Positions 1 through 64,000 of a DNA stretch of 64,000 nucleotides are shown here, piece by piece (within the stretch, counting starts at the first letter, position 1; each line of letters starts with the position of its first letter). The stretch spans positions 7,738-71,737 of the forward strand of contig JBPOIH010000002.1 in NCBI GenBank assembly GCA_052034685.1, read 5' to 3'. A program made the translations under genes and the position numbers. The DNA is from Patescibacteria group bacterium. GTDB taxonomy: Bacteria > Patescibacteriota > Saccharimonadia > Saccharimonadales > CAYUUR01. Under the pieces are notes generated by a model. The model made no database searches. It worked only from the letters and a program-made list of their open reading frames with translations, and was not told where the DNA came from.

Positions 1-99
1 ATATTTAGTTTCCTCATCTTTTCCTTTAAAACCTTCTTATCGTCAAGTTCGTCCTGTTTAACAACCCGAGACTCGTGGCTTTTCATCAAGCTCTCCATC
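1..99 (-). CDS. 5' end of a CDS that continues beyond the window (MESLMKSHESRVVKQDELDDKKVLKEKMRKLNI...). It may be the frameshifted continuation of the upstream sensor gene.
   Basis: ATG at 99 (rc), preceded by AAGAGAG. The frame is open to nt 1. It starts 11 nt after the stop of 111..1220. Confidence 0.35.
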
Positions 100-110
100 T
101 CTCTTATATC

Positions 111-1220
111 TATCGAATTTGAGGTCGCATCTCCTGTACTAACAATGTATGGGCTGGATGAATTATTCGAGTTGATGGCAAACAGGCAGAACTCGACCTT
201 TATATACTTCTCGATAACCGCCCCCGACACGGATAGCAGATGACGCAAGTCAATGGTTGAAACAATCGCCTGGTTAAATTCGTTCAGAAGATCTTGAGAG
301 TCATAAGCGTCTTGGTAAAATAGCTGGTTGCTTTTCCGATTAAAATACTTCAGAAGAGGATTGAAGGTAAACGACAAAACTATAGCCAGCACAGCGTATA
401 CAATAGGTGCATACTTTGCGCTGTCTGAAAACAATCTTATGGCTTGATCCGCAAAAACAAACACAAAAATGCCTACCATCAGCCCAATACTGAGCGTCGA
501 TAAAATGTAACCGACGGAGCGCGCCACCAAAAAACGAATATCAAAGAAACGGTGCTTAATAATCGCATATGCCACCAGAATAGAGAATATCAGTACGGCG
601 AAATTGCCCAAAAGTAGCAATATTGAATCCGCCTGAACAATCCGTAAAAGAACTATTCCTGTAACTGCATTTGTCACTCCAACAATAAGTGTTGCGATTA
701 GCATAATTTTTAACTGGTTCTTTTCGTTAACTTCACGTGTTCTTTTATATTTCTTGATCAGGACGACTAAGCTCAAGAAAACCAATGCAAGACTCATTAG
801 ATCTGAAAAGTCATATAACGGACCAACATCAACCGGTAAAACTCCGTAGTCGAGAATCTCAACGCTTATTACGTTCAATTTCGTTAACGCCAAAGCCGAA
901 AACAGTCCGTAGAGCGATCCGACTATAATCTGCTTCCGCCTGTTGACACTACTGGTGTACGGAAAGACAAGGACAAGGTAATAGAGCATTAGTGGGACAA
1001 GCTGTCCAAACATTAACGCAAATCGTAAAGCCCAGAGGGCAACAATTTCCTGTGATGTGGTATCGCTAATGAATAGCAAAGTGAGCCATAAGCTGGATAT
1101 TAGGTTAAACGCTGCAAAGATTCGATTCTTAAGCCTTTTTGGGTCGTTTAAGAAAACGGCGAGCCCGATAAGGATCAATCCGATTATGGCAGGTATATAG
1201 GCAATTATCTTAAGAATCAT
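111..1220 (-). CDS. Polytopic membrane sensor-type protein (histidine-kinase N-terminal 7TM-like region plus the start of a GAF-like segment), 369 aa
   Basis: Missing from the ORF track and translated by hand: ATG 1220, TAG 111-113. The translation MILKIIAYIPAIIGLILIGLAVF... has about 7 hydrophobic helices, then KHRFFDIRFLVARS and a soluble tail. Confidence 0.6.
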
Positions 1221-1279
1221 CTTTGTTTTTCGTTGTTTTTACAAAGTTATTGTATCATGAGTGACTAAAGGTTTACACA

Positions 1280-2179
1280 ATGCAAATACAGAGAATTCCT
1301 GTGTTCCCAAATTTTTCAAAGCTTGATATTGCTCATCAAGAAGAGTTTGATCGACTGAGTAAAGATTTTGAACCATATGCAGAATTCAGCTTTCCTTGTC
1401 TTTTTTGCTGGGATACTGACGGAAGTACTCAATTATCGGTGTTGAACGGCAACCTGGTAATACGAATGCCTGACTATATTACTGGGGAGCCATTTTACTC
1501 ATTAATTGGTACGTCTATGATTGATGAATCTATGAATCAACTTCTTTCGATTACAGACTCTTTAAAACTAGTCCCAGAGGTAACAATCGATCATATCAAG
1601 CGAGCTGAGAACTTTGTTGTTACGGCCGATCGTGATCAATTTGACTATATATATTCACTTGATCAGTTAGTCAACTTACCTGGGGCACACTTCAAGGGTC
1701 GCCGAAACAAAAAGGGCCGATTCGTCAAGGTTTACGAAGATCAGCTGCATATCAGTAAGATCAAATTTGGGTCGTCCGAAACCATACCTCAACTTCTCAA
1801 TGTATTTGATCGATGGGCTAAACAACGCGGTAGGTCAATCAGTGAAGCCAGTCACGAGCGCTTGGCGCTATCACGGTTACTGACTGAGTCAACACGATTC
1901 AACTTAATTGGAATAGTCGTTGAGGTTGATGACGAAATTGTAGGATTTTCAATAAACGAGATTGTTCAAAAAAATTACGCCGTATGCCGATTTCAAAAAT
2001 CACTACTAGACATAGATCACTTGGACGCTTTTCTTTCAAACCTTGTTGCTGTTGAGTTAAAACACTACGGCTGCGATCTGATAAGCTGGGAGCAAGATCT
2101 TGGAATAGAAGGGTTGAGGCAATTTAAAGAGTCGTATAAGCCTGTTATGTTTCTTAAAAAATACACGGTTACAAAGTAG
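1280..2179 (+). CDS. Stand-alone DUF2156 protein (MprF C-terminal, aminoacyl-tRNA-dependent transferase-like fold)
   Basis: Family-typical blocks are present: FSKLDI...EFSFPCLFCWD and DRDQFDYIYSLDQLVNLPGAHFKGRRNKKGRF. Confidence 0.7.
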   Translation: MQIQRIPVFPNFSKLDIAHQEEFDRLSKDFEPYAEFSFPCLFCWDTDGSTQLSVLNGNLVIRMPDYITGEPFYSLIGTSMIDESMNQLLSITDSLKLVPEVTIDHIKRAENFVVTADRDQFDYIYSLDQLVNLPGAHFKGRRNKKGRFVKVYEDQLHISKIKFGSSETIPQLLNVFDRWAKQRGRSISEASHERLALSRLLTESTRFNLIGIVVEVDDEIVGFSINEIVQKNYAVCRFQKSLLDIDHLDAFLSNLVAVELKHYGCDLISWEQDLGIEGLRQFKESYKPVMFLKKYTVTK

Positions 2180-2181
2180 TC

Positions 2182-3297
2182 TTAGGCTACCTGCTGCTTA
2201 CTTAAAGCATAATACTCGATTGCACCCACGGGTTTATCCAGCCCACTGACTGTTGCCACACCACTTGCATTTATTGTGTCTGTAACAATATCCGGTATGT
2301 AGGTGGTACTTACTTCAGTGCACTCAAATGTAATTAGTAGGTCGGCTCCACGTTTGGCAGCCAGTTTGATACTGAAATCTACTACATCCGCAGAGTAGCG
2401 ATTTCCACGCCTAGACTCATCAGAAACTATGCCAGGGAAAATGAATATATTATTTGTAGCGTAGTACTCTTCATACTCTCTTTCAAACGCGCTCTTATTA
2501 AACCAAGGTGCTTTATTTATATCCTGTAAGAAAATCATCAAAGTTGTTATCTCGCCATCAACACGATTTACAACTTTTGCAATGTCTCGATCTTTTAGAA
2601 TATCGATTAATGCTTCCTTGTCAAACCCAGCCAGTGTCGGGTCATTCTCGCCCAATCCTTCAAATGGTTTTTCATAAAATGACCACACATGTTCAGCTTC
2701 ATCGCCCTCAATACTAGCCACAAGGGATGGGCCGTTTCTCGCATCTCTCTCGTAGATTCCCTCATCAAGCGCTTGCTCGTATGCCTCAAACATGGTTGGT
2801 GCAGTTGACACATTTTGCGCCCCACTATTAATAGCCACATGCCCTACAAAAAAATCTACCCTACTTTCGACGCCATCTTCTCCCCCAAATGCTTCAACCC
2901 TAAACCTTTGATCTAGTTTTGCCTCGCGTACAAGTTCAGCTATTGGACTTGCATTATCGTCACTATACTTTTCAGTAACAACCACTCCACCGCGCTCTAT
3001 AACTTCTTCAATCATTGATTTAACAGACTCGTGTGATTCCGCGTCAGCTGTAGGCGGGTGGACATAGCAGTAAATATCCGCATTTTTACCATAAGTCCTC
3101 TCTAGTAGAGCAGTGTTGTACCATTCAAGTGCCTCAACAGGTACAAGCACTGGGGCACTAACCTCATTTCCGTCCTGGTTTAGATAGTCGTAGTGTAAGG
3201 TTCCTGGGTTTTCTAATGCTCTTTCTAGATCTTCGCCAAAAATGCCGACAACTAGTATTTGATTATTCTCAGCCCTGTAATCGCTGTACTCGCTCAT
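2182..3297 (-). CDS. Acidic hypothetical protein; the C-terminal ~150 aa may have a GNAT-like fold
   Basis: ATG at 3297 is preceded by GGAGAG, 1 nt after the upstream stop. The motif FIFPGIVSDESRRGNRYSADVV resembles GNAT motif A. Confidence 0.55.
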   Translation of the reverse strand: MSEYSDYRAENNQILVVGIFGEDLERALENPGTLHYDYLNQDGNEVSAPVLVPVEALEWYNTALLERTYGKNADIYCYVHPPTADAESHESVKSMIEEVIERGGVVVTEKYSDDNASPIAELVREAKLDQRFRVEAFGGEDGVESRVDFFVGHVAINSGAQNVSTAPTMFEAYEQALDEGIYERDARNGPSLVASIEGDEAEHVWSFYEKPFEGLGENDPTLAGFDKEALIDILKDRDIAKVVNRVDGEITTLMIFLQDINKAPWFNKSAFEREYEEYYATNNIFIFPGIVSDESRRGNRYSADVVDFSIKLAAKRGADLLITFECTEVSTTYIPDIVTDTINASGVATVSGLDKPVGAIEYYALSKQQVA

Positions 3298-3298
3298 A

Positions 3299-4120
3299 TT
3301 ACTCTCCAACTTGGACTTTTCGCTTAATGTACTTATTATACATGCCCGTCACGCCGGCAAGCAGTAACAATCCACCAACTATTGTCTTTGGCACACCGAA
3401 AGAACCCAGGGCCTCTCCTGTCAAAACCCCTTCAGCCGTAAAGTACACACCCATACAACCTGCTGTCCTTAAGCCAGATACAACATTCTCCTCCTTGCTC
3501 CTTTCAGGATGCACAACTTGCTTTGCTGCTAGTAAAACCGCAGTTCCACCCACCATAGCAATAGCAGCACGTAAAGGTAATGGGATCTCCTTGTTACTTT
3601 CAAAATTCTTACCCGTAATTTTTTCAACACTCTGATGAACTTTCTCAAGAGCCTTTTTAGTACCTTTGCCACTTAAAACATCCGCAGCGACAACAGCAGC
3701 AAGACCTTCGATAGCAAATGTTGCTAATCCAAATGCAAACGCACTTGCAAGAGTGTTGCCTTGTGTGGCTTGGTAGGTTGCGCCGAAAACAGCATACCTA
3801 CTCGCTTCATTACCGAATGATGCTTCAAATGAAAGAAAGCCGGCCTGCAAAGTCCTTTTACTATAGTGAATTGGGTCGTTCTGTAGTGCCACTGCCGCAT
3901 ATTGCGCCCGATAGTTTACTGCTTGTGCGTGACCAACAATAAATGAGCCAGCTCTCGCGAGGAAGCCTTTGCTTACTGAATTGTCAGGGTTGTCCTGGTT
4001 AATCTCAACTATTGAGGCATTATTAATATCCAGCTCACTGACACTTTGAGACGGTATTTCTTTAAATGGGTCTAGATTTTCTTGCATAAATTTAACCTTG
4101 TCGATTGAGTTAAAAAACAC
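3299..4120 (-). CDS. Polytopic membrane protein, unknown function
   Basis: Long ORF with several hydrophobic segments, translationally coupled to 2182..3297. An alternative ATG lies at 4087. Confidence 0.55.
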   Translation of the reverse strand: MFFNSIDKVKFMQENLDPFKEIPSQSVSELDINNASIVEINQDNPDNSVSKGFLARAGSFIVGHAQAVNYRAQYAAVALQNDPIHYSKRTLQAGFLSFEASFGNEASRYAVFGATYQATQGNTLASAFAFGLATFAIEGLAAVVAADVLSGKGTKKALEKVHQSVEKITGKNFESNKEIPLPLRAAIAMVGGTAVLLAAKQVVHPERSKEENVVSGLRTAGCMGVYFTAEGVLTGEALGSFGVPKTIVGGLLLLAGVTGMYNKYIKRKVQVGE

Positions 4121-4222
4121 AGCTCCCTATCATAAGTGATAGCTCGCTGTGTTTTTCGTCTGAAAATGAACTTAGTACGACGTTGGATATGTTACTATAT
4201 TAATATGAAGTTGTCAATGTAG

Positions 4223-4253
4223 TTGACATTGGTGTAGTTATTTGGCATAGTAT
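4223..4253 (+). promoter_or_regulatory. Putative promoter of the Cys-repeat peptide gene
   Basis: A perfect TTGACA (4223-4228) sits within the inverted repeat TGTCAA-N5-TTGACA. An AT-rich -10 candidate (CATAGT/TAGTAT) lies 5-8 nt before ATG 4259, with no SD. Confidence 0.35.
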
Positions 4254-4258
4254 ATAAC

Positions 4259-4570
4259 ATGTTTAAAGAATTAAGACCTGGCACCCTAAACCGAAAGTTT
4301 ATCGCTATACCTCTGTCCGCGTTTTTTTTATTCAGCGCGCATGATACCCAATCGACAATATCGCCAAATTACGATCAGCAACAGCAAGAGGATATCAATA
4401 CAGATTTGAATAGGGTTTGTACGAATATCTATTTTGACAATCCGGATAGGTGTCAGCAAGCAGAAGACAAAACACACGATATCGGAAGTGATCCCATTTC
4501 AAACGCACAATCACTGGGAACAATTTGTACGAATATCTATTTTGACAATCCAGATAGGTGTCAGCAGTAA
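4259..4570 (+). CDS. Small secreted/anchored peptide with two identical C-x10-C repeats (CTNIYFDNPDRCQQ x2)
   Basis: N-terminal basic plus hydrophobic segment (KFIAIPLSAFFLFSA). Two 14-aa identical repeats are 36 aa apart, and the second ends the protein. Confidence 0.6.
   Translation: MFKELRPGTLNRKFIAIPLSAFFLFSAHDTQSTISPNYDQQQQEDINTDLNRVCTNIYFDNPDRCQQAEDKTHDIGSDPISNAQSLGTICTNIYFDNPDRCQQ
4417..4566 (+). repeat. Two 42-nt direct repeats (4417-4458 and 4525-4566; 1 mismatch, 108-nt period) encoding the Cys-bracketed motif
   Basis: ttgtacgaatatctattttgacaatcc(g/a)gataggtgtcagca was read directly in both places. Confidence 0.9.
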
Positions 4571-4587
4571 AACGTAAATTGACACGT

Positions 4588-5712
4588 TTACTCGGACAGG
4601 AAGATTTGGCTGGGTATTTGAAAGTCATTGAACGGAGCGCCATAAACAACTGTGTACGCACCAGCTGAGCCAAAATATACCTTGTCTCCAATCATAAGTG
4701 TCTCTGGCAAAAGTGCGTTATGCGTTATAGTGTCGCAAGAATCGCATGTCGGCCCAGTAAGAACATAGTTCGTTAGTTTGGCGTTTGGTCCATCTTTACT
4801 GGATGTTACCGGGTATTGAATACTATCTGACTCAAACATTTCGACAAATGCTTGAAACCGCCCAACATCTAGAAATAGCCAATCCTGATCTCCACGCCTG
4901 ACTTTACCAATTATTGACGATACAATCACACTACTTTCTGCCACCAAATAGCGTCCAGGCTCGCACCACAGATCAACTTCGTATGGCAGCTTAGCAACAT
5001 TTGCACGGATTCTTGCGGCAATATCCTCAATTGAAGGAATCGGCTGACAATGATCTACAGGGAAACCTCCCCCAATGTTTACCACTTTCATTTTGATGCC
5101 TGCCTTTAGCAACTCCTTCATAAGTTTTACTGTCCGCGAAAAAGCAGAGTCCCAAACTTCAAGACTTTCCGCTTGAGAGCCAACATGGAAAGCAATTCCT
5201 ATAGGCTCCAGTCCTTGCTTTCGTGCATAGGTTAAAATTGAGACAGCACTATCAATTGTGGCGCCAAACTTATCGCTTAGTTTTATCAAGCTACCTTTAT
5301 TCGATACGTTTATTCGCAAATATACTTTGCTGTGTGGTGCGTATTCGTGTAGCTTATCGACTTCCTCCGTTGAATCAACTGCATAAAATATGACTCCCTT
5401 ATCATAAGCCTGTTTTATATGACTAGGGATTTTTACTGGGTTACTGAAAATTACATCTCTTGGTTCTACATCCAGTTCGGTTAGGCGATCTAACTCACCG
5501 ATCGACGCAATCTCGAAACCACAACCTGTAGAATAAAGTCTCTTGAGGATAGGCTTAGCTGGACATGCCTTAACAGCGTAGTAAATCTTTGTATTGGGCA
5601 GGTTAGCCTTTAAGCCATAGAATTGCCGTTGAATATAATCGAGGTCAGTAACCATCAACGGAGTACTTGCAACACTACCCTTCAAGTATCGTGCATTAAG
5701 TCTGCTCGTCAT
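4588..5712 (-). CDS. PLP-dependent decarboxylase, ornithine/lysine/DAP decarboxylase family (fold type III)
   Basis: Motifs present: YYAVKACP (PLP lysine), GGGFPV, CEPGRYLVAES and GPTCDSCD. Confidence 0.85.
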   Translation of the reverse strand: MTSRLNARYLKGSVASTPLMVTDLDYIQRQFYGLKANLPNTKIYYAVKACPAKPILKRLYSTGCGFEIASIGELDRLTELDVEPRDVIFSNPVKIPSHIKQAYDKGVIFYAVDSTEEVDKLHEYAPHSKVYLRINVSNKGSLIKLSDKFGATIDSAVSILTYARKQGLEPIGIAFHVGSQAESLEVWDSAFSRTVKLMKELLKAGIKMKVVNIGGGFPVDHCQPIPSIEDIAARIRANVAKLPYEVDLWCEPGRYLVAESSVIVSSIIGKVRRGDQDWLFLDVGRFQAFVEMFESDSIQYPVTSSKDGPNAKLTNYVLTGPTCDSCDTITHNALLPETLMIGDKVYFGSAGAYTVVYGAPFNDFQIPSQIFLSE

Positions 5713-6671
5713 GTCTTGATTGTATCATCATGCCAAACATCTACTGGCCTGACACAATACATGCGCAAAAAGTTGGTAGGCGCTAACGACAACTTGATGT
5801 TTCTGAGTAATGGAAATCCCGAATCAGCCTCGATGTTTACAAATTTTACCCTCTCTTCTTTGAACCATCTTGCATACATATATATTGAAATCTCCATTAA
5901 ATATGGAAGTTCGTAACTAAAACGAGCATGTGACATTATCTTGTAATCGTCAGCAGGGCTATCTTGTAGAATCAAGAAACTATGTAGCTCTCCATCCAAA
6001 TACATGCCCAGTCCGTTAAAGCCAAGATCATTAGCCTTACGAATCGCAATCAACAGACAATCCTCTTCGTGTTTTGCGAAGTTATTCACGCCCCCCTTTA
6101 ACTTCCATCTGGAAACAAGCTCAATCAGCTCGTCAGCTTGATAAACCGAGCTCAGATCAAGCGGCGCAACTTTTATTCGCTCATTATTGTATTCATCTAG
6201 GAATCGCTTTAATTTCCACTGTTTGTGTCTTGGCAACGCATCAATATTGGCTAGTTGACGACAGTCCACAATACACTCATCGTGTTCACGCTCTGCAGTA
6301 AAGCGAAAGAGTTCTGGGTATCGGACTTGGCTAACCACATGTTCCGGGACATGAGTCAGACATTGCTTTTGTCCCTTTGACCGCTGAAAATCAAATACGG
6401 CGCAAAAAGTCTCATCGACATTATCGTTACCTAAAACCGTCAAGCCTGAATATTCATCATAACCTGGATACCACAAACATATCACCATGTTATTCCCGTG
6501 CATGGCAATTCTGCACGGCTCAAGCGCACTCCACCAAGTAAGTAAAGTACCGAAGCTTAGAGAAGCAGAAGGCTGAAATCGGCTACAAAATTGCTCGTAA
6601 AGCTCGCGGTCGGCAAGTGTGAGTTTGGTGAACTCAGGGAAGGTTTTGAAGTGAGAGGCACCTTTTTGCAT
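5709..6671 (-). CDS. Second, divergent stand-alone DUF2156 protein
   Basis: FPEFTKLTLADRELYEQF...SLSFGTLLTWW matches the N-terminal pattern of 1280..2179. ATG 6671 follows GGAG. Its 3' end makes an ATGA overlap with the decarboxylase start. Confidence 0.65.
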   Translation of the reverse strand: MQKGASHFKTFPEFTKLTLADRELYEQFCSRFQPSASLSFGTLLTWWSALEPCRIAMHGNNMVICLWYPGYDEYSGLTVLGNDNVDETFCAVFDFQRSKGQKQCLTHVPEHVVSQVRYPELFRFTAEREHDECIVDCRQLANIDALPRHKQWKLKRFLDEYNNERIKVAPLDLSSVYQADELIELVSRWKLKGGVNNFAKHEEDCLLIAIRKANDLGFNGLGMYLDGELHSFLILQDSPADDYKIMSHARFSYELPYLMEISIYMYARWFKEERVKFVNIEADSGFPLLRNIKLSLAPTNFLRMYCVRPVDVWHDDTIKT

Positions 6672-6770
6672 GATGGGCTCCAATTTGCACTTATCGTACT
6701 ATCTTTTGACAGGAATGAAAATTGCTTGTGCTAGACAGTATGTAATAACTGGTGCACAATAAAACTAAAG

Positions 6771-7136
6771 ATGAAACAAAAAGTCGCTGTTATCGAAGAT
6801 GATCTGCCAATCTGTGAGATGTATGAGTTCAAGCTACAAAACTCTGGGTTTGAGGTCAAGACGGCTCACAATGGACAGGATGGCTACAAGCTAGTAGAAG
6901 TCTTTAAGCCAGATCTTATTCTACTGGACCTCAAAATGCCCATCATGACGGGGGACGCCATGCTGCAAAAACTCCGCCAAACAGACTGGGGTGCTAACCT
7001 GCGCGTTATTATCCTGACAAATATTAGCCGCGACGAAGCACCGCACAGCCTCCGCTTCCTAAACGTTGACCGCTATATCGTCAAAGCACACCACACGCCG
7101 CAACAGGTAATAGATATCGTCAAAGAACTCATCTAG
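6771..7136 (+). CDS. Stand-alone response-regulator receiver domain protein (RR1)
   Basis: VAVIEDD...DLILLDLKMP...ILTN...KA is a CheY-like receiver. There is no output domain. Confidence 0.9.
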   Translation: MKQKVAVIEDDLPICEMYEFKLQNSGFEVKTAHNGQDGYKLVEVFKPDLILLDLKMPIMTGDAMLQKLRQTDWGANLRVIILTNISRDEAPHSLRFLNVDRYIVKAHHTPQQVIDIVKELI

Positions 7137-7233
7137 CAGTACGGCATTGTTTGAACTTTGGAGTACGACTCTCTCATCGTTTTCAGATTCTCCGAATTTA
7201 ATCACAAAGCTTAGCAATTGTTCAGAGTTTCAA

Positions 7234-7749
7234 TCACTTAGAAACTACTTTGTTAACCGCACTCCGCAATTTGCGGTTGCTCAATGCATAGATTGAGGTT
7301 AGCAATTCTAAATCACATCCATTCAAATCATTTGATGTTAGATTATTCTTTGGCCTAAAGATTGTGTGACCATACCTCAATATAATGCTTGTTATCAACG
7401 ATCTTTTGATAAGCTCTACGTTTACATCGGATGGTTCCGTAACCTTTTCTTCTATACCTAAAGTATCCGGGTTGATTTCACTGTTGAAGGCACAAGACTG
7501 TGGTATTTGCTCGAGGTTAGCCTTGGTAGCAACAAAAGAAATCTGTCTGCCCTGTGAGTCGTAAAGTTTAAAGTCGACATCCAGGATTGCTGTCCCGAAA
7601 TTATACACGTATTCAATGCTGTCGCTTATCTCATCGACAGAATAACCATCTTTATAACGATCAAGAAGGTAGTAGGGAGACTTTGTGTGGGAAGCTGCCA
7701 TGTTCATCATCTCCAGAATAACAAACTTCGCATAAATGAGTGTAACCAT
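7234..7749 (-). CDS. Hypothetical protein (171 aa) in the inserted segment
   Basis: ORF only, visibly more AT-rich than its flanks. An internal GGAG-ATG alternative start lies near 7701. Confidence 0.45.
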   Translation of the reverse strand: MVTLIYAKFVILEMMNMAASHTKSPYYLLDRYKDGYSVDEISDSIEYVYNFGTAILDVDFKLYDSQGRQISFVATKANLEQIPQSCAFNSEINPDTLGIEEKVTEPSDVNVELIKRSLITSIILRYGHTIFRPKNNLTSNDLNGCDLELLTSIYALSNRKLRSAVNKVVSK

Positions 7750-7807
7750 TCTATCGTACTGATTATCGCAAATTAAATACTATTGATATCGGGTCACTAT
7801 TATAAGC

Positions 7808-8224
7808 TCATTTTATGGACGTTTGTTGCGACGAATATGGCTCAAAATGTCGTACTTTGACAAGTGAACTTTTCCTCTTTAATAGCGCATTAATATTAAA
7901 CTTCTCTTTACCGACCTGCACTTTGTACGAGGTATGCTGTTTATCATACTCGTGAATTGTTATTTTTCCAGCAACCACATCATTAATTAGCTTTCTAAGA
8001 CTAGGGGCGAGTCGTTCAGGATGTTTTGGATTCTGGAACAATTCGATGGTGTAAGTATCATCGAAGAGGACTAGGGCTGTCCAGGGCTCAACATCAATTA
8101 CAATCTTACATGCATCACTGTTTAAAAGAGGGCTTACTTCAAGCCTTCCATCCGCACACTCAACTCGCGCCTTGTCTTCAAGGTTCTTTTTTAACTCCAA
8201 ACACAACTCGTTAAATGCTGTCAT
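7808..8224 (-). CDS. Hypothetical protein (138 aa) in the inserted segment
   Basis: ORF only; small soluble protein. Confidence 0.5.
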   Translation of the reverse strand: MTAFNELCLELKKNLEDKARVECADGRLEVSPLLNSDACKIVIDVEPWTALVLFDDTYTIELFQNPKHPERLAPSLRKLINDVVAGKITIHEYDKQHTSYKVQVGKEKFNINALLKRKSSLVKVRHFEPYSSQQTSIK

Positions 8225-8315
8225 TATGTATATGCTTCACTTTAATATATGATGGTTTATTGGAGATGAGAGTGGCTTTCATTGTTGTGGCTAGAATCTG
8301 ATAATAGTTATCATT

Positions 8316-8813
8316 CTACTTGTTTAATAGTTTGGAAAAAAATCCTCGTTTTTGTTTACGAATGTCGAGTAGCAGCCCTGATTTCAACTCTCTTCGTACA
8401 ATTCCTGGTGACTGTTGCACATTCCCAGTTTTAGTTATTTCGAAGTAGTATTTCTCGTCCTGACCAAGGATGACGCACCCGAAACTAGCGTCAGCGGTTA
8501 GTTCTTGTAGAAATGGAAGCTTCGAAAGTTGCGTCCCAATACTAATAAGTTGTTCTTCCGTACAATTACTTTTTTGAGGCATATCAACTTTAGTATTGAG
8601 GCTTATTTTCCCGTACTTCGTAGAATCATCATAAAATGCCGTTAGTGTGTCGCTTTGATAGTGCAGTGTGACCTCGACTTGTTTCTCAAAGTTACGCTCT
8701 CTTACACAATACGTAATTGGCACTTTTGACATTGCAATAAGTAGCAGGAGATTTTGGTCTAGTTTCAAAATCTGATTAACTTGGTGCTCTAGATTATTCG
8801 ACATTGTCTTCAT
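8316..8813 (-). CDS. Hypothetical protein (~165 aa) in the inserted segment
   Basis: ATG at 8813. The track's TTG start at 8834 would abut the response-regulator fragment. Confidence 0.45.
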   Translation of the reverse strand: MKTMSNNLEHQVNQILKLDQNLLLLIAMSKVPITYCVRERNFEKQVEVTLHYQSDTLTAFYDDSTKYGKISLNTKVDMPQKSNCTEEQLISIGTQLSKLPFLQELTADASFGCVILGQDEKYYFEITKTGNVQQSPGIVRRELKSGLLLDIRKQKRGFFSKLLNK

Positions 8814-8838
8814 TATCTCATAGGCAGTCGCCAAAATT

Positions 8839-8927
8839 GCCTACGCTTCCTAAATGTTGACCGCTACATCGTCAAGGCTCACCACACACCACAACAAGTC
8901 ATAGATATCGTCAAAGAACTTATCTGA
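8839..8927 (+). pseudogene. Displaced 3' end of a response-regulator gene (encodes LRFLNVDRYIVKAHHTPQQVIDIVKELI*)
   Basis: This 89-nt stretch aligns to 7048..7136. There are 10 substitutions, all third-codon-position synonymous, plus TGA in place of TAG. No upstream receiver sequence is present. Confidence 0.75.
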
Positions 8928-8963
8928 TAACTTACTAGCGCAACTATCCAGCTAAAAACAAGA

Positions 8964-8991
8964 TTGACTGCAGCTATAGACGCGCTATTAT
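8964..8991 (+). promoter_or_regulatory. Putative sigma70-type promoter of RR2
   Basis: TTGACT-16 nt-TATTAT. ATG 8995 and GTG 8998 follow within 3-6 nt, which looks leaderless. Confidence 0.4.
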
Positions 8992-8994
8992 CTG

Positions 8995-9375
8995 ATGGTG
9001 CCAAAAAACAAAACCATCTTACTTATCGAAGACGACGAAGCCATACGCGAAATGTATCGGCTCAAATTTGAGCATTTGGGCGTAGCTATTACAACAGCAG
9101 AGGACGGTAAAGAAGCGCTAAAAATTGCCCTAAAGATCAAGCCGTCTATACTCCTGCTCGACATCAAGATCCCTACTATTGGCGGCGAAGAAGTGCTTGA
9201 AGAACTCCAAAAACACGCTTGGGCCAAAGACATGAAGGTCATCATCCTTAGCAACATCAACGAAAAAGAGGCCCCGGCCAAACTCCGTGAGCTCCACTAC
9301 GACCGTTATATGGTCAAAGCACACTTTACGCCAGCAAAGGTAGTAGCCGCAGTAGCTGAAGTTATTGCCGAGTAG
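8995..9375 (+). CDS. Stand-alone response-regulator receiver domain protein (RR2)
   Basis: ILLIEDDEAIREMY...ILLLDIKIP...ILSN...KA. Confidence 0.9.
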   Translation: MVPKNKTILLIEDDEAIREMYRLKFEHLGVAITTAEDGKEALKIALKIKPSILLLDIKIPTIGGEEVLEELQKHAWAKDMKVIILSNINEKEAPAKLRELHYDRYMVKAHFTPAKVVAAVAEVIAE

Positions 9376-9487
9376 TTTATTGCCAAGCCGCCAACAGCGT
9401 GCTAGAGTGTACCATCATGCATATACATAAGCGTACAACCAAGACCAAGGTATCGTCCTAGCTGGTTCAGCGCGTCACTAAATACGA

Positions 9488-9513
9488 CCCCCGCTCATCC
9501 AGCGGGGGTTTTT
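9488..9513 (+). terminator. Rho-independent terminator
   Basis: cccccgc-tcatcca-gcggggg followed by ttttt. Confidence 0.65.
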
Positions 9514-9580
9514 GTTGTCTGCACAGAAGCCTCACTTAGGACCAAACCAAGACATATATCACCTAAATTGAGACCTAATC

Positions 9581-9976
9581 ATGAGACCGTTTATTACACA
9601 ATCAGAGCTACTGCCCAGCCAGGACAGAGAAACCCTCGCAACGCACGAGCTAGTAGAAGCCGCAGGGCGCCCACTTATGGTGTTCCGTCAGAACGGCTGG
9701 GATAGCTACTATAACGAATGTCAGGTAGAACCCAGGCGCGTCCTACTCACCACCAGTGTTCAGCTGGTGGCAATCCCCGATGCTGGGCATCTACATATAG
9801 AACCGTGCTTTAGAGGCACATACATTACCCTCAGCGGCATACACGTTCCGTCTGGTGACGAGTACGTTTTTGGCATGCGGCCAGAACTTGGCTTTTCGTT
9901 TGAGCCAGTTCATATTGATGCAGTGACAGCCTGGCGAGAAATAGACAACACTATCGCTCTTGAAACGAGTGAGTAG
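9581..9976 (+). CDS. Hypothetical protein (131 aa)
   Basis: ORF only. Confidence 0.4.
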   Translation: MRPFITQSELLPSQDRETLATHELVEAAGRPLMVFRQNGWDSYYNECQVEPRRVLLTTSVQLVAIPDAGHLHIEPCFRGTYITLSGIHVPSGDEYVFGMRPELGFSFEPVHIDAVTAWREIDNTIALETSE

Positions 9977-9989
9977 AGAACACTCCAAC

Positions 9990-10289
9990 CTAGTCTGGCT
10001 GGACTGATCTACTCCTCAGGTAGCCTATGCAAACTCCCAGCCCGAGTGCAATAGTAATGTAATACGCCAAGCCAGCGCGAAGTTCTATGGACACTTTGTA
10101 ACCGTCTGTGACTGGTACCTTGGCAAGTTCAAGTAATTGTAATGGCCCGATTGCTACAATTTCATTCCCCGATGCGCTGGCCTGCGTCGAGCCCAAAACT
10201 GTCAATGCAAAGAAAATCAATGCAGCGAACAGTAGTGCCCCGATAATGCTGGTTGTGAGCGCTTTATATTGTTTTGATCTATCTAACAT
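9990..10289 (-). CDS. Small two-TM membrane protein, last gene of the peptide/ABC operon (immunity-like position)
   Basis: Two hydrophobic helices. Its start overlaps the upstream permease gene end (10279-10289). Confidence 0.5.
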   Translation of the reverse strand: MLDRSKQYKALTTSIIGALLFAALIFFALTVLGSTQASASGNEIVAIGPLQLLELAKVPVTDGYKVSIELRAGLAYYITIALGLGVCIGYLRSRSVQPD

Positions 10290-11616
10290 ATCCGTAACTC
10301 CTTTGTCGTTTTAATTCTATCAACCATACAACACCCTCAAACATGACTGCTAGCAACACAAAGCCCAGTACCTGCCCAGGTAGGGGAAAATATTTTCCCA
10401 TGACAAGGAGGCAGACGTACAACAAGCAGCCTCCGGCAATTACCGATAACAGTTGTCCGCCCGTATTATCTGGCGTGGAGGCAAATAGGCTGCCAGACAA
10501 AATGCCAATCGCCACAGCGAGCGATTGGAGTGCAATATAGGTAAAAATCATCCATAGCGGATCCCTGAGCGTAGCAAGCACAACAAAGAGGAGCGGTAAG
10601 CCCAGCAGTACGCTGAGTAACCTCAGCGATTGCAACTGCACCCGTACTAGGCTTCCCACTCCACTAAGATGTGCTTCTAACGATTTATACTTTCTAAAGG
10701 TGATGCGCGCATCGCAAAACACTGCCATAGTCATAAACGCAATCAGGTGCAAACAGTCTTCTACTGATATAGTTGCTGGGTTTTTTCTCATAAACAAAGC
10801 AGCTATACATAAGACAATGAGACTAAACACGAACGACGTCTGAGACTTTTTGTTGCGCAAGAACTTGATAGCGAACCAGAAATGCACGATGCAAAACTGT
10901 GGCCAACGCAGCCATACAGCCGGTAATCGGGCTCGGTACATGTACCGTTGCAAAAAAACAGCCGACAGAACTGCAATTAAAAGACAAACACCACACAGTA
11001 GGTACACATAGTTGAGCATGGCTATGTTAGATTGCGTAATGAATACCTTGTTTATTATGCGCCCCATACCGTATACCACTAGCCCAAAACTCGCGAACTT
11101 TAGGAAGAAGTAGCGCGTATAGGTAGCCGTTACTAAAGCCAGGCAACTAAAACAACCGAGTGCCAAAGTCAGCATAGTAAACACACTTGAAACTGAGTTA
11201 ACACCAGCAATGTAAAGCGCTGCAGGCATGAGGAAAATATAGCCAACAACGGCGAGTAGAAGCGCAGAGATATTGTGAAGTAAGTACCTTTTAGGTCGAG
11301 ATACTGGCAGCAGTGCGAGTACTTTAAGTGAGTTATTGTTTCGCAGTTCCACCATGCCGCTTGCACCAAAGGAAAATAAGACCAATCCAGTAACCAGGAA
11401 GCCGAAGATTGTAATCATCGCTAGTACAAGACCCTGCGGTAGATCGCCACTAATCCCCATTGTCCGTATAAACTCACGTGCACAAAACCCAAGTACGCCC
11501 GCAGCAATACAGCTAAATCCAAGCTTATAGGCGGCCGCCTGAGCTGGAGATGAGGCGTTTGCACCAAAGGTACTAATGATTACCGTTCGTAGAAGCATGC
11601 TAATCTTCCAGCCCAT
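10279..11616 (-). CDS. Polytopic permease (445 aa, about 10-12 TM), partner of the ABC ATPase
   Basis: Highly hydrophobic throughout. It overlaps the ATPase gene by 17 nt. Confidence 0.65.
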   Translation of the reverse strand: MGWKISMLLRTVIISTFGANASSPAQAAAYKLGFSCIAAGVLGFCAREFIRTMGISGDLPQGLVLAMITIFGFLVTGLVLFSFGASGMVELRNNNSLKVLALLPVSRPKRYLLHNISALLLAVVGYIFLMPAALYIAGVNSVSSVFTMLTLALGCFSCLALVTATYTRYFFLKFASFGLVVYGMGRIINKVFITQSNIAMLNYVYLLCGVCLLIAVLSAVFLQRYMYRARLPAVWLRWPQFCIVHFWFAIKFLRNKKSQTSFVFSLIVLCIAALFMRKNPATISVEDCLHLIAFMTMAVFCDARITFRKYKSLEAHLSGVGSLVRVQLQSLRLLSVLLGLPLLFVVLATLRDPLWMIFTYIALQSLAVAIGILSGSLFASTPDNTGGQLLSVIAGGCLLYVCLLVMGKYFPLPGQVLGFVLLAVMFEGVVWLIELKRQRSYGYVR

Positions 11617-12328
11617 ATACTTGTTTGAATTTGTTTTCTAAACTCCCATGATCAGCTAGAACATTCGCTGTGTCGTCAGCGTAGACTAACCTTCCAGCAT
11701 GTATCATCAATGTCTGGTCAGAAAATCTTTCTGCCCACCATAGATCATGCGTAGATGCCAGCACGCTACCCTGATTGTTTACAAAATCCTTCATAAGACG
11801 TTCCACTTGAATGATTGCCACTGGGTCAAGTCCATTGCGGAGCTCATCAACAATCAAAACTTTTGGTTGATGTGCCAGTGCAGCGATAATTTGCAGTTTC
11901 TTCTTATTTCCATGACTAAGGGACCCGATCTGTAAGCGCCGATTCTTAAAATCTAATTGGTCGCAAAGTTGATTAATGCGTTTGTCAACCCCACGGCCGT
12001 AGATGTCAGAGAGCAAAACAAAAAACTCATCAGCGCAAAGTTCTGGTATTACCCAGTTATCATCGTCAGGGATAAACCCCATAATCGAATTGATACGTTT
12101 TTGGGTTTTAAAGGACGATTCTATGCCGCAGATCCTAACGCGCCCACTATACGCCGATATTAATCCCACCACTGCTTCAATAAGCGTTGTTTTACCGCTG
12201 CCGTTCGCACCGACAAGGCAAGTTACCTTGCCCTTTTGTAGCCGCACATTATCGACTTGTAGGGTGAAGTTCTTGCTCCGGTTAATAGTGAGGTTCTCGA
12301 TCACTAAAACATTACTACTTTGTCTCAT
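11600..12328 (-). CDS. ABC transporter ATP-binding protein (ABC-2/DrrA-like)
   Basis: Walker A GANGSGKTT, signature LSHGNKKKL and Walker B LIVDE. Confidence 0.9.
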   Translation of the reverse strand: MRQSSNVLVIENLTINRSKNFTLQVDNVRLQKGKVTCLVGANGSGKTTLIEAVVGLISAYSGRVRICGIESSFKTQKRINSIMGFIPDDDNWVIPELCADEFFVLLSDIYGRGVDKRINQLCDQLDFKNRRLQIGSLSHGNKKKLQIIAALAHQPKVLIVDELRNGLDPVAIIQVERLMKDFVNNQGSVLASTHDLWWAERFSDQTLMIHAGRLVYADDTANVLADHGSLENKFKQVYGLED

Positions 12329-13170
12329 GATGCTTTGCTCCTGTTAGAAACGAGCTTCATAAGTTGCTTCCCGTCACCATAGAACGGCAGCCAGCTCGAG
12401 AAATGAAACGCCATACACACATACCCCACCAATAGCGCCTCAGAACCGACTACCAAGCCTACGCCAAGCGCTATGCCGTAGCATAGGAGCGCGCCTCCGA
12501 GTGGACCCAATAAAGAAGATAGCAGCTCGTTGCGCGGACTTAGTGGCTTGTGTAGAATGCCGATTCTCAAACCACGCCGTATAAGTACTCGATGCGTCTG
12601 AGAATTTGCAAAGAAACTGTGAATGTACTCATGTAAAGAAAGAGAAGCTATGACGGTAACATTAAACTGTACGTACAGCATAATAATCTTGTTCGCATTA
12701 AATAATCCAGTACCGTACATGAGAAAACTTACAAAAAGTGACGCCAAAACAACCGGGAGTGACGCCAGGATTACCATCTGCAGAATGCCGTCAAAATCCG
12801 CACTACCCCGCGACGACCGTCCTCTGGTTGGCAGCCGATACAGAATAACTCGCAGACGGTACTCATATCTTTTAAGATCGAGTATCTTGCCTCGACGAAT
12901 TGACAAGCCAGCAATAGTGTCAAGAAAAGATATTATCTCATCAAGCTCTTCGCCTTTTATTTTGAGATCATTTGCCTTTCTCAACCAGGCATCACCTTGT
13001 GCTCCATTGCTCAGCAAGGTAATCAGTTCTGCTGCTCGAGATTCCATAATGTGATGTCTTCCTGTGGCATCATCTGCGAGCACCTTGCCCTTGATACGCA
13101 AACCAGCAGAGAGCGACAATACGTCACTCTCTGCAAATGCACCCGTACTGGCGAGTAAACAGCTGTCCAT
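12325..13170 (-). CDS. Membrane HExxH metalloprotease-like protein with an N-terminal PqqD/RRE-like domain
   Basis: HEYIH lies in a hydrophobic segment, followed by further TM helices. The N-terminal ~100 aa (VLADDATGRHHIMESRAAELITLLSNG...EELDEIISFLDTIAGLSI) fits the PqqD-like pattern. Confidence 0.55.
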   Translation of the reverse strand: MDSCLLASTGAFAESDVLSLSAGLRIKGKVLADDATGRHHIMESRAAELITLLSNGAQGDAWLRKANDLKIKGEELDEIISFLDTIAGLSIRRGKILDLKRYEYRLRVILYRLPTRGRSSRGSADFDGILQMVILASLPVVLASLFVSFLMYGTGLFNANKIIMLYVQFNVTVIASLSLHEYIHSFFANSQTHRVLIRRGLRIGILHKPLSPRNELLSSLLGPLGGALLCYGIALGVGLVVGSEALLVGYVCMAFHFSSWLPFYGDGKQLMKLVSNRSKAS

Positions 13171-13171
13171 A

Positions 13172-13369
13172 TTAGCGACAGTAAATTGTTACTCTTCCGC
13201 GAAGCCACTCGGTTGATACTTTTCGTACTCCTCGCCAACCACATAAAATGGTTGCTGCGGCTACGACACCACCAAGCGCTATACAAAACGCTAAAGCTGC
13301 GACAATTACCGCAGCCTCTTTGACTTCATAGTCGGCCAATTGGTCGGCTACAATCATTTGTTTTGTCAT
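13172..13369 (-). CDS. 65-aa hydrophobic, Cys-containing peptide (candidate precursor/bacteriocin-like peptide)
   Basis: A strong SD (AGGAGG) lies 11 nt upstream of the ATG. The stop is 1 nt before the next gene's ATG. Sequence: MTKQMIVADQLADYEVKE-AAVIVAALAFCIALGGVVAAATILCGW-RGVRKVSTEWLRGRVTIYCR. Confidence 0.6.
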   Translation of the reverse strand: MTKQMIVADQLADYEVKEAAVIVAALAFCIALGGVVAAATILCGWRGVRKVSTEWLRGRVTIYCR

Positions 13370-13407
13370 GTTATTAGCACCCTCCTATTTAGTTAATAAC
13401 ACGCTCA

Positions 13408-13436
13408 TATTTACCGCCGTTTTTTACACGCGTCAA
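13408..13436 (-). promoter_or_regulatory. Putative promoter of the peptide/ABC operon
   Basis: On the minus strand: TTGACG-17 nt-TAAATA, upstream of the SD. Confidence 0.3.
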
Positions 13437-13631
13437 GGGCTAATTTTTCTTGCTTTTCATCTCTGTTATGCTACGCTAACATTGTTCGAAGCTGTGCCAA
13501 AATTCTGAACTAACATACTGCCCACACAATGCTCTCTGTTGCAAGTAAAATTTGGCTCAAAATTTGCTCTTTTCCCATAGTATTTACATTAACGATGTAG
13601 AAAATACTTGGTGCGATGATTTAAAAACAAA

Positions 13632-13660
13632 TTGAGTTAGTTGCAAACATCACCTACAAT
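13632..13660 (+). promoter_or_regulatory. Putative promoter of RR3 (leaderless layout)
   Basis: TTGAGT-17 nt-TACAAT, then 6 nt to ATG 13667, with no SD. Confidence 0.4.
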
Positions 13661-13666
13661 TAGTGC

Positions 13667-14038
13667 ATGTCAGTCAAAATCGCCATTATTGAAGACGATC
13701 AAGCGATTTCTCAAATGTACCGTATTAAGTTTGAGGCGGAAGGTTATAGTGTGGAAACCGCCGAAAACGGCAAGCTCGGGCTAGAACTCTGTGAAAAGAT
13801 GCGCCCAGAGATCATACTGCTCGACCTGATGATGCCAGAAATGACCGGAGACGTCATGCTCGACAAACTCCGTAAAACCACCTGGGGCAAAAGCATCAAG
13901 GTTGTTATCCTTACCAACATGGGCGAACAAGAAATTCCTGAAAGCGTCAAAAAGCTTGGTGTTTCTGCGGTAATCCTCAAGGCCGATATGACGCCGCGCC
14001 AGGTTGCAGAACTCGTCAAAAAACAACTCGGAAACTAA
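13667..14038 (+). CDS. Stand-alone response-regulator receiver domain protein (RR3)
   Basis: IAIIEDDQAISQMY...IILLDLMMP...ILTN...KA. Confidence 0.9.
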   Translation: MSVKIAIIEDDQAISQMYRIKFEAEGYSVETAENGKLGLELCEKMRPEIILLDLMMPEMTGDVMLDKLRKTTWGKSIKVVILTNMGEQEIPESVKKLGVSAVILKADMTPRQVAELVKKQLGN

Positions 14039-14042
14039 CAAC

Positions 14043-15374
14043 ATGAAGATTGCTATCCTTGGCTTTGCTAGTCAGGGCCGTGCCGCCTACGAATATTGGA
14101 AGAGCCCTGATAACCAGATAACCATCTGTGATTCACGCGATTCAATTGATATACCTGATGATACGACGCCACAACTTGGGGCAGATTATCTGCAAGGTCT
14201 AGACCAGTTTGATCTGATTGTGCGGGGAGCACCAATTATCCACCCACGCGACATAATTGCAGCAAACTCACCGGAGATTGTAGCCAAGGTCACGTCTGCA
14301 ACCAATGAGTTCTTCCGCGTGTGCCCAAGCAAAAATATCATCGGCGTGACCGGTACCAAGGGCAAAGGTACGACATCTACACTGATTGCCCGCTTGCTAG
14401 AAGCTGCTGGCAAAAAGGTGCATTTGGGCGGCAACATCGGCATACCGCCGCTTGATATGCTGAAGGGCAACATCCAGCCAGAAGATTGGGTCGTGCTAGA
14501 ACTAGCCAACTACCAACTGATTGACCTTAAATACTCCCCCGCAACTGCAGTCTGCTTGATGGTTGTGCCTGAACACCTTGATTGGCATACTGACATGGAA
14601 GAATACGTAGAGTCAAAACAACAGCTATTTAAGTATCAGACGCACGAAGACCGCGCAATTTATAACCGCAATAACCAGTATTCGCAAGATGTCGTCAGCG
14701 TATCTATGGCAGCCAAGCAATCATATGAAGTGCCAGGGCCGGGAGCAGAACCAACCGAACGCAGAGGCGCATATGTAATGGATGACCTCGTATACATGGA
14801 CAATGTGGCAGTTTGTCACACCGGTGACGTCAAGCTACTTGGCCGGCATAACCTCGAAAACGTTTGTGCTGCTCTGGCAACAACCTGGGAGCTTATCAAC
14901 CAAGACGCAAGTTTATTTAAACAAGTGGTGAGCGAATTCAGCGGGTTAGAGCATCGTTTAGAGCTCGTCCGTGAACTAGACGGCGTCAAGTACTACGACG
15001 ATTCTTTTGGGACAACACCAGAGACCGCAACGGTGGCAATCCAGGCTTTTGAGCAACCCAAAGTTATAATTCTAGGTGGATCAGACAAAGGCGCAACCTA
15101 TGATGAACTGGCCCACGCCGTGGCATCAAACAATGTTAAGCATGTAGTACTCATCGGCAAAACTGGGCCAGCAATCAAGGCAGCATTACAAACAGCTGGC
15201 TTTGATGACATCAGTGACGGCGGCGAATCCATGCCAGAGATTGTAGCAACAGCACAACGCCTCGCTGAACCCGGAGATATTGTGTTGTTATCTACGGCTT
15301 GTGCAAGTTTTGATATGTTTGAAAACTATCAGGACCGAGGCGAACAGTTCAAGCGCGCGGCTCAATCTCTGTAA
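14043..15374 (+). CDS. murD: UDP-N-acetylmuramoylalanine--D-glutamate ligase
   Basis: MKIAILGFASQG... and GVTGTKGKGTTS show Mur ligase architecture. ATG 14043 is preferred over the track's start at 14004. Confidence 0.9.
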   Translation: MKIAILGFASQGRAAYEYWKSPDNQITICDSRDSIDIPDDTTPQLGADYLQGLDQFDLIVRGAPIIHPRDIIAANSPEIVAKVTSATNEFFRVCPSKNIIGVTGTKGKGTTSTLIARLLEAAGKKVHLGGNIGIPPLDMLKGNIQPEDWVVLELANYQLIDLKYSPATAVCLMVVPEHLDWHTDMEEYVESKQQLFKYQTHEDRAIYNRNNQYSQDVVSVSMAAKQSYEVPGPGAEPTERRGAYVMDDLVYMDNVAVCHTGDVKLLGRHNLENVCAALATTWELINQDASLFKQVVSEFSGLEHRLELVRELDGVKYYDDSFGTTPETATVAIQAFEQPKVIILGGSDKGATYDELAHAVASNNVKHVVLIGKTGPAIKAALQTAGFDDISDGGESMPEIVATAQRLAEPGDIVLLSTACASFDMFENYQDRGEQFKRAAQSL

Positions 15375-16035
15375 GTAAACGTTCTACCTGACGCACTACA
15401 GCTGCTTCTGGTTGGACTACAATTGCCTTGTTGCCTACTGCTGCTTTTATCTCTTCTTCTATCCAGTGGTAATGTGTGCAGCCAAGCACGATAACATCAG
15501 CACCTGCCTGCAGGGCTGATTCCAAACCTGTGTCAATGTGTTGTCTGTTAATGAGGTTGTTTTCTATCAGATAGGACCAGTTACTGCAATCAGGCTCAAT
15601 AACAGTGATACCCTCTGCGTACTCTTGTTTGAGCCAAGCATACCGCGGACTAGCCAGCGTTGTTGGTGTGGCGCAGACTGCAATCACTTTGGTCTTTGTC
15701 GATGCAACGGCCGGCTTGACCATTGGCTCTACCGCAACAAGCGGGACAGGAATAATGGTTCTGAGCTCTTCAATCAGCGTCGTGCTAACAGTGTTGCAGG
15801 CAACCACAATGACGTCACAGCCATCAGCAGCCAAGCTTTGTAGTATTGGCACAACAAAGCCTTTTATCTCTTCTGGGGTACGCGTTGCATACGGCACGTG
15901 TTCGACGTCATTACGGAACAGGACCTGATGTTCGGGCAAAGCTGCTTCAATCGCGTTGGCAACTGACTTGCCGCCAACCCCAGAATCAAACACACCTATC
16001 TTAGACATTTGCATACCGCCATAACTCTGAGTCAT
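15349..16035 (-). CDS. murI: Glutamate racemase
   Basis: VFDSGVGG, ACNT and GCTHY motifs. The true start is possibly ATG 16008. Confidence 0.85.
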   Translation of the reverse strand: MTQSYGGMQMSKIGVFDSGVGGKSVANAIEAALPEHQVLFRNDVEHVPYATRTPEEIKGFVVPILQSLAADGCDVIVVACNTVSTTLIEELRTIIPVPLVAVEPMVKPAVASTKTKVIAVCATPTTLASPRYAWLKQEYAEGITVIEPDCSNWSYLIENNLINRQHIDTGLESALQAGADVIVLGCTHYHWIEEEIKAAVGNKAIVVQPEAAVVRQVERLLTEIEPRA

Positions 16036-16609
16036 CCGGTAGCATATTGGGGATGGATAATACTTCTAGTGTATGCAAACGCAACCGAGACGCGTCTGAT
16101 TGTAGTAAGGCCGGGTCACCACGATGCGCAATACTGAAGAAATCAATATCTTTACCAGTCATCTCTTCCATTGCCAGCATACCGTTCAGCGAAGTGAACT
16201 TAGTGCTGAAATCGTCAACCATAACAATACGCTGTGCCGCGGCAAGCGCACGCCTATCATTTGCGCGCAGTGGAGAAAAGCGCTTGATGCCGCGCAGCGC
16301 GTCTTCTTTACGAAAGTATAATACGGGTATGCGGTACGTGGGAGCCAGCTCATCACTCAGTCCTTCAGCAAACCGCGTGCCACCATTAGGAATACCACAG
16401 ATGTAGTCAACGTCAGACAGATCGGGAACTTCTTCAATAACTTGCGCTTTCATACGGCGCACCGTCCGCATAAAGAACGGACTTCCTTGCACAATTCGGT
16501 CGGCTTCTAGTTTGTTATTTGCCGCTTCGCCACTGGCAAATGGCTCGTCTGTCACAGGATCACGACGCTCAAGACACGTTACGAGCAGTTCCTCGCGAAA
16601 ACTAAGCAT
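16001..16609 (-). CDS. Type I phosphoribosyltransferase family protein (PyrE-like)
   Basis: ICGIPNGG and the PRPP-binding-like IVMVDDFSTKFTS. Confidence 0.55.
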   Translation of the reverse strand: MLSFREELLVTCLERRDPVTDEPFASGEAANNKLEADRIVQGSPFFMRTVRRMKAQVIEEVPDLSDVDYICGIPNGGTRFAEGLSDELAPTYRIPVLYFRKEDALRGIKRFSPLRANDRRALAAAQRIVMVDDFSTKFTSLNGMLAMEEMTGKDIDFFSIAHRGDPALLQSDASRLRLHTLEVLSIPNMLPDDSELWRYANV

Positions 16610-17420
16610 TGTCCACCACGGCGCGTGCGGCGCGAATTACGTTATCAAAAAGTGCTGTTACGGTGAGCGGTCCAACACCGCCCTTTTCTGGCGTAATCTT
16701 GATGTTAGGCATATCCCGAACAGACGGGGCAACATCCCCTATCAGTCCGTTCTTGTCAGTTGCCACACCGGCATCAACAACCACCGCATCATCCTTAACC
16801 ATATCCGTAGTAATTAAGCCAGGGACACCAGTGGCACTGACAATAACATCGGCCTCGCGCAGTTTTTCTGGCAAATCAGGCGTTTGTTTGTCGGCCACTA
16901 ATACATCGTAATCAGAATGTGACCATAGCTTGGCGAGTGGACGGCCAACCAGGCGGCCATGCCCCACAATCACAATCTTCTTGCCAGCAGATAGCTCAAC
17001 ATTATAACCAGCAAGCAACCAGCTAATCGCTATAGGCGTAGGCGCATCATAGATAGCTTCACTGCTCAGACCGTCAACATCTTTTTCTGCAGCGACAGCG
17101 TTGAGAATATCATCTGTCTGCGTGGGGTCTGGGAGTGGAATCTGCACAATAATGCCATGCACTGATTCATCTTCATTCAGTTGCTTGATACGGTCAAGTG
17201 CTTCAGCTTGGTCGATGGTGTGCACATCTACCGCCACGCCAATCTCTTCGCCATAGTTTTGTTTGAGCTGCATGTAGCGATCAACAATTGGGTCCGGGTT
17301 GGTCCTTATGATTGCGAGCTTGGGCTGCAACTGGTCTGCTTGCACCAAGGCACGCACCTGTTTTGCTTGGCGCTCTTTGATGTATTCGGCCAGATCTTTG
17401 CCATTTAACAACTTTGTCAT
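16602..17420 (-). CDS. folD: Bifunctional methylenetetrahydrofolate dehydrogenase/cyclohydrolase
   Basis: LNGKDLAEYIK..., VQIPLP and VIVGHGRLVGRPLA. Confidence 0.9.
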   Translation of the reverse strand: MTKLLNGKDLAEYIKERQAKQVRALVQADQLQPKLAIIRTNPDPIVDRYMQLKQNYGEEIGVAVDVHTIDQAEALDRIKQLNEDESVHGIIVQIPLPDPTQTDDILNAVAAEKDVDGLSSEAIYDAPTPIAISWLLAGYNVELSAGKKIVIVGHGRLVGRPLAKLWSHSDYDVLVADKQTPDLPEKLREADVIVSATGVPGLITTDMVKDDAVVVDAGVATDKNGLIGDVAPSVRDMPNIKITPEKGGVGPLTVTALFDNVIRAARAVVDNA

Positions 17421-17446
17421 GCAATGAATTCTACCATAACAACAGA

Positions 17447-17472
17447 GAAGAGCCGAACTTAGTCGGCTCTTC
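17447..17472. terminator. Strong hairpin between two minus-strand genes
   Basis: gaagagccga-acttag-tcggctcttc, a 10-bp stem with T-rich flanks. Confidence 0.5.
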
Positions 17473-17495
17473 TTTTGCTGTTTGCTTTGCGCTAT

Positions 17496-17990
17496 TTAGG
17501 CAGCTACAGGTGCTTTTGGTTTTGCAGAACCACCTGGCTTGCCACCAGGGCCTACGTACTTTGCGTCACCAAAGGCGAAGTATAGAACTCCAACAATTGG
17601 TACGAAGAACAGCAATGCGTAGATTGGCTCTTTACCAAAGGACTTAGCTAGTTCAATACAGATAATAATCGTAACCGCGAGACTGGCAAGATAACCAACA
17701 AATGGAACCCAAGAGATGAGCCATACAAGTGACCACCAACCTGGCTTACCAGCGATTTCACAGAGAACCCAGTAGTTATAGAAAGGAATCAAGACCTTCC
17801 AGCCTTCGACACCGGCCTTTTCAAAAATCTTCCAACCAGCAACAACACTGACCACGAGAATGACGAGGTAAAAAATCAGGAAGAATCCGCTAAAAATAGC
17901 CAATCCTGCAAGACCTGCCTTATCGTCTGCCGTTAATGTTGTGTTGTCATACGTATATGTCGTATACGTCTGAGCAAGTAAATTGAGCAT
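17496..17990 (-). CDS. DUF5684-like small membrane protein
   Basis: GWKIFEKAG..GWKVLIPFYNYWVLCEIAGKPGWW. Confidence 0.6.
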   Translation of the reverse strand: MLNLLAQTYTTYTYDNTTLTADDKAGLAGLAIFSGFFLIFYLVILVVSVVAGWKIFEKAGVEGWKVLIPFYNYWVLCEIAGKPGWWSLVWLISWVPFVGYLASLAVTIIICIELAKSFGKEPIYALLFFVPIVGVLYFAFGDAKYVGPGGKPGGSAKPKAPVAA

Positions 17991-18129
17991 AATACCCCTC
18001 CAGTTATTTATATAGCTTCAGTATAGCCTACTGTTGTTAAGAATGGAATATGTGCATAACCTCTTGTCAATAACAGAGGTATATGCTATGATTTGACGGT
18101 TATTTTCGTCCGTGACACCTAAGGTAACC

Positions 18130-18147
18130 GGGCCAGTGGCTCAGCTG
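18130..18147 (+). other. Orphan 18-nt copy of the tRNA-Lys 5' end (17/18 identical)
   Basis: gggccagtGgctcagctg against tRNA gggccagtAgctcagctg. It does not continue into a foldable tRNA. Confidence 0.6.
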
Positions 18148-18251
18148 CCCTGTCCGAGGCTTCAGCCGAGTAAAGTTATTAGCACCAGGTGCTCTAACCA
18201 CTCAAACTGAACTTTCGCAGATAAAACAAGCTTGCACCTTTCATACATCAT

Positions 18252-18328
18252 GGGCCAGTAGCTCAGCTGGTTAGAGCACCTGCCTCTTAAGCAGGGTGTC
18301 GAGGGTTCGAGTCCCTCCTGGCCCTCCA
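18252..18328 (+). tRNA. tRNA-Lys(CTT), CCA encoded
   Basis: Hand-folded cloverleaf: GGGCCAG/CTGGCCC acceptor, anticodon loop CTCTTAA, T-arm GAGGG-TTCGAGT-CCCTC. Confidence 0.9.
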
Positions 18329-18336
18329 ATGAAAGA

Positions 18337-18359
18337 ACCGTCCTTGTGGGCGGTTTTTT
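18337..18359 (+). terminator. Rho-independent terminator after tRNA-Lys
   Basis: accgtcc-ttgt-gggcggt followed by ttttt. Confidence 0.6.
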
Positions 18360-18385
18360 CATTGGTCGTCCGGAGCGGCTCGGTT

Positions 18386-18544
18386 CCTCGACTTGGCTGC
18401 TTTAGCAGACAAAAGTCGAGGGTTCGGTCACAAGGAGCTCTCGCAGATGCTTGCATCGAGAAAGCAACGCAGTGTGCATTGCCCCTCCTGCCTTGTTTTC
18501 ATAGACGAAGTTTCGGGCCGGCTGAAAGTCGGTCGAGTCCCTCC
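18386..18544 (+). repeat. tRNA-linked structured element E1 (a family-A unit plus a 3' fragment of a family-B unit)
   Basis: It shares about 85% identity over its first 45 nt with the element after tRNA-Pro. It contains GTCGAGGGTTCG (identical to the tRNA-Lys T-arm 5' part), CCCTCCTG-CC and TCGAGTCCCTCC (tRNA-Lys 3' part mimics). Confidence 0.65.
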
Positions 18545-18588
18545 AGTGGAGACTGCTTCACAGAGAAGTTCTTTGTTATACTAAAAAT

Positions 18589-18966
18589 ATGAAACGTGGT
18601 GCTTTTGCGGTTATTCTAAAGGGAGATAAGCTTCTATTTGTTAAACCCCCTGATTGGGTATCGCAATTTAGTGGCCATTGGAATTTTCCTGGAGGAGTTG
18701 TCGAACCTGGCGAGTCTCTTGAGGAGGGGGCAAAAAGAGAAGCTTTTGAGGAAACAAACATCGTGTGTGAAATAGAAAGCCTTTTGATGACCGATCACAA
18801 CGAAAAATTCGACACATCCATAGCAATATTTAAAGCAAAGTACATATCTGGAGAAGTCACAATTCAACCAGAGGAAATATCAGAGGCAAGATGGATGACA
18901 ATTGAAGAAGCCCTTAATGAGCCTCTCGCCTTTGACATCAAGCAGGCGTTACTAGCTTTAGCCTAA
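18589..18966 (+). CDS. NUDIX hydrolase
   Basis: Nudix box GGVVEPGESLEEGAKREAFEETN. Confidence 0.85.
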   Translation: MKRGAFAVILKGDKLLFVKPPDWVSQFSGHWNFPGGVVEPGESLEEGAKREAFEETNIVCEIESLLMTDHNEKFDTSIAIFKAKYISGEVTIQPEEISEARWMTIEEALNEPLAFDIKQALLALA

Positions 18967-19022
18967 TGTTTGCTTCAGTTTAGATATGGTTTAATCGCTA
19001 AACTCCGAGAACGAGTACAACC

Positions 19023-19080
19023 GTGCGTTGCCCCTCCGACCAAAAGTTTCGGGCCGGCTGAAAGTCGGTCGAGTCCCTCC
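19023..19080 (+). repeat. Element E2, a direct repeat of the E1 3' part
   Basis: 19044-19080 is 37/37 identical to 18508-18544. 19023-19037 matches 18474-18488 with 1 mismatch. Confidence 0.85.
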
Positions 19081-19163
19081 TTCCAACGAAAAGATCGAGT
19101 AGTATAACCCGACGACAAACCAGCTTACCGCTATGCTAAAATTACCTAAGAGACCAAACGACA

Positions 19164-19457
19164 ATGATTGACTCAAACGAACGTATACTCACTGGTGAAC
19201 GCTTACGCATATACAAGCGAAACCGTAAAATTAACTTCCTATTGTTTGTTGCCTTGCTGTTCATAGCACTAATCCGAGGGACAAACGATTACAGTGAACT
19301 ACTCATACTTCTCGCCGCAACAGTGGCCGTGTGGTACTTGTATAAGTTTCTAACTAAGCAGACTGCACATCAACTGAGGAGGCAAGAACTTAAAATTGGC
19401 AGAAACGAAGCAGAAAAGATACTACAAAGCGCCGGAGTAAAAACAAGCAATAGCTAA
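19164..19457 (+). CDS. Small membrane protein, unknown function
   Basis: ORF with two hydrophobic helices. Confidence 0.45.
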   Translation: MIDSNERILTGERLRIYKRNRKINFLLFVALLFIALIRGTNDYSELLILLAATVAVWYLYKFLTKQTAHQLRRQELKIGRNEAEKILQSAGVKTSNS

Positions 19458-19524
19458 GCTGCGAAACTTCTCCTCACATAAAACGGTCTTTCCAATCCAT
19501 CGATCGAAAATGCCCTAGAAGAGC

Positions 19525-19956
19525 TTGTTAGCAAGCCACGCTCGGAGACCAAAATTGTTCTCAGAAGCTAAAGCGAAACGAGTTGGTCCCAGAATTGACT
19601 TATTATTACACGAGACTACGCATTCCTTCCTTTTCTTGACCCAACAATCAGAATCGACACAAAGGCTCTTGCAATTGGTCACTGATGTTCGAGGTGCAAC
19701 TGAAGGAGTAAAAGGCCTGACGGCTCTAGGCTCGTTAGATTTTTACAAGGGTGACAAGAAAATTGTAGAGGATACTACTGAACTAATGACAATGTATGCT
19801 TGGGACCCAGACTACGCAGAAGAATTTACTGACTTTTTAGCACAGCCTGAAGCTCGGTTGGTCAGAAATAGAGTAGGCCTCGTATCGGTCAGTAACTCCG
19901 CTCCGATTTTTGAGATACTGTCTGCAGCTGTCGAACAAAATATTGCTGCAGCTTAA
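19525..19956 (+). CDS. Hypothetical protein (contains HETTH), TTG start only
   Basis: ORF only. There is no ATG start and an upstream in-frame stop at 19516. Confidence 0.3.
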   Translation: MLASHARRPKLFSEAKAKRVGPRIDLLLHETTHSFLFLTQQSESTQRLLQLVTDVRGATEGVKGLTALGSLDFYKGDKKIVEDTTELMTMYAWDPDYAEEFTDFLAQPEARLVRNRVGLVSVSNSAPIFEILSAAVEQNIAAA

Positions 19957-20051
19957 GCTGCCTTAGTTCAAATAGCTCACACGATAACCCTCCAACACGG
20001 TTATGTTGAAACTCTTCCTTGTGAGGACTTTTTGTTTGATATAGTTATCCC

Positions 20052-20972
20052 ATGAACGAATCAGCAATTAGACGTCTTTTCTTGAACAATAATATTGATG
20101 TGACTGGCGATATTCGTAAAATTGAAGTCGGATTTACAAACACGGTCTATTGCGTAGACGATAAATACATACTTAAAATTTGTAGACTCACTGACAACGA
20201 GGTTTACTTTAAACGAGAAGTGCAGCTATACGAATACTTTGGCGCAAGCTTGCCGGTTCCTCGAGTACATACCTACGACGACTCAAAGTCTATCATCGAC
20301 AATCACTACATGATCTACCCACTCATTGAAGGAGAAAACCTTTACAATGTCTGGCACGCATTATCAGAAGAACAACGAAAAGATATCATAAGCCAACTGT
20401 GTGAAATATTAAAGCAAATCAACCAGACAGATATAGGTGCGCTGCCTAATGGCATAGATCTCGGAGATGGCACATCCTGGAAAGAAAAAATCCTGACCAA
20501 ACTATATAAGCATCTAGACGCTGTCGACAAAATGGGTACGCTTAGTGCGAGTGAAATAGCTCAGATTCGAAACTACGTTGAAGAACACCAAGACGTTTTG
20601 GATGAACAAAAGATGGCGCTGGTGTACTGGGACGCGCACTTTGACAATGTCATTGTTAAGGGCAGCAAAATTGTTGGGCTACTTGATTTTGAGAGGACTG
20701 AGTTAGCCTCGATTGACTTTGCTTTGGATATTGTTCAAAGGATGGTTGATATTCCAAAGAAGTACATGTCGGAATATGCAGAACAGTTTGCCAAGGATGA
20801 AGATTATGCTCAGCTTATGGAGTGGTACAAGGAATACTACCCAGAGTTATTTGATTTCCACGATATAGCAACCAGAATTAATTTGTATTCCATCGCACAC
20901 GACCTCGAAGATCTTGAGGGATGGCCCGATGTCCAATCTCTAAAGGACAATGTCTTGAAAATAACCGCCTAG
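20052..20972 (+). CDS. Aminoglycoside/choline-kinase-type phosphotransferase (APH family)
   Basis: VYWDAHFDNVIV...GLLDFE is the catalytic HxDxxxxN...D motif. Confidence 0.8.
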   Translation: MNESAIRRLFLNNNIDVTGDIRKIEVGFTNTVYCVDDKYILKICRLTDNEVYFKREVQLYEYFGASLPVPRVHTYDDSKSIIDNHYMIYPLIEGENLYNVWHALSEEQRKDIISQLCEILKQINQTDIGALPNGIDLGDGTSWKEKILTKLYKHLDAVDKMGTLSASEIAQIRNYVEEHQDVLDEQKMALVYWDAHFDNVIVKGSKIVGLLDFERTELASIDFALDIVQRMVDIPKKYMSEYAEQFAKDEDYAQLMEWYKEYYPELFDFHDIATRINLYSIAHDLEDLEGWPDVQSLKDNVLKITA

Positions 20973-21070
20973 CTTGCTGTAACGGCTGCGGTCATCCCTG
21001 CTATGACCTTCCAAAACAGTCCTGCTTAAAACAGAAGTTATTCGTATCCCCCTTTTGATATACTTCCCCC

Positions 21071-21553
21071 ATGCCCATACACCGTCCTAAACTCATATCA
21101 AGCATTGAAGGTCTCGGCCTTAATACAACCAAATCCATGAGATACACATCTAAGACAACGGCTATTGGCACTGAAATTTGGAATGAGTTAGAAGAACCCT
21201 GGCAAGAGGGCGAAACCATCATTGCGCGCCCAGGTTACAAATGGGTTACGCGGTGGGAGGTCGGCAAACCGTACATTATTAATAAGTTCTACGATGACGC
21301 TAATCATCTAGTCGGTATTTATTGCGATGTTGCTCGGCCAGTACGGCAAATTGAGGGTGGTTTTGAATTTGATGATCTTTACCTCGACGTCTGGTGGACT
21401 ACAGGTAAGCCAATCAGCGTGCTTGACGAGGATGAATTACAGGATGCCTTAAAGGCTGGCTACATTACAACAAATGAAGCCGACGAAGCTCATCGAGTTG
21501 CTAAAGAGCTGATAGAGTTGCTGAAGCAACAATCAGAAATTCTACAATTTTAG
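21071..21553 (+). CDS. DUF402 family protein (nucleoside tri/diphosphatase-like)
   Basis: GIYCDVARP...DDLYLDVWW...LDEDEL pattern. Confidence 0.65.
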   Translation: MPIHRPKLISSIEGLGLNTTKSMRYTSKTTAIGTEIWNELEEPWQEGETIIARPGYKWVTRWEVGKPYIINKFYDDANHLVGIYCDVARPVRQIEGGFEFDDLYLDVWWTTGKPISVLDEDELQDALKAGYITTNEADEAHRVAKELIELLKQQSEILQF

Positions 21554-21630
21554 ACCCATAACATCGGAGGCTGCCTTCTAATAGAGGCCACCTTAAACAG
21601 AGTTCATCTTCTTTTTGCTATACTTCAGAC

Positions 21631-22158
21631 ATGAAATTGATATTCATCTACGGGCCACCCGCCGCTGGTAAGCTAACTGTTTCAGAAAAGCTATCCGAAT
21701 TAACAGGCATACCTGTTTTTCATAATCATCATTCCAGAGATCTGGTGAAGGATATCTATGGGGATGGCCTAAATCAGCACTACGCACTCGTAGACAAAAT
21801 TCGCTATGACGTGATGGAGTACTGCGCACAGAACAATACCGATTTAATATTTACCTACGTATACGGTGGACCCCAAGATGACGATAACGTAAAAGGCTTC
21901 ACAAAAACGATTGAATCAAATGGCGGTCAAGTTTTGTTTGTAGAACTCACGGCCGATGCAAGTGATCTAGTAGACAGAGTCGATAATGATTCACGGAAAA
22001 GATTCAAAAAGTTACTGGACAAAAAGATAATGACAGAACTTACAGAAAACATGTCAATTTTTACCATTCCATACGTTGAATCATTGAAAATAAACACATC
22101 AGATACTAGTCCTGCTCAATCCGCTGATATCATCGCAAACAAACTAGGGTTGCTTTAG
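21631..22158 (+). CDS. P-loop kinase-like ATPase
   Basis: Walker A GPPAAGKLT close to the N-terminus. Confidence 0.6.
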   Translation: MKLIFIYGPPAAGKLTVSEKLSELTGIPVFHNHHSRDLVKDIYGDGLNQHYALVDKIRYDVMEYCAQNNTDLIFTYVYGGPQDDDNVKGFTKTIESNGGQVLFVELTADASDLVDRVDNDSRKRFKKLLDKKIMTELTENMSIFTIPYVESLKINTSDTSPAQSADIIANKLGLL

Positions 22159-22182
22159 TTTAGTAAGCTGAAGATAGTTATC

Positions 22183-22914
22183 TTGGACTTGGATGGCACG
22201 ACCGTTGCATCAAATGAAGCAGCTATGCCAAGCAAACGTGTTATTGAGGCAGTCAAAAGTGCCCAAAACAAAGTTCACGTAGCTGTAGCAACTGGCAGGC
22301 CATATAGTTACGCCTTGCCCGTTATCAAAGCGCTTAATCTACGCGGCCCGAGTGTATTTAACGGGGGTGCAGAGATAGTTGAAAGTGATACCGGCAAAGT
22401 ACTGCACCGCCAGATGTTGTCTATAGATGCGCTCCAAGAACTAGCTACTCTTAGCTTACCATTCGGCTATAAAATATACAGCGATGAAGATGACTACTCC
22501 TCACCAATAACGAATCCTAAACAGGTTACAGGAGAAGCTGCGAAGTTTTTTATTGAAGCGGTCAAAACCAACGACGCAATACATATACTTGAGGAGCTAG
22601 CTGCCGTCAAAACAGCGGCAGCTCACCCGACAACTTCATGGGATACAGGCGATGTGGTTGATATTCATGTCACACATGTAGATGGCACCAAAAGGCATGG
22701 CGTAGAAAGATTAATCACAATGCTTGGTATCGACAAGGAACATGCCCTTGCCATTGGCGACAGCCATAATGACATACCCATGATGGAGGCGGCTGGCTTT
22801 AAAGTAGCCATGGGCGACGCACCAAAAGAAGTGAAGGTTCTAGCTGATTATATAGCCCCCTCGCTACATGATGATGGCGTAGCCGAAACAATAGAACGCT
22901 TCATATTAGCTTAA
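22183..22914 (+). CDS. Cof-type HAD-IIB phosphatase
   Basis: LDLDGT and GDSHNDIPMMEAAG. The start codon is uncertain (TTG 22183 or further upstream). Confidence 0.85.
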   Translation: MDLDGTTVASNEAAMPSKRVIEAVKSAQNKVHVAVATGRPYSYALPVIKALNLRGPSVFNGGAEIVESDTGKVLHRQMLSIDALQELATLSLPFGYKIYSDEDDYSSPITNPKQVTGEAAKFFIEAVKTNDAIHILEELAAVKTAAAHPTTSWDTGDVVDIHVTHVDGTKRHGVERLITMLGIDKEHALAIGDSHNDIPMMEAAGFKVAMGDAPKEVKVLADYIAPSLHDDGVAETIERFILA

Positions 22915-23084
22915 GGATCAGTTGCAAAAAACTAAGAGGCTCTGCAGACATTGACTTAATTTAGCAAGCAAAGGTCGTGGCTCTAGTTCCACACGGGCCC
23001 ATCTAGAAACCCATAACAAGTTATTTGCTAATTAGTAAAGAGTATTTTAGAATGGTTTAAACAGTAGGTAGGAGAGTTAGCTCA

Positions 23085-24008
23085 ATGCATTATGAAGTTA
23101 TGTATTCCCCAGGCGATCCAAACAAAGAAGGCTGGGCGCAGAAAGAACAAGATGTAAATGACCGTCACCAGAATTGGTACAGACTTTCAAGAATCGTCTT
23201 AACTGATTTGTTTCACGAAACTGGCGTCTATGACAATCTGAAGCGTGGCCAGCGCGCAAAACTCGAACGAAAGAACCAACTGGCGCTCAACCCACAACTT
23301 CCGCTTACGCGCGGTGAGCGATCTGCCAATCGCGGACACGCCAGCGGGATCCCTCTGTGGGCTATACCTATTCTACTCGGCGCTTCTGTTGTTGGAGCAG
23401 GGGTCGACGCCGTTGAAGGGTATTCCAAGACCGAGCGGATAGGTAGCCAGTATTTGGCAAGTAAGTTCCAGAACCTACACCAACGTTTGGGAATTGACGA
23501 AACAATTCGTGGCATTGATGGCGTGAATGAAGGCATCGTGTCTCGACTGGCACCACAGTTGAGGGTTGGAAGCGCTGCTGTACTGGCAAGCCAAGAGCCT
23601 GCCAACTATATTGTGAACATGGCTGATCTTTTGGAAGCAACCGAAGAGGCATTACGGCAAGATGGCACAACCGCCAACTTAGAACGTAGGAGAAGACTCA
23701 ATACTCTGTTTACTGAGAAGGCGCCACAACCACTGTCAGCGCAAGACCAAAGAGTTCGCGCAGCTGAAGTATTTATGAGCAGTAGCCTGTTAAGTAACGG
23801 CGAAATCTGTGACATCAGTCTAGAGCGACGGGCAGATTTTCTTCCGGACGGAGAAAAGACATTCCGAATAGAGACGACAACTCCCTATGCGTATCTGTAC
23901 GAGGGTACTGACATGACTGGCGCATACGAGCCGTACAGAAGACTCTATGCCGACAGATTACTCAATCCAGACCCAATAGCTGAACTAGTACAGAACTCCA
24001 TCGCCTAA
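23085..24008 (+). CDS. Hypothetical protein with one TM segment
   Basis: ORF only. Confidence 0.45.
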   Translation: MHYEVMYSPGDPNKEGWAQKEQDVNDRHQNWYRLSRIVLTDLFHETGVYDNLKRGQRAKLERKNQLALNPQLPLTRGERSANRGHASGIPLWAIPILLGASVVGAGVDAVEGYSKTERIGSQYLASKFQNLHQRLGIDETIRGIDGVNEGIVSRLAPQLRVGSAAVLASQEPANYIVNMADLLEATEEALRQDGTTANLERRRRLNTLFTEKAPQPLSAQDQRVRAAEVFMSSSLLSNGEICDISLERRADFLPDGEKTFRIETTTPYAYLYEGTDMTGAYEPYRRLYADRLLNPDPIAELVQNSIA

Positions 24009-24050
24009 GAGAGTAGAGAGCGTAGATTATTATTTTGTTATACTTGGCAA

Positions 24051-24698
24051 ATGGATAAAGCTGCCAAGACTGTCTGGGACTATATGCTTCTCGGGCACCC
24101 CATAAAAAAGTGTGATGTTATTCTCGTGCTGTGTAGCGTAGATGAGCGCGTAGCTGAATATGCAGCTCAGTTATTTCTAGATGGGCGTGGTGACTATCTG
24201 GTGTTTTCTGGTGGGGTAGCCCACCAAGGTGACTTGCTTGCCACCAATTGGGAAGGAAGTGAAGCCGATCACTTTGCAGAAATTGCTGTTTCAAGAGGAG
24301 TACCGAAAGACAAGATCATTATTGAAGACAAGGCGCAGAACACCGGCGAGAATATTAGGTTTTCATATGACCTTCTTAAGAATCGAGCAGTCAAAATGAA
24401 TTCTATATTGCTTGTGCAGAAGCCATATATGGAACGACGCACATTCGCTACTTTTAAGGCTCAGTGGCCAGACATAACTACAGAGATTGTCGTGACATCA
24501 CCACCCATCAAGTACGACGACTACTTTGATACGGTCAATCCAAAAGAAATGGTTCTGAACATCATGGTTGGTGACCTGCAGCGCATAAAGGAATATCCAA
24601 AACTAGGCTTTCAAATTCTGCAGGATATTCCTGAAGACGTCTGGCAATCGTATGAGCAACTCGTAGCCGCAGGTTACACAGAACACCTCATGAAGTAA
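24051..24698 (+). CDS. DUF218/YdcF-like protein
   Basis: VILVLCS...YLVFSGG...NTGENI pattern. Confidence 0.7.
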   Translation: MDKAAKTVWDYMLLGHPIKKCDVILVLCSVDERVAEYAAQLFLDGRGDYLVFSGGVAHQGDLLATNWEGSEADHFAEIAVSRGVPKDKIIIEDKAQNTGENIRFSYDLLKNRAVKMNSILLVQKPYMERRTFATFKAQWPDITTEIVVTSPPIKYDDYFDTVNPKEMVLNIMVGDLQRIKEYPKLGFQILQDIPEDVWQSYEQLVAAGYTEHLMK

Positions 24699-24765
24699 GC
24701 AGTAACTGTAGAATTATCATGAATTAAAAACAGGATATGGTAGCTGTTTTTGTTATAGTTTAACT

Positions 24766-25290
24766 ATGAAAGAAGTCGCTTGGGTGTTTGGAAATAGTGC
24801 TGCAGGTAAAGAGACGTTTATAAAGTACGTAACCGGAAATAGCGACAAACGGCTTTTTGATAGGCTGGGCTGGACGAACAGAAAAGTAAAAGTTGCCCTA
24901 TCCAGCATTGATAACATTGGGCAGTTTCTGAACGACCCTATTACATTAAAGCGTGATGGCATTCTTACAGAAACGCCACACTTACTAAAAGAGGCGGATG
25001 TCGTGCTCATTAAGTGGCAAACGGTAGATAGTGAGGCGGACAGAATAGAAAAACTTATGGCGCTATTGCCCAATGTTCTGCATAGGATAATACTCATATC
25101 TACGCCAAAATCAGAACTCACAAAAAGGCTACCAAACAAAAGTTGGTGGGACGACGATGACATTGACGCTTTTATTCAAGAAGAAAATGAGAGTCTTGAA
25201 CAAATAATTAACGACCTAAAAGACAAGCTACCGGTTATTGAGATCTCTGGTAATCCAACCGAGCATTACCATCCTATCTCTAATTCATAA
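24766..25290 (+). CDS. P-loop protein, unknown function
   Basis: GNSAAGKET Walker-A-like motif. Confidence 0.5.
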   Translation: MKEVAWVFGNSAAGKETFIKYVTGNSDKRLFDRLGWTNRKVKVALSSIDNIGQFLNDPITLKRDGILTETPHLLKEADVVLIKWQTVDSEADRIEKLMALLPNVLHRIILISTPKSELTKRLPNKSWWDDDDIDAFIQEENESLEQIINDLKDKLPVIEISGNPTEHYHPISNS

Positions 25291-25324
25291 GACCCGTCTT
25301 GATGCCTTTTGATACAATACAAGC

Positions 25325-25606
25325 ATGTCATTTCAAGCCTATCTAGACAATATTGAAACCAAAAGCGGCAAGACTCCCAACGAGTACATTGAACTTGCTA
25401 AGGCCAAAGGTTTTAGTAAAGACACTAATGCCGGCGAAATAGCGACCTGGCTCAAGCAAGATTACCAGCTTGGCCACGGTCACGCCATGGCACTGGTGCA
25501 CGTTATAAAGAACGGTGCCAAGATTAGTGATAAACACGTTGATACCGGTAGTGCACATAGCGACGACAGTAACGAACTCCGCCTCGACGGCCTCAAAAAC
25601 AGATAA
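25325..25606 (+). CDS. DUF4287 domain protein
   Basis: MSFQAYLDNIETKSGKTPNEYIELAKAKG...GHGHAMALV. Confidence 0.65.
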   Translation: MSFQAYLDNIETKSGKTPNEYIELAKAKGFSKDTNAGEIATWLKQDYQLGHGHAMALVHVIKNGAKISDKHVDTGSAHSDDSNELRLDGLKNR

Positions 25607-25759
25607 ATCCCTCGGTATATTCAGGTTTTATTAACAACGTTTACTTCTTAGTTGCATTTTTGTTGCATAAAACTACAGGGGTGGATGTTGCATTATTTAC
25701 ATTTGTGTTTCATAGATGGTGCGTTATGCTTGCGAAGCAATTAAGCAAGGAGAGCACCC

Positions 25760-26791
25760 ATGGAAGATTTTACATTCATAACTGGCCGTCCCCTGCCTTC
25801 ACCAGAAGCAATCGCCCGACGTCCAGAAATGTACCGTCAGGAAAAGTATGAGGCCAAGCGCGGCGAAATCCAGGACAAAATCACTGAATTACAAACAGAG
25901 CTAGAAGGACTGCAGGAAAGTCTGGAAAACCCCGCTACGTATGAGCGGGTGCCATTTTTAGAGACATTAGACCCTGAAACCAAGGAGCAACTAGAGGCAC
26001 GACGCCACGAAAGAGAAGAGAAAGCCAAAACTGCGGCTTGTTTATTATTGGCTGACGTTAACCTAGGCGACGATGAAGCGGCTACTGCACACTATACAAA
26101 CAAAGTAGACCACGACTTGGCCGGCGGATACATAGAATACCATAGCGTGTTTTTGGCCAAGCAAGTCGGAGTGTACTTAGTTAGCCATCAAGTTAGTTTT
26201 GGTGAAAGCGTTGGTGCAAAACGGGATTACCTCACGCCTCACTACAGACAGTACTTACTGCACACTGACGCGCCACAACCACTGACATCTAGTAACAAAG
26301 GGATGTTAGATGATCTAGGTGAAGTAACTTTGGCCACAACCACACCTACTGACTGGGTGCTTGTGGAGCGGGACGTACAAGCAAGCACAGAAACAATTAG
26401 AACCAAGCGCTTAGCAGACCGTTTGATACCACTACTCAGCCACAATGAATTGCGCCCATTCGTGTCTGCTAACGGCTACACCGACCGTAATCGGCTCACG
26501 AATAGCTACCGTGTAGAATTGGCCGCAGGCGTTGCGATACGGGTAGATGGCACGTACTATCAAGAACTGCGCGGTAGAGTGCCAACAACTGTACTCAAGA
26601 GTGTGAAGATAGGAATTTTCCATGGTGAAGAGGCTGCCGAAGCGTACGTTATCGATATTCCTACGCTGGAGGTTCTTCCCCGCGAATATGATTCGTACGA
26701 AAATATAGGCAACAAACACCTCCACAGCAAAGCCGAGACACTCACTAATATTCTGTTCGAAAACATAGCAAATAGGCCTGTGGAGGAGTAA
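25760..26791 (+). CDS. Hypothetical protein (343 aa)
   Basis: ORF with SD AAGGAGAG 5 nt upstream. Confidence 0.5.
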   Translation: MEDFTFITGRPLPSPEAIARRPEMYRQEKYEAKRGEIQDKITELQTELEGLQESLENPATYERVPFLETLDPETKEQLEARRHEREEKAKTAACLLLADVNLGDDEAATAHYTNKVDHDLAGGYIEYHSVFLAKQVGVYLVSHQVSFGESVGAKRDYLTPHYRQYLLHTDAPQPLTSSNKGMLDDLGEVTLATTTPTDWVLVERDVQASTETIRTKRLADRLIPLLSHNELRPFVSANGYTDRNRLTNSYRVELAAGVAIRVDGTYYQELRGRVPTTVLKSVKIGIFHGEEAAEAYVIDIPTLEVLPREYDSYENIGNKHLHSKAETLTNILFENIANRPVEE

Positions 26792-26794
26792 GAT

Positions 26795-27346
26795 ATGAAC
26801 GAAATGCACCCTATTTACTTTGTTACTGGCAACCCACATAAGTTCCGCGAAGCAAAAGCTTTGCTGCCACAGCTTGAGCAAGTCGAGTTTGATCTGCCAG
26901 AAGAACAATCGCTCGACCCACAACTCGTTATCCGCAAAAAACTAGAAGTAGCTAAGACTAAACATGACGGTCCGCTCATTGTCGAGGACACGTCACTTTA
27001 CTTAGACGGCTTGAATGGCTTCCCTGGCCCACTCATTAAGTGGATGGCACAAGCCGTCAGTAACGACGGTATATACCAATTATGTCAGCGCATTCACAAC
27101 ACCGGGGCAGTCGCAAAAACGGTCATTGGTTACGACGATGGCGAAACGGTGCAGTTCTTTGAAGGTGAGATTCATGGCGAGATCGTTAAGCCGTACGGCA
27201 ACGAAGGTTTTGGTTGGGACGAGATATTCCGACCCAACGGACTCAGTGAAACCTTTGCAGAAATGGGCGACGAATTCAAACCAGAATTCAGCATGCGCAC
27301 CCATGCCTTCAACCAGCTGAGTGATTACTTGCAATCAAAACAGTAA
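26795..27346 (+). CDS. rdgB: RdgB/HAM1 non-canonical purine NTP pyrophosphatase
   Basis: FVTGNPHKFREA, EDTSL, FPGP and FGWDEIF. Confidence 0.85.
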   Translation: MNEMHPIYFVTGNPHKFREAKALLPQLEQVEFDLPEEQSLDPQLVIRKKLEVAKTKHDGPLIVEDTSLYLDGLNGFPGPLIKWMAQAVSNDGIYQLCQRIHNTGAVAKTVIGYDDGETVQFFEGEIHGEIVKPYGNEGFGWDEIFRPNGLSETFAEMGDEFKPEFSMRTHAFNQLSDYLQSKQ

Positions 27347-27402
27347 GTACTTCTACCCCGTTATATTTCTACTACATGTGGGCCGTTGCTATACTGTCAT
27401 AC

Positions 27403-27807
27403 ATGAGCGATAACAGCGACTTCATGCACAAAGACCTACCTGTCTATTCTTTCAAGACCGAGCAGCACTTTGAGAAATGGCTATCACAGAACTACGAACG
27501 TGAAGCCGGTTTTTGGTTGCGTTTCTATAAAAAAGCCACCAACATACCAACGATTCAGATAGGTGAAGCTGTGGATGTGGCGCTTTGTTACGGCTGGATC
27601 GATGGACTACTCAATTCATACAATGAGGAGTCCTACCTCGTGCGGTTCACGCCACGAAGAGCAAAGAGTGTTTGGTCCCAAGTAAACGTTGCCAAAGTAA
27701 AAAAGCTGACCGCGGAGGGGCGTATGCAACCAAGTGGCCAAGCCCATGTGGATGCCGCCCAGAAAGACGGCAGGTGGGCAGCGGCATATTCAAGCAAGAG
27801 ACGGTGA
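27403..27807 (+). CDS. YdeI/OmpD-associated family protein
   Basis: GFWLRFYKK...ALCYGWIDG...RFTPRRAKSVWS. TATACT lies 7 nt before ATG 27403. Confidence 0.65.
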   Translation: MSDNSDFMHKDLPVYSFKTEQHFEKWLSQNYEREAGFWLRFYKKATNIPTIQIGEAVDVALCYGWIDGLLNSYNEESYLVRFTPRRAKSVWSQVNVAKVKKLTAEGRMQPSGQAHVDAAQKDGRWAAAYSSKRR

Positions 27808-27837
27808 TAGCTAAAATATGCTGTTAGAATAAATAGC

Positions 27838-28272
27838 ATGAGTTCAAAAATTGAATCGATGAGCCCAAGACAATTTGCCTTTCAGGAATTATTTGTGGGC
27901 ACGCTCATTTATGCTGTTGTGCTTGGGTTTTTTAACGACTACACAACTATCGTTAGTGCCAGAAGCTTTTCGACGATTTTCTTTGCTTCATTCGTACTAG
28001 AGATCCTAACCTATCTAGCTTTTCAGTTAAAAGGTAGCATCGTTGCGCGGCTAAAAAATCGCCACGGTCTGTCGTATAGAATATTGATGTTCTTTTGCGT
28101 CTGGCTTGTTATGTTCCTGTCTAAGTTCATATTTCTTTGGGCGCTCGATTCGCTATTCGATGACTACATTATCATCAACGGCTTCTTTGGGATTTTGTTT
28201 ATAGTCTTATGTGTAACAATAGTTCAGCGACTTGCAAACAAAATATTTGTGCTTCTAGGTGGCCACAAATAA
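27838..28272 (+). CDS. Four-TM membrane protein, unknown function
   Basis: Hydrophobic ORF. Confidence 0.5.
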   Translation: MSSKIESMSPRQFAFQELFVGTLIYAVVLGFFNDYTTIVSARSFSTIFFASFVLEILTYLAFQLKGSIVARLKNRHGLSYRILMFFCVWLVMFLSKFIFLWALDSLFDDYIIINGFFGILFIVLCVTIVQRLANKIFVLLGGHK

Positions 28273-28309
28273 TTCTGGCTACAGACTCAAACCTTAGTTA
28301 AATAAAGCG

Positions 28310-29494
28310 TTGTTAAACGCCAATTTCATACAGAATGAAGCGTATACTAATCCTATGATAGTCGCAATCAGCCGCAGTAGTAGCTTCTTTTATACCTATA
28401 TTGCCAAACCCCTGCTCTTTAGGTTTAAGCCTGATGGCGTGCACGATTCTCTGGTCAAATTTGGCACTCACGTACAGAAGCATCATGTTCTCCGCTCTGC
28501 CATTGAGACAAGCTGGGCTTACAAAAACGATGCTATGCTGAGCCAAACAATCAATGGAGTCGCGTTCCACAACCCGGTAGGATTATCGGCAGGGTTTGAT
28601 AAAAACATTGTTTTGGCACGACTTATTAAATCAGTTGGTTTTGGTTTTATGGAGGGCGGCTCACTTACACTCCATGCATGCGATGGCAACCCTCGACCTT
28701 GGTTTTACAGACTGCCAAAAACAAAATCAATAGTTGTATACGCAGGATTAGCCAATGTAGGGGTGCAAGCAATCATTCAAACCGTGAAAAACTATCCAGC
28801 CAGCACGTTCAGCGATTTTCCGCTCAACATATCAGTAGCAAAAACCAACTCTAAAGAAACATGTACTGACAAAGAAGCGATTAACGACTACATAGGCAGT
28901 CTTATGCAACTTCAGCGCGCAAATGCATGCAGCATGTACACATTGAACATCTCGTGTCCCAATACTTATGGTGGTGAGCCGTTTACTACCCCCAAACGCT
29001 TAGAATCTTTGCTGGAGGCTGTCGATACATTGGAACTAAAAAAGCCTTTGTTTATAAAAATGCCGGCTCATTTACCATGGGAAGAGTTCAACGAGTTGCT
29101 GAAGGTTGCGCAAAGACACTCTATTCAAGGCTTAACGATTAGCAATCTGGCTAAAGATCGGGGTCAAGCTAAACTTATGGATCATCTGCCGGAATCAGTT
29201 GAAGGCAACCTCAGCGGAGAACCAACGAGAGAGCTAAGTAATGATCTCATTCGAAAAACGTACGAGCAGTATGGTGATCGATTTACGATCATTGGTGTTG
29301 GCGGTATATTCAGCGCAGAAGACGCCTACGAGAAGATACGGTTAGGCGCAACACTTGTGGAGCTGATAACAGGCCTGATATTTGAAGGACCTCAGCTAAT
29401 AGGCCAGATTAACAGTGGTTTGGCGCAACTCCTGGCACAAGACGGTTATAGCACGATCAGCGAAGCAATTGGCGTCGACACCAGAAAAGCCTGA
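28310..29494 (+). CDS. pyrD: Dihydroorotate dehydrogenase (class 2-like)
   Basis: FHNPVGLSAGFDKN, NISCPNT and IGVGGI. The start may be ATG 28355. Confidence 0.85.
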   Translation: MLNANFIQNEAYTNPMIVAISRSSSFFYTYIAKPLLFRFKPDGVHDSLVKFGTHVQKHHVLRSAIETSWAYKNDAMLSQTINGVAFHNPVGLSAGFDKNIVLARLIKSVGFGFMEGGSLTLHACDGNPRPWFYRLPKTKSIVVYAGLANVGVQAIIQTVKNYPASTFSDFPLNISVAKTNSKETCTDKEAINDYIGSLMQLQRANACSMYTLNISCPNTYGGEPFTTPKRLESLLEAVDTLELKKPLFIKMPAHLPWEEFNELLKVAQRHSIQGLTISNLAKDRGQAKLMDHLPESVEGNLSGEPTRELSNDLIRKTYEQYGDRFTIIGVGGIFSAEDAYEKIRLGATLVELITGLIFEGPQLIGQINSGLAQLLAQDGYSTISEAIGVDTRKA

Positions 29495-29589
29495 TAATTC
29501 AGTAATTCGAACCGGCGTATCGTGCCTTTCGCTACTATTGAGAGTCTGGATAAGAATTTTGTAGAAGATGATCCTTTCTTAAGCTTCAG

Positions 29590-30012
29590 TTATCCAGTAG
29601 CATCAAGAGCTCGTAGTGCATCGATCAATTCGTCAAAGACATTTTGATCATCCTCATTGGGTACTGTTATCCCCATTTCGTATTGAGCGTCTATCGATTT
29701 ACACACTTCACTTATGGATGAATCCTGGCCTGTTACGATGTGTTCGAACTCGTCTGGCCTATCAAGGTTGAGGGAGAAAGAGTCGACGACACCCGCTGGC
29801 GAAGTCCGATAGGCTAAAACTTTCCTATTCCCGTCGTTCAGTGCCATGACTCGCCACACCGCAAATGTCATTTTAATGTCTACCCACTCGGGAGCGACGG
29901 GGTTAAACTTATCGGCAAAAAACTCAGAAAGGAAAGTCACACGATCTTCTGGTTGTGATACTTCATGATTCATGAGTTTATTTTCCGCGCTGTTGATGAC
30001 AATTGCAAGCAC
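29590..30012 (-). CDS. Acidic hypothetical protein
   Basis: ORF only. Confidence 0.45.
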   Translation of the reverse strand: MLAIVINSAENKLMNHEVSQPEDRVTFLSEFFADKFNPVAPEWVDIKMTFAVWRVMALNDGNRKVLAYRTSPAGVVDSFSLNLDRPDEFEHIVTGQDSSISEVCKSIDAQYEMGITVPNEDDQNVFDELIDALRALDATG

Positions 30013-30046
30013 GAGTACTATAGGCTATAAATGGTATGATAGAAGT

Positions 30047-30301
30047 ATGCACAAAGAATTTACACCAGAGGAAGCAAAGAAGATTGGCGAAGAAATTGGC
30101 GTTAATTTTGCTGCGTTCAGCCTCGAAGAGTTCAGAAAAGGCTTAGTAGTAGAACTAGAGCATGGCTCAATGTGGGGCGACGAAACCAACGTCACCAAGG
30201 ACGACCCCCACTTTACCGGACGAATTGCCTGGGCACATCTGAAAGAAATTCCTGATTACTACACACGCCTTGAAAAAATGGAAAAAGAAGCCGGCAGCTA
30301 A
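30047..30301 (+). CDS. DUF5661-like small protein
   Basis: FTPEEAKKIGEEIGVNF...VELEHG. ATG 30047 is preferred because the track's start overlaps the divergent gene. Confidence 0.5.
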   Translation: MHKEFTPEEAKKIGEEIGVNFAAFSLEEFRKGLVVELEHGSMWGDETNVTKDDPHFTGRIAWAHLKEIPDYYTRLEKMEKEAGS

Positions 30302-30344
30302 CAACAAGCATTTTGGCATCGATGCACTTTGCTATAGTACTAAC

Positions 30345-30506
30345 ATGAAACTCGTTTGGATATTCGTTTCAATTGGCGGGATCATTGGCGGTTATTTGCC
30401 GACGCTGTTCGGACAAAATCCGCTCTCTGTCATATCTATTCTCTGCGGGGCGGCGGGTTCTTTCTTTGGCATCTGGGTGTATACCAAACTTGACCTTGGA
30501 CAATAA
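30345..30506 (+). CDS. Small two-TM membrane protein
   Basis: MKLVWIFVSIGGIIGG... begins at ATG 30345. Confidence 0.45.
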   Translation: MKLVWIFVSIGGIIGGYLPTLFGQNPLSVISILCGAAGSFFGIWVYTKLDLGQ

Positions 30507-30508
30507 AT

Positions 30509-30536
30509 AACGCCCGGATTGCTCCGGGCGTTTGTT
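30509..30536. terminator. Bidirectional terminator hairpin between convergent genes
   Basis: aacgcccgga-ttgc-tccgggcgtt followed by tgtt. Confidence 0.6.
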
Positions 30537-30551
30537 GCAAAAAACTATTAC

Positions 30552-31124
30552 TTATTTTCGCTTTGAGCTAGCTGGCTGATCAAGCGTGTGCTTCACGTCA
30601 AGTGAAAGCGCAATCAAGAGTGGTCCAGTAACGAGTGCGTACAGACCGAGGATCCATACAAATGCCACACCGGCTGATGCTGGCTGGAAGAGCACTACGA
30701 TACCTGCAAGTACTGAAATAATTGCACCGATCATAATGAGTGTTCGCATACCTGCAGACAAATCATCAGAAAAGGCCGCAACGGCTTCAATGACACCACG
30801 CACGATCAGCGTAAAGCCGATCAGCAAAATCAGTGTTGCAAAACTAACAAGCGGATGACGGATCAGGTAAACACCTACGCCAACCTGCAAAAGCCCGATC
30901 AGCAATACGAGGAACCATGTTCCGCGCTTACCAATAGCGCCGATACCTTGCACGATTTCCATAACGCCTGTTACTAAAATATATGCGCTAAACAAATACA
31001 CCAGTGTTACGAGTGTAATTGCTGGCCAAAACACTGCGGCAATACCAAACAAAAGCGCTGCAACACCACGCAATGTTAGTACCCACCAATAGTTTGACAT
31101 GAACTCTCTCTCAGATGCGTCCAT
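30552..31124 (-). CDS. HdeD/DUF308 family membrane protein
   Basis: WWVLTLRGVAALLFGIAAVFWP and repeated TM pairs. Confidence 0.7.
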   Translation of the reverse strand: MDASEREFMSNYWWVLTLRGVAALLFGIAAVFWPAITLVTLVYLFSAYILVTGVMEIVQGIGAIGKRGTWFLVLLIGLLQVGVGVYLIRHPLVSFATLILLIGFTLIVRGVIEAVAAFSDDLSAGMRTLIMIGAIISVLAGIVVLFQPASAGVAFVWILGLYALVTGPLLIALSLDVKHTLDQPASSKRK

Positions 31125-31157
31125 TATCTCTCCCTTTCGTTATATTGTGACCCTATA

Positions 31158-31565
31158 ATGCGCTTCTTTCCAATTTGTTGTCAAGTACACTTGTTTTTTG
31201 TGATAGTTAGCGAGATGATAGAGGTAATGAAAAACATGAACAAAGGCTATTTGGTAATCGGTATCGCCGTCGTCGTGCTGGGTATGCTGGTGCTCGCAAA
31301 CTTGCTTGATGTCGTACGCGGCAACAACATATATGAACTACTGTGGCCGATTACGATCTTTGCAACCGGGCTTGGACTCGTCAGCAGCCCCGGCGCTAAA
31401 GGTTTGGGCTACATCATTCTATGGATCGGCTTCTTGCTATTGCTACGCCAAATGCACGTCTTTGATTCTGACGCCGGCAAAACGATTCTGGTATTCGTTC
31501 TTGCCCTTACGGGCCTAGGCATCCTCACGCAAGCTGGTGACCGTATTGCCCCAAAAGACAGCTAG
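31158..31565 (+). CDS. Small membrane protein
   Basis: Hydrophobic ORF. The likely start is nearer 31227 (MKNMNKGY). Confidence 0.4.
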   Translation: MRFFPICCQVHLFFVIVSEMIEVMKNMNKGYLVIGIAVVVLGMLVLANLLDVVRGNNIYELLWPITIFATGLGLVSSPGAKGLGYIILWIGFLLLLRQMHVFDSDAGKTILVFVLALTGLGILTQAGDRIAPKDS

Positions 31566-31617
31566 CGTCTACACAATACTTTGAACCATAAGCAGAAACA
31601 CCGTACAATACCTGGTA

Positions 31618-32538
31618 ATGATTCAGTATTTGCGAAGTACCGACTACAAGCCACGCATTGGCGTCAAAAAAGATCTGCAGCCAGGCAGCTGGATTCGTGT
31701 TGAGAACCCAAACGACGATGAGCGCAGCAAACTCATCAAAGACTTTAAGTTAGACGAGACAATCCTACAGGACGCCCTTGACCCACACGAAGTCCCACGT
31801 ATTGAGACTGAAGACAAAAACATCTACCTGATCACGCGCCTGCCAGACACAGACGACGAATTTAATGACTTCACGACACCGGTAATGTTTGTTGTCCACC
31901 CAAAGCATCTTATTACTGTTAGTCGTGACCCGCTGGCCCGCCTGTGGCAGCCGTTCATCGACAAGACAGCAGTCGCTACCACACAGCAAACACAGACACT
32001 GCTCATGATGCTCGAAGCAATCGTGCTCCAATACGAACGACGCGTTGCCATCATTAACCGTCAAATGCGTGCAGCTATTGGCGACGTTACGCGTCTGCGT
32101 CCTACTGACATCGCAACTTTTGTGGAGTACGAACGAAAGCTAAATGATTACCTGGACGCACTTATTCCGAGCAACAACGCTATTGAAAAGCTACTTGGCG
32201 GACGTTTCTTGAAGCTCCATGAGGACGACAAGGATTTGGTGGAAGATCTGTCAATCGACCTCGAGCAAATTATTGTGCGTTGTAAAAGTTTGTTGCGTAC
32301 CATTACAAACGTACGCGATTCATACCGCGCCGTCATGGACACCAAACTGAATGAAACAATCCGCATCCTGACCGTCATTACCCTCGCAGTAACGGTCCCG
32401 ACCATGCTTGCCGGCTTGTACGGTATGAACGTCCACTTGCCGGGTGAAAACTCACCGATCATGTTCTGGATAATCGCCGGGATCTCTCTGCTTACCAGTG
32501 GAGCGCTAGCCTTCTACTTCCTCCGCAAACGCCGTTAA
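31618..32538 (+). CDS. corA: CorA magnesium/cobalt transporter
   Basis: YGMN motif (GLYGMNV) and two C-terminal TM helices. Confidence 0.9.
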   Translation: MIQYLRSTDYKPRIGVKKDLQPGSWIRVENPNDDERSKLIKDFKLDETILQDALDPHEVPRIETEDKNIYLITRLPDTDDEFNDFTTPVMFVVHPKHLITVSRDPLARLWQPFIDKTAVATTQQTQTLLMMLEAIVLQYERRVAIINRQMRAAIGDVTRLRPTDIATFVEYERKLNDYLDALIPSNNAIEKLLGGRFLKLHEDDKDLVEDLSIDLEQIIVRCKSLLRTITNVRDSYRAVMDTKLNETIRILTVITLAVTVPTMLAGLYGMNVHLPGENSPIMFWIIAGISLLTSGALAFYFLRKRR

Positions 32539-33230
32539 CCCAGGATTATGCGGTCTGTGTCAATCATCGCACGGCGCTGACTATCTGCAATCTCATCAAG
32601 ATCATGCTGTAAACTCGCTCGTGCTGCTGACTGCCTTTGTGCAGCTTCATCAAGCATTTCTTGCTCTTGAGAGTACGGCACGGTGAAATCTTCAATAAAG
32701 TATGCTTGGACAATTGGGTCAAGCAATGCCGCAAAGAGCTTTTCAGCCTCAGGATTTTCCATTATTCGAGAAAAGTGTGCTCCACCCTCGTATAATCCAT
32801 GACCCCATGGTGCAGATTCGTACTTCTTCCGTATGTCTTCTCCTGATTGCTGCACCCATACACGCGCTTCGAGTCCGCCGCGTTCTGCAAATCGATTAAT
32901 CAGCACCTCGTTTCTTCTCGGTCGCTTGTGCTCTGCGTATACCACTTCGACTTGCGGCAAGGCAATTCTTCTCGTATCAAAGTCTCTGCCAAACTCTACA
33001 TACCCGTCGTTGCTATTCCTGTAGTCAAAAGGCATAGAAACCACCGTGCCAATCTGTCGACTGTATCTGTCTACTGGCTGCGCTGCATTAGGAAGCGATG
33101 TAACCATCGTTTCAACCACAGCTGCTAGCTGTTCATTAAGCGGCATTGCAGTATCAAGGTTTTCTCCGTTACGGCCGGGCATAGTATCCTCCTGGGTGGT
33201 TATTAGATTCTTTAATAGTATGCGCGTCAA
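32535..33230 (-). CDS. Hypothetical protein (231 aa)
   Basis: ORF only. Confidence 0.45.
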   Translation of the reverse strand: MTRILLKNLITTQEDTMPGRNGENLDTAMPLNEQLAAVVETMVTSLPNAAQPVDRYSRQIGTVVSMPFDYRNSNDGYVEFGRDFDTRRIALPQVEVVYAEHKRPRRNEVLINRFAERGGLEARVWVQQSGEDIRKKYESAPWGHGLYEGGAHFSRIMENPEAEKLFAALLDPIVQAYFIEDFTVPYSQEQEMLDEAAQRQSAARASLQHDLDEIADSQRRAMIDTDRIILG

Positions 33231-33232
33231 AC

Positions 33233-33526
33233 TTACACGTCAAATGTATAGTCAACAAGTGCCCACGTACAAATAGTCCCCAGGTGTGCGGCCAGTTCGC
33301 GGTGCGCCGGGTGCGCTTTGTATTCGTCTAAACCCTGCTGGTCTGCAAAGTCGGCTACTTCAGCCACATCATAGGCACTTGGTGATTCGGCCTCATTGAC
33401 GCCAATACTCCAGCTTTCTACAGTCGGGCATTGTGCGCCCAAAGCTTCGAGCCGCTCGATGGCATCTTCTTGAACACTATCTGTCACGCCTTCATTAAAC
33501 TTGAAGAGCAAAATGTGTCTGATCAT
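33233..33526 (-). CDS. Dabb (stress-responsive alpha/beta barrel) protein
   Basis: MIRHILLFKFNEGVT... and ~97 aa size. Confidence 0.7.
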   Translation of the reverse strand: MIRHILLFKFNEGVTDSVQEDAIERLEALGAQCPTVESWSIGVNEAESPSAYDVAEVADFADQQGLDEYKAHPAHRELAAHLGTICTWALVDYTFDV

Positions 33527-33960
33527 TTGGTGTGTTCCTTTGCATGCCTATAGCCACCATGGCCTTTATCGTTCATTGTGGCGACTTCATCCCACTGCAC
33601 CGCTTCTGTCTTAATAATCATGCCTTGGACTACTTTGTCGCCAGCTTCTACGGTCACTGGGCTGTCGGTTATGTTGTGCAGGAAGGCGTAGTTCTCGTCG
33701 TCATTGCCACAATAGAACGGATCAACAACTCCAACTCCGTTTGCCAACATCAGACCTTTGCGCATGGGCGTACTACTGCGGCTAAACAGCAGGAGTGCAT
33801 GGCCATCGGGTACTTTGAGCGCAACGTTCTGAGCGACCGGTTTGATCTCGCCAGGACCAATCGTAACTGTCTCGCGACAGACAAGATCAAAACACGCCGC
33901 GCCTACTTCGGGAGCCGGCAATGCATAGGATTTGTCAAAGCGTTTTATGGGTATTTTCAT
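33523..33960 (-). CDS. dut: dUTP diphosphatase
   Basis: GVGVVDPFYCGNDDE (motif 3), 145 aa. Confidence 0.7.
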   Translation of the reverse strand: MKIPIKRFDKSYALPAPEVGAACFDLVCRETVTIGPGEIKPVAQNVALKVPDGHALLLFSRSSTPMRKGLMLANGVGVVDPFYCGNDDENYAFLHNITDSPVTVEAGDKVVQGMIIKTEAVQWDEVATMNDKGHGGYRHAKEHTK

Positions 33961-33998
33961 TGTTTTATCATAGTATCATTTTTGTAGCTTGGTAGTGT

Positions 33999-34484
33999 TT
34001 ATTTATAGAAATCGTAGGAGAGTTGGTTAAATTCAGGTAGTGTAAATATCTCTGCCTGACCATTATTCCACAGTGCAAAGTCAGCAACTCCGGCATCCAT
34101 AGTGAGGCGACTGCAGGTCGTACAGAACGGTTCACCTGCATCGGTGAAATTACCACCTTCATCAATCCGCATAAAGTATAGGGTCGAACCTGCAATTTTA
34201 TCAGCATGGTGCTTGAAGGCGTCTAGCACAGCGCGCCATTCTGCATGTACGCAACACGTTAAGTCATACTTTGGTTTTTTGCTATAGTTCCAGGTCATAC
34301 CACAGGTTCGGGCTGTCTCGTCCTCGCATACTGGGGAATTATAGCCTTCACCGATCACCTGGCCGTCTTTCACAATGACCGAACCACAATGACCCCGCTG
34401 GCAGGTGGCTTTGGCAGCAACGTGCGCAGCCAAGGTAAAGTACTTTTTAATCTTTTGAAGTTCGCGGCCATCAACTGTCTGCAT
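33999..34484 (-). CDS. Deoxycytidylate (dCMP) deaminase
   Basis: CVHAE and PCTTC zinc motifs. Confidence 0.8.
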   Translation of the reverse strand: MQTVDGRELQKIKKYFTLAAHVAAKATCQRGHCGSVIVKDGQVIGEGYNSPVCEDETARTCGMTWNYSKKPKYDLTCCVHAEWRAVLDAFKHHADKIAGSTLYFMRIDEGGNFTDAGEPFCTTCSRLTMDAGVADFALWNNGQAEIFTLPEFNQLSYDFYK

Positions 34485-34548
34485 GCATATATCCTACCAG
34501 ACAATCAAAAAGTGGAATACGCCACGTAATATGTGTATATTACTAACT

Positions 34549-35094
34549 ATGAGCAGCGTCGAAGCACCAAATTGTCGTCATTACCCAATAGGCTATTATG
34601 ACGGGGCTATCGCTGAGTTTGATACTGCTCCACCAGAACACCTCAAAGTTGAGTCATTTATTGATGAGGTAGGTATTCACTGGACGACTAACCTACCTGC
34701 GGCCGAGGTGCCTGCTGCTGTCGCAAATGTTGTACCAGGCGTCGTAGACATAGATGTATTCATGCAGGACGACAAGATCACGATTAACAGCGATGACATT
34801 GAAGGTTTGTTACGCACTGCAACACCCGAAGAAACCATTCGTCTAGCGTACACCTTTGAGCCAGACCGACTGAGCAAAGACGGATTGAAGCGCGCAATGG
34901 TTGTTGCGTGGAGAATTCAAAGAGAGGATATCCACGCGCCGTATCAGCTCGGAGTACTCATGCCTCGTGACACGCTTGAGATTCCAAATGAACTTATCGC
35001 CGCAACTGCCACAGAGAATGTCCGTGCAACGCCTGATCTACTGGATAGACTCATCAAAATCACTGCCGACGCATCCAGCATTTGGACAGATTAG
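34549..35094 (+). CDS. Hypothetical protein
   Basis: ORF only. ATG 34549 is preferred over the track's start at 34483. Confidence 0.4.
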   Translation: MSSVEAPNCRHYPIGYYDGAIAEFDTAPPEHLKVESFIDEVGIHWTTNLPAAEVPAAVANVVPGVVDIDVFMQDDKITINSDDIEGLLRTATPEETIRLAYTFEPDRLSKDGLKRAMVVAWRIQREDIHAPYQLGVLMPRDTLEIPNELIAATATENVRATPDLLDRLIKITADASSIWTD

Positions 35095-35118
35095 TTTGCA
35101 CTTACAAAATGCTCGTTA

Positions 35119-35496
35119 CTAAGGAGTGTTCGGCTCGGCATCTGCAATAATCTGTTCCATTGCAGTTATTGTATTTGGTCGAGCAAATCGCAGAACTTCT
35201 AATGCCGTCTCAGAGAAACTGCCCATCATTACACGAGCTGCGGCAAGTTTGAAGTCGTCAGACGCGCCTGGTTCATAACTTGCCTCGTCTTCAGGATTGA
35301 ATACGCATGTGAGACTTGCAGAAAAATCACAGGTTTGACATGCAACCCCGTACAGTTCTCCATCGGCACGCTCTTCTATAATGTACCAGCCCATCGTGCA
35401 CTCTTCGTCCTTATCGCACGTAATTCTTTCTCCTGCTTTGTCTTCAAACGCATGATCAAGCTTCCATTCACTAATTGGTTTTTCTATTCCTGCCAT
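35119..35496 (-). CDS. Acidic Cys-rich hypothetical protein
   Basis: ORF only. Confidence 0.45.
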   Translation of the reverse strand: MAGIEKPISEWKLDHAFEDKAGERITCDKDEECTMGWYIIEERADGELYGVACQTCDFSASLTCVFNPEDEASYEPGASDDFKLAAARVMMGSFSETALEVLRFARPNTITAMEQIIADAEPNTP

Positions 35497-35585
35497 AATA
35501 ACTCCTTATTACGATAATCATATATACCGCTGACAAATATGCAAGCATGAGTATTATGCGCTGTGTCGTTCTTCTATATACCAAT

Positions 35586-35609
35586 GAAAAAGCCGTCCAA
35601 ATGGACGAC
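35586..35609 (-). terminator. Terminator after tRNA-Arg(TCG)
   Basis: On the minus strand: gtcgtcc-attt-ggacggc followed by ttttt. Confidence 0.5.
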
Positions 35610-35617
35610 TCTTACAA

Positions 35618-35694
35618 TGGTACCCGCGGCAAGATTCGAACTTGCGACACCTGGTTCCGAAGACCAGTGCTCTAATCCACTGAGCTACGCGGGC
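35618..35694 (-). tRNA. tRNA-Arg(TCG), CCA encoded
   Basis: Hand-folded: GCCCGCG/CGCGGGT acceptor, anticodon loop CTTCGGA, T-arm GCAAG-TTCGAAT-CTTGC. Confidence 0.9.
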
Positions 35695-36047
35695 TTATCT
35701 TTTTTCACGTCTATTTTTGCCTGAATTTGTCGACTGTACGTGCGTTTCCTATGACAATTAGAACACACGACTTCGCATTTAGCAATCTCTGTAGTTAACT
35801 TCGTTATGCTACAACTGTTTATCAGCTTGTTCACCTCATAAAGCTTACCTTCTAGATGGTCAAAGTCCATAACGTAATATGGGTACTTTTCATTACAATC
35901 AACACACGGGGATGATTCTTTTACATCATTCAACCACAAACGAATGTCTTTCTTTCTTTTCAATGCTTTTTTAATGTACGTTTCCCGGTTCGCATAATAA
36001 TGACGACGGATTGCTGCTCGCTGCTTTTCAATATCTTTCCACGGCAT
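35685..36047 (-). CDS. Free-standing HNH endonuclease
   Basis: CVDC...DFDHL...CSNCHRKRT motifs. The last 10 nt, including the stop codon, are the first 10 nt of the tRNA. Confidence 0.8.
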   Translation of the reverse strand: MPWKDIEKQRAAIRRHYYANRETYIKKALKRKKDIRLWLNDVKESSPCVDCNEKYPYYVMDFDHLEGKLYEVNKLINSCSITKLTTEIAKCEVVCSNCHRKRTYSRQIQAKIDVKKDKPA

Positions 36048-36144
36048 AATGGGATTATAACAAACTACGAGTTTCGAAGCTATGCAAATTGCGGGTATCC
36101 ATTTATGTGCTTCACTTTTGAAAACCCGATATAATCATAACCAG

Positions 36145-37551
36145 ATGAAACTAAAAGCAAACCTGCACAAACTACGCTTACGCGCGGTAGCACTCAGCAA
36201 GAAACGCAATTTCAGAGTCGCGTGTACTGTGTTTGTAGCACTGTTTTTTATCATAAATATTGGTCTATACGGCTACTACAAAGAACGCACCTATCCACGC
36301 ACCACGCTAGAAGATATCCGTGTTGGTAGCGTCGAAAACGCTGGGCTCAGTGAGTTTGTAAGCAGTACTGATCTGTTACCAGAACAGGTGACATTAGTGC
36401 TCAGTGACACAAAAATAGAGACCAAAACAGCCGACCTCGGCATTTCTTTTGATCAAGAGGCCACGCTACAGCAACTGCAAACGGCCCGTTCTTGGTTGCC
36501 AATATATAACCTCATCGTAGCGCCAAAGGCGACTGCCGCATTTAGCGTAAATGATGACGTGTTCAGCAAGTTGCTTGCGAAAATATCAGCAAAGTACGGC
36601 AAAAAACCAGTCGATGCGCAAATCACATTAGAGAACAAAGTGTTCGTCGTCAAAGACAGTACTGACGGCAATGAAATCGATGTAGAAAGCGCCAAGACAA
36701 CAGTGCTAAATGGACTGCTCGGCGGCCAGCCAATAGAATTGCCAACCAAAGTCGTGACTGCCAAAACAACTGCCAAGGAGCTCGAGAAGTCCAATACTTC
36801 ACTGAATGCCCAACTCAAAACACAGGTCACCTACACCTTTGCTGGCAAAGAATCGACCCTTGACCCAACTAAAGTTTTTGCCCGCAAAGGGCAGTCCTAT
36901 CAGCTTTCTAACTCACTTATAGAAAGCCAGGTCACCAGCATCGGAGCGAGCTTTGGTATACGCGTTGCCAATACGGCGGGCGCAGTCAGCGCCACCCAAA
37001 AAGCAATTGCGGCGGGCAGTACGCTCAAATTTGCTCTAGAAGAACTCAAAGCCGAACGTTCATACAGTTACTGTGTTGCAGCACGAGGGGTTGCTACAAG
37101 TAATCTTGGCACCCTCAGAACAAAGCTCATCAGTGTATACGGTGATAAACGTGGCTGGTCGCTCAATGGGCGCGTCAACCTTGACCGTGTTAACAGCGGT
37201 TGTGATTTTACTGTCTGGCTAAGCGCCGCATCGCAAATGCCAACGTTTGGAGCAATCTGTGATTCAATGTGGAGTTGCCGTGTTGGCGCAAATGTCGTCA
37301 TCAACTTTGACCGCTGGCAAGGCGCCAGCCCAGCATGGAACGCAGCAGGCGGCAGCCTCGACGAGTATAGGGCCATGGTTATTAATCACGAAACGGGTCA
37401 CTGGTTTGAATTTGGACACAGCAACTGTGGCGGCAGCGGCCAGCCGGCACCTGTCATGCAACAACAATCAATTAATTTGCAGGGTTGTAAGTTTAACGCT
37501 TGGCCTACCTCAAGTGAACGAGCCAGACTAGCAAACGCGCTAGGTATCTGA
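36145..37551 (+). CDS. Membrane-anchored protein with a C-terminal DUF3152-like zinc-metalloprotease domain
   Basis: N-terminal TM, then C-terminal VINHETGHWFEFGH (HExxH). TATAAT lies 9 nt upstream of ATG 36145. Confidence 0.6.
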   Translation: MKLKANLHKLRLRAVALSKKRNFRVACTVFVALFFIINIGLYGYYKERTYPRTTLEDIRVGSVENAGLSEFVSSTDLLPEQVTLVLSDTKIETKTADLGISFDQEATLQQLQTARSWLPIYNLIVAPKATAAFSVNDDVFSKLLAKISAKYGKKPVDAQITLENKVFVVKDSTDGNEIDVESAKTTVLNGLLGGQPIELPTKVVTAKTTAKELEKSNTSLNAQLKTQVTYTFAGKESTLDPTKVFARKGQSYQLSNSLIESQVTSIGASFGIRVANTAGAVSATQKAIAAGSTLKFALEELKAERSYSYCVAARGVATSNLGTLRTKLISVYGDKRGWSLNGRVNLDRVNSGCDFTVWLSAASQMPTFGAICDSMWSCRVGANVVINFDRWQGASPAWNAAGGSLDEYRAMVINHETGHWFEFGHSNCGGSGQPAPVMQQQSINLQGCKFNAWPTSSERARLANALGI

Positions 37552-38085
37552 CTTGCCGTCAGACAGTTGCTTGGGCGGCTGTTCTGATTGCTTGAGGGTG
37601 TTTTCAAGCACCTTGATGATACTGCGAGCATGTTCTTTGCTCATGCCCATGCGTGCAATTGTCTGTGGCTGACCAGTTGTACCAGCGTTCTGCAAAAAGT
37701 TCATCACAACACCGTAGTTATTGACGGTTACATTTACCATGTCGGTGTATTGCACGCGTGTGTCTTGCGGAACCACCATTACAACCGGCGCACTTGGCTG
37801 GGTCATGTCACTGAAGCCGGTGTTCTGCAGGAGTTCTTCTGCGTTGTAGCCAGCGAGTTGCCAGATCTTACTTGCCTCTTCTTCTTTAACACTCAGATGG
37901 CTCAACAGTAGGAGTAGGATGTCTTCACTCGGCTTCATTGAACCGTCTTCAATCCGAAGTAACATCTCGGCATCAATCTCAACAGCACCTGATACGTCAG
38001 CTATCGTCTCCTGCAAACGAACACGCAGTGAACGAAGCTGCGATCCAAGCATTTGGTATGGTTTTTCCCTATCTGTCTTACTCAT
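37540..38085 (-). CDS. XRE-type HTH protein with a DUF3467-like C-terminal domain
   Basis: LGSQLRSLRVRLQETIADVS... is an HTH. The C-terminal NNYGVVMNFLQ...MSKEHARSIIKVLENTL resembles DUF3467. Confidence 0.65.
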   Translation of the reverse strand: MSKTDREKPYQMLGSQLRSLRVRLQETIADVSGAVEIDAEMLLRIEDGSMKPSEDILLLLLSHLSVKEEEASKIWQLAGYNAEELLQNTGFSDMTQPSAPVVMVVPQDTRVQYTDMVNVTVNNYGVVMNFLQNAGTTGQPQTIARMGMSKEHARSIIKVLENTLKQSEQPPKQLSDGKSDT

Positions 38086-38096
38086 TCCTACCAGAT

Positions 38097-39239
38097 ATGG
38101 TACGCCTTCACATCACGTCCTGCAAGCACAAGCTGAGCCGTAAATCACTAATTGACGCTTGGTCTTGGTATACTAAATGCGTGAAGATTATCAAAAACCA
38201 AGATTTATCCCTACTCACCTCATTCCAAACAGGCGGACCGGCCGAGACGTTTATCGTCATTGAGCAAACCAATGACTTACGCCAAGTGCTGACTGATTAT
38301 AAAAAGCCACTTTGGTTGCTGGGTTCTGGGGCAAACACGCTTATTTCTGACCATGGATTACCGGGCACTACGCTGCAGTTTCGTAACGACAAGATTGAGA
38401 TCCGTGAAGAGTCAGACGGCGCGCTGTGCATTGCTGATGCGGGTGTCGACTGGGATGCCTTTGTGCAGGCCACGATTGCTCATGGGTTATGGGGTCTGGA
38501 ATTCACGAGTGGGATTCCTGGCACGGTAGGGGCGGCAGTTGTTGGCAACATTGCGGCTTATGGCCAAGCAGTATCAGACAGATTAGCCTGGGTAGAGGTC
38601 GTGAGTACTAAAGGAGACCCTACAATCACTGAATGCCTGAAGACGCCTGAACTTGGGCTCAAGTATCGCTACTCTGACTTTCAGAACGCTAAGCTTGGTG
38701 ACCGCGTTATCGTCAGAGCCGCCTTTCAGCTTTCAACTAAGCCAACTGGCGACCTGGCATATGCATCTGCGCAAAAGGCTGCAAGCGACCTTGGACTGAG
38801 CACAGACTCACTCGCACATCGGCGAACGATAATTATGGAAGCTCGTAAACGCGCCGGGTCGCTGATTGAGCCAGGCAATACACACAAGACAGCTGGTTCA
38901 TTCTTCCGTAATCCTCATGTCAGCAAAGCACAAGCCGAGCAAATCATCGCTCACGAAGAAAACAACATCAGCATGGAACAAATCATGGGTCAAAACAGCG
39001 CCCATAGCGGTGACGCCTACCGTGTTTCTGCCGCTCATGTATTACTAGCTGCCGGCTTCAAGCGCGGCCAAGCGTGGGGAGCCGTACGCCTTCACCCCGA
39101 CCACATCCTTAAGATTGAAAACACTGGCGGCGCAACTTCTCAGCAAATTTATGATGTAGCTCAGGAAATTATCCGCACTGTTAAAGAGAAGCTCCACATC
39201 GACCTGGAGGCCGAAGTACGTTTCCTTGGCGAATTCTAG
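38097..39239 (+). CDS. murB: UDP-N-acetylenolpyruvoylglucosamine reductase
   Basis: TSFQTGGPAE and LGSGANTLISD. The start is ATG 38097 or GTG 38181; the track's start at 37938 overlaps the divergent gene. Confidence 0.85.
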   Translation: MVRLHITSCKHKLSRKSLIDAWSWYTKCVKIIKNQDLSLLTSFQTGGPAETFIVIEQTNDLRQVLTDYKKPLWLLGSGANTLISDHGLPGTTLQFRNDKIEIREESDGALCIADAGVDWDAFVQATIAHGLWGLEFTSGIPGTVGAAVVGNIAAYGQAVSDRLAWVEVVSTKGDPTITECLKTPELGLKYRYSDFQNAKLGDRVIVRAAFQLSTKPTGDLAYASAQKAASDLGLSTDSLAHRRTIIMEARKRAGSLIEPGNTHKTAGSFFRNPHVSKAQAEQIIAHEENNISMEQIMGQNSAHSGDAYRVSAAHVLLAAGFKRGQAWGAVRLHPDHILKIENTGGATSQQIYDVAQEIIRTVKEKLHIDLEAEVRFLGEF

Positions 39240-39257
39240 CGGGCTCTTGCTAGAAAC

Positions 39258-39797
39258 TTATTGGAGTGCGGATACGACTTGAACAATGACCAGCGACAAT
39301 ACCGTAGATACAGCCAGGTTACCAAGCACTACAAACGCTGGCCTAGCGTTAATACTTGGCTTGAACTGCAGCAGCAAGAACTTACCAGCATTGTAGAAGC
39401 CGCTCACGAGAAACAGTAAAGCGTTACATAACACGTAACCGCGCATGTCCTCACTTGTCTGAGAGGAAATTAACAAAACTAACAATCCGACAACTACCAA
39501 ACCAACTGCAGACAGCATGTACATTCGACGAGTTGCTTGAGCTTGGGCTTTTTTGGACAAGACCCGTTCTTGCCGAGCTGAGAACGCCCCAACTAGCCAG
39601 CAAATCGCACTAGCCGGCAATAACACTGTAACTGCGAACGCTAGTCCGAGCAGTGATATCGATTCCGTCTCTGCAGCGCTACCCGTCAATGTCAGCAACC
39701 ACGAAGCAACCGCTACTATTAGTGCTGCCCAGGCTAATTCCTTGGCACCTTTTGATAGTTTGTTCTCTGGACCGATAGCTTTAGCTTTCATCTTCAC
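39258..39797 (-). CDS. Multi-TM membrane protein
   Basis: Hydrophobic ORF with a 4-nt overlap with glyA. Confidence 0.5.
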   Translation of the reverse strand: MKMKAKAIGPENKLSKGAKELAWAALIVAVASWLLTLTGSAAETESISLLGLAFAVTVLLPASAICWLVGAFSARQERVLSKKAQAQATRRMYMLSAVGLVVVGLLVLLISSQTSEDMRGYVLCNALLFLVSGFYNAGKFLLLQFKPSINARPAFVVLGNLAVSTVLSLVIVQVVSALQ

Positions 39798-41086
39798 TCC
39801 TTGTCGCTGGGCAATGCGTATTGCACTGCAAAAGCGACTACTTCTTGTTTGAGAACATTCAGCGCTTTGGCATCATTGCGCTGCAGAATTGCTTGTTTCA
39901 TCCATTCAGCGACCAAGGCCATGTCATCAGGCTTTAGACCTCTGGTCGTAATTGCTGGCGTACCGATACGCAGACCACTCGGACGGAATGGCGGCAGAGG
40001 ATCATTTGGAATGGCGTTGCAGTTGGCGGTTAGACCAATGCTATCAAGTATATTTTGTGCTTCGCGTCCATCAATCTTATAGCTCGTCATCATGTCGATT
40101 TGGATCAAATGATTGTCTGTCCCATTAGTAACGAGTTTGAAGCCCCGTTTCATCAGCTCATCTGCCAGGCGTTTAGCGTTGTCTAAAACTGTTTGCGCAT
40201 ACACTTTGAATTCTGGCTGCAATGCTTCACCAAATGCGACAGCCTTGCCAGCAATCGTGTGCATATGCGGGCCGCCCTGAAATCCCGGGAAGACTTCGCG
40301 GTCAATCAATGTTGGCAAGTTTTCTACTGTTTTCTCCGGTGCTTTGAGCGGGTTGCCAGCCGTGCCTTTAGTCAAAATAAGACCACCCCGCGGACCCCGT
40401 AAGGTTTTGTGCGTTGTCGTGGTAATAACGTGGAAGCCATGGTCAAATGGGTTTGGCAGCACACCGCCCGCAATCAAACCAGCGATATGCGCCATGTCAG
40501 CCATGAGCACTGCATTGACCTCGCGGCCAATCTCGGCAAACTTAGCATAATCCAAACTACGCGGGAAACCACTGAAACCTGCCAAGATAATCTTTGGCTT
40601 CTCTTTGAGGGCCACAGCGCGCATTTCGTCATAATCAATCTCACCTGTTTCCAGATCTTTGATGCCATAACGAACAAAGTTATACAGTTTGGCGCTACTG
40701 GTAATTGGATGCCCGTGAGTGAGATGACCGCCATGATCCAAACGCATTGCCATAACTGTGTCACCCGGCTCAAGCCATGCTTGATACACGGCTATGTTTG
40801 CAGGAGCGCCGGAATGCGGTTGCACATTAGCATGGTCTGCGCCAAACAACTGCTTTGATCTATCAATTGCAAGTTGCTCAATGAGGTCTGTATTCTCTTG
40901 GCCACCGTAATACCGTCGGCCGGGGTACCCTTCAGAATATTTGTTTGTCAGGATACTACCATTCGCTTTAAGTACATCACGGCTTACATAGTTTTCGCTT
41001 GGGATAAGCTCAAGTCCCTCACGCTGTCGTTTTTCTTCTGCCGCAATTATGTTTGCTACTACTTGGTCTTTCATCATTTTCTCCAT
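39794..41086 (-). CDS. glyA: Serine hydroxymethyltransferase
   Basis: LELIPSENY and TTTTHKTLRGPRGG (PLP lysine motif). Confidence 0.95.
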   Translation of the reverse strand: MEKMMKDQVVANIIAAEEKRQREGLELIPSENYVSRDVLKANGSILTNKYSEGYPGRRYYGGQENTDLIEQLAIDRSKQLFGADHANVQPHSGAPANIAVYQAWLEPGDTVMAMRLDHGGHLTHGHPITSSAKLYNFVRYGIKDLETGEIDYDEMRAVALKEKPKIILAGFSGFPRSLDYAKFAEIGREVNAVLMADMAHIAGLIAGGVLPNPFDHGFHVITTTTHKTLRGPRGGLILTKGTAGNPLKAPEKTVENLPTLIDREVFPGFQGGPHMHTIAGKAVAFGEALQPEFKVYAQTVLDNAKRLADELMKRGFKLVTNGTDNHLIQIDMMTSYKIDGREAQNILDSIGLTANCNAIPNDPLPPFRPSGLRIGTPAITTRGLKPDDMALVAEWMKQAILQRNDAKALNVLKQEVVAFAVQYALPSDKE

Positions 41087-41214
41087 TCACATTGGGTTCG
41101 TAAAAGTCGTTTCTGGAGTAGAACAGCTATATCATGCCTCTATTCTACCCGAAAGTATCAATAGACACACAAAAATGCTTTTCATACACCAGATATGGTA
41201 TATAATTGGGTGCA

Positions 41215-42738
41215 ATGTCTTCGACCAACGAAAAGATTGGCAATCTTATTGCCCAGATACGACAAGAGCGCGGCCTCACGCAAGCTGAGTTCGCCCGTCG
41301 GCTCAAAACCAGTCAGTCAGCCATCAACCGCATAGAGCGTGGTGGCCAAAATCTCAGCCTAGAAACACTTGGCCGTATCAGTGACGTACTTAACAAGCAG
41401 ATTATCAGCCTTGGTGAGGGTGGTATCAACCTGCGCGTCGAAGGCGGGCAAGAACTCCATGGCGAGATTACACTCAAAACCAGCAAAAATGCTGCGGTTG
41501 CCCTTTTGTGCGCGAGCCTTCTAAACTACGGGGTTACCAAGTTCAAGTCCTTCCCGAGGATCGAAGAAGTCTATCGGATAATCGAAGTGCTGGAAAGCAT
41601 TGGCGTTAAGGTTAAGTGGCTCCCTGGCAACGACCTTGAGATTCGTCGCCCTGAGAAGCTGGAAATGGAAAAGATAAACAAAGTCTCAGCCAAAAAAACC
41701 CGCAGTGTTCTTATGTTACTTGGGCCACTCCTGCACGACTTCAAGACCTTTAATATCCCATACGCCGGCGGTTGCAAACTCGGCGAGCGGACAGTAACAC
41801 CGCACTTGTACGCTCTAGAAGAGTTCGGCATGAGCGTCATCGCCAAAACCGGCAGATACGAAGTTACCGTCAATAAACAAACTCCAAAACAACGGATTGT
41901 ACTGTATGAAACTGGTAACACTGTCACCAACAACGCCTTGATGGCAGCAGCACGAACAAATGGTACGACGACTATTCAAGCAGCAAGCGCTGACTACATG
42001 GTTCAGGACCTCTGCTTATTCCTGCAAAAGCTCGGTGTTAAGGTTAACGGCTTTGGCTCGTCAGTACTCGAAATAACTGGCGTCCCTCACATCAAAAAGA
42101 ACGTTACCTTTGCCCCTACCGAAGACCCTATTGAAGCTATGTTCTTTATATCTACCGCTGTCACAACAAATTCCAAGCTGACTATTCGGCGCGTGCCAAT
42201 TGATTGGATTGGCCTGGAACTGTTCAAGCTTAAAACCATGGGTTTGCAGTTTAAGATCGGCGAGCAATATAAAGCAACCAATGGTGTTATTAACCTGGCA
42301 GATATTGTCATCCAAAAGCATGACGGCACATTACAGGCGCCTGCTGATAAGCTTCATCCTAATCTCTGGCCAGGCATCAACCCTGACTGCATACCGTACT
42401 TTGTGCCAATTGTAGCCGTTGCCAAAGGCCGAACGCTCATCCACGACTGGATGTTTGAAAACCGCGCTATTTATTACACAGAGATGTCAAAGATTGGCGT
42501 CAACATAGAACTGGCAGACCCACACCGCGTGTACATTAATGGTCCGACTAAATTCACCCATGCTGATGTTGTCTCGCCACCTGCACTTCGACCCGCCAGC
42601 TTACTCCTCATTGGCATGCTCGCAGCCGAAGGGACTTCGATGCTGCGCAATGTATATACCATCAACCGAGGCTACGAAGACCTGGCGGAACGCCTTAATT
42701 CACTTGGCGCTAAGATTACCGTCCTACACGAACTGTAG
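41215..42738 (+). CDS. murA: UDP-N-acetylglucosamine 1-carboxyvinyltransferase with an N-terminal XRE-type HTH domain
   Basis: aa 1-65 (IGNLIAQIRQERGLTQAEFARRLKTSQSAINRIERG) form an HTH. The rest is MurA (GEITLKTSKNAA, YAGGCKLGERTV). Confidence 0.9.
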   Translation: MSSTNEKIGNLIAQIRQERGLTQAEFARRLKTSQSAINRIERGGQNLSLETLGRISDVLNKQIISLGEGGINLRVEGGQELHGEITLKTSKNAAVALLCASLLNYGVTKFKSFPRIEEVYRIIEVLESIGVKVKWLPGNDLEIRRPEKLEMEKINKVSAKKTRSVLMLLGPLLHDFKTFNIPYAGGCKLGERTVTPHLYALEEFGMSVIAKTGRYEVTVNKQTPKQRIVLYETGNTVTNNALMAAARTNGTTTIQAASADYMVQDLCLFLQKLGVKVNGFGSSVLEITGVPHIKKNVTFAPTEDPIEAMFFISTAVTTNSKLTIRRVPIDWIGLELFKLKTMGLQFKIGEQYKATNGVINLADIVIQKHDGTLQAPADKLHPNLWPGINPDCIPYFVPIVAVAKGRTLIHDWMFENRAIYYTEMSKIGVNIELADPHRVYINGPTKFTHADVVSPPALRPASLLLIGMLAAEGTSMLRNVYTINRGYEDLAERLNSLGAKITVLHEL

Positions 42739-44056
42739 ATCGCCAGTTTGGTCGCAGTAAATGCCCGATGTCACGACGGTATTGCATGCCGTCAAAATGC
42801 ACACCGTCTGAGCCAATCGCTGCATATGCTTTGGCGGCTGCTTCGTCCAGAGTTTCAGCCAGTGCTGTCACATACGCCACTCGACCACCACTTGCACGTA
42901 AGTCTAAACCATCGATTGTTACCCCAGCAAACTGCAACAGAATGTCGGCAGGCACACGATCAAGTCCATAGATGTGCTGAGATTCTGGGGAGACTCCAAC
43001 TGGGTAGCCCGCCCGTGCCAGCGCCACAGTAATTGCCGCTCGTGAACTCCGTGTCATATCACGCGGCAGTGTTAGTTCGCCATGCGCAGCCGCAAGATGC
43101 ATCTGCAGAACATCGACTCCTCCGGCACTAAGGACTGGCATTTGTACTTGCGTTTCTGGGTCACCCCATCGGGCATTAAACTCAAACACTGCTGGGTCAC
43201 CACCAAGTTCTTCTGCCAACATAATGCCTGCGTACAGTACACCCGCGTAGCCTGTGCCGTCAGTCTGCATACCCCTAACGATTTGATCAGCGATGCCCAT
43301 GAGTTTCTTGCGCTGACGATCACTCAGTAATTCATCGATCGGCAGGTAGGCTCCCATACCGCCGGTATTTAATCCCTTATCGTCTTCGCCGATCCGCTTA
43401 TGATCTTGCACAAATGGCAATACGCTATAGCCACCATTTCCATCCATCACGATAAACATCGAGACTTCCGGTCCGTGGAAACGCTCCTGGATAACTACTC
43501 GCTCTAGGCCACCCCCGGCATAAGCGCCATCAACCATAAGTTTATGTAGTTCTCGGCGGGATTCCTCTTCTGTTTTGGGCAAAATAACACCCTTGCCATC
43601 AGCCAGGCCATCGGCTTTTATCACATAAGATTCTGGATCACGTCCGCTGATTGCGTCAATCGCGCTATCAATATCCTCAACTATCCAATGTTTCGGTTTG
43701 GCAATTTTATGCCGTTCGCAAAAGTCGGCTCCGTATGCCTTGCTGGTTTCGTGCTTTGCAGACGTTGCATCAGGACCAAATGCTATAATGCCTTCTTTGG
43801 CGAGCGCACCGATAAAGTCACGTTCAAGTTGACGCTCTGAACTCACAACTGCCAGGTCTGCCTCTAATTCGTAAGCCAGGTGCGCAAATGCTTCTGGCGT
43901 GTTTGAAATATCATGCGACAGCGCATCAAGGTATGGATGCTGCATCGCACCATTGGCATATGCATAGTGCACTTCTGGGGCTAGATCAGACCCCAAGAAA
44001 GATCGGCCCAGTTCAAACTCACGACCCCCGGACCCTGCAATAAGTACCCTCGTCAT
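42716..44056 (-). CDS. purD: Phosphoribosylamine--glycine ligase
   Basis: VLIAGSGGRE, DHKRIGEDDKGLNTGGMGAY and FNARWGDPETQ. ATG 44056. Confidence 0.9.
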   Translation of the reverse strand: MTRVLIAGSGGREFELGRSFLGSDLAPEVHYAYANGAMQHPYLDALSHDISNTPEAFAHLAYELEADLAVVSSERQLERDFIGALAKEGIIAFGPDATSAKHETSKAYGADFCERHKIAKPKHWIVEDIDSAIDAISGRDPESYVIKADGLADGKGVILPKTEEESRRELHKLMVDGAYAGGGLERVVIQERFHGPEVSMFIVMDGNGGYSVLPFVQDHKRIGEDDKGLNTGGMGAYLPIDELLSDRQRKKLMGIADQIVRGMQTDGTGYAGVLYAGIMLAEELGGDPAVFEFNARWGDPETQVQMPVLSAGGVDVLQMHLAAAHGELTLPRDMTRSSRAAITVALARAGYPVGVSPESQHIYGLDRVPADILLQFAGVTIDGLDLRASGGRVAYVTALAETLDEAAAKAYAAIGSDGVHFDGMQYRRDIGHLLRPNWRSTVRVGR

Positions 44057-44253
44057 TACACATATTGTACTAGTTACTTGCCGAGCGCACAAAGAATCAG
44101 TTATAAAAACAGGTTTATTTTACGGAAATCTACGGGAATGACACGCCGAGTTTGTATAATTTCGCGCACATGGTTAATTTGTTACTTTAGATTATAATGC
44201 CCCCTATGAATAGCCTAGGACTTCCTTCATTCTCAAAGGCATGGAGTTAGCAA

Positions 44254-44895
44254 ATGAACCCAGCACTTAACCCGGCCGAAATTGCAGGTGGTAAACTTAC
44301 TTTCTCTCAGCACGTTATTGCGCCTGAACATAATTACCTTCAAGATGCCTATAATCCACTTTTAGCAGTTGCCTTTAATGGTTTTTCTGCATCTTGCATG
44401 GATTACTATCGTCATGCGTCAGAGACGAATCCTCAGGCAGTCATGCACGTTGAACCAAAACCTGTTGATATCAAACCAGGCACAATATCCTTCATGGTTG
44501 CTTGGGGCAGAAAAACAGAATTACCACACCCGCGCGCCCACAAGATACCCGAATACTTCGGGAAGAAAGTTATTAAATACGCCCTGGCACGCTCAAAGAC
44601 TCAGGAAACAGAACTGTTAGATGCTAAAGGATTCGTAGGTCGTGCTCGATTAGTCGATGGCATTCCTGAAGTAACCGTTGCGGTGGGTCAAGTCGGAGTA
44701 AGCTCATTGTTAACGCGATCTTACTCGATTGCAACGCCAGCGCTGGCAGAAATGTCAGTTGTCGAGATTGACTCCGATGTAAAGGCTTGCCGACCACTAC
44801 GATTTCATGAAGGGATCAAGTGGCATCCGAATAATGGATACATTGGTGTTGAATATTACCCGGATGATGAGCTGAGGGCTTTGAGGCAGATTTAG
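44254..44895 (+). CDS. Hypothetical protein (213 aa)
   Basis: ORF only. Confidence 0.45.
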   Translation: MNPALNPAEIAGGKLTFSQHVIAPEHNYLQDAYNPLLAVAFNGFSASCMDYYRHASETNPQAVMHVEPKPVDIKPGTISFMVAWGRKTELPHPRAHKIPEYFGKKVIKYALARSKTQETELLDAKGFVGRARLVDGIPEVTVAVGQVGVSSLLTRSYSIATPALAEMSVVEIDSDVKACRPLRFHEGIKWHPNNGYIGVEYYPDDELRALRQI

Positions 44896-44957
44896 AGTAG
44901 CGCTATGGGGCAACGGTGCTGCGCCACTTACTCGAAGCGAGCTTCTGCGTGAGGTTT

Positions 44958-45080
44958 ATGGGGATCGGTCACGTTCCGCGACCCCGAAACTTCATCTTTG
45001 AAAACAAGTTTTCAAGAGAAGGTTTCCTTGCAAAATGCCATCAGGCATTTTTCACCCACGACAGTCGTGGGTTCGTTCAC
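44958..45080 (-). repeat. tRNA-linked structured element E3 (family B), downstream of tRNA-His
   Basis: Five hairpins whose arms covary with the copy at 48321..48470. It ends with GATCCCCAT, identical to the tRNA-His T-loop/T-stem 3' part. Confidence 0.65.
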
Positions 45081-45087
45081 TATTCAG

Positions 45088-45131
45088 CCCCAAATAAAAA
45101 CGACCCCATTTGGGATCATTTTTATTTGGGG
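45088..45131. terminator. Long inverted repeat abutting the tRNA-His 3' end
   Basis: ccccaaataaaaa...tttttatttgggg. Confidence 0.5.
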
Positions 45132-45204
45132 CGAGCTATGGGGATCGAACCCACGACCTCCGGAACCACAACCCGGCGCTCTAACCAACTGAGCTAAGCC
45201 CGCC
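45127..45204 (-). tRNA. tRNA-His(GTG) with encoded G-1 and CCA
   Basis: Hand-folded: G-1 opposite C73, anticodon loop TTGTGGT, T-arm GTGGG-TTCGATC-CCCAT. Confidence 0.9.
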
Positions 45205-45290
45205 ATAAATAACAGAGGTGATTATATACCAAAACCACTCCTTAAACAAACGTATTTGTCACATGCGTTCAGCAATACTCAGGTAGTTCT

Positions 45291-45797
45291 TTATGTTTTA
45301 CTTGGTGTGATTGTGCCAGCGCGGAGCTCGTCACGGAGTTTCATCCAGATTTTGCCAAGCTCATTACGGCCATTACGTTTTGGTCCCCAGCCCCAGAAGT
45401 CATCCTTTGGAGAATCCTCAATGATGTCGAGGTCACCACTAAGTGATAACTTTTCTAGTACATACGGGTTTTGGGCTAGCTTGAGCTTGCAGATTTCATA
45501 CATGACGCCGACCTTCACTTCTTCCCAGTTTTTTGGCGCCTTGTCTGCATTTGCCTTTGCAATCTTATAGGCATCGTGAGCCGAACGTGCCTCAAAGATT
45601 GCTTCTACCAGTTCTGGAGCGGTCTCAAAGAAATGCGAGGCTTGATAAGCGTGCTCTGATGTCGGCCAACGCCGCCCCTTGTAGTCGACCTGGAATGACG
45701 AGAAGTTATCAAAGATATAAAACTCACGTGGGTAGAACCCAATTATATTACCGGAAGTGTCTAGTTGTGGATCACGAAATTGCACAGGTCTTTTCAT
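45291..45797 (-). CDS. NADAR (YbiA/DUF1768) family protein
   Basis: FYIFDNFSSFQVDYKGRRWPTSEHAYQA pattern. Confidence 0.8.
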   Translation of the reverse strand: MKRPVQFRDPQLDTSGNIIGFYPREFYIFDNFSSFQVDYKGRRWPTSEHAYQASHFFETAPELVEAIFEARSAHDAYKIAKANADKAPKNWEEVKVGVMYEICKLKLAQNPYVLEKLSLSGDLDIIEDSPKDDFWGWGPKRNGRNELGKIWMKLRDELRAGTITPSKT

Positions 45798-45824
45798 GTC
45801 TATATGATAGCACTGGCAGTAGCG

Positions 45825-46484
45825 TTAAATCGTGTATTTTTTATCCATAAAGAACAAGCCTGGCTTTTGTAATTCTCTAGCCAAATCAGGCATACTCGGT
45901 ATCATCTCTACTGAATTAAAGTCCGGTCTTGTCAACCATAGATTCTCCCCATGATTGTCTTTTTCTTGTAAAACCCCCGACGTATTTGTTACTTCTAGCA
46001 TGGTAAAGTGCGAATACGCCACCAGGCCATTTTCATCCTCTATTTGAACATATCCGGACCCTTTCACTGACATGTCACCTTTCAGACCTGTTCTATATCG
46101 CAGTATCCTATCGCCAGCTTGGCTTATCGTCTCACCCGCCTCTGGCTCGCCATGCATAAAACCAACTCTGCCAAATAGTGGCTGCACGAGTCGTTTCCTG
46201 ACCAGCCAGCGGTCTCCATCACGAATGCTCAATAGTATTATGGAATGTGCTTGGGCGAGCAAATTTTGGGGTCGTACTGCACCGTTAATACCGTAAAGCT
46301 TTCCGTTGTTGGTTAAAGTATACTCACCCTTATCTTTTGTAATGAGTTTTTGCTTGATGAGATTGTTCAGGTGATAGGTAAAAACATTGCCTTCGATATT
46401 CGCCGGCTTAAGCCTCGAGTACGTTAGTGACTCGCTCTCAACAAGGTCTGAAATAATTTTCCTCTGAATGTGATGCTCAATCAT
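45825..46484 (-). CDS. Winged-helix DNA-binding protein with a Nudix-fold-like C-terminal domain (no Nudix box seen)
   Basis: N-terminal IISDLVESESLTYSRLKPANIEGNVFTYHLNNLIKQKLI is wHTH-like. Confidence 0.5.
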   Translation of the reverse strand: MIEHHIQRKIISDLVESESLTYSRLKPANIEGNVFTYHLNNLIKQKLITKDKGEYTLTNNGKLYGINGAVRPQNLLAQAHSIILLSIRDGDRWLVRKRLVQPLFGRVGFMHGEPEAGETISQAGDRILRYRTGLKGDMSVKGSGYVQIEDENGLVAYSHFTMLEVTNTSGVLQEKDNHGENLWLTRPDFNSVEMIPSMPDLARELQKPGLFFMDKKYTI

Positions 46485-46553
46485 TACTCAATTTTATTCG
46501 ACTAGATGCAAACTTCCTAGTGTTTCATAGTGAACCCACAGGAGGAAAGAACT

Positions 46554-47663
46554 ATGAAACACGAACAAGCGACTGATTACAGCGAGACAATTAACCTAAA
46601 CGATCCTATTACAGAATTACTGCCACGCTATTATGAAGTGCACGGCACAAACCCAACGTACGAAATAGAAGAAAGTATGTTGCTCGATGGGCATGAAGTT
46701 GCCTGGATGCGCTACACTGGCGAAATCACTTACGACATTATGCAGCAAGGCCGCGAAGGTAACGCATATGAAGGTCACTCCTTGCATTGTGCCTGTCATT
46801 TCATGGAAGGGGTGGGCTGGGAAGAAAACGAGCGTGGGCCAATTGGACTATCAGGTGGTGACGGTTGTGAGAAAAAAGCTGCCGTAGTTGCTCTCCAGCA
46901 GCTACGGCTCCATGATGAATACAAGGCCTCAGGCATACTTGATGATCTGGACACAGAGGGCGTAAAGCATGTCTTGCTCGACCTTATCGAAAAGCACAAA
47001 GCAGGTGTTTTTTTTGAGGCACATAACGGAGCGGAATTTTGGGGTGGACATTACTACTTGCAAACTGCAGCAACAATTATGGGCATACCGTTTCGAGAAG
47101 TTTGGCCAGGACTTCGACAACTCTGCGCAGAAAAACGTGTTGACCTAGAAGGCATGGTCGTTCAGGAATACCGTCAACCTGCCCAACCACAAAACTACGA
47201 AACCGATGACCTACCCCAACCAGCCATTCATCACGAAAAACCCGACAAAGTATGGGCGTTGGTACCACAACCTGGTCAGACGCTTGATCTAGAAACAACT
47301 GAGATCGAAGCAAAGAATCGTTGGTCAGTCATCGGACGATGCGTCAGCGGCCTAGCGCATGAGCCGGCACTTGCACAGCGTCGTCTGGAAGAGGCCCTTT
47401 TACATCCCCGCGTCAGTAACGACCGGCTGTATCAAATGAGCTTTGTAGAACCAGATCACCATGCAGGTGCGCTAGCAGTGGTTGCCTACACTGCGCGTAA
47501 TAGTAACCAACCAGAAGAATGGGTCGTTGAAGGCTTCGTAGGTGATGCGGTTGTTCCAGAAGTTCACACTTTAGAAATGCATCACCCAACTATCTTTGGT
47601 ATCGATGCCGAAGATCATGCAATGATCAATCAAAAGATAGAAGAATGGTGGCCACAAGCCTGA
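46554..47663 (+). CDS. Hypothetical protein (369 aa)
   Basis: AGGAGG lies 8 nt upstream of ATG 46554. Confidence 0.5.
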   Translation: MKHEQATDYSETINLNDPITELLPRYYEVHGTNPTYEIEESMLLDGHEVAWMRYTGEITYDIMQQGREGNAYEGHSLHCACHFMEGVGWEENERGPIGLSGGDGCEKKAAVVALQQLRLHDEYKASGILDDLDTEGVKHVLLDLIEKHKAGVFFEAHNGAEFWGGHYYLQTAATIMGIPFREVWPGLRQLCAEKRVDLEGMVVQEYRQPAQPQNYETDDLPQPAIHHEKPDKVWALVPQPGQTLDLETTEIEAKNRWSVIGRCVSGLAHEPALAQRRLEEALLHPRVSNDRLYQMSFVEPDHHAGALAVVAYTARNSNQPEEWVVEGFVGDAVVPEVHTLEMHHPTIFGIDAEDHAMINQKIEEWWPQA

Positions 47664-47707
47664 GCCGATACGCATACTTACCAAACAAATTATTGCACAG
47701 ATTAAAA

Positions 47708-48292
47708 CTATTTTGTTGCTTGAATGTCCTGTAACTTAGTAATTAATTCTTGGGTATTTCCGCTCTGCTTCATAGACCAGTCAGGCTTAATGTCCTTTGT
47801 GGCTTTGTTATAATCCCGAAGTTGATCAGGCAGTTCACTAAGTATCTGAGCAACATTAACGCCTCTAACTTGAATGCGATTAGCCAGCTCTTCTTCCGTA
47901 GCCTCAAGACCAATAATAAACACAGGCCTTCTATTTGCATTAGCCACATTAAGATAGCTATCACCATGCATGTAGTATTGAATTATATTATTGTCAAAAA
48001 CCACTAGCTTATTGGGTGCTACGGCAAAAATTTTCTCTACTACCTCCGCCACAATTGCTTTTAGTTCAATACCTTGCTCAGTTGCTTTAGGGTACTTCTT
48101 TAGAAGTATACGAACTTCATCATTACATACATAGGTAGCATCCAATTTATCAACTAGTAGTCGTCGAGTCGTAGATTTCCCTGAACCAGAACAGGCAAAG
48201 AAAAATATACATAATGGAGAATTACTTACCTCTAAGTTAGGTCGGCTAGCGTAATATTCTTCAGCCAGCTTTTTTAGTAAATATTCAGACAT
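47708..48292 (-). CDS. P-loop kinase/zeta-toxin-like ATPase
   Basis: Walker A CSGSGKST. The gene is AT-rich. Confidence 0.55.
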   Translation of the reverse strand: MSEYLLKKLAEEYYASRPNLEVSNSPLCIFFFACSGSGKSTTRRLLVDKLDATYVCNDEVRILLKKYPKATEQGIELKAIVAEVVEKIFAVAPNKLVVFDNNIIQYYMHGDSYLNVANANRRPVFIIGLEATEEELANRIQVRGVNVAQILSELPDQLRDYNKATKDIKPDWSMKQSGNTQELITKLQDIQATK

Positions 48293-48320
48293 AAAGTAAT
48301 CATATCAAACAAATGAGTAA

Positions 48321-48470
48321 CAGGGATTCGACCTACCTTTGGCAGGCCCAGAACTTCTGCCATGACAACAAGTTGTCGGGTGAAGATTCTCTTGCAAACT
48401 GCAACCGGGCAGCTTTCACCCCGACCCTTGGGGTCGGGAGCTCGAACCACTTAGATAGACAACTCAAAAA
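48321..48470 (-). repeat. tRNA-linked structured element E4 (family B)
   Basis: Homologous to 44958..45080 with compensatory hairpin changes. It ends with TCGAATCCCTG (tRNA-Arg(TCT) has TCGAATCCTGC). Confidence 0.65.
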
Positions 48471-48515
48471 CCCGCTTGTGCGTGGTACGGCGTGATTACC
48501 GAGATTAAAATACTA

Positions 48516-48755
48516 CTATAGGGGATGAGTTGATTGGTGTAGAGCTTTTATCTGATCCTTTGAGAGTCTTTTTTTGTCGTTCTCTTCCCATACTCTGCGC
48601 CACTCACCGTATATTTTTTGACGAAGCTCAATATCGCCACCGGCTGCATCATCATATGCATACTGAATCCCACAGCTCGGGCAGATTTCAAATGAATCCA
48701 CGGGATCCAAGTCGCCCCAATCTTCGCCGCATACCAGACATTTGTATTTACTCAT
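48516..48755 (-). CDS. CPCC-type cysteine-rich zinc-ribbon protein
   Basis: CLVCG...FEICPSCGIQYAYDD. TATACT lies 6 nt upstream of the ATG, with no SD. Confidence 0.65.
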   Translation of the reverse strand: MSKYKCLVCGEDWGDLDPVDSFEICPSCGIQYAYDDAAGGDIELRQKIYGEWRRVWEENDKKRLSKDQIKALHQSTHPL

Positions 48756-48769
48756 GCAATAAGTATAGC

Positions 48770-48798
48770 AAAAGACCTCTCTAGCGAAGAGGTCTTTT
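48770..48798. terminator. Hairpin after tRNA-Arg(TCT)
   Basis: aaaagacctct-ctagcga-agaggtctttt. Confidence 0.55.
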
Positions 48799-48812
48799 AA
48801 TCATAAGCAAAT

Positions 48813-48889
48813 TGGTGCCCCGGGCAGGATTCGAACCTGCGACCTTGAGCTTAGAAGTCTCCTGCTCTATCCAGCTGAGCTACCAGGGC
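48813..48889 (-). tRNA. tRNA-Arg(TCT), CCA encoded
   Basis: Hand-folded: GCCCTGG/CCGGGGC acceptor, loop CTTCTAA, T-arm GCAGG-TTCGAAT-CCTGC. The anticodon stem has two mismatched end pairs. Confidence 0.8.
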
Positions 48890-48900
48890 ACACCGCCGCT

Positions 48901-48930
48901 ATTATACCTTCACTAGTGCTATTCTTGCAA
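48901..48930 (-). promoter_or_regulatory. Promoter of tRNA-Arg(TCT)
   Basis: On the minus strand: TTGCAA-18 nt-TATAAT, 11 nt upstream of the tRNA 5' end. Confidence 0.5.
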
Positions 48931-49142
48931 AACAGAGGTTATATTCCTCATAGGACTGCCGCACCTTCAGGCAGCAACAGCGCGCAGCTGGCTGGCCGCA
49001 AAGTGCCTATCTTCTGTCAGCGTAGCTTTGGCTACACTTCCATAATCTAATCTCTTTTCGGCTCAGCCATCCCTCACCCTGTTATCTACCAGAAAATACG
49101 GAAGTCCTATATACTACTAAGCATAAACGGAAACCAATTATT

Positions 49143-50474
49143 ATGGATCAAGAGCCGCAAACTCCTAACACAGACGAACAACCAAGTGCGCCGCCCCCTC
49201 CGACACCGCCAATTAAGACAGAGGATGAGCTGTTTCAATCAGCTGGTCAACACATGGAAATGGAATCATCACCAGAGGTTGCACCAAACCCCGTAGTTGC
49301 GCCCAAGAAATCAAAAAAGAAGCCTATCGTCGCCGTTATTGTCCTAGTGGCATTGCTGGCCGGTGCAGGAGTTGTAGGCTATCTGCTCACGCAGGATCGA
49401 CCGGCCGAGACACCTGCCGCAACCGTACAGCCGGCCGAAACCAAACCCGTAGCACTTACCTACGAGCCAAACACTGTAACTTATACTTACCGCGCAAAGT
49501 CCTCTGACCCCGTAGCAGTATTCACACGTCCAGCTGCCGGTGGTGAACGCAAAGAGATCCAACAACTGACGCGCGACAGCATCATAACGGCTTCAGATAC
49601 TTCTGGGCCGAATAGTGCATTTGTTGACGGCAGCACCATTTACGTCAGCACAGATAACGGAGAAACCTACAAAAAAGTGTTTGAAGGAGAAGCCGGCGCG
49701 CAAGTGACTAGTCTCAAATTTGACGCAGACAATACCGGTTTGGCATTCGGCTACCTTAAAAGTGACAAACCAAAAAATGAAGTCAGAACAATTGATATGT
49801 CTGGCCAGAATGCTAAAACACTATTCACTGCAGACACCGCTGGCGCCTACATATTGGGGTGGTCAAGCAAAGCAGAACGCATGGTATACCAAACAGGCTG
49901 TTACAACTGTGATGGCAGGCCAGAAAACACCTACAGCTTTGATACCAAAAGCACCAAGCGGACTGCGCTACTCGAGGACGTAAAAGCTAATGAACTCGCC
50001 AGCATTTCAGTTTCAAGCGACACATCACTGATGATCTATATTGTAGGCGTCTATCCAACTAACTCTGATGATCCACTGCCGGCGCTGGTCCCACCTTACG
50101 TCGTGAACCTCATAAAGCTAAGCGGCACGGACAAACCTACTGAGATTGCGCGCATTGGTAACGCAGGTGAAAAAAACTCTAACGGTACACTCTTAACCCG
50201 AACAACTCTGGCTGGCTTCACAGCTGGCACCAACACACCGTACTACACCGCCGACAAACAGCTCTTCCTGGTGAAGGCAAACGAAGGACTGCTCTTCTAC
50301 GAATCGGCAGATGTCATAGAAAATGTTGATTACATAAGCGACAAGTATGTCATTTCGAGAACCGGTGACCCGAGTGATTTCACCATGGCTAACTACGATA
50401 CTGCCACCAAGAAATCAGTAACTATCCTCCAAGGTGACAACAACACCACTATCTTTGGCGTCACAACCGACTAA
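49143..50474 (+). CDS. N-terminally anchored extracytoplasmic protein, beta-propeller-like
   Basis: Pro-rich N-terminus, one TM, then repetitive beta-strand-rich sequence. Confidence 0.5.
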   Translation: MDQEPQTPNTDEQPSAPPPPTPPIKTEDELFQSAGQHMEMESSPEVAPNPVVAPKKSKKKPIVAVIVLVALLAGAGVVGYLLTQDRPAETPAATVQPAETKPVALTYEPNTVTYTYRAKSSDPVAVFTRPAAGGERKEIQQLTRDSIITASDTSGPNSAFVDGSTIYVSTDNGETYKKVFEGEAGAQVTSLKFDADNTGLAFGYLKSDKPKNEVRTIDMSGQNAKTLFTADTAGAYILGWSSKAERMVYQTGCYNCDGRPENTYSFDTKSTKRTALLEDVKANELASISVSSDTSLMIYIVGVYPTNSDDPLPALVPPYVVNLIKLSGTDKPTEIARIGNAGEKNSNGTLLTRTTLAGFTAGTNTPYYTADKQLFLVKANEGLLFYESADVIENVDYISDKYVISRTGDPSDFTMANYDTATKKSVTILQGDNNTTIFGVTTD

Positions 50475-50776
50475 TCGAGCTCGATTGCCAAAGACTTTTT
50501 AACCACTTTCTTATTTACAGAATTCTGGAAAAGTCTGTATGCATCACGGTTTTCCTTTACGTATATCATTTTAATCCCAAGTTCTTGATCGCAGCCCTGG
50601 CATACAAGTTTGGATTCTTTTGGCGTCAGGTTGATCATTCTATCAACATACATGCGTTTGAGTGGTCCTGGTCCATCCTTTTGGTATAGACAAATGTGGT
50701 CGTCACATTTCTCACAGGTAACATCGATGATCCTTGACCAGCCTCCTCTTGCTTCGCTGTAAGCGTCTTTTTTCAT
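50471..50776 (-). CDS. Small CxxC zinc-finger protein
   Basis: CEKCDDHIC...CQGCDQ. ATG 50776 is preferred because the track's extension runs into the tRNA-linked repeat. Confidence 0.5.
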   Translation of the reverse strand: MKKDAYSEARGGWSRIIDVTCEKCDDHICLYQKDGPGPLKRMYVDRMINLTPKESKLVCQGCDQELGIKMIYVKENRDAYRLFQNSVNKKVVKKSLAIELD

Positions 50777-50827
50777 AGTGCAATTATAACAAAAGACGTC
50801 GGGAAGGACGTCTTTGTGACTGGCTCG

Positions 50828-50993
50828 TGGTGCGGGTGGAGAGACTATCTGATAAATCAGATGCACCGGCAGCGCATGCTCGGAGCAAGCTCCTGTGCGT
50901 GCACTTTGTCTTCGAACTCGTGCTACGCCCAGTAGAGTTCGATTACTTGTTCACATACCAATCCTTTACTCTCGCGCAGCGAGAACAAAGGAT
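50828..50993 (-). repeat. tRNA-linked structured element E6 (family A-like), ending in an exact 17-nt copy of the tRNA-Gly 3' end
   Basis: 50828-50844 is identical to 50994-51010 (tggtgcgggtggagaga). Internal TCGAACTC...GAGTTCGA is an inverted copy of the T-arm, and there is a GTGCAT box. Confidence 0.7.
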
Positions 50994-51068
50994 TGGTGCG
51001 GGTGGAGAGAATCGAACTCTCGTCTCCAGCTTGGAAGGCTAGCATATTAGCCACTATACAACACCCGC
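50994..51068 (-). tRNA. tRNA-Gly(TCC), CCA encoded
   Basis: Hand-folded: GCGGGTG/CACCCGC acceptor, CTAGC-CTTCCAA-GCTGG anticodon arm. Confidence 0.9.
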
Positions 51069-51111
51069 AAAGTGTCGATTGACCACGCTATTATAACAGA
51101 GACAGCCTGGT

Positions 51112-51699
51112 CTATCCAGTGATGAGCTTCTCGAGCAAGTCGCCCAAAACGTAGGCAAGGCCTGCCGCAATCACGCCCAGTACGAGTGTTTCCATGATAG
51201 AACGTACCCGTGGAGCTTGAGCCACGCGACTTTTAAGCAAACCAATGCCAACAAACGCCAATGCCGTCATAAAGGCCGTTAAGTAGAATGCATCCATGTT
51301 GTTCATTCCAAGATCAAAGATAAAGTCAGCAGTAAACACCAGCAACGGCACCAACCCTACGAGGATAAACGAAGCATAGGTGGTAACACCATTCACTGCA
51401 GGTGACGGCTCATCGGCAATTGATTCACCCTTCTTTTCCATAAGTTGCTGCTCTGATTTGGTAGATAGATACGATCCGACTCCCATCGAGAAGCCGTCAG
51501 CAATCAAGTTAGCAAAGCCGAGCACCAACAAAATTTTGGCCTCAAAGCGCGCGCCAGTTGCACCAGCTACAACCGCAAACGTTGTAACTGCCCCATCGAT
51601 ACCGCCATATACAAACTCACTCAAATAATCTTCTAAGTGTTGTCGAGCCTTTTGATATGGGGATTTTTTGGTAGTTTTTTTCTGTGTAGTCATGCTCAC
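51112..51699 (-). CDS. VIT1/CCC1 family iron/manganese transporter
   Basis: YLSEFVYGGIDGAVTTFAVVAG. Confidence 0.8.
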   Translation of the reverse strand: MSMTTQKKTTKKSPYQKARQHLEDYLSEFVYGGIDGAVTTFAVVAGATGARFEAKILLVLGFANLIADGFSMGVGSYLSTKSEQQLMEKKGESIADEPSPAVNGVTTYASFILVGLVPLLVFTADFIFDLGMNNMDAFYLTAFMTALAFVGIGLLKSRVAQAPRVRSIMETLVLGVIAAGLAYVLGDLLEKLITG

Positions 51700-51706
51700 T
51701 AGTATA

Positions 51707-52351
51707 TCAGATAAGTTGCAGCGTATTCAGGCCGGCAACAACAACCAGCGGCACCAAGACATTATCCATTCCCAGCACACCAACATTTTCCATGAAGGCT
51801 GCAATGAGCGGTAGCCAAATGACAATCCAGATATTTGCCAGCGCATATGATGAACCCTGCATCAATACCACATAACCGATCAGCAGAAATGAAATAACCA
51901 GGAACGTAACCGTACCAACCACACTCTTCTTATACGTAAACACACGGTAGTGCCGTCGCTCACCATAAATAGTGCCAAATATAGCTGCAAACCCATCAGC
52001 CAAGGCAAGGTGCAACACGGCAACTGTAAATACAAGTTCTGTAGACGCGAGCAAAGAAGCCATTAGAATGCCCACCGGGAACAATAATTCACCGTGAGTT
52101 TTTCTCTTCACTTCATGGATAGCTTTAAAGGTGTTTAGTCTTTGCGAAACAAGTACCACCAAGAAGAACGCCACGCACATAACCCTGATCTCCTGCCAGG
52201 TCATAAAGTACGGCCAAAAGGCTACGTACATGCCCACGGTGACATGCACTAACTTGCGACCAACCTCGCCCCTCACGTGCTGTGCGCGCCACAGGTACTC
52301 AGACAAAACCAGAAGGAACAGCACACCGGCAATGGCGAATAGATAGTTCAT
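51707..52351 (-). CDS. CTP-dependent polyprenol/diacylglycerol kinase family membrane protein (dolichol-kinase-like)
   Basis: RKLVHV and LADGFAAIFG motifs; polytopic. Confidence 0.5.
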   Translation of the reverse strand: MNYLFAIAGVLFLLVLSEYLWRAQHVRGEVGRKLVHVTVGMYVAFWPYFMTWQEIRVMCVAFFLVVLVSQRLNTFKAIHEVKRKTHGELLFPVGILMASLLASTELVFTVAVLHLALADGFAAIFGTIYGERRHYRVFTYKKSVVGTVTFLVISFLLIGYVVLMQGSSYALANIWIVIWLPLIAAFMENVGVLGMDNVLVPLVVVAGLNTLQLI

Positions 52352-52377
52352 TGACTCCTATTATACGTCGTGAGAGT

Positions 52378-54574
52378 TTACTTCGCTAGGTGCTTCTGCT
52401 TACGTAATACCACGATCAGTACAGCGCTGAAAGCCAGGACAGACGCAGCAGCCACAAAGTACTGTGTGGGTTGCCCAGTATCTGCGAGATCACTATCGCC
52501 TGAGGCGCTTGTTTCATTCAGACTGTGATAAGCCGAAAATTCTGATGTCGAGCCGTGACTGTAAGTACTAGGATCAGGATTTATTTCTGCTGCAAAAGAC
52601 GACTCAGGTACAAATAGAGAAATGGACACGAGCATGAGTACTGCAACTATTATTTTATTCACAGTCCGATACATACGGTGGCCCATTTCCCCTTCGTAGA
52701 TTATCCGTGCAGTTATTGTTTCTCCACAGCACAGTGGCGGTTGCGGAAACAGTCAAGTTATCATCAATATTAGTTACTCCCGAGAAAACGTGCTCGGCAT
52801 TATCCTCACTACCATCAACTATAAAGCTACCCATGTGCTGCTTACCTTCACCATAACCTAGATTGCCAAGCTGATCGTTTAGATAGAAATCCAAACGATA
52901 CCCCACCAAGTCTTCAGCACGTAGTGATGAACCATCTTCACTATCTTCAATTAAGCCTGCGGTGAAGTCGTAGTTAATAGTAAGTTCTGTGCCATTGCTA
53001 CGTGAACTATTGATAACTGGATAATTAATGTAATTATTGGCCTGATCGGATGGATAGGTAAGGATAAACGCACGATTATCATTCGGGCCCGTATCAACAT
53101 CCGCGACATTGTCGTTCGCAGAATCATGAGCTAGATTGATACCTAAGTTCTCATTGCCAAATATACTGTTGCCTATTACGGAAACACCAAACACGTCAGC
53201 GCCTGGAGACTGGAAGATTTGCACTCCATCGTTACCATTACCGGCAATTACGTTACCTTCGGTGCTGTCGCCGCCGATCTCAATGCGATAAATACTTTGG
53301 GCCCCACCGCAAGGTGACGCTGTAGTAGTCTCATTTACTTGGACCCCATTCTGAGTATTTCCATAGCCCTCGGCGATCAATCCTTCAGTATTAGTCCCAA
53401 TGTAATTGCCCTGAACAACACCCCGCTGGTTGACCGTTGCGGAGCAGCTATTATCTGTCTCTAGATTGTTGTAAATCCTTACACCATTGTTACCGTTGGC
53501 AGATATTACGTTACGTTCGGCCGGCGTATCGCCACCAATCCGATAATCTGTAATAGGCGAATTTGCCCGTACCCCATTACCTAGATTACCTAACGGCAGG
53601 CCCGAAACAGATAACCCTATGTAGTTTCCAATTATGCTAACGTCTCCCTGTTCATATGTGTAGAATCGTATTCCGTCGTTTGTGTTCCCAGATATAACGT
53701 TTGTTTCAATAGTTACCTCAGCGAGATTTCCTATCAGTCCATCGTCTTGCTGGAGCGCATTGGTACCGGATGAATCTGTGCCGATTAAGTTATCCTTGAT
53801 ACTTGTTGTGGGGTGTGAAGAATCACCAATAATACCAACCGCACTTGTCGTGATTAGATTATTCTCTATCGAAAGCCCTTCAATAATACTTCCGACGTTA
53901 ATGCCTATTGTGGTGTCTAGACTGGCGGTACCCTGAGTATTTGTACCAATATAGTTACAATTTATTGATATGTCTGTGTCGGCCCCACTACCAAAACTAT
54001 CTGTACCAACGTTAATTGCCCTGAACTCACTATTCCATGACGTGTCGTGATTGATCACTAGTCCTCGTATAGTTGTATTGCTCGCTTCACCAAGACCTGA
54101 TGAATCAATTATAAAAGCAGTGCCGTACGAATCGGCTAGATCATCTACATATGTAACCTCAATGAGTAAATTGTGTGGGGTATTAGATGTGCTTGGAAGA
54201 GCTGGTACTAAGTCACCACAGCTCGCTCCTGGCTGACTCGTCCCATCAATCAGGACTGTTTCCGTAATGACAGGTAGAGCAGTATCGAGTGAAATCCGAT
54301 GCACCCCGGCACCGGCTATCGCAAAGTTGATCGTGTCGCTACCGTCAAGCATGTTTGCCTCTTCTATCGCTGCACGCAACGTGCAGTTACCCGATCCGTC
54401 ATCGCATATACCATTACCCGCATCGCTATCAGTAGTGTCAAGTATCGAATCTACCTGCAATGTCGCGGCAGACGCCTGGGGGCTGAAAAGAAAGCTTGAG
54501 AACACGACGCCAACCATAAGGATAAAAAATCCAACAAAATATGTGTTCCGCCTACTCAATGTTTTGCCCTTCAT
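52378..54574 (-). pseudogene. CSLREA/beta-helix surface-protein paralog split by a frameshift (ORFs 52655..54574 and 52378..52686)
   Basis: The 102-aa ORF carries the C-terminal module (GSTSEFS...LADTG + TM + basic tail) that is contiguous in paralog 54634..57186. The second frame is open back to 52752 and aligns there (IYEGEMGHRMY against PEEGDPGFGMY). Confidence 0.65.
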
Positions 54575-54633
54575 AATACTTATGCTAAGTATACCAAACG
54601 TAGTTAAAATACAGAAAGTTAACGCGCTGGTAG

Positions 54634-57186
54634 TTATCTGGTAGCGATTGATGTCCTGCTTCTGACGGAAAACACCAATCCACCTACACTCAGTAATATG
54701 GCTACGGCAACTAGCGCGCTCGTTCTTGACGCTCCAGTATCGGCCAGGGTATTTGCTGGATCCTCACTGAGGTTGGTAAATGAAGAGAACTCTGAGGTAG
54801 AACCATAAATGTAACTCCCTTCAGCGGGCGTATACTCAGCAGCACTGACTGTGGGCATAAAGAAATCTTTAATCCGACTAACGACGCTGTGTTCAGGTGC
54901 CGCACTAGGAAGTATATACATGCCAAAACCTGGATCTCCTTCTTCTGGGATAAATGAATCGGTGGTAAGCAGTGTTGCGGTTGCAGAGATATTCACGTCA
55001 TCGCCCAGCGCTACATCGGTTACAAAGGTGTGTTCGGCAGCCGATTCATCTCCATTCACATAGAAGTAACCCAAGTGTGTTTTACCCTGCCCATAGCCAG
55101 ACGGGTCTTCACTGTCGTTTAGGTAAAAATCAAGCCGATAGCCAACAACGTCGATCGTCCCATCATCTTCCTTGGCATCAAAATCGTATACAACTTTCAC
55201 ATAGTCTTCACCATACACAGCGCTGGTTACTTCTGGGTAAGCCACGAAGTGATTAGCTTGCTCAGCGGGGTAAGTTGCTGGATCAGCAGTATTCTTGGTT
55301 GCTGGGCCAGTTTCTACATCGGCCACTCCGTCGTTATCGGTGTCGGTCGCCAAATTTATACCCAAACCGCCATTACTATGAATACTGTTCGGCAATATGG
55401 CGATATTGAATACGTCAGAGCCACCACACAGATATGTATCACCGTCGTACTCATCAAACTCATCATCGCACGTCTCATCAGGCTGGCTATATATCTGCAC
55501 ACCGTCCCCTTCGTTACCAGCAATTACGTTTTGCTCACCGGGATTATCGCCGCCGATTGCGTGATTAAAAACAGATACACCGCCGCCGCAATCTTGCGTG
55601 AAAATCTCGTTAGCTTGAACTCCTGCACCACCATTTCCATAGCCGTCAGCAACTTCTCCACCCACGTTTAACCCAATGTAATTCCCAGTTACGCGCGAGT
55701 TTCTGGTGACCGAACAGCCATCATTATAGATATGCACTCCGGCGTTTGTATTTGCGGAGATTACATTCCTGTCTTCAAGGCTATCCCCACCAATAACCGA
55801 AAAGATATCTGTGCCTACAGAATCTGTGTCTGTAAACACCTCAACCCCATCCGTACCGTTACCTGCCGGTTGACCGCTAGCGTCTAAGCCAATGTAATTC
55901 CCAGTAATCGTAGCGCCCTGTTGACGCACTCTGACGCCAGTATAATCATTACTATAGATAGTATTGTTGTGAATAACGGAATTGGCTAACGCTGAGACGC
56001 CATCCCTGTTGCCGTGTATCAAATTGTCACGAAGCGTGTAGCTCCCGCCATCCAAACCAGAGATATTTGCACCGAACAAAGAATTATCTCGAAGCGTGTT
56101 ATCTGATGCTTCTCCTGTACCATCAGATACAGATATGCCAGTCCCGTCGTTATTTGCAACTAGGTTTGAGGTTATCGTCAATGATGTAGATGAACTAGAC
56201 TGGATCCCCTCGGAACCATTACCGACACTATCGCCATTCATATTGGCACCAATATAATTGTTCGTGATAGACACGCTGTCTGCGCCGTTGACGCCTATCC
56301 CTTGATTTTCACAACCTGCGACAACATTATTATTTACCTGGCTCGTTGCTGCGCCTTCTACATAAATTCCTTGCGAATAATCTTCGCTATCCGTCAGCTC
56401 ATTCTGTCCGGTTTCGTCTGTGCAAAATAAATTGGACTCAACTACATAATTACTGCCCTCACTTACAATGAGTCTTTTTGCGAACAGGTTGTCCTCTATT
56501 GTGATGTTTGTACCGTCTCCGTTCACTGAATAGAGGTCCGCTGCGAAATTTTCTGCGAACGTCACGCCGTCTGTATCAGCCCCGAAATAGTTACAGCTAA
56601 TCACCATATTGGAGACATTGTCTCCAATAACTAGCCCATACACTTGATCGTTACCGTCAAGCCCAGCATTAACAATCCCCAACCCGGTTACAGATGAACC
56701 AGACGAGCCAGTTTCAAATCTCAGAATTGCAAGATTCACGTCAACATAGGTTAGGTCTGAGCCATCGATCACGATACGAAGGTCATGTGGGGTATTAGAT
56801 GCTGCTGGCAGCTCATCAGGTACCAAATCACCGCAAGATGCCCCTGTCTGGCTCGTACCATCCATACTGATCGGGGTTGTTATTTCTGGCAGAAAATCCA
56901 GTAGTGCAATAGTGTGTGGGCCCGCACCAGAAATAGCAAAAGTAATAGTATCAGATTCTGGTGTTGCGTTGGCTTCTTGAATCGCTGCCCGAAGCGTACA
57001 ATTGCCCGAACCATCATCGCAAAGACCATTACCGATATTGTCATCAGTGGCATCGAGTGTTGAATCAACTTCAAACGTCGCCGCCGAAGCTTTCATGGTA
57101 AACAAAAAAGTGGGCGTTATAACGCCTATAACGAGAATTACTAATGGCAGTAAATACCTGCTTTTTATTTTCACTTTGTTACCCAA
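54634..57186 (-). CDS. Sortase-anchored CSLREA-domain, right-handed beta-helix repeat surface protein (850 aa)
   Basis: Signal peptide, GNCTLRAAIQEAN, many NxIxGN-type repeats, and a C-terminal LADTG followed by a hydrophobic segment and RSRTSIATR. Confidence 0.8.
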   Translation of the reverse strand: MGNKVKIKSRYLLPLVILVIGVITPTFLFTMKASAATFEVDSTLDATDDNIGNGLCDDGSGNCTLRAAIQEANATPESDTITFAISGAGPHTIALLDFLPEITTPISMDGTSQTGASCGDLVPDELPAASNTPHDLRIVIDGSDLTYVDVNLAILRFETGSSGSSVTGLGIVNAGLDGNDQVYGLVIGDNVSNMVISCNYFGADTDGVTFAENFAADLYSVNGDGTNITIEDNLFAKRLIVSEGSNYVVESNLFCTDETGQNELTDSEDYSQGIYVEGAATSQVNNNVVAGCENQGIGVNGADSVSITNNYIGANMNGDSVGNGSEGIQSSSSTSLTITSNLVANNDGTGISVSDGTGEASDNTLRDNSLFGANISGLDGGSYTLRDNLIHGNRDGVSALANSVIHNNTIYSNDYTGVRVRQQGATITGNYIGLDASGQPAGNGTDGVEVFTDTDSVGTDIFSVIGGDSLEDRNVISANTNAGVHIYNDGCSVTRNSRVTGNYIGLNVGGEVADGYGNGGAGVQANEIFTQDCGGGVSVFNHAIGGDNPGEQNVIAGNEGDGVQIYSQPDETCDDEFDEYDGDTYLCGGSDVFNIAILPNSIHSNGGLGINLATDTDNDGVADVETGPATKNTADPATYPAEQANHFVAYPEVTSAVYGEDYVKVVYDFDAKEDDGTIDVVGYRLDFYLNDSEDPSGYGQGKTHLGYFYVNGDESAAEHTFVTDVALGDDVNISATATLLTTDSFIPEEGDPGFGMYILPSAAPEHSVVSRIKDFFMPTVSAAEYTPAEGSYIYGSTSEFSSFTNLSEDPANTLADTGASRTSALVAVAILLSVGGLVFSVRSRTSIATR

Positions 57187-57236
57187 TTAATGTACTGGGT
57201 AGATTTTACCACAAGCGTGTTGCCCAAGTCTACCTG

Positions 57237-58688
57237 TTAGTCGTTATGAAGTAGCATCAGACGAGCTGCGCCAAGCGACACGATGTCTATCTTGTCTTCT
57301 AGCGCTGCGTCTTCGAGTGCAACGACTTTAGACCGCCGATTTCCAAAACCAGCAGAATCTTCTGGTACGAGCTGGTACTCAAGCAGGTCTAACATTTCTT
57401 TAGGAGTACGAAAAAGCAGAAACGTACTACCTTTTGCAAAACGACTCAGCAACTCGTACGGACTATCAACTGATGACCGCGGGAACATTACGTCTCGCCC
57501 AATATGTGTCGACTGGGTGAGCGTTTGCACCGTGCCACTGCGTAAGTCGGCAATCAAGCGCGTCGTGCTGGCAGTCCGCTCGCCGCGTGATCCACAGCCA
57601 GGCGAGTGCACATCGTCTCGCTCTACAATCAGCCTGCTAGATCTCTGGCTACCGGTATCTATCTCGAGACGCCAGGCACGTCCGCCGATATCTTGCAAAG
57701 GCTTGGCGGTAAATCGAACACCGTACTCAGCCAGACCTTCGTTATATGGCAGTTCTCCAACTAAGTCTGCCAGTCTGTTGAGTACATCAACACTAGATGG
57801 ACGAGTCCGCTCTGCAGCCAACCTGCCAACATGCCTGAAAGCATTCAACCGCCTCGTGTAATGATCAAGGTACGACTCCTTACTGGCCGGGATCATGAGT
57901 GGACCGGCGGGTACTTCGCCTGCGGTCAATACTATACGACCTGTAAGTAGCCAGTTATCTGCATCAAGGATAGCTTCTGGTGACACCGTATCTGCACTAC
58001 GACGAACAAGTGCAGCAGCGTTTATAGTAATCTCGTCAACTTCTTGGACATCCTCTTCTACTACGTGCAACTCTTCAGGATGATAGCTTGGCCCAACCAA
58101 CCGTGCAGTCACTGGGTTGATTGGCAAGACCACGTTACGGTCAACAATCGTTATACCTTCACCCGTTAGTTGGCCGGCTTGTACTGTTTGGAGCTGGTCG
58201 TAAACCGTTATCACTTCCCCACCGTGCTCACGAACAAACTCATCCACTGCCCGCAAACTATCGCGCGCCTGGCGGGCTTCATTAATCACTTCAGCTTGAT
58301 CAACATCGCTCTGTTGTCTGAGTGAATGCCTTAGGCCGTACAAAGTGAACTCGTCAGCCCCTTGCGTCTCAGCATAGGCGATAACTTGTGCCTTGGCCGC
58401 TTCGCGCTCTGATTCTGCCATCGCTCGTAGCTCAAAATGTCTGTCAATTACTTCATCATCATCACGATGCTCAGCAATGTAGTCGTCTAAAGAAAGCCCG
58501 TGAAGGTAAGAAACCGTCTCGCCTGCTTGATCAACTCCATCCATATCTCCATAGCGCTCCTCGAGACTATGATATAGGCTGGTATCATTACTATCGTAGC
58601 GAGCAACCTCTTGCTGCCAATCAGTTAAGAGCGTCATAAGCTCTACACTATCAAGTATTTCTTGCCTCTGTAACGCTTCGCCGCTCAT
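57237..58688 (-). CDS. Large acidic hypothetical protein (483 aa)
   Basis: ORF only. Confidence 0.5.
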   Translation of the reverse strand: MSGEALQRQEILDSVELMTLLTDWQQEVARYDSNDTSLYHSLEERYGDMDGVDQAGETVSYLHGLSLDDYIAEHRDDDEVIDRHFELRAMAESEREAAKAQVIAYAETQGADEFTLYGLRHSLRQQSDVDQAEVINEARQARDSLRAVDEFVREHGGEVITVYDQLQTVQAGQLTGEGITIVDRNVVLPINPVTARLVGPSYHPEELHVVEEDVQEVDEITINAAALVRRSADTVSPEAILDADNWLLTGRIVLTAGEVPAGPLMIPASKESYLDHYTRRLNAFRHVGRLAAERTRPSSVDVLNRLADLVGELPYNEGLAEYGVRFTAKPLQDIGGRAWRLEIDTGSQRSSRLIVERDDVHSPGCGSRGERTASTTRLIADLRSGTVQTLTQSTHIGRDVMFPRSSVDSPYELLSRFAKGSTFLLFRTPKEMLDLLEYQLVPEDSAGFGNRRSKVVALEDAALEDKIDIVSLGAARLMLLHND

Positions 58689-58753
58689 AGTGTTCCCTCG
58701 TTTATAACCTTAATTTTGCGCCACACGCAACAAAATGGCAAGTAGTGGGGATG

Positions 58754-59386
58754 TTACAGTTTGGTCTCGTAGATCAAGAGCGTTCGTGCTAAGTTTGCTT
58801 TAGCTTTGTGTTCTAGCTCATCACGAATCTCTGGTACAGCAAATATGACTTTCGCTTCATCCGACCATTCCGCCAAAAATAGACCTCGCTTTTTACGGAA
58901 CAGATCGGGATCAACGTATGAATATTCCTGGCCGATTGCCGCGTCGTAAGCATCAAAGACTTCTGACTCAGCTGCCAGAATTGACATGTCTGCATCCAAG
59001 AAATAACCTAGGTCACCGTCTGACCCATTCCACTGATGTGATATCGTTGCCAATATATAGGCTGACGCCTTACGCATCCGTTCCGCCGGCTGTTTGTCAG
59101 CAAATGCCTCAAGTGTCAGCGCAGCACTCTGCTCTTCGTTTTGACCGCCACCAAGCTTAGGGTCATATATGACATCATGTCCTAACGTTGCCAGTAGCAC
59201 TGTCGGCATATCTGCAATAATCGCTTCTCGCTCCAGTAGGAATTGCGTCATCTGTTCAATATGCGTGAGCGTGTGGTAATGCCGCCAAGGCTCCTGTTCA
59301 TAGCGACCCAGAAAATCAGCCACACTCGGGTCGTCACCAGGAAGCATGAGTTGCTCTGTATAGATTATTTGTAGTTCTTCTCTCAT
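58754..59386 (-). CDS. HD-superfamily phosphohydrolase-like protein
   Basis: HYHTLTHI...LGHDVIYD. Confidence 0.6.
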   Translation of the reverse strand: MREELQIIYTEQLMLPGDDPSVADFLGRYEQEPWRHYHTLTHIEQMTQFLLEREAIIADMPTVLLATLGHDVIYDPKLGGGQNEEQSAALTLEAFADKQPAERMRKASAYILATISHQWNGSDGDLGYFLDADMSILAAESEVFDAYDAAIGQEYSYVDPDLFRKKRGLFLAEWSDEAKVIFAVPEIRDELEHKAKANLARTLLIYETKL

Positions 59387-59507
59387 GTAGTTTTTCTATG
59401 TACTCCAATATGTTCACCTGTAGTATGCAATAACGGCCGCCAAACCACAACTATCTTATAATGCGTTTCCGCTTGTGCTGACACCACATGTATGGCTATA
59501 ATGAAAC

Positions 59508-60227
59508 ATGGAAACACTACACTCTCCTGAATCACAAATAGCCGTCATGCCCTTGCATGCCATAACTGAGATGCTTGGTACCGAAGGCTTGGTGCAACGT
59601 TTCAGCTATGAAGTCTCACGCTTTAGTGTTGAAGACCAACACAAAGCTAACCAAGCATTCCTTGTAGCCTGCGAACTACACAAAGACCAACACCGTACAC
59701 GTGAACCCTACATCAATCACATCGTGCGGGTGGCGACGCGGATTATGTCTCACTACGAAGTTGATGATATCGATGTCATATGTGCGGCACTCTTGCACGA
59801 TAGCGTCGAAGACCACGCTAAAACCTTGGCAGGCGACAGCGTTGCTGACCCAAAAGCCGCCGCCTTAGCTACCCTCAGCACATGGTTTAACCCACGTGTG
59901 GCACGACTCATTGCAGGCGTCACCAACCCTGAATTCAACCCGGCGACCAAGAATGAAGACTACCTTGCGCATGTTAGCGATCTCTTCCTCAATGGCGACC
60001 CATGGCTGGGTGTTATCAAGTTGTCTGACTTTACGGACAACGCTACGGGACTTATCTATACGGTTGGGCCCAAGGTACCTAAACTGGCGCGTAAATATAC
60101 ACCAGCCGTGCCAGTCATGCGTCTTGCGCTTCGCAGTCCTGATTTCCCACTAGCACCGCACGTTATTGCGCACATCAATGAGCAATTAGACCTGACCGAG
60201 GAGCGGCTCAGCCTCCTCGCCGCCTAG
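59508..60227 (+). CDS. SpoT-type HD-domain protein (small alarmone hydrolase-like)
   Basis: ELHKDQHRTREPYINHIVRV...AALLHDSVEDH. Confidence 0.75.
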   Translation: METLHSPESQIAVMPLHAITEMLGTEGLVQRFSYEVSRFSVEDQHKANQAFLVACELHKDQHRTREPYINHIVRVATRIMSHYEVDDIDVICAALLHDSVEDHAKTLAGDSVADPKAAALATLSTWFNPRVARLIAGVTNPEFNPATKNEDYLAHVSDLFLNGDPWLGVIKLSDFTDNATGLIYTVGPKVPKLARKYTPAVPVMRLALRSPDFPLAPHVIAHINEQLDLTEERLSLLAA

Positions 60228-60241
60228 TGATCTAGTAAAGT

Positions 60242-60345
60242 TGGGTGAAAGGGCAATGCACATGAATCTGTGCGCCGAGCATCTCGGGCAACAGACTCAT
60301 GACCGAACCTGCGACTTTCGTCAGCTAAAGCTGCCGAGTCGAAGG
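60242..60345 (-). repeat. tRNA-linked structured element E5 (family A), downstream of tRNA-Pro
   Basis: Its first 45 nt are about 85% identical to E1. It contains GTCGCAGGTTCG and ends in CCTTTCACCC, both matching tRNA-Pro. Confidence 0.65.
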
Positions 60346-60370
60346 CTCGAGACTTAACTCTTGACCAATC

Positions 60371-60391
60371 AAAAAGCCCACATTGCTGTGG
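60371..60391 (-). terminator. Short terminator after tRNA-Pro
   Basis: On the minus strand: tccaca-gcaa-tgtggg followed by cttttt. Confidence 0.4.
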
Positions 60392-60401
60392 ACTCTTTGA
60401 T

Positions 60402-60478
60402 TGGTCGGGGTGAAAGGACTCGAACCTTCGACCTTGCGGTCCCAAACCGCACGCGCTAGCCAACTGCGCCACACCCCG
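60402..60478 (-). tRNA. tRNA-Pro(TGG), CCA encoded
   Basis: Hand-folded: CGGGGTG/CACCCCG acceptor, loop TTTGGGA, T-arm GAAGG-TTCGAGT-CCTTT. Confidence 0.9.
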
Positions 60479-60634
60479 ATGATGAACTTTTCACTTGTTG
60501 GGAATTGCACTAACAGAGGGAGATTATACCCGAAAACCATGCATCACGCCAGATGTTTCTATTTGTTGTCGTCTGTGACGTGTTGTACATGCTACTCTGG
60601 CGTAACACCGAGGGGTATGGGATAATACTGGCAG

Positions 60635-60793
60635 ATGAGGTACGCGTCGATATTTTTCACTATCTTGTTGATCTGGGTGGCAATTATTTTCATGGCGCTT
60701 ACCAGAGAAGACCCAGACGAGATCTTTCAACTTTTCCTAGCAGTTAACTTCTGTACCCTAGTGCTCTTCCTTATTGGCTTTGCCAAGAAATAG
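60635..60793 (+). CDS. 52-aa two-TM mini-protein (below the track's size cut-off)
   Basis: MRYASIFFTILLIWVAIIFMALTREDPDEIFQLFLAVNFCTLVLFLIGFAKK. Its stop abuts ATG 60794. Confidence 0.35.
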   Translation: MRYASIFFTILLIWVAIIFMALTREDPDEIFQLFLAVNFCTLVLFLIGFAKK

Positions 60794-62365
60794 ATGTTAA
60801 CACCCATGCGTGAAAGCTCAATCGCCGCAATCAAAAGACACCGCACAGCCCGGCTGGCGCGGCTCATAACACGCGCTTATTACATGCACAAACGCGGCCA
60901 AGAGGACAGGCTCTACACAATTGTTTGTGACGAGTTCGTTTCGCTGGGAGGTGTCTATGTGAAGTTTCTGCAAGGTGTCTTGCTCAGAAGTACGGTCATG
61001 AAAAAATGGCACAACCCCGAACGTCTGCGCATTTTTGAAGATTTAGAGACAGAACCGCTCGATATTGTAGGGATACTTCAGAAGGAGCTATCGCCGGAAC
61101 AACTAGCGCAGATAACACTTGTGCAGCCGCAACCATTTGCCGCCGGGAGTTTTGGCCAGGTGTACTACGGGCAGCACGCCAACGGCAAGCCACTTATCAT
61201 AAAGGTACTCCGGCCAATGATTCGCGAGCTGCTGCGCTGGGATCTCAAACTGCTCAGCGCCTTTAGTCGAACATTCTTCACAAAACTATACAAGAATATG
61301 GATGTGAGTGTTGTCTCGGCACTCAAAGAATTCCGCGCTGCCACCCTGCTTGAGACAGACTATAGAGCAGAGGCAGACTTTGCACACGAACTGTACGAAC
61401 ATTACAAAGACCACCCAAAGTACCTCATACCAGAAACATTTGCCAACCTCTGCACCGACCACATCATCGTGCAAGAATACATGGATGGTATTTCAGTCGC
61501 ACCCATCGTCAAACTGCAAGAACAAGGCGTCGACCCCAAACAATATGTTTTTGACCAACTCGGCTCAGACCTAGATGAGCAGCTGATAACTTTAGGCTTT
61601 GAAGAACTAAACGGCATCTTCAACCTAGAGCGCGTTCCGGGCGATCCACACCCTGGCAATATTAAACTATTAACAGATAACCGGGTTGGTTTAATTGATT
61701 TTGGCATTGCCGCACATACTCCACCAGATAAAGCAGCGTTCTTTGGCGTCATATATGAATGGAATCGATTGTTTGAGAGCAATCAAAACATCAGCGGTTT
61801 GTTTGAGCAGTTTATGCGGTTCTTTGTACGTGATTTGTATCGCGCACTCAGGCGGCTCAGCGCATTGTCAAACACTACGACGGCAGACGTCGTCAAAAAA
61901 CAAAACAACTTTACCCAGCAGGTGGGGCAAGTGGCCCAGGAAGCATTTGCTGGCGCAATCGGCACAGCCGACCTCAAGCCAATGCTTGCTGATGGTAGAA
62001 TTGTCAAAATCGTGAATCAGATGATAAACAAGAACAACCGGTTTGGTTTGGTCGTAAAGCTCGAGGCGTCAGAAATTCTGCGTGCTGCGCAAACATACCT
62101 ATCGCTGATTGAAACACTCGGGCGCAACAAAGTAGTCTTGCCTGTTGTGTTTGACGCTGTTATTCGCCAAGTTGAGCACGACCACCCAGAACTCAGTAGC
62201 CAACAGGATGACAACATGAACGTAGCCGATGCGCTGGAGATTGTCAGTAACTGGCTCGAGCGAGTGGCCGAACGCGACCCAGCACTCTTTCGTCAACTCA
62301 CAGAACGTATTAGAATGAAGACACAACCGCCGATAGCGCCAAAGGAGACACCAAGCAATGCTTAA
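60794..62365 (+). CDS. ABC1/UbiB family atypical kinase
   Basis: PFAAGSFGQVYYG and DPHPGNIKLL...GLIDFG. Confidence 0.85.
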   Translation: MLTPMRESSIAAIKRHRTARLARLITRAYYMHKRGQEDRLYTIVCDEFVSLGGVYVKFLQGVLLRSTVMKKWHNPERLRIFEDLETEPLDIVGILQKELSPEQLAQITLVQPQPFAAGSFGQVYYGQHANGKPLIIKVLRPMIRELLRWDLKLLSAFSRTFFTKLYKNMDVSVVSALKEFRAATLLETDYRAEADFAHELYEHYKDHPKYLIPETFANLCTDHIIVQEYMDGISVAPIVKLQEQGVDPKQYVFDQLGSDLDEQLITLGFEELNGIFNLERVPGDPHPGNIKLLTDNRVGLIDFGIAAHTPPDKAAFFGVIYEWNRLFESNQNISGLFEQFMRFFVRDLYRALRRLSALSNTTTADVVKKQNNFTQQVGQVAQEAFAGAIGTADLKPMLADGRIVKIVNQMINKNNRFGLVVKLEASEILRAAQTYLSLIETLGRNKVVLPVVFDAVIRQVEHDHPELSSQQDDNMNVADALEIVSNWLERVAERDPALFRQLTERIRMKTQPPIAPKETPSNA

Positions 62366-62546
62366 AGAAATGATCTTGTTTATCAAATACCCCTACACTG
62401 CGGGCGTCATTGCAACCATCTGGCTTGGAAGCGCTATCCTGCTGGCCGTTAACGCAGAGCTGCCTATGATTAAAATCGTCATGATTAATATGTTCATGAG
62501 TATCATAATCGCTGCCGTCGGCTTTACCGGCAAAAAAGAAATCTAG
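62358..62546 (+). CDS. Small two-TM membrane protein
   Basis: An 8-nt overlap with the upstream gene; hydrophobic. Confidence 0.45.
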   Translation: MLKEMILFIKYPYTAGVIATIWLGSAILLAVNAELPMIKIVMINMFMSIIIAAVGFTGKKEI

Positions 62547-62554
62547 GCTTTAGC

Positions 62555-63220
62555 TCAAGTTGGTTTTGGTGGAGAGAACAAATAAACTTGGCTTACTTCG
62601 ACACTTTTTGACGCCTTATCTGCAATGTATTCAGTCACAATATCTATACCATCCGTGTTTTCTGGGTGGTACATCGCAATATCAAAATAGTAATTGTCGG
62701 GTTCCGTTAAATGCACTTCACCCTTAATTACTTTAGAAATTGACGCCAGTAATAAAGCCCACTCTTCTGAAAGCCACACCTCATCCTCCGCAGCTATCTC
62801 TTGCGAAATCAAGCACACATCAGGGGAAACTTGACGCGTTACTACGTCTCCAACCAACACCTCGGCATAATCATTCAGCTGTGGCGCAGTTTTGTCACGC
62901 AGCCGAACTAGCTCACCGTATAAACCACCGTACCTAATGTTTGGATTCTCTCGGACTACACGCGTGCTTTCCTCGCGACTAATTATATCAATCCCCACAC
63001 GACGCACATTTGTTCTAATCTGTGCCCCAACGCATTTTGCTAACTTTGGAAGTTGGGCATAATACGCAAGATCTTCGCTTGCAGACCGAGGCAGAATGCC
63101 ACGAGTATATCGAAAGCTATTCGGCATATCTGCCTTAAAACCATGTCCCTCTGGCGCTATGTCGCTCATGGAAAATGAGTATACCTGATCTTTACCGACT
63201 AAACACAAGCGCAATATCAA
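62555..63220 (-). CDS. Hypothetical protein (221 aa)
   Basis: ORF with a 4-nt overlap with the upstream gene. Confidence 0.5.
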   Translation of the reverse strand: MILRLCLVGKDQVYSFSMSDIAPEGHGFKADMPNSFRYTRGILPRSASEDLAYYAQLPKLAKCVGAQIRTNVRRVGIDIISREESTRVVRENPNIRYGGLYGELVRLRDKTAPQLNDYAEVLVGDVVTRQVSPDVCLISQEIAAEDEVWLSEEWALLLASISKVIKGEVHLTEPDNYYFDIAMYHPENTDGIDIVTEYIADKASKSVEVSQVYLFSPPKPT

Positions 63221-64000
63221 ACTTGTAAGCGAATTTGTTCAATAGAACGAGCGCGGGTCGTAGATTCATCAACTTCTGCCAATACGGCACAGAACTGCAT
63301 AGGGCCAGCGCCTTCAATCTCATTACGTACGATTTTGCCGTCTTTCCAGCGCGTCAGGACTGATTCAAACGTCACGCCAAGTGACGAATTGAGCGTGCCG
63401 CACATACCGACATCAGTTATGTGAGCCGTACCTTTTGGCAACACACGCGCATCTGCTGTTGGCACGTGCCAATGATCGCCTACTACCAGGCTAGCCCTAC
63501 CATCAAGATAGTGGCCGATTATAACCTTCTCGCTGCTGTAATCACCGTGAAAATTTACAATAATCGCCACAGTGCCTTGCCCGTGCTTAGCGATAATCGT
63601 ATCTATGGTATGCAGAGGGTTATCTACCGGCGTATCAGCATCGCGCCCCACAATCGCACCGAGCAAACTGACCACCAGGACTTTGCCTTGTTTAGTTTCC
63701 GCTATCTTCCAGCCATCGCCTGGACAGTTATGCATGTTGGCGGGACCAATTACTGGGCTATTTGGATCACTCAAAAGAGAATGAATCTCCGTCTTGTGCG
63801 CCGTCCAGTTACCGCCGGTAAAGAAATCAACGCCTGCTTTTTGCAGTCGTTTCATATCAGCCGGTAAGAAGCCCTTACCTTCACTAACGTTCTCTGCCTG
63901 GGCAACTACAAAATCAATTGAGTGATCGGCTCGTAATTTTGGTAGCACACGTTCAACGACTCGAACACCGGGCTCCGCCATCACATCACCAATATAGAGA
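63217..64000 (-). CDS. YmdB-like (TIGR00282) metallophosphoesterase; N-terminus lies beyond the window
   Basis: ...LYIGDVMAEPG reads out of the window edge. Also QAENVSEGKG, GNWTAHK and NFHGD. Confidence 0.8.
   Translation of the reverse strand, partial: LYIGDVMAEPGVRVVERVLPKLRADHSIDFVVAQAENVSEGKGFLPADMKRLQKAGVDFFTGGNWTAHKTEIHSLLSDPNSPVIGPANMHNCPGDGWKIAETKQGKVLVVSLLGAIVGRDADTPVDNPLHTIDTIIAKHGQGTVAIIVNFHGDYSSEKVIIGHYLDGRASLVVGDHWHVPTADARVLPKGTAHITDVGMCGTLNSSLGVTFESVLTRWKDGKIVRNEIEGAGPMQFCAVLAEVDESTTRARSIEQIRLQV

Follow-up and report, generated by a model that had tools for sequence, protein, structure and literature searches.

Two copies of a structured non-coding element, here designated B, lie on the minus strand of the window (the whole 64,000-nucleotide stretch of DNA that was analysed), where the earlier note had placed them. 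The first element, minus-strand 45090-44957, is located 48 nt past an intact tRNA-His gene, and the second, minus-strand 48446-48321, lies downstream of an intact tRNA-Arg(TCT) gene. The His locus, read along the minus strand, comprises the following features.

45127..45203, minus strand: intact tRNA-His(GTG), to which the His unit is attached (ARAGORN; Rfam tRNA, 62.8 bits)
45088..45126, minus strand: terminator-like hairpin and T-run directly after tRNA-His, the outer stem taking in the CCA end (read from the sequence)
45064..45075, minus strand: antisense arm CGAACCCACGAC, the reverse complement of uninterrupted tRNA-His positions 47-58; 5' arm of hairpin H1 (12-nt exact plus-strand match)
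45055..45061, minus strand: TCGTGGG, a direct repeat of the variable loop and T-stem 5' strand of tRNA-His; this is the H1 3' arm and the left flank of B (sequence match)
44967-45059, minus strand: B core, His copy (covariance model R1, 104.6 bits, E = 5e-23; covariation in 90 copies)
44957..44967, minus strand: CGATCCCCATA, a partial tRNA-His 3' fragment, positions 57-67 (T-loop end and T-stem 3' strand); right flank of B (11-nt exact match)
44902..44952, minus strand: A/C remnant (A/C being a second structured family) and, after it, another tRNA-His fragment, CCCCATAGC (alignment with loci L105 and L093 and with the Lys, Pro and Gly copies of the window; 9-nt tRNA match at 44910)

The tRNA-derived pieces of this unit are found on both strands: positions 47-58 of tRNA-His are present on the plus strand as GTCGTGGGTTCG, and the minus strand has GTCGTGGGT and CGATCCCCATA. 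The first bases of the His core overlap the left flank, its last base overlaps the right flank, and the junction is ambiguous by 1-2 nt. The hairpin and T-run after tRNA-His were not called by a simple consensus promoter/terminator scan, though they are visible by eye, and in two other loci, L127 and L105, the displaced His 3' fragment has a homologous hairpin after it. In the relatives L125, L127 and L092, the right-flank fragment itself continues as far as the 3' end of the tRNA, and the antisense arm recurs in other downstream copies. The A/C remnant is an older unit within the His array. The remaining B-related features of the window belong to the Arg and Lys loci.

48813..48889, minus strand: intact tRNA-Arg(TCT), upstream of the second B copy (ARAGORN; Rfam)
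48516..48755, minus strand: 79-aa ORF between tRNA-Arg and the B unit (no Pfam match; compared with L102)
48419..48446, minus strand: antisense arm and H1 of the Arg copy, TTCGAGCTCCCGACCC-caa-GGGTCGGGG (pairs with the left flank and with the TCGAA start of the right flank)
48331-48423, minus strand: B core, Arg-TCT copy (covariance model R1, 81.6 bits, E = 1e-17)
48321..48331, minus strand: TCGAATCCCTG, a partial tRNA 3' fragment (T-stem compared with the L102 tRNA-Arg)
18493..18544, plus strand: 3' half of B (P2 3' arm, GAAGTTTCGGG, H5) and a tRNA-Lys fragment, TCGAGTCCCTCC (sequence match)
19042..19081, plus strand: second copy of the same B 3' fragment and tRNA-Lys fragment (sequence match)

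Three of the loci used for comparison, L102, L105 and L127, are close relatives of the window and have tRNA promoters and tRNAs in common with it, which places the window in a Saccharibacterium. An exact-match look-up of the proteins encoded nearby retrieved one contig, 3.7 kb long, and no series of strains. The T-stem of the fragment in the Arg unit matches the L102-type tRNA-Arg allele (GGGGG/CCCTC), not the tRNA-Arg now present in the window (GCAGG/CCTGC), and a new hairpin/T-run and the 79-aa ORF separate this present tRNA-Arg from its B unit. Because the ORF is missing from the orthologous locus L102, it is probably the cargo of a later insertion at the tRNA. The previously reported 3' fragments of B, which lie near tRNA-Lys, are real, and they bracket a NUDIX gene (18589-18966). 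Elsewhere in the window, tRNA-Gly has a 17-nt exact repeat of its 3' end, with its own hairpin/T-run.

How widespread is this element? In genome and metagenome scans, more than 200 copies of B were recovered, almost only from Saccharibacteria (TM7). A 25-nt pattern from the conserved 3' half matched at least 117 stretches in species-representative genomes; among these matches listed, about 100 come from Saccharibacteria/Saccharimonadales MAGs and the others are fortuitous matches within coding sequence. Independently, a pattern taken from the 5' half recovered B in 82 metagenome contigs, and a covariance model built from the alignment of 90 copies retrieved 116 copies in 670 kb of loci. About a dozen of the latter had not been selected by pattern; most of these score 82-97 bits and a few, decayed, 30-70 bits. 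No credible ORF was found in B, and the description of a covarying family without coding capacity, as proposed from the two window copies, is supported. Only tRNAs pass the Rfam 15 gathering thresholds in the window and, at E <= 10, the regions around both copies and the Lys locus return chance-level matches only, so that the comparison with Rfam that had been suggested yields no family to which B could be assigned; neither is there a match, at this same relaxed cutoff, to self-cleaving ribozymes (hammerhead, twister, pistol, hatchet, HDV-like). The literature that we searched contains no description of the element. The second body family, A/C, has the same architecture as B.

The alignment of the 90 copies spans 96 columns, of which those that the search patterns had fixed do not count as evidence of conservation, and defines a core of about 92 nt with the consensus GGGTGAGAAnTGCCnGTGGCAnTTCGCAAGGAAAyCTTC...GAAAACTTGTTTTC...GAAGTTTCGGG, followed by a 7-bp hairpin. 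RNAalifold folds these copies into three hairpins, namely H2, a long P2 and H5, with 33 pairs, 18 of which show compensatory changes. By our own count, 97.9% of the paired cells across the 90 sequences are indeed paired, compared with 27-49% in slid controls, and double-change cells number 409 versus 133 +/- 9 in shuffles (0/500). Taken singly, the His copy folds with an energy of -48.1 kcal/mol (z = -4.7 versus shuffles) and the Arg-TCT copy somewhat better than its shuffles (z = -2.8). Of the five hairpins that the earlier note had drawn, three, H2, H4 and H5, belong to the conserved unit and are supported by this covariation, whereas H1 is a flank-derived palindrome and H3 finds no support. 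More specifically, H4 is a portion of one long helix that runs on through CTTC/GAAG and a 4-bp extension, the latter covarying among copies (GAAA:UUUC, GGAA:UUCC, AGAA:UUCU, AAAA:UUUU); H3 (AAGG/CCTT), although it can form, does not covary and is in competition with this extension. In the last hairpin, the G.U pair 84:92 is kept in 81 of the 90 copies, and further G.U pairs are common; because G.U pairs are conserved, the strand that folds is the tRNA-sense strand. Since this strand folds and the hairpins covary, we infer that B functions while single-stranded, be it ssDNA or RNA. The ends of B, GGTGAG... and ...GTGAC(C), resemble a short direct repeat more than an inverted one, and the alignments reveal no terminal inverted repeats at these ends. 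Likewise, no target-site duplication was found around B, the flanks aligning to the tRNA with about 2 nt missing rather than duplicated.

The hairpin H1 is real but lies outside the conserved core and is built of local tRNA sequence, and since each H1 derives from its own, different tRNA, the differences between H1 stems that had been taken as compensatory are trivial. The matches of its arms to tRNA-His are likewise genuine; however, whereas the 3' arm is the tRNA-derived left flank, the 5' arm is more than the complement of that flank: it is the uninterrupted tRNA sequence spanning the insertion point, in reverse complement. Such antisense arms are the reverse complements of positions 47-58 of tRNA-His in the window, 54-64 plus the stem of tRNA-Val (L080), 48-60 of tRNA-Gln (L061) and 13-21 of tRNA-Glu (L079-L153). 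In the clearer cases, such as the Arg copy of the window, L061, L109, L118 and L082, the arm pairs with both flanks, and the sense strand can fold back into a hairpin resembling the intact tRNA duplex, from which B bulges. When a duplex across the junction was required strictly, at least 9 pairs were seen in 16 of 97 copies, and a looser table of tRNA matches places an antisense arm in most downstream copies; the duplex-mimicking arm is a frequent, not a universal, feature. Where the arms have diverged (window Arg, L118), the bases opposite B vary and the flank-pairing bases are kept. The arm may be a product of the insertion process, or it may be selected for closing the fold.

The association with tRNA genes noticed at the two window loci holds family-wide: according to ARAGORN run on all loci, nearly every true B copy adjoins an intact tRNA gene on the same strand and is embedded in a partial copy of that tRNA. 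The view that about 100 nt of structured sequence interrupts the 3' region of a tRNA at its T-loop is supported by the tRNA matches and applies to the downstream units, but the family is wider than this, in that, of the 108 B copies within 150 nt of a same-strand tRNA, 60 lie downstream and 48 upstream. These 108 copies span 42 combinations of tRNA and arrangement, and more than 30 isoacceptors have a member of the family next to them, at five or six sub-positions and on either side of the tRNA.

In the downstream arrangement, the tRNA is followed by a hairpin with a T-run, a spacer of about 10-15 nt, the short antisense arm, a loop of 2-18 nt, the tRNA copy, B, and then the tRNA sequence from the T-loop onward, with a distance of 60-87 nt from the tRNA end to the B start. 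Matching the variable loop and T-stem 5' strand exactly, the left flank is 7-9 nt long. The 3' tRNA piece measures 9-22 nt (9-11 nt in some copies, including those of the window, and often running through CCA) and in L125, L127 and L092 continues into a second hairpin/T-run. Each downstream unit amounts to a direct repeat of a tRNA segment beside the insert, the tRNA itself being intact. The upstream arrangement starts with a -10-like box and the 5' part of the tRNA, followed by B, 7-9 nt of the tRNA sequence that comes next, a fold-back, a spacer that holds the promoter of the real tRNA gene, and the intact tRNA, the B end being 35-77 nt from the tRNA start. At the junctions, about 2 nt of the local tRNA are lacking between the aligned flanks, and B replaces these nucleotides at loop or hinge positions. 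The insertion point is 54/55 in the T-loop in every downstream unit; upstream, the cut is in the D-loop for Glu, at 25/26 for Gly-GCC, Pro-TGG and Lys-CTT, at 37/38 for Pro-GGG and Leu-GAG, at 46/47 for Val, and in the T-loop for Gln, Gly-TCC and Ser. A minority of tRNA genes carry B: in the loci examined, 1 of 55 non-focal tRNAs has a B-like match by the strict pattern, with covariance-model matches suggesting more.

Several observations speak to turnover of these units. Double B-type inserts, in the D-loop and the T-loop of one pseudo-tRNA, are found for Glu (L192/L219) and Gln (L138). Some copies at different tRNAs of one genome are 0.92-0.98 identical, against a background of about 0.79, pairwise values that would be compatible with vertical inheritance and with spread inside a genome alike, and the hairpin variants of B form a recurring mosaic that is consistent with gene conversion. 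Related His copies differ mainly by paired changes. The His arrays themselves vary: in the window, tRNA-His is followed by the hairpin, B, a fragment, the A/C remnant and another fragment; in L105, by the hairpin, A/C, a full fragment, a hairpin, B and a fragment; and in L127, by the hairpin, B, a full 3' fragment and a hairpin. These differences among three close relatives match the pattern of tRNA-integrating elements, in which new arrivals at a tRNA displace older material outward (10.1101/2020.12.28.424599); partial tRNA copies beside tRNA genes are well-known integration footprints (10.1101/2022.07.05.498093). Repeats also flank other sequence, as in L072, where a 205-aa ORF lies between repeats of about 210 nt, and L061 contains a tandem repeat of 182 nt. 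Among 45 upstream 5' fragments, 28 are identical to the real tRNA or one base off and 17 are decayed or represent another allele, and the tRNA flanks behave as fossils. B is intact beside decayed flanks and diverged spacers, which is partly a matter of ascertainment, the copies having been retrieved with exact patterns. The possibility that the flanks are maintained as mimics or guides of the cognate tRNA was considered and rejected, given the decayed 5' fragments and the mismatches between the Arg unit of the window and its tRNA.

Could all these findings be accommodated by a single scenario? The reading that we favour, with a probability of roughly 0.45, is that B is the conserved, structure-constrained core of a non-coding, non-autonomous insertion unit of about 185 nt that targets tRNA sequence in Saccharibacteria. 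Such a unit would carry the part of the gene that complements what gets displaced, that is, either the 3' end with a hairpin/T-run or a promoter with the 5' part. It could enter by recombination within the shared tRNA segment, in the manner of a Campbell-type single crossover of a small circle; alternatively, whole arrays might be swapped between relatives by homologous recombination. Recombination would rebuild a working tRNA, leaving B against the displaced fragment, and later insertions at the same tRNA would push older units outward. The antisense arm would let the sense strand fold so as to mimic the uninterrupted tRNA duplex, with B bulged at the insertion point, and single-stranded B would then be the site for a recombination or processing enzyme supplied in trans. 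The similarity among copies might be maintained by the requirement for recognition by this enzyme together with gene conversion. Under this scheme, both the upstream and the downstream arrangements, the arrays, the cargo and the fossil alleles follow.

Certain observations fit this proposal less readily. Mobility of the unit is deduced from patterns, no excised or free form, empty site or active enzyme having been observed. With only 9-22 nt of 3' tRNA sequence in common, recombination would be inefficient unless a dedicated enzyme assisted, which counts against insertion, as do the absence of terminal inverted repeats and target-site duplications and the antisense arm, for whose origin the scheme does not account. 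The same combinations of tRNA and position, namely Pro-GGG at 37, the Glu-CTC D-loop and the His T-loop, recur across divergent genomes, a recurrence for which old vertical inheritance accounts no less well than repeated insertion does. Furthermore, the intactness of B beside decayed flanks looks like selection on each copy in place, which would be unusual for a selfish repeat in a streamlined genome.

The main rival reading, possible if on the whole unlikely, is that B is instead a functional structured ncRNA produced together with tRNAs, the partial tRNAs being the historical context of its origin. Under this alternative, the RNA could contribute to tRNA biology, for instance by aiding processing or stability, by serving as a platform for proteins or by acting as a decoy, with the upstream units transcribed from their own tRNA-type promoter and the downstream ones by read-through of the hairpin/T-run. 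The strong covariation and the G.U pair conserved on the tRNA-sense strand are what would be expected of an RNA, and strict co-orientation with tRNAs, the -10-like box kept ahead of the 5' fragment in upstream units, a core that is conserved while spacers and flanks diverge, the retention of B in small, streamlined genomes and the constancy of arrangement for a given tRNA across many genomes all point the same way. However, there is no space for a promoter in the downstream units, which are preceded by a terminator-like hairpin, the element is confined to a minority of tRNA genes, and its flanks are not maintained; truncated copies, double insertions and variable arrays would be unexpected for a housekeeping RNA. 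Of the three functions contemplated in the earlier note, an ncRNA, a folded-DNA recombination site and a T-loop-targeting miniature mobile element, the evidence thus favours the mobile, insertional kind, with the RNA still in contention.

A decidedly improbable explanation derives B from the attachment-site arm region of larger, integrase-encoding islands that have since been deleted, leaving attR-like and attL-like ends. Partial tRNA copies beside tRNAs are the classical footprint of such elements, newer ones pushing older ones outward (10.1101/2020.12.28.424599; 10.1101/2022.07.05.498093), and the exact tRNA-Gly repeat of the window with its hairpin/T-run conforms to this footprint. Islands with a large serine recombinase are, moreover, present at the tRNA loci L054 and L116, but the island junction in L054 is devoid of B. 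No integrase gene was found within or beside the element: the approximately 70 window ORFs include no recombinase, transposase or RT Pfam domain, and protein clustering around 100 loci yields no recurrent recombinase. B is also missing from viral and plasmid sequences, in that the strict pattern gave a single match, by chance, in IMG/VR viral contigs, all 43 matches of the loose 3' pattern in IMG/VR are chance matches in coding DNA, and blastn of B against phage and plasmid collections gave none. Integrases are tRNA-specific and site-specific, unlike a family present at more than 30 isoacceptors, five or six sub-positions and either side of the gene; the covariation of the hairpins argues for a single-stranded role, not for duplex protein-binding arms; and two insertions within one pseudo-tRNA are also hard to square with such relics. 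On closer examination, the L054 and L116 islands proved to be distinct from B.

Very improbable, in our estimation, is the notion that B is the scaffold for an RNA-guided protein, in the manner of omega-RNA or bridge RNA, with the tRNA fragment or the antisense arm as the guide. The geometry does fit, a scaffold of about 92 nt being followed by 9-22 nt identical to the tRNA 3' end and the antisense arm spanning the insertion point, but no TnpA or TnpB genes, which would mark an IS200/IS605-derived element, and none of IscB or IS110 type are found in the window or near the 100 loci. In addition, a single scaffold would have to work with guides on both sides, the supposed guide sequences are decayed or differ from the tRNA now present, and no Rfam family matches. 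Finally, a tRNA intron, self-splicing or protein-dependent, is scarcely credible: B does lie within tRNA sequence at positions like those of archaeal introns, including 37/38, and Patescibacteria tRNAs are known to carry group I introns (10.1101/2025.07.03.662931), but the adjacent tRNA is always intact and intron-less, about 2 nt of tRNA are missing at the junction, there is no match to group I or II families in Rfam (RF00028 included), 92 nt is too small for either group (a group I intron would exceed about 200 nt), and in silico deletion of B restores a tRNA in 1 of 103 copies (32 boundary combinations each), on which ground an intron of working tRNAs was rejected.

Extending the insertion-unit hypothesis beyond B, one could surmise, doubtful as this generalization is, that B and A/C represent a new class of mobile elements that recognize folded tRNA loops in ssDNA or in the tRNA itself and insert there while copying part of the target along with an inverted arm, in effect an insertion system guided by tRNA structure and run by a putative enzyme. 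Whichever interpretation holds, Saccharibacteria have very small genomes and yet keep many B copies beside their tRNA genes. If the units are mobile, they would show tRNA genes being exploited by tiny non-coding units in a new manner, and B would mark sites of single-gene gain and tRNA-allele replacement in a lineage with poorly understood gene flow; if B is an RNA, it would be a widespread, unrecognised tRNA-linked class. In practical terms, the partial tRNA copies around B can mislead tRNA annotation, and the covariance model provides a marker for such loci.

How does B compare with known systems? Like tRNA-integrating elements (genomic islands, tycheposons and cis-mobilisable elements that grow by accretion), B units combine an intact tRNA with a displaced fragment, the newest arrival being nearest the tRNA, with occasional cargo genes between repeats and a replaced tRNA allele, as at the Arg locus of the window. 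Unlike them, B units measure only about 185 nt and lack an integrase, a conserved, structured core of 92 nt splits their tRNA fragment at a set position in a loop, and an antisense arm, both 5' and 3' fragments and more than 30 isoacceptors are seen in one family. With MITEs, REP/BIME, Correia and Rickettsia palindromic elements, B shares small size, multiple copies, the lack of coding capacity and of an enzyme of its own, richness in hairpins and mosaic variants suggestive of exchange between copies; it differs from them in having neither terminal inverted repeats nor a target-site duplication and in targeting the structural loops of tRNA gene sequence, insertion there being accompanied by an inverted arm and a partial target copy.

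The likeness to integron attC and to CTX-phage attP(+) is one of general geometry only: structure is conserved over sequence, one strand folds, and the fold rebuilds a duplex that mimics the target around an unpaired centre, but in the B unit this centre is a 92-nt body of three hairpins, and no recombinase is linked to it. Archaeal non-canonical or transposed introns and split or permuted tRNAs resemble B in the placement of inserts, at the D-loop, 25/26, 37/38, the variable loop and the T-loop; in contrast to archaeal tRNA introns, however, the copies interrupted by B are truncated pseudogenes beside an intact gene, in bacteria, and there is no bulge-helix-bulge motif at B. The group I introns of Patescibacteria tRNAs (10.1101/2025.07.03.662931) come from the same broad lineage and also insert in tRNA sequence, but B, with its 92 nt and its lack of a match to RF00028, is not found in full-length genes and occupies other positions; B is unrelated to them. 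Not found in Rfam or in the literature searched is the combination of a covarying 92-nt body at fixed loop positions, an inverted arm, placement on either side of more than 30 isoacceptors, and the accompanying A/C family.

The structured core B, which is about 92 nt long and interrupts partial tRNA copies beside intact tRNA genes, also exists as a variant without its last hairpin, found at nine of the loci collected for comparison (L083, L094, L121, L133, L167, L179, L188, L221 and L236). In this variant, GAAGTTTCGGG is followed by a TGAGA-hairpin-CGCAAGG segment that repeats the 5' module of B, a repetition which suggests that B is modular or tandem in build. At L164, L227 and L117, B is followed by TGGGCACCA, the final 9 nt of a tRNA acceptor end, and at L227 this combination is present in tandem. 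The acceptor 3' strand may thus be a further position of B insertion.

A second structured family, called A/C, is built on the same plan as B. It opens with an antisense arm (the reverse complement of a local tRNA segment) and a direct copy of the 5' half of the T-arm, continues into a body that contains the covarying hairpin CGCAG-NNGC-TYG-GCNN-CGAG, and closes with the T-stem 3' and acceptor sequence of the tRNA.

A/C elements in the window
18372-18492, + strand, copy downstream of tRNA-Lys
60244-60352, - strand, copy downstream of tRNA-Pro
50845-50962, - strand, copy downstream of tRNA-Gly
44902-44952, - strand, remnant after the B copy of tRNA-His

Of the window's six tRNA genes, five are followed by a hairpin in whose outer stem the CCA end pairs with a downstream TGG (for example CCAAnnnn...nnnnTTGG), a feature shared by most related loci. 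The exception in the window is tRNA-Arg(TCT) (48813-48889, - strand). This gene and its orthologue in a close relative (L102, 5832-5908) have a common promoter. Their anticodon stems and T-stems differ throughout, and the gene body looks to have been exchanged.

Four small genes in the window either directly follow a tRNA gene or are bracketed by repeated units, and may represent cargo acquired at tRNA loci.

Small genes at tRNA loci in the window
48516-48755, - strand, Cys-rich ORF of 79 aa, no Pfam match
35119-35496, - strand, ORF of 125 aa, no Pfam match
50471-50866, - strand, ORF of at most 131 aa with CxxC pairs, no Pfam match
18589-18966, + strand, NUDIX hydrolase gene, the only one with a Pfam match

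Elsewhere in the window, three stand-alone response-regulator receiver genes are located within 7 kb (6771-7136, 8995-9375 and 13667-14038, + strand).

Large serine recombinase genes are present in islands at tRNA-Glu (L054, 5209-6636) and at tRNA-Ser (L116, 1775-3460), the latter ORF crossing the tRNA-Ser gene in antisense. In the window (50828-50993, - strand), the 3' end of tRNA-Gly(TCC) is exactly repeated over 17 nt (TCTCTCCACCCGCACCA) some 150 nt further on, and the repeat has a hairpin and T-run of its own. Together, the gene and this repeat look like a textbook attL/attR pair that encloses only an A/C-type body.

Follow-up and report, generated by a model that had tools for sequence, protein, structure and literature searches.

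Probable layered insertions at a tRNA-Arg gene: a zinc-ribbon ORF that probably arrived separately from the structured repeat beside it

The locus described here occupies positions 48321-48889 of the window, by which we mean the whole 64 kb stretch of DNA that was analysed, and is read on the minus strand (Table 1). A tRNA-Arg(TCT) gene is followed by a hairpin, a 79-aa ORF with the layout TATACT-N6-ATG and a copy of a repeat, E4, an order that agrees in every coordinate with the original prediction. The tRNA-Arg gene beside the insertion is still intact, being called by both ARAGORN and Rfam. The E4 region is ~195 nt long and non-coding, and it terminates in GGGCCTGCC-aaa-GGTAGG-TCGAATCCCTG, the hairpin CCTGCC-aaa-GGTAGG and the TCGAATCCCTG that follows it lying at 48321-48343. 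The final G of this end is base 1 of a further small hairpin insertion, which is intact in relatives and lost in the window.

Table 1. Features of the tRNA-Arg locus and of related loci in the window (L028, a syntenic relative).
Feature	Positions	Strand	Basis or remark
tRNA-Arg promoter, TTGCAA-18 nt-TATAAT	48901..48930	-	promoter score 10/12; kept in L028
tRNA-Arg(TCT), 'allele 1', T arm GCAGG/CCTGC	48813..48889	-	ARAGORN and Rfam tRNA, 62.4 bits
Terminator-like hairpin and T-run 3' of the tRNA, window-specific	48770..48798	-	sequence reading; missing in L028
Extended -10 TGcTATACT, 6 nt ahead of ATG, leaderless layout	48762..48770	-	sequence; TATACT itself at 48762-48767
79-aa C4 zinc-ribbon ORF (CLVC...CPSC), strain-specific accessory gene	48516..48755	-	ORF translation
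Putative decayed older tRNA-Arg 3' end, T loop to CCA, TCGgtAATCaCgCC--GTACCA	48483..48502	-	local alignment to L028
Older terminator remnant cgcacaagcgggtttttgagttg	48460..48482	-	aligned with L028 gcatgggctttttgtttgg
Inverted (reverse-complement) arm of tRNA 3' half and loop of hairpin P1	48428..48449	-	sequence and fold
Left flank of B: forward segment from the variable region and the 5' part of the T stem, GGGTCGGGG	48419..48427	-	equals L028 tRNA-Arg GGTCGGGGG
B module proper (E4): TGAAAG, then hairpins P2, P3 and P4	48332..48418	-	covariance model and fold
T loop and T-stem 3' copy (TCGAATCCCT) and G	48321..48331	-	sequence; comparison with relatives
194-aa AAA_33-like gene, TGaTATGAT-N6-ATG, window-specific replacement downstream of E4	47708..48292	-	
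Second full B copy, 92 nt 3' of tRNA-His (canonical)	44964..45061	-	covariance model, 105.9 bits
B 3' piece and tRNA-Lys T-loop copy; 37-nt repeat copy 1, before NUDIX	18508..18544	+	
37-nt repeat copy 2, after NUDIX (18589-18966)	19044..19080	+	
A-type module after tRNA-Gly, closing with an exact 17-nt tRNA 3' end copy	50828..50958	-	

The hairpin between the tRNA gene and the ORF (aaaagacctct-tcgctag-agaggtctttt) has a T-run that overlaps the extended -10 element. A simple consensus terminator scan does not call this hairpin, probably because the T-run belongs to the stem. The promoter layout itself, TGnTATAnT-N5-7-start, lies upstream of ~20 ORFs in the window, and is thus a genome-wide habit here and no mark of a cassette. 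On the other side of E4, the AAA_33-like gene has a GC content of 0.36-0.38 against 0.46 for the window.

The sole ORF in the inserted 330 nt is that of the 79-aa zinc ribbon; this DNA carries no integrase gene, and no module of either family described below (A or B) was found within it. Nine homologues of the protein are present in the database, one of them identical and from the same strain, the remainder at most 54-71% identical over partial length and from other lineages. On the contigs that bear the nearest non-identical homologue (54% identity), neither a tRNA nor B was seen. No Pfam or NCBIfam model matches the protein at or above its cut-off, the best Pfam match being Zn_ribbon_8 (E = 0.016). 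The C4 zinc-ribbon ORF exists as predicted, but its assignment to the CPCC type does not hold up in the same way: Cys_rich_CPCC (PF14206, gathering cut-off 24.5 bits) gives no match to the window protein and only 9-15 bits (E = 0.02-1.2) to its homologues, so that the label describes a resemblance rather than a demonstrable membership. The gene is a real yet orphan C4 zinc ribbon and ordinary accessory content.

E4 is a copy of a repeat family, B, whose module of ~97 nt consists of three hairpins (P2-P3-P4, P2 and P4 being unlike each other) with conserved junctions GTGARAA and TTTGCAAG. A covariance model trained on 65 copies from other genomes scores E4 at 88.1 bits (E = 4e-19, span 48328-48425), a score that makes a chance match untenable, and a single-sequence fold of E4 reproduces the B hairpins. 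E4 and the element at tRNA-His are homologous, with compensated hairpins, and are the only two strong copies in the window. In the 65-copy alignment 97% of the cells are paired, pairing drops to 32-47% in slid controls, and both sides of the pair have changed in a compensatory manner at 18 of the 29 pairs, a level reached by none of 500 shuffles. One G·U pair in P4 is conserved (57 of 65 copies). Covariation and the conserved G·U together indicate that the structure is strand-specific, as RNA or as single-stranded DNA. A pseudoknot that would pair CTTG of the P3 loop with CAAG of the junction was considered and rejected, copies outside the search pattern showing no compensation; 14 nt that E4 shares with the reverse-complemented 3' end of tRNA-Pro were taken as a chance match.

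A pattern built from the conserved junctions of E4 and the tRNA-His copy was searched against 185,579 species genomes and finds 70 loci, ~64 of them in Saccharibacteria/Saccharimonadales MAGs, frequently with several loci per genome; the other matches look like chance. With the covariance model, 82 strong copies are obtained in 66 sources; in all, more than 80 copies come from ~60 Saccharibacteria genomes. Grouping the copies by tRNA type or by genome does not tell vertical descent from transposition, since all of them are near a single consensus across species and tRNA types, a pattern that fits strong host selection as well as mobility. A phage origin was rejected, the pattern having no match in IMG/VR viral contigs. 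A scan against Rfam 15 at the gathering thresholds reports tRNA families only and none for B, and a scan of E4 at E <= 10 returns noise, with no match to group I introns, ribozymes or omega-RNA-type sequences. The family is absent from Rfam and from the literature searched, in which the only related work concerns group I introns of Patescibacteria, and it appears to be undescribed.

B is tied to tRNA genes, as had been predicted for the family. In the fetched loci, a sample biased because loci were picked for B, 48 of 86 tRNAs have a copy within 160 nt, and all 48 of these copies lie on the strand of the tRNA. Two arrangements recur. In the first (type i, ~32 loci), a gene-free spacing of 83-107 nt separates the B core from a tRNA upstream on the same strand, and the order is tRNA, terminator, a degenerate reverse complement of the tRNA 3' half, forward tRNA positions 44-53, B, a copy of the tRNA from T loop to CCA and usually a second terminator that differs from the first. 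The forward positions 44-53 pair with the end of the inverted arm to form hairpin P1, and B is inserted after T54 in the T loop of this partial tRNA copy. The T-loop-to-CCA copy is exact over 19-21 nt at most loci, which bears out the prediction that the right end of the repeat abuts such a copy. The inverted arm is present only where a module is present; that it might be a general feature of tRNA terminators was considered and ruled out, since it is confined to module sites. In the second arrangement (type ii, ~20 loci), the B core lies 44-97 nt upstream of a same-strand tRNA and is preceded by a promoter and a tRNA 5' fragment; good TATAAT promoters are retained, and the insertion point is in the T, variable, anticodon or D loop. 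B has also been inserted in one hairpin that is not from a tRNA. Some copies are arranged in tandem or nested and have other tiny insertions beside them, and smaller hairpins are nested in the same decoy tRNA copies as B; a metagenome scan for E4 orthologues at tRNA-Arg, which retrieved four tRNA-Gln loci only, showed such a nested hairpin. One P3 variant, specific to a genome, is common to two different tRNA loci of that genome (L026, L029). In the window, five of the six tRNA genes carry downstream copies of part of their own 3' end.

The tRNA-Arg locus is covered by three genomes: the window, L028 and L042. The window shares synteny, at 75-88% identity, with the relative contig CAYUUR010000004.1 (L028/L030). 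In L028 the tRNA-Arg(TCT) gene is followed by a terminator and then directly by B, with no ORF between them. The more distant L042 lacks B and has, after tRNA-Arg, an A-type module with a perfect repeat of 17 nt and then an unrelated gene; the zinc-ribbon ORF is missing from the tRNA-Arg loci of both relatives. E4 and its L028 orthologue are 90.8% identical, whereas the flanking genes are 75-80% identical, and between the two copies a pair in P4 has undergone a compensatory change from C-G to T-A. The distance from E4 to tRNA-Arg, 414 nt, is an outlier against the canonical 83-107 nt (97 nt for the L028 orthologue) because the ORF intervenes. Gene-less spacing is also seen at two further tRNA-Arg(TCT) loci besides that of L028 (L063 and L074).

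The sequences flanking E4 do not derive from the tRNA now beside it. The T arm of the L028 tRNA-Arg, GGTCGGGGGTTCGAATCCCTCC, is exactly that found around E4 (GGGTCGGGG, B, TCGAATCCCT), whereas the present tRNA-Arg of the window (…TCGAATCCTGCC, GCAGG/CCTGC) mismatches these flanks. The T-loop and T-stem mimic described in the original prediction is therefore a true duplicate of a tRNA 3' segment, but one that matches the L028 allele and not the present tRNA. The present tRNA is 94.8% identical to the L042 allele and only ~80% identical to that of the closer relative L028. Between the stop codon of the ORF and E4, the stretch TCGgtAATCaCgCC--GTACCAcGCAcAA...gcgggtttttgagttg aligns with the L028 sequence from T loop to CCA and the start of its terminator. 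The alignment score is 22 against 15.1±3.0 for shuffled sequences, a statistically weak result with 40 of 1000 shuffles reaching 22 (p ~0.04). This putative remnant has GTACCA like the L028 allele, and the present tRNA has GCACCA. Downstream of E4, homology with L028 stops directly after CCCTGT; past this point L028 has the small hairpin and the remainder of the 3' copy of the tRNA (12/14 nt), then a terminator and an APH-family gene, in the position taken in the window by the low-GC AAA_33-like gene. The limits of homology on both sides make E4 a conserved block between two window-specific genes.

Since both the apparent remnant and the flanks of E4 carry the L028 allele, the gene would have been inserted later than E4 and separately from it. 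We put a probability of roughly 60% on this reading, according to which E4 is an older, inherited module at a tRNA hot spot of stacked insertions and the zinc-ribbon gene came in later and on its own. As only three genomes cover the locus, the polarity (insertion rather than loss) is drawn from the canonical spacing and the remnant. E4 would then be an old, vertically inherited copy of a Saccharibacteria-wide module and the oldest recognisable layer, originally in the normal place for B, directly past the tRNA terminator and inside a duplicate of the tRNA 3' half that is partial and non-functional. New DNA would have entered the 3' part of tRNA-Arg, bringing the ORF together with a leaderless promoter and a new terminator; the different tRNA-Arg allele probably came along with it, or may have been replaced earlier. 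The old T-loop-to-CCA segment, the old terminator and B would have been pushed downstream, the first two of these decaying thereafter, and a second window-specific replacement, with the AAA_33 gene, would abut the other side of E4. We infer that such layers enter by recombination inside the T-loop-to-CCA segment, as most type i B copies and several A modules contain a duplicate of it; either DNA uptake followed by homologous recombination or a recombinase whose gene lies elsewhere could be the agent.

The proposal that the zinc-ribbon gene is ancestral at tRNA-Arg and was deleted in relatives is very improbable: L028 and L042 are the only relatives that span the locus, and reduced genomes often lose DNA by deletion, but gene-less spacing is canonical at 32 loci, three other tRNA-Arg(TCT) loci included, an apparent second, decayed 3' end and terminator lie downstream of the gene in the window, the present tRNA allele differs from the flanks of E4, and the protein is nearly without relatives.

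Gain and loss of small genes and layers are seen at other tRNA genes, three loci differing in this respect between the window and its syntenic relatives. Modules of a second family, A, occupy the same kind of site at tRNA-Lys, tRNA-Pro and tRNA-Gly of the window and in L018, L024, L030, L042, L070 and L072. The tRNA-Gly site is seen in three states: neither module nor gene is present in L028, L042 has an A module only, with a flanking repeat of ~85 nt, and in the window the A module and its 17-nt repeat are followed by a terminator and then by the gene for a 101-aa zinc ribbon (50471-50776). The first terminator of the relative at tRNA-Gly is the same as that of the window, which is at odds with a simple T-loop crossover. 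At tRNA-His, the B copy of the window is 92.6% identical to that of L030 over a 189-nt blastn segment (97% over B alone), and in L030 an additional A-type layer, 138 nt long and including a terminator of its own and an exact repeat of 19 nt, lies between tRNA-His and the terminator found in the window. The closest parallel to the tRNA-Arg locus of the window is L024, which starts with tRNA-His, a terminator, an A layer, a 16-nt repeat, a terminator and a 173-aa orphan gene; past the orphan gene lies a remnant 3' end, with which the first terminator is present a second time, and then B. Modules without genes are far commoner than modules with genes.

B may be a selfish, non-autonomous insertion that acts single-stranded (as RNA or DNA) and survives only in decoy tRNA copies. 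The strand-specific structure, the restriction to loops, the nesting, the variable presence and the shared P3 variant point in this direction. Conservation above that of neighbouring genes, the type ii promoters and the exact tRNA 3' end with its own terminator point instead to a host RNA. According to the latter explanation, B (and A) would be host non-coding RNAs in tRNA metabolism or regulation, fused to the tRNA fragments that they need as a form of tRNA mimicry, with gene turnover incidental and tRNA genes acting as generic recombination anchors. The strong covariation with its conserved G·U pair and the absence of B from viral contigs would be expected of such an RNA, as would the retention of good TATAAT promoters before the tRNA 5' fragment in upstream copies. 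It is nevertheless rather unlikely, for B accompanies some tRNAs only and its presence varies among close relatives, its insertion sites range over several tRNA loops (T, D, anticodon and variable) and include a hairpin that is not of tRNA origin, copies occur in tandem or nested with other tiny insertions, and one genome has the same P3 variant at two tRNA loci.

The original prediction had instead taken tRNA, gene and E4 for a single cassette, with B as an att-like right end by which single genes are delivered, and had likened the unit to that of the NUDIX gene at tRNA-Lys. NUDIX is bracketed by two perfect 37-nt B/tRNA-Lys repeats. E4 is not the right end that brought in the zinc-ribbon gene. 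L028 has E4 without the gene at the same site, a state of the kind that the prediction itself had named as refuting it, the gene-less order tRNA-terminator-B is the default in ~32 loci, and the contigs of the nearest homologue carry neither tRNA nor B, so that gene and E4 are separable. The A module and repeat that stand directly before a small gene at tRNA-Gly of the window, and likewise in L024, would suit a cassette, as would the prevalence of orphans among genes adjoining modules (7 of 10 sampled have no Pfam family); L042, however, has the A module at tRNA-Gly without a gene, and the 330-nt insertion at tRNA-Arg is module-free, with an apparent older remnant of a tRNA 3' end and terminator between it and E4. 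A search for a linked recombinase had also been suggested; a scan for the tyrosine-recombinase box II motif in ORFs of at least 150 aa, being a motif scan only and of limited sensitivity, finds none in the 64-kb window or in 66 related loci. For the tRNA-Arg locus the cassette model is thus largely refuted already, and we consider it improbable. Taken over all loci the cassette interpretation is partly supported, in that single small genes do come and go beside tRNAs at three loci; delivery with E4 as the right end is not supported.

It is similarly improbable that the modules are folded single-stranded DNA recombination sites of the attC/Vibrio VCR kind, at which a distant recombinase captures cassettes after DNA uptake. 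Although the strand-specific structure, the imperfect palindrome formed by inverted and forward arms, the small orphan genes adjoining modules and the repeats that bracket NUDIX are all compatible with such sites, cassette arrays are absent, the motif scan finds no integrase nearby, R'/R'' core sites cannot be read at the boundaries, the sequence conservation of B is far above what attC needs, and most copies have no adjacent cassette.

Returning to the reading of E4 as an older module and the gene as a later layer, we tentatively propose, as a possibility more doubtful than that reading itself, that A and B modules and the nested hairpins form a new class of tiny, non-autonomous, strand-specific elements that target the loops of tRNA shapes (T, D, anticodon and variable). 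Since it is lethal for a live tRNA gene to be interrupted, they would persist only in partial decoy duplicates of the tRNA (inverted 3' half and forward half) that arise with them. The decoys would multiply T-loop-to-CCA landing sites and so make tRNA flanks the main sites of gene capture in these reduced genomes, the CPCC-type gene being one capture. Gain and loss of accessory genes in the very small genomes of Saccharibacteria are poorly understood; here tRNA flanks are sites of turnover for single small genes, and the duplicated 3' ends record the order of events. A structured module of ~97 nt accompanies about half of the sampled tRNA genes (in a sample biased toward B loci), and would represent, if mobile, a type of element not seen before that targets loops or, if a host RNA, a novel RNA family linked to tRNA.

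Several known systems share features with these modules. Like REP/REPIN (RAYT) sequences and MITEs, B is short, multi-copy, extragenic, hairpin-forming, conserved within a lineage and non-autonomous. Unlike them, it has three distinct hairpins, no terminal inverted repeats of its own and no short target duplication, and it lies only inside tRNA-like sequence and in the orientation of the tRNA. Archaeal tRNA genes contain bulge-helix-bulge introns. Group I introns are present in tRNA genes of Patescibacteria (PMC13011429). B resembles tRNA introns as a structured insertion in a tRNA loop, in a lineage with tRNA introns; it differs from them in having no Rfam group I match and in its usual place, which is the T loop and not the anticodon loop. 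That B might be a tRNA intron was rejected on in-silico splicing: among 7631 variants of 84 copies, removal of B never restored a tRNA across the junction.

With integron cassettes and attC sites, including those of the VCR type, the loci share small, mostly orphan genes accompanied by a structured, strand-specific repeat, and NUDIX is bracketed by repeats as a cassette would be. The differences are the lack of an IntI/attI platform (as judged, for the integrase, by the motif scan of limited sensitivity), of arrays and of RYYYAAC/GTTRRRY cores (the boundary of E4 reads GGTAGG followed by TCGAATCCCTGTTACTC, and has neither integron cores nor an array), and the tie of B to tRNA genes, where it is usually cassette-free.

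The sequence from T loop to CCA is the classic crossover segment of tRNA-targeted integrases, and the elements that use tRNA genes in this way comprise prophages, genomic islands and integrase-less remnants such as cis-mobilisable elements. Unlike these, the units described here measure 0.15-0.5 kb, have no integrase detected by the motif scan in the 64-kb window or the 66 loci, and each include an inverted tRNA 3' half, with the module splitting the T loop of the duplicate. As in tRNA-targeted elements, insertion is at the 3' part of a tRNA that is left intact, the far boundary in other layers is an exact direct repeat of the T-loop-to-CCA segment, and successive units are stacked in tandem; at 48483-48502 the boundary may be a decayed repeat of this kind, 40 of 1000 shuffles scoring equally.

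B, a structured module of about 97 nt (hairpins P2-P3-P4) found near tRNA genes of Saccharibacteria, is also found outside tRNA sequence. In four genomes it is hosted by a non-tRNA hairpin, with the layout TGAGAGG, B, TCCCCTCTCA, and a conserved segment, GGGGAGAGCAGCC(C/G)GAG..., lies upstream of this hairpin. Since ARAGORN finds no tRNA or tmRNA at these four loci and the hairpin has no Rfam match, it may be another unannotated small RNA. The module itself varies: short forms retain GTGAGAA-P2-TTYGCAAGG and P4 and are missing the long P3 hairpin. Module-bearing units are also arranged in tandem arrays at three loci.

Smaller hairpins are nested beside B. The duplicate of the tRNA 3' end behind B is itself interrupted after CCCT by a hairpin insertion of 18-58 nt, e.g. 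GTCCGCCCTGTCTGGCAGACAGGCGGGC, and such an insertion accounts for the G in TCGAATCCCTG of E4 (the B copy near tRNA-Arg(TCT) in the window). A further hairpin, CCCCAyAAAACAGGTTTTrTGGGGACCCCG, is found in two unrelated contexts, which suggests that it is yet another tiny mobile hairpin.

Positions of modules, hairpins, genes and repeats in the window and related loci
Feature	Location	Remark
B within non-tRNA hairpin	L016:6180-6400; L045:150-420; L053:1330-1560; L054:1530-1760
Short B variant without long P3	L031:3908-3972; L048:4755-4820
Tandem array	L056:7567-7833	170-nt unit, identical repeat
Tandem array	L011:2760-3328	one tRNA-Val surrounded by three B copies
Tandem array	L042:560-790	approximately 85-nt repeat: 3' end, terminator, inverted arm
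Split tRNA 3'-end duplicate	L028:6069-6110; L076:1207-1250; L075 about 5688-5770
Candidate mobile hairpin	L076	anticodon loop of upstream tRNA-Gln copy
Candidate mobile hairpin	L053 about 1500-1530
tRNA-Arg(TCT)	window 48813-48889; L028:5832-5908; L042:2342-2418
AAA_33-like kinase gene	window 47708-48292
Leaderless gene series	window 20052-25606
APH-family gene	window 20052-20972	within leaderless gene series
GGTCGGGGTGAAAG of E4	window 48413-48426
tRNA-Pro segment	window 60403-60416
Direct repeats D1, D2, D4	window 7048-9367; 53217-55905

GGTCGGGGTGAAAG of E4 matches exactly, in reverse complement, the final 14 nt ahead of the terminal A of tRNA-Pro; with E = 0.04 within the window, this match was put down to chance. 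The diverged direct repeats of families D1, D2 and D4 lie in apparent coding regions. They probably represent protein domains that occur repeatedly and have no relation to the tRNA modules.

The AAA_33-like kinase gene, with a GC content of 0.36-0.38 vs 0.46 for the window, stands in place of the relative's APH-family gene and is probably a recent acquisition. Directly downstream of the tRNA-Lys/NUDIX region lies a series of small to medium-sized genes that all have individual leaderless starts of the form TGnTATAnT-N6-ATG; the series may constitute a larger accessory islet. tRNA-Arg(TCT) exists as two deeply different alleles, the differences in the anticodon and T stems being compensated. 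The distribution of these alleles runs against genome relatedness, the window allele being shared with the more distant genome (L042).

Follow-up and report, generated by a model that had tools for sequence, protein, structure and literature searches.

The question raised by this locus is why the 3′ end of a tRNA-Gly(UCC) gene occurs a second time, a short distance downstream of itself, in a chromosome segment from a Candidatus Saccharibacteria bacterium. The whole stretch of DNA that was analysed (hereafter, the window) spans 64 kb with 46 % G+C; its nearest labelled relatives are Saccharibacteria MAGs, and the Pfam matches of its scanned genes are of housekeeping type or none. The tRNA gene was identified by ARAGORN and by Rfam (Rfam tRNA score of 65.6 bits), with its CCA encoded, and its nt 60–76, TGGTGCGGGTGGAGAGA, occur exactly twice in the window, on the + strand as written and with a spacing of 166 (Table 1). 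The runner-up matches have three mismatches each; in searches with shuffles, 0.05 matches were expected at three or fewer mismatches and 0/100 reached 4. Direct inspection of both sides of the two copies showed that the flanking sequences differ immediately. Both the exact duplication and the abrupt divergence of its flanks, as put forward in the original prediction, were thereby confirmed, and the features that it listed between the copies (a hairpin, antisense and sense T-arm copies, a long hairpin, a GGTGCAT box and the hairpin ATCTGAT-tt-ATCAGAT) are all present as placed. An independent Logan assembly (L004) has the same arrangement, as does, with substitutions, NCBI assembly GCA_018001115.1 (L142); the repeat is therefore no artefact of assembly, the outcome that the prediction had named as fatal to it.

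The unit bounded by the two copies (166 bp, without ORF) is rich in secondary structure, with a folding energy of −59.1 kcal/mol vs −47.2 kcal/mol for shuffled sequences (z = −2.8), and its parts are given in Table 1. Hairpin T1 lacks a U tract in the Gly unit of the window, and a simple terminator scan does not call it; in L001 the same hairpin is followed by TTTTTT, and T1 resembles a full terminator in most other units. The same scan calls T2, beyond the distal copy, a terminator, which from its position and flank would be the original terminator of tRNA-Gly. The adjoining gene for a 101-aa zinc-ribbon-like protein is probably the ancestral neighbour of tRNA-Gly and not cargo. A role of the unit as a T-box-like or 5′-UTR regulator of this gene was rejected because a terminator and a promoter separate the two.

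Table 1. Coordinates in the window of the Gly unit, its surroundings and the family members at other tRNA genes.
Feature	Position	Strand	Remarks
tRNA-Gly(UCC)	50994..51068	−	last 17 nt (50994-51010) = proximal repeat copy S2'
T1, 33-nt hairpin from first base past CCA	50961..50993	−	stem extendable by ACCA:TGGT
AS, degenerate antisense copy of tRNA nt ~50-76	50934..50960	−	TGGT, poorly matched acceptor part, well matched AATCGAACTCT
L2, apical loop/mini-hairpin of AS:S1 helix (CTAC..GTAG)	50920..50933	−	compensatory change in L142
S1, sense copy of T-stem 5′ strand and T-loop start, GAGTTCGA	50912..50919	−	pairs with AS
P3, conserved scaffold hairpin	50872..50904	−	outer stem, CGCACA/GAGCA internal loop, inner stem, CUUG loop; covariation
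TGCCGGTGCAT box and P4 hairpin ATCTGAT-tt-ATCAGAT	50847..50871	−	box itself 50861-50871; P4 ends 2 nt before distal copy
S2, distal exact copy of tRNA nt 60-76 including CCA	50828..50844	−	read as displaced original 3′ end
Covariance model R1 match on Gly unit	50828-50960	−	99.4 bits
Probable original tRNA-Gly downstream context: 12-nt spacer, terminator T2 (50791-50815), extended −10 TGTTATAAT of next gene	50783..50827	−	terminator scan and L147 flank homology
101-aa zinc-ribbon-like gene	50471..50776	−	conserved in Saccharibacteria, 154 homologs
tRNA-Lys family members	18329..18544	+	A-type unit: T1 18329-18362, covariance model match 18363-18492, S2 CCCCTCCTGCC; then 3′ part of B-type module ending TCGAGTCCCTCC
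tRNA-His family members	44900..45126	−	T1, B-type unit (S2 CGATCCCCATA, 44957-44967), then older partial A-type unit (P3 44931-44950, CCCCATAGCGC 44900-44910)
tRNA-Pro family member	60243..60401	−	A-type; S2 = CCTTTCACCC

Comparison with relatives supports the interpretation of the 166-bp unit as an insertion at the T-loop/3′ end of tRNA-Gly, which would have regenerated the end of the tRNA and displaced the old one. Relatives without the unit, with the tRNA joined straight to the homologous downstream flank, do exist: in L147 and L148, tRNA-Gly(UCC) is followed by a short spacer, a terminator, a CGTTATAAT promoter and the 101-aa gene, and the flank after S2 in the window aligns to that after the tRNA in L147 better than 500/500 shuffles. 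The orthologous junction of L152 holds a unit of a different scaffold type (type C, below) that ends in an exact 17-nt S2, TCTCCCCACCCGCACCA, matching the T-stem variant of that genome, and in L098 and L056 the distal copy lies at the position where tRNA-Gly normally abuts tRNA-Arg. Units can also be stacked, the newest adjoining the tRNA and the older ones being decayed; the tRNA-His of L094, for instance, is followed by a unit with a perfect 21-nt copy, then by a second T1-type hairpin and an old B-type unit, and further stacks occur in L064, L082 and the Lys and His loci of the window. The empty site, the filled junction of L152, the displaced position and the stacking together suggest that a block composed of tRNA nt 60–76, T1, AS, L2, S1, P3 and P4 was inserted at the T loop; an equivalent description is that T1 to P4 plus the 17-nt copy entered right after the CCA. 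A precise empty site at the tRNA-Gly junction would read GAGAGTTCGATTCTCTCCACCCGCACCACGAGCCAGTCAC, and a circle or tandem junction would read through TTTATCAGATAGTCTCTCCACCCGCACCAATCCTTTG.

Two close relatives call for a separate reading. The window and L142 share third-codon identities of 0.68, 0.86 and 0.94, with T1 being 76 % identical and the segment from S1 to T2 97–100 % identical, a pattern that identifies the pair as a recombination mosaic, one breakpoint of which falls within the unit. The high S1-to-S2 identity of this pair therefore says nothing about selection, and its use as a sign of selection was rejected because the third-codon identities reveal the mosaic. The second-closest relative, L001 (80–83 % nt identity), has T1 in almost identical form, but the whole segment from AS to the end of the small gene, 482 bp in all, is missing from it, which indicates either a secondary deletion with its breakpoint exactly at the T1/AS border or a different insertion boundary; a T1-type hairpin and TGGT are likewise retained at many loci without a unit. 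This gap in L001 also suggested a cassette formed by the unit and the small gene, which was rejected at the Gly locus, where the gene neighbours tRNA-Gly without the unit too. At the Lys locus, a NUDIX gene may form part of a cassette of this kind.

A direct repeat of the 3′ part of a tRNA gene that bounds an insert, starts at the T loop and leaves the tRNA intact with its old end displaced, together with an empty site in relatives (L147/L148), is the geometry of integrase-type elements, and it is the standard one for tRNA-targeting islands (Islander, PMC4383910). The unit could thus be the scar of an integrase-mediated element (a prophage, an ICE or a CIME-like remnant), the 17-mers being the attL and attR cores and the 149 nt between them the residue of an internal deletion. 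However, Pfam searches found no recombinase, transposase or reverse transcriptase in the unit or in ca. 50 ORFs of the window, nor is a tyrosine or serine recombinase encoded in or adjacent to the unit. In the fetched Saccharibacteria-type loci, all exact 16-nt copies of a tRNA 3′ end but one lie at +133 to +218, and never kilobases away, the lone outlier being at +1223 (L072), within a tRNA array read as phage-like; no kb-scale island bounded by such copies was found in Saccharibacteria-type loci. There is a hairpin, and no T-arm-like core half-site, to the left of the distal copy, and a scan with the 17-mer of 2.9 M viral contigs for an attP-like partner returned 37 matches, all of them phage tRNA genes or chance coding matches. 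Finally, the interior is a conserved, covarying scaffold common to different tRNAs and genomes, unlike the random remnants of deletions. We thus consider an integrase scar very unlikely, and the view of the Gly unit as a classical att site of an integrase-bearing element is not supported. Of the att-like signature originally proposed, the insertion with a regenerated tRNA end holds, as seen in L147/L148 and L152, whereas the integrase att site does not (no recombinase, no kb-scale island, no attP).

The Gly site had been singled out as one clean locus; it turned out to belong to a tRNA-linked family whose scaffolds are conserved. In the window, four of the six tRNA genes (Lys, His, Gly and Pro) carry a unit downstream, and on the tRNA strand its parts are arranged alike in all four: T1, which begins with the base past the CCA and has a stem that can close by ACCA:TGGT, then AS, L2, S1, the scaffold hairpins and S2. 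AS is a degenerate antisense copy of the last ca. 31 nt of the tRNA, in which the segment complementary to the variable loop, the T-stem 5′ strand and the T loop has been preserved well and that complementary to the acceptor poorly; S1 is a sense copy of the variable loop, the T-stem 5′ strand and the start of the T loop, and S2 is a direct copy of the tRNA from the T loop through the CCA. A metagenome contig scan with the 3′ 28-mer of tRNA-Gly returned 96 loci. Among the 49 distinct loci with a tRNA-Gly of the window type, 10 carry a unit by a strict two-motif test and ca. 16 by eye, with S2 at +150 to +220 and often identical over 16–20 nt. Units with exact copies were also found in other genomes behind tRNA-His, tRNA-Arg(UCU) and tRNA-Pro (L138, L093, L042, L069, L049), and the family comprises dozens of Saccharibacteria loci at tRNAs for Gly, His, Arg, Pro and Lys. 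The copied tRNA end ranges from 10–11 nt (Pro and His units of the window) to 25 nt (the His unit of L098), and the genes behind the units in 24 loci are diverse, as judged by inspecting their translations. A literature search on tRNA-linked repeats or integrases of Saccharibacteria found no relevant description, and we could not find this family of units beside Saccharibacteria tRNA genes described earlier.

The scaffolds are of at least three types. Type A includes the Gly, Lys and Pro units of the window and, elsewhere, also Arg and His units; its P3 has a conserved CGCGCA/GAGCA internal loop between an outer and an inner stem and ends in a CUUG-type loop, and a GTGCAYT box occupies the place of TGCCGGTGCAT in the Lys, Pro and Arg units. 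Type B, found in the His unit of the window, in the Arg units of L143 and L001 and in the Lys module, carries an insertion of three hairpins that separates T54 from nt 55/56. Type C (L028, L064, L067, L089 and L152) contains a AAAATGTGTTTACATATTTT-type hairpin and GCGGAAATAGGGAGC..GCGACCGCC. In a set of 13 A-type units from four tRNA species, 9/9 P3 pairs had changes on both sides; 89.7 % of the cells were paired vs 22–41 % in slid controls, the covariation was matched by 0/500 shuffles, G·U outnumbered A·C by 6 to 1, and RNAalifold recovered P3 independently. For six B-type units, RNAalifold predicted 37 pairs, 19/37 of them compensatory, with the T stem itself (S1 with S2) as the closing helix. 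These results show that the scaffolds are under selection for their single-strand structure. Covariance model R1, built for type A, matches solely tRNA loci in the 64-kb window, including a partial copy in the His locus on which it was not trained, and found further members in other loci. None of the 4227 models of Rfam 15 gave a family other than tRNA above its gathering score in the unit, and the searches at gathering and permissive E-values over the window, the Gly and Lys loci and eight relatives likewise returned tRNA alone; a weak match to permuted tmRNA (13.5 bits) was dismissed, comprising just the T-arm and CCA.

This architecture could have arisen from local replication errors alone, with template switching around the terminator hairpin (quasi-palindrome extension) and tandem duplication producing sense-antisense-sense copies of the tRNA end on the spot, with neither mobility nor function. 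The foot of T1 is the exact starting point of the antisense copy, which mirrors the tRNA end (inverted repeat I1, with 42-nt arms that are 74 % complementary), and the young cases are plain tandem duplications: L138/L139 contain a 90-nt exact repeat (S2-T1-AS-L2) around 60 nt (S1-P3), that is, a 1.6-mer of the form R-X-R with a period of 150, and in the His locus of L098 a 5′ 66-nt repeat recurs with a period of 125. The Logan contigs confirm the L138 repeat by breaking 30 nt into it, and this 1.6-mer looks more like an in-situ tandem duplication than a fresh insertion. Also, the arms track lineage-specific tRNA variants, as would be produced by repeated templated correction: in L138, the variants A50C, C56T and T64G are mirrored in AS, S1 and S2, and the G57/A57 difference between the His units of the window and L138 is mirrored in AS and S2. 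Errors of this kind do not, however, account for scaffolds that are homologous across tRNAs and genomes, such as the P3 hairpins of L138-Gly and L093-Arg, identical at 34/35 positions, or the near-identical C-type hairpins on the Gly and Arg units of L089; nor for the compensatory changes by which the scaffolds evolve, the filling of one orthologous junction by two different unit types, or the antisense arm of L152, which corresponds to a tRNA variant not resident there. Replication errors as the sole origin are therefore unlikely, and L001, L138/L139 and the tracking of tRNA variants by the arms suggest that, besides occasional insertion, local duplication, deletion and templated correction are frequent. 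The commonest strand-specific substitution on AS is C>T, with G>T and A>T also high; as a strand-specific signal this was rejected, general AT drift accounting for the pattern.

The closest architectural counterpart of these units is found in E. coli. The 178-bp tyrT repeats, with their RtT RNA, have reportedly been known since the late 1970s, from work credited to Egan and Landy in 1978, and their original descriptions are also said to include those of Rossi et al. in 1981 and of Bosl and Kersten in 1991. In the tyrT-tyrV locus of strain K-12 there is one unit between the two tRNA-Tyr genes and three units of 178 nt after tyrV, each ending in a 19-nt copy, AATCCTTCCCCCACCACCA, of tRNA-Tyr nt 58–76; the copies are at +159, +337 and +515. 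The interior of the unit contains an antisense segment, GGGGAAGGAT, and a sense segment, AAGGTTCGA, and then GC-rich hairpins, and rttR is annotated from 8 nt after the CCA of tyrV to the CCA of the first copy. Rfam model RF00391 (RtT) scores 133–137 bits on the four E. coli units, and the closing helix of its consensus is formed by the antisense segment and the copy. Both kinds of unit are thus situated directly 3′ of a tRNA gene, are ca. 150–180 nt long and end with an exact copy of the last 17–19 nt of the tRNA, from T loop to CCA; in the window, tRNA-Gly is followed by its 17-nt exact copy, CCA included, 149 nt downstream. Upstream of this copy, both contain an antisense segment for the T-stem 3′ strand and acceptor, a sense segment for the T-stem 5′ strand and T loop, and then GC-rich hairpins; they occur singly (as in the tyrT-tyrV spacer) or in tandem (three after tyrV, 1.6 copies in L138), and neither has protein machinery. 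A closing helix of antisense and copy, GGAGAGAA:TTCTCTCC, can form in L034 and L075; the AS part for it is degenerate in the window unit (19/32 matches), whose MFE structure closes with other pairs.

The two also differ in several respects. The T1 that abuts the CCA in the Saccharibacteria units is absent from the E. coli unit. The Saccharibacteria units, moreover, fall into three or more scaffold types, occur beside five or more tRNA species in the examined loci, include a mirror-image 5′ form and show documented insertion polymorphism. There is no detectable sequence or covariance-model similarity in either direction: RF00391, with a gathering threshold of 45 bits, had no match to positions 50700–51100 of the window at E ≤ 10, to the Lys locus at E ≤ 5 or to eight unit-bearing loci at E ≤ 1, and the A-type model had no match to the E. 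coli RtT. Since neither model detects the other family, the link to RtT is one of architecture and not of demonstrated homology, and by this analogy the Saccharibacteria units would be the same kind of object as RtT, outside Rfam family RF00391.

The E. coli locus bears on two further explanations. Its tandem tRNA genes with RtT-like spacers lend some plausibility to the distal copy being what survives of a tandem-duplicated tRNA-Gly gene whose second copy decayed, its 3′ end being the sole remnant. Nevertheless, none of the more than 30 units inspected has any trace of an acceptor 5′ strand, D arm or anticodon arm upstream of the copy, the distal copy aligns with the own end of the single tRNA at the empty site, and the interior scaffold is common to units of other tRNAs, which makes a decayed tRNA gene an extremely improbable source. 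Alternatively, the units might be vertically inherited and serve the host primarily, as small RNA genes or as elements for the processing of tRNA operons, their tRNA segments being kept for recognition by a processing enzyme; the antisense and the copy could, for example, together imitate a substrate of RNase P. The covariation in P3 and in the B scaffold, the closing of the latter by the T stem itself and the existence of rttR, a processed RNA that ends at the CCA of the copy, fit this possibility, as does the report of RtT as conserved in Pasteurellaceae, with members adjoining Asn and Lys tRNA genes and with Northern signals (PMC4986893). Yet the presence of the units is patchy even in close relatives, where often just T1 is found, several unrelated scaffold types occur on one tRNA, the stacked decaying copies resemble selfish turnover, and the part of the antisense arm complementary to the acceptor is poorly conserved; we thus regard a host-beneficial role as quite unlikely.

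The units resemble other known systems in part. They share with tRNA-borne islands and prophages, which use tyrosine integrases and leave a regenerated tRNA as attL and a displaced 3′ fragment as attR, the direct repeat, the T-loop boundary and the empty and filled alleles among relatives; in contrast, the Gly unit measures 166 bp and not kilobases and has no integrase or cargo, and the units have a conserved RNA-like scaffold, an antisense copy of the target and a variable copy length. Like MITEs, REP/BIME, Correia and RPE repeats, which are often terminators or RNA-processing sites, they are short, hairpin-rich, intergenic and multicopy, without an ORF. Unlike these, the units of the window are confined to tRNA genes and each carries sequence specific to the neighbouring tRNA; their ends are tRNA-specific and differ between loci, so that the conserved terminal inverted repeats and the fixed-length target duplication of a MITE are lacking. 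The bridge (seek) RNAs of IS110/IS1111 elements also combine a conserved scaffold with short segments identical or complementary to both strands of the target, but no DEDD recombinase gene lies in or near any unit, and the duplication is of 17 nt vs a core of 2 nt.

Taken with the comparisons above, the 17-nt duplication probably marks a non-autonomous, structured, tRNA-linked unit of ca. 166 nt, belonging to a Saccharibacteria-wide family with an RtT-like architecture. The inserted block would consist of a new tRNA nt 60–76, T1, the antisense of the tRNA 3′ third, the sense copy of the T-arm 5′ side and P3/P4; because it would bring in a new tRNA nt 60–76, the tRNA would stay intact, while the old 3′ end, its terminator and the neighbouring gene would be pushed 166 nt downstream. 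Across the family, the arms would be matched to the neighbouring tRNA, insertions would repeat and stack, and older units would decay or shrink to T1. The lack of a U tract in T1 and the position of T2 past the distal copy hint that the unit may be co-transcribed from the tRNA promoter. By analogy with rttR, it might then be released as an RNA of ca. 166 nt with the tRNA-like CCA of the distal copy as its 3′ end, followed by the original trailer and terminator; no validated small RNAs are reported in the TM7x literature.

The units may also spread without an element-encoded recombinase. Saccharibacteria are naturally competent, and recombination after DNA uptake, or unequal exchange, could place a unit in any copy of the tRNA gene concerned, multiply it or remove it; a recombinase would be dispensable, given that the whole tRNA flanks the unit on its left and the tRNA 3′ end on its right. 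This homology-bracket mechanism does not explain the transfer of scaffolds between tRNA species or the purpose of the antisense and sense arms. More tentatively, these units and, extending the idea, the RtT repeats of E. coli might be recombinase-free selfish elements specialised on tRNA genes, in which the tRNA 3′ third, once as a copy and once in antisense, flanks a conserved RNA scaffold. Such elements would ride on the tRNA promoter, be cut out by tRNA processing as mimics of a tRNA end, insert into naive copies of the same tRNA gene via transformation recombination or via a single-stranded or RNA intermediate folded to mimic the target duplex, and retarget themselves to other tRNAs by re-templating their arms.

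No accepted explanation is known for the origin or function of RtT. In the literature its role is called ‘likely’ or ‘unknown’ (PMC4986893; bioRxiv 10.1101/2024.07.17.603846), and its mode of action is described as unknown (bioRxiv 10.1101/2024.07.17.603846). Its architecture is now found in a distant, genome-reduced phylum, with many tRNA species, several scaffolds, empty and filled alleles and stacked generations. Since Saccharibacteria genomes have very little intergenic DNA, the units would make up a sizeable share of their non-coding sequence; assemblies break at them, and the annotation of tRNA flanks and island finders will take their copies for att sites. The family provides comparative material previously missing, which separates the element-borne parts from those that track the tRNA and locates the insertion point and the helices under selection. 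Judged by its architecture, the family of the Gly unit would be a multi-tRNA, multi-scaffold version of the RtT-type tRNA-linked repeat.

Between positions 50471 and 52351 the window is a divergence mosaic relative to its closest relative, L142 (GCA_018001115.1). At third codon positions, identity reaches 0.68 for VIT1, 0.86 for the 443-aa gene and 0.94 for the small gene, and the part of the tRNA-Gly unit running from the sense T-arm copy (S1) to the downstream terminator (T2) is 97-100% identical. This mosaic therefore places a recombination breakpoint inside the tRNA-Gly unit, near loop L2.

Two further observations concern tRNA-Gly in other relatives. In L143 and L145, the whole module of promoter, gene and abutting hairpin lies in the opposite orientation, still flanked by VIT1 and the ~444-aa gene, and lacks the unit. 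The tRNA-Gly of L138 carries T at position 56, where C is normally near-invariant, with a T loop TTTGATT and a T stem GCGAG/CTCGC; these variants are repeated alike in the antisense arm (AS), S1 and the distal tRNA 3'-end copy (S2) of its unit.

Coordinates of features at tRNA loci in the window and in related loci
Feature	Source	Coordinates	Strand	Remark
35-nt exact direct repeat GTTTCGGGCCGGCTGAAAGTCGGTCGAGTCCCTCC	window, tRNA-Lys	18510-18544, 19046-19080	+	flanks ORF 18589-18966
Region with hairpin AAGAGTCGTCCATTTGGACGGCTTTTTCATTGG	window, abutting tRNA-Arg(UCG) (35618-35694)	35570-35617	-	
Region 3' of tRNA-Arg(UCU) (48813-48889)	window	48450-48811	-	79-aa CxxC-rich ORF 48516-48755, own promoter
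tRNA-Arg(UCU), one allele group	window; L138	48813-48889; 10481-10557		
tRNA-Arg(UCU), other allele group	L001; L143	5832-5908; 10350-10426		
Region with 27-nt perfect hairpin GTCCGCCCTGTCTGGAGACAGGCGGGC	L143; L001	~10570-10640; ~6050-6120		Arg B-type units
tRNA-Gly	window	50994-51068	-	
tRNA-Gly, inverted module	L143; L145	8615-8689 (L143)		
tRNA-Gly, T at position 56	L138	8626-8700		
AGCGAnnAAGCGAG	L005, L011, L058, L077; L146			loop L2 of Gly units; E. coli RtT units
Mirror-image 5' unit, tRNA-His	L024; L057, L070, L094, L098	~460-585 (L024)		

Downstream of tRNA-Lys, a gene for a 125-aa NUDIX protein is bracketed by the two copies of GTTTCGGGCCGGCTGAAAGTCGGTCGAGTCCCTCC, each composed of a hairpin and the T-loop/T-stem 3' copy from a B-type module (three hairpins between T54 and nt 55/56) and each preceded by GTGC(A/G)TTGCCCCTCC. 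The gene and its repeats look like a single-gene cassette, either inserted at a unit end or duplicated together with one. The tRNA-Arg(UCG) of the window carries no unit; the hairpin AAGAGTCGTCCATTTGGACGGCTTTTTCATTGG abutting this gene is nearly identical to the first hairpin (T1) after tRNA-Pro in L143 and L138 and similar to the one after tRNA-Lys in the window. The sequence TGGTA...CGACAC that comes next may be what remains of a deleted unit.

A mirror-image version of the unit occurs upstream of tRNA-His in five loci, in the order old promoter, copy of tRNA-His nt 1-18/19, scaffold, D-arm antisense (GCGCTCTAACCAACTG), new TATAAT promoter and intact tRNA-His. In L098, this side contains a 66-nt exact direct repeat of period 125, comprising 47 nt of upstream sequence and 19 nt of the tRNA; the upstream side of tRNA-His in the window is devoid of such a 5' unit.

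Motif AGCGAnnAAGCGAG is present in loop L2 of many Saccharibacteria Gly units (as AGCGAGCAAAGCGAGCCA) and in the consensus (gAGCGa.AGcgAGA) of RtT, the RNA of the E. coli tyrT 178-bp repeat, and both scaffolds also contain GCGCGCAG. These shared motifs may reflect either chance or distant homology.

Several Logan contigs end at tRNA-linked repeats (the end of L003 and start of L004, and the ends of L140 and L141). In SRR34217542 assembly stops at the 3' end of tRNA-Gly, and in two other runs it stops 30 nt into a 90-nt repeat; short-read Saccharibacteria assemblies will therefore often be fragmented at tRNA-linked units.

The CxxC-rich ORF downstream of tRNA-Arg(UCU) is present in the window, and 45 bp occupy its place in the second-closest relative, L001. 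Within this ORF, TTTGAAATCTGCCCG matches TTCGAATCCTGCCCG of the tRNA at 13 of 15 positions, a resemblance that may be due to chance. In the Arg B-type units of L143 and L001, hairpin GTCCGCCCTGTCTGGAGACAGGCGGGC is inserted into the distal tRNA copy, where it separates TCGAATCCCT from CTCCCGGGGTACCA, and thus the displaced T-stem strand also receives small hairpins. The tRNA itself exists as two distinct alleles, with anticodon stem GGAGACTTCTAAGCTC vs. GTGGGTTCTAACCAT, whose distribution conflicts with how closely the flanking genes are related: L001 falls together with the distant L143, with which it shares its B-type unit, and the window with L138. This distribution suggests the exchange of whole modules, each comprising a tRNA gene plus its unit.
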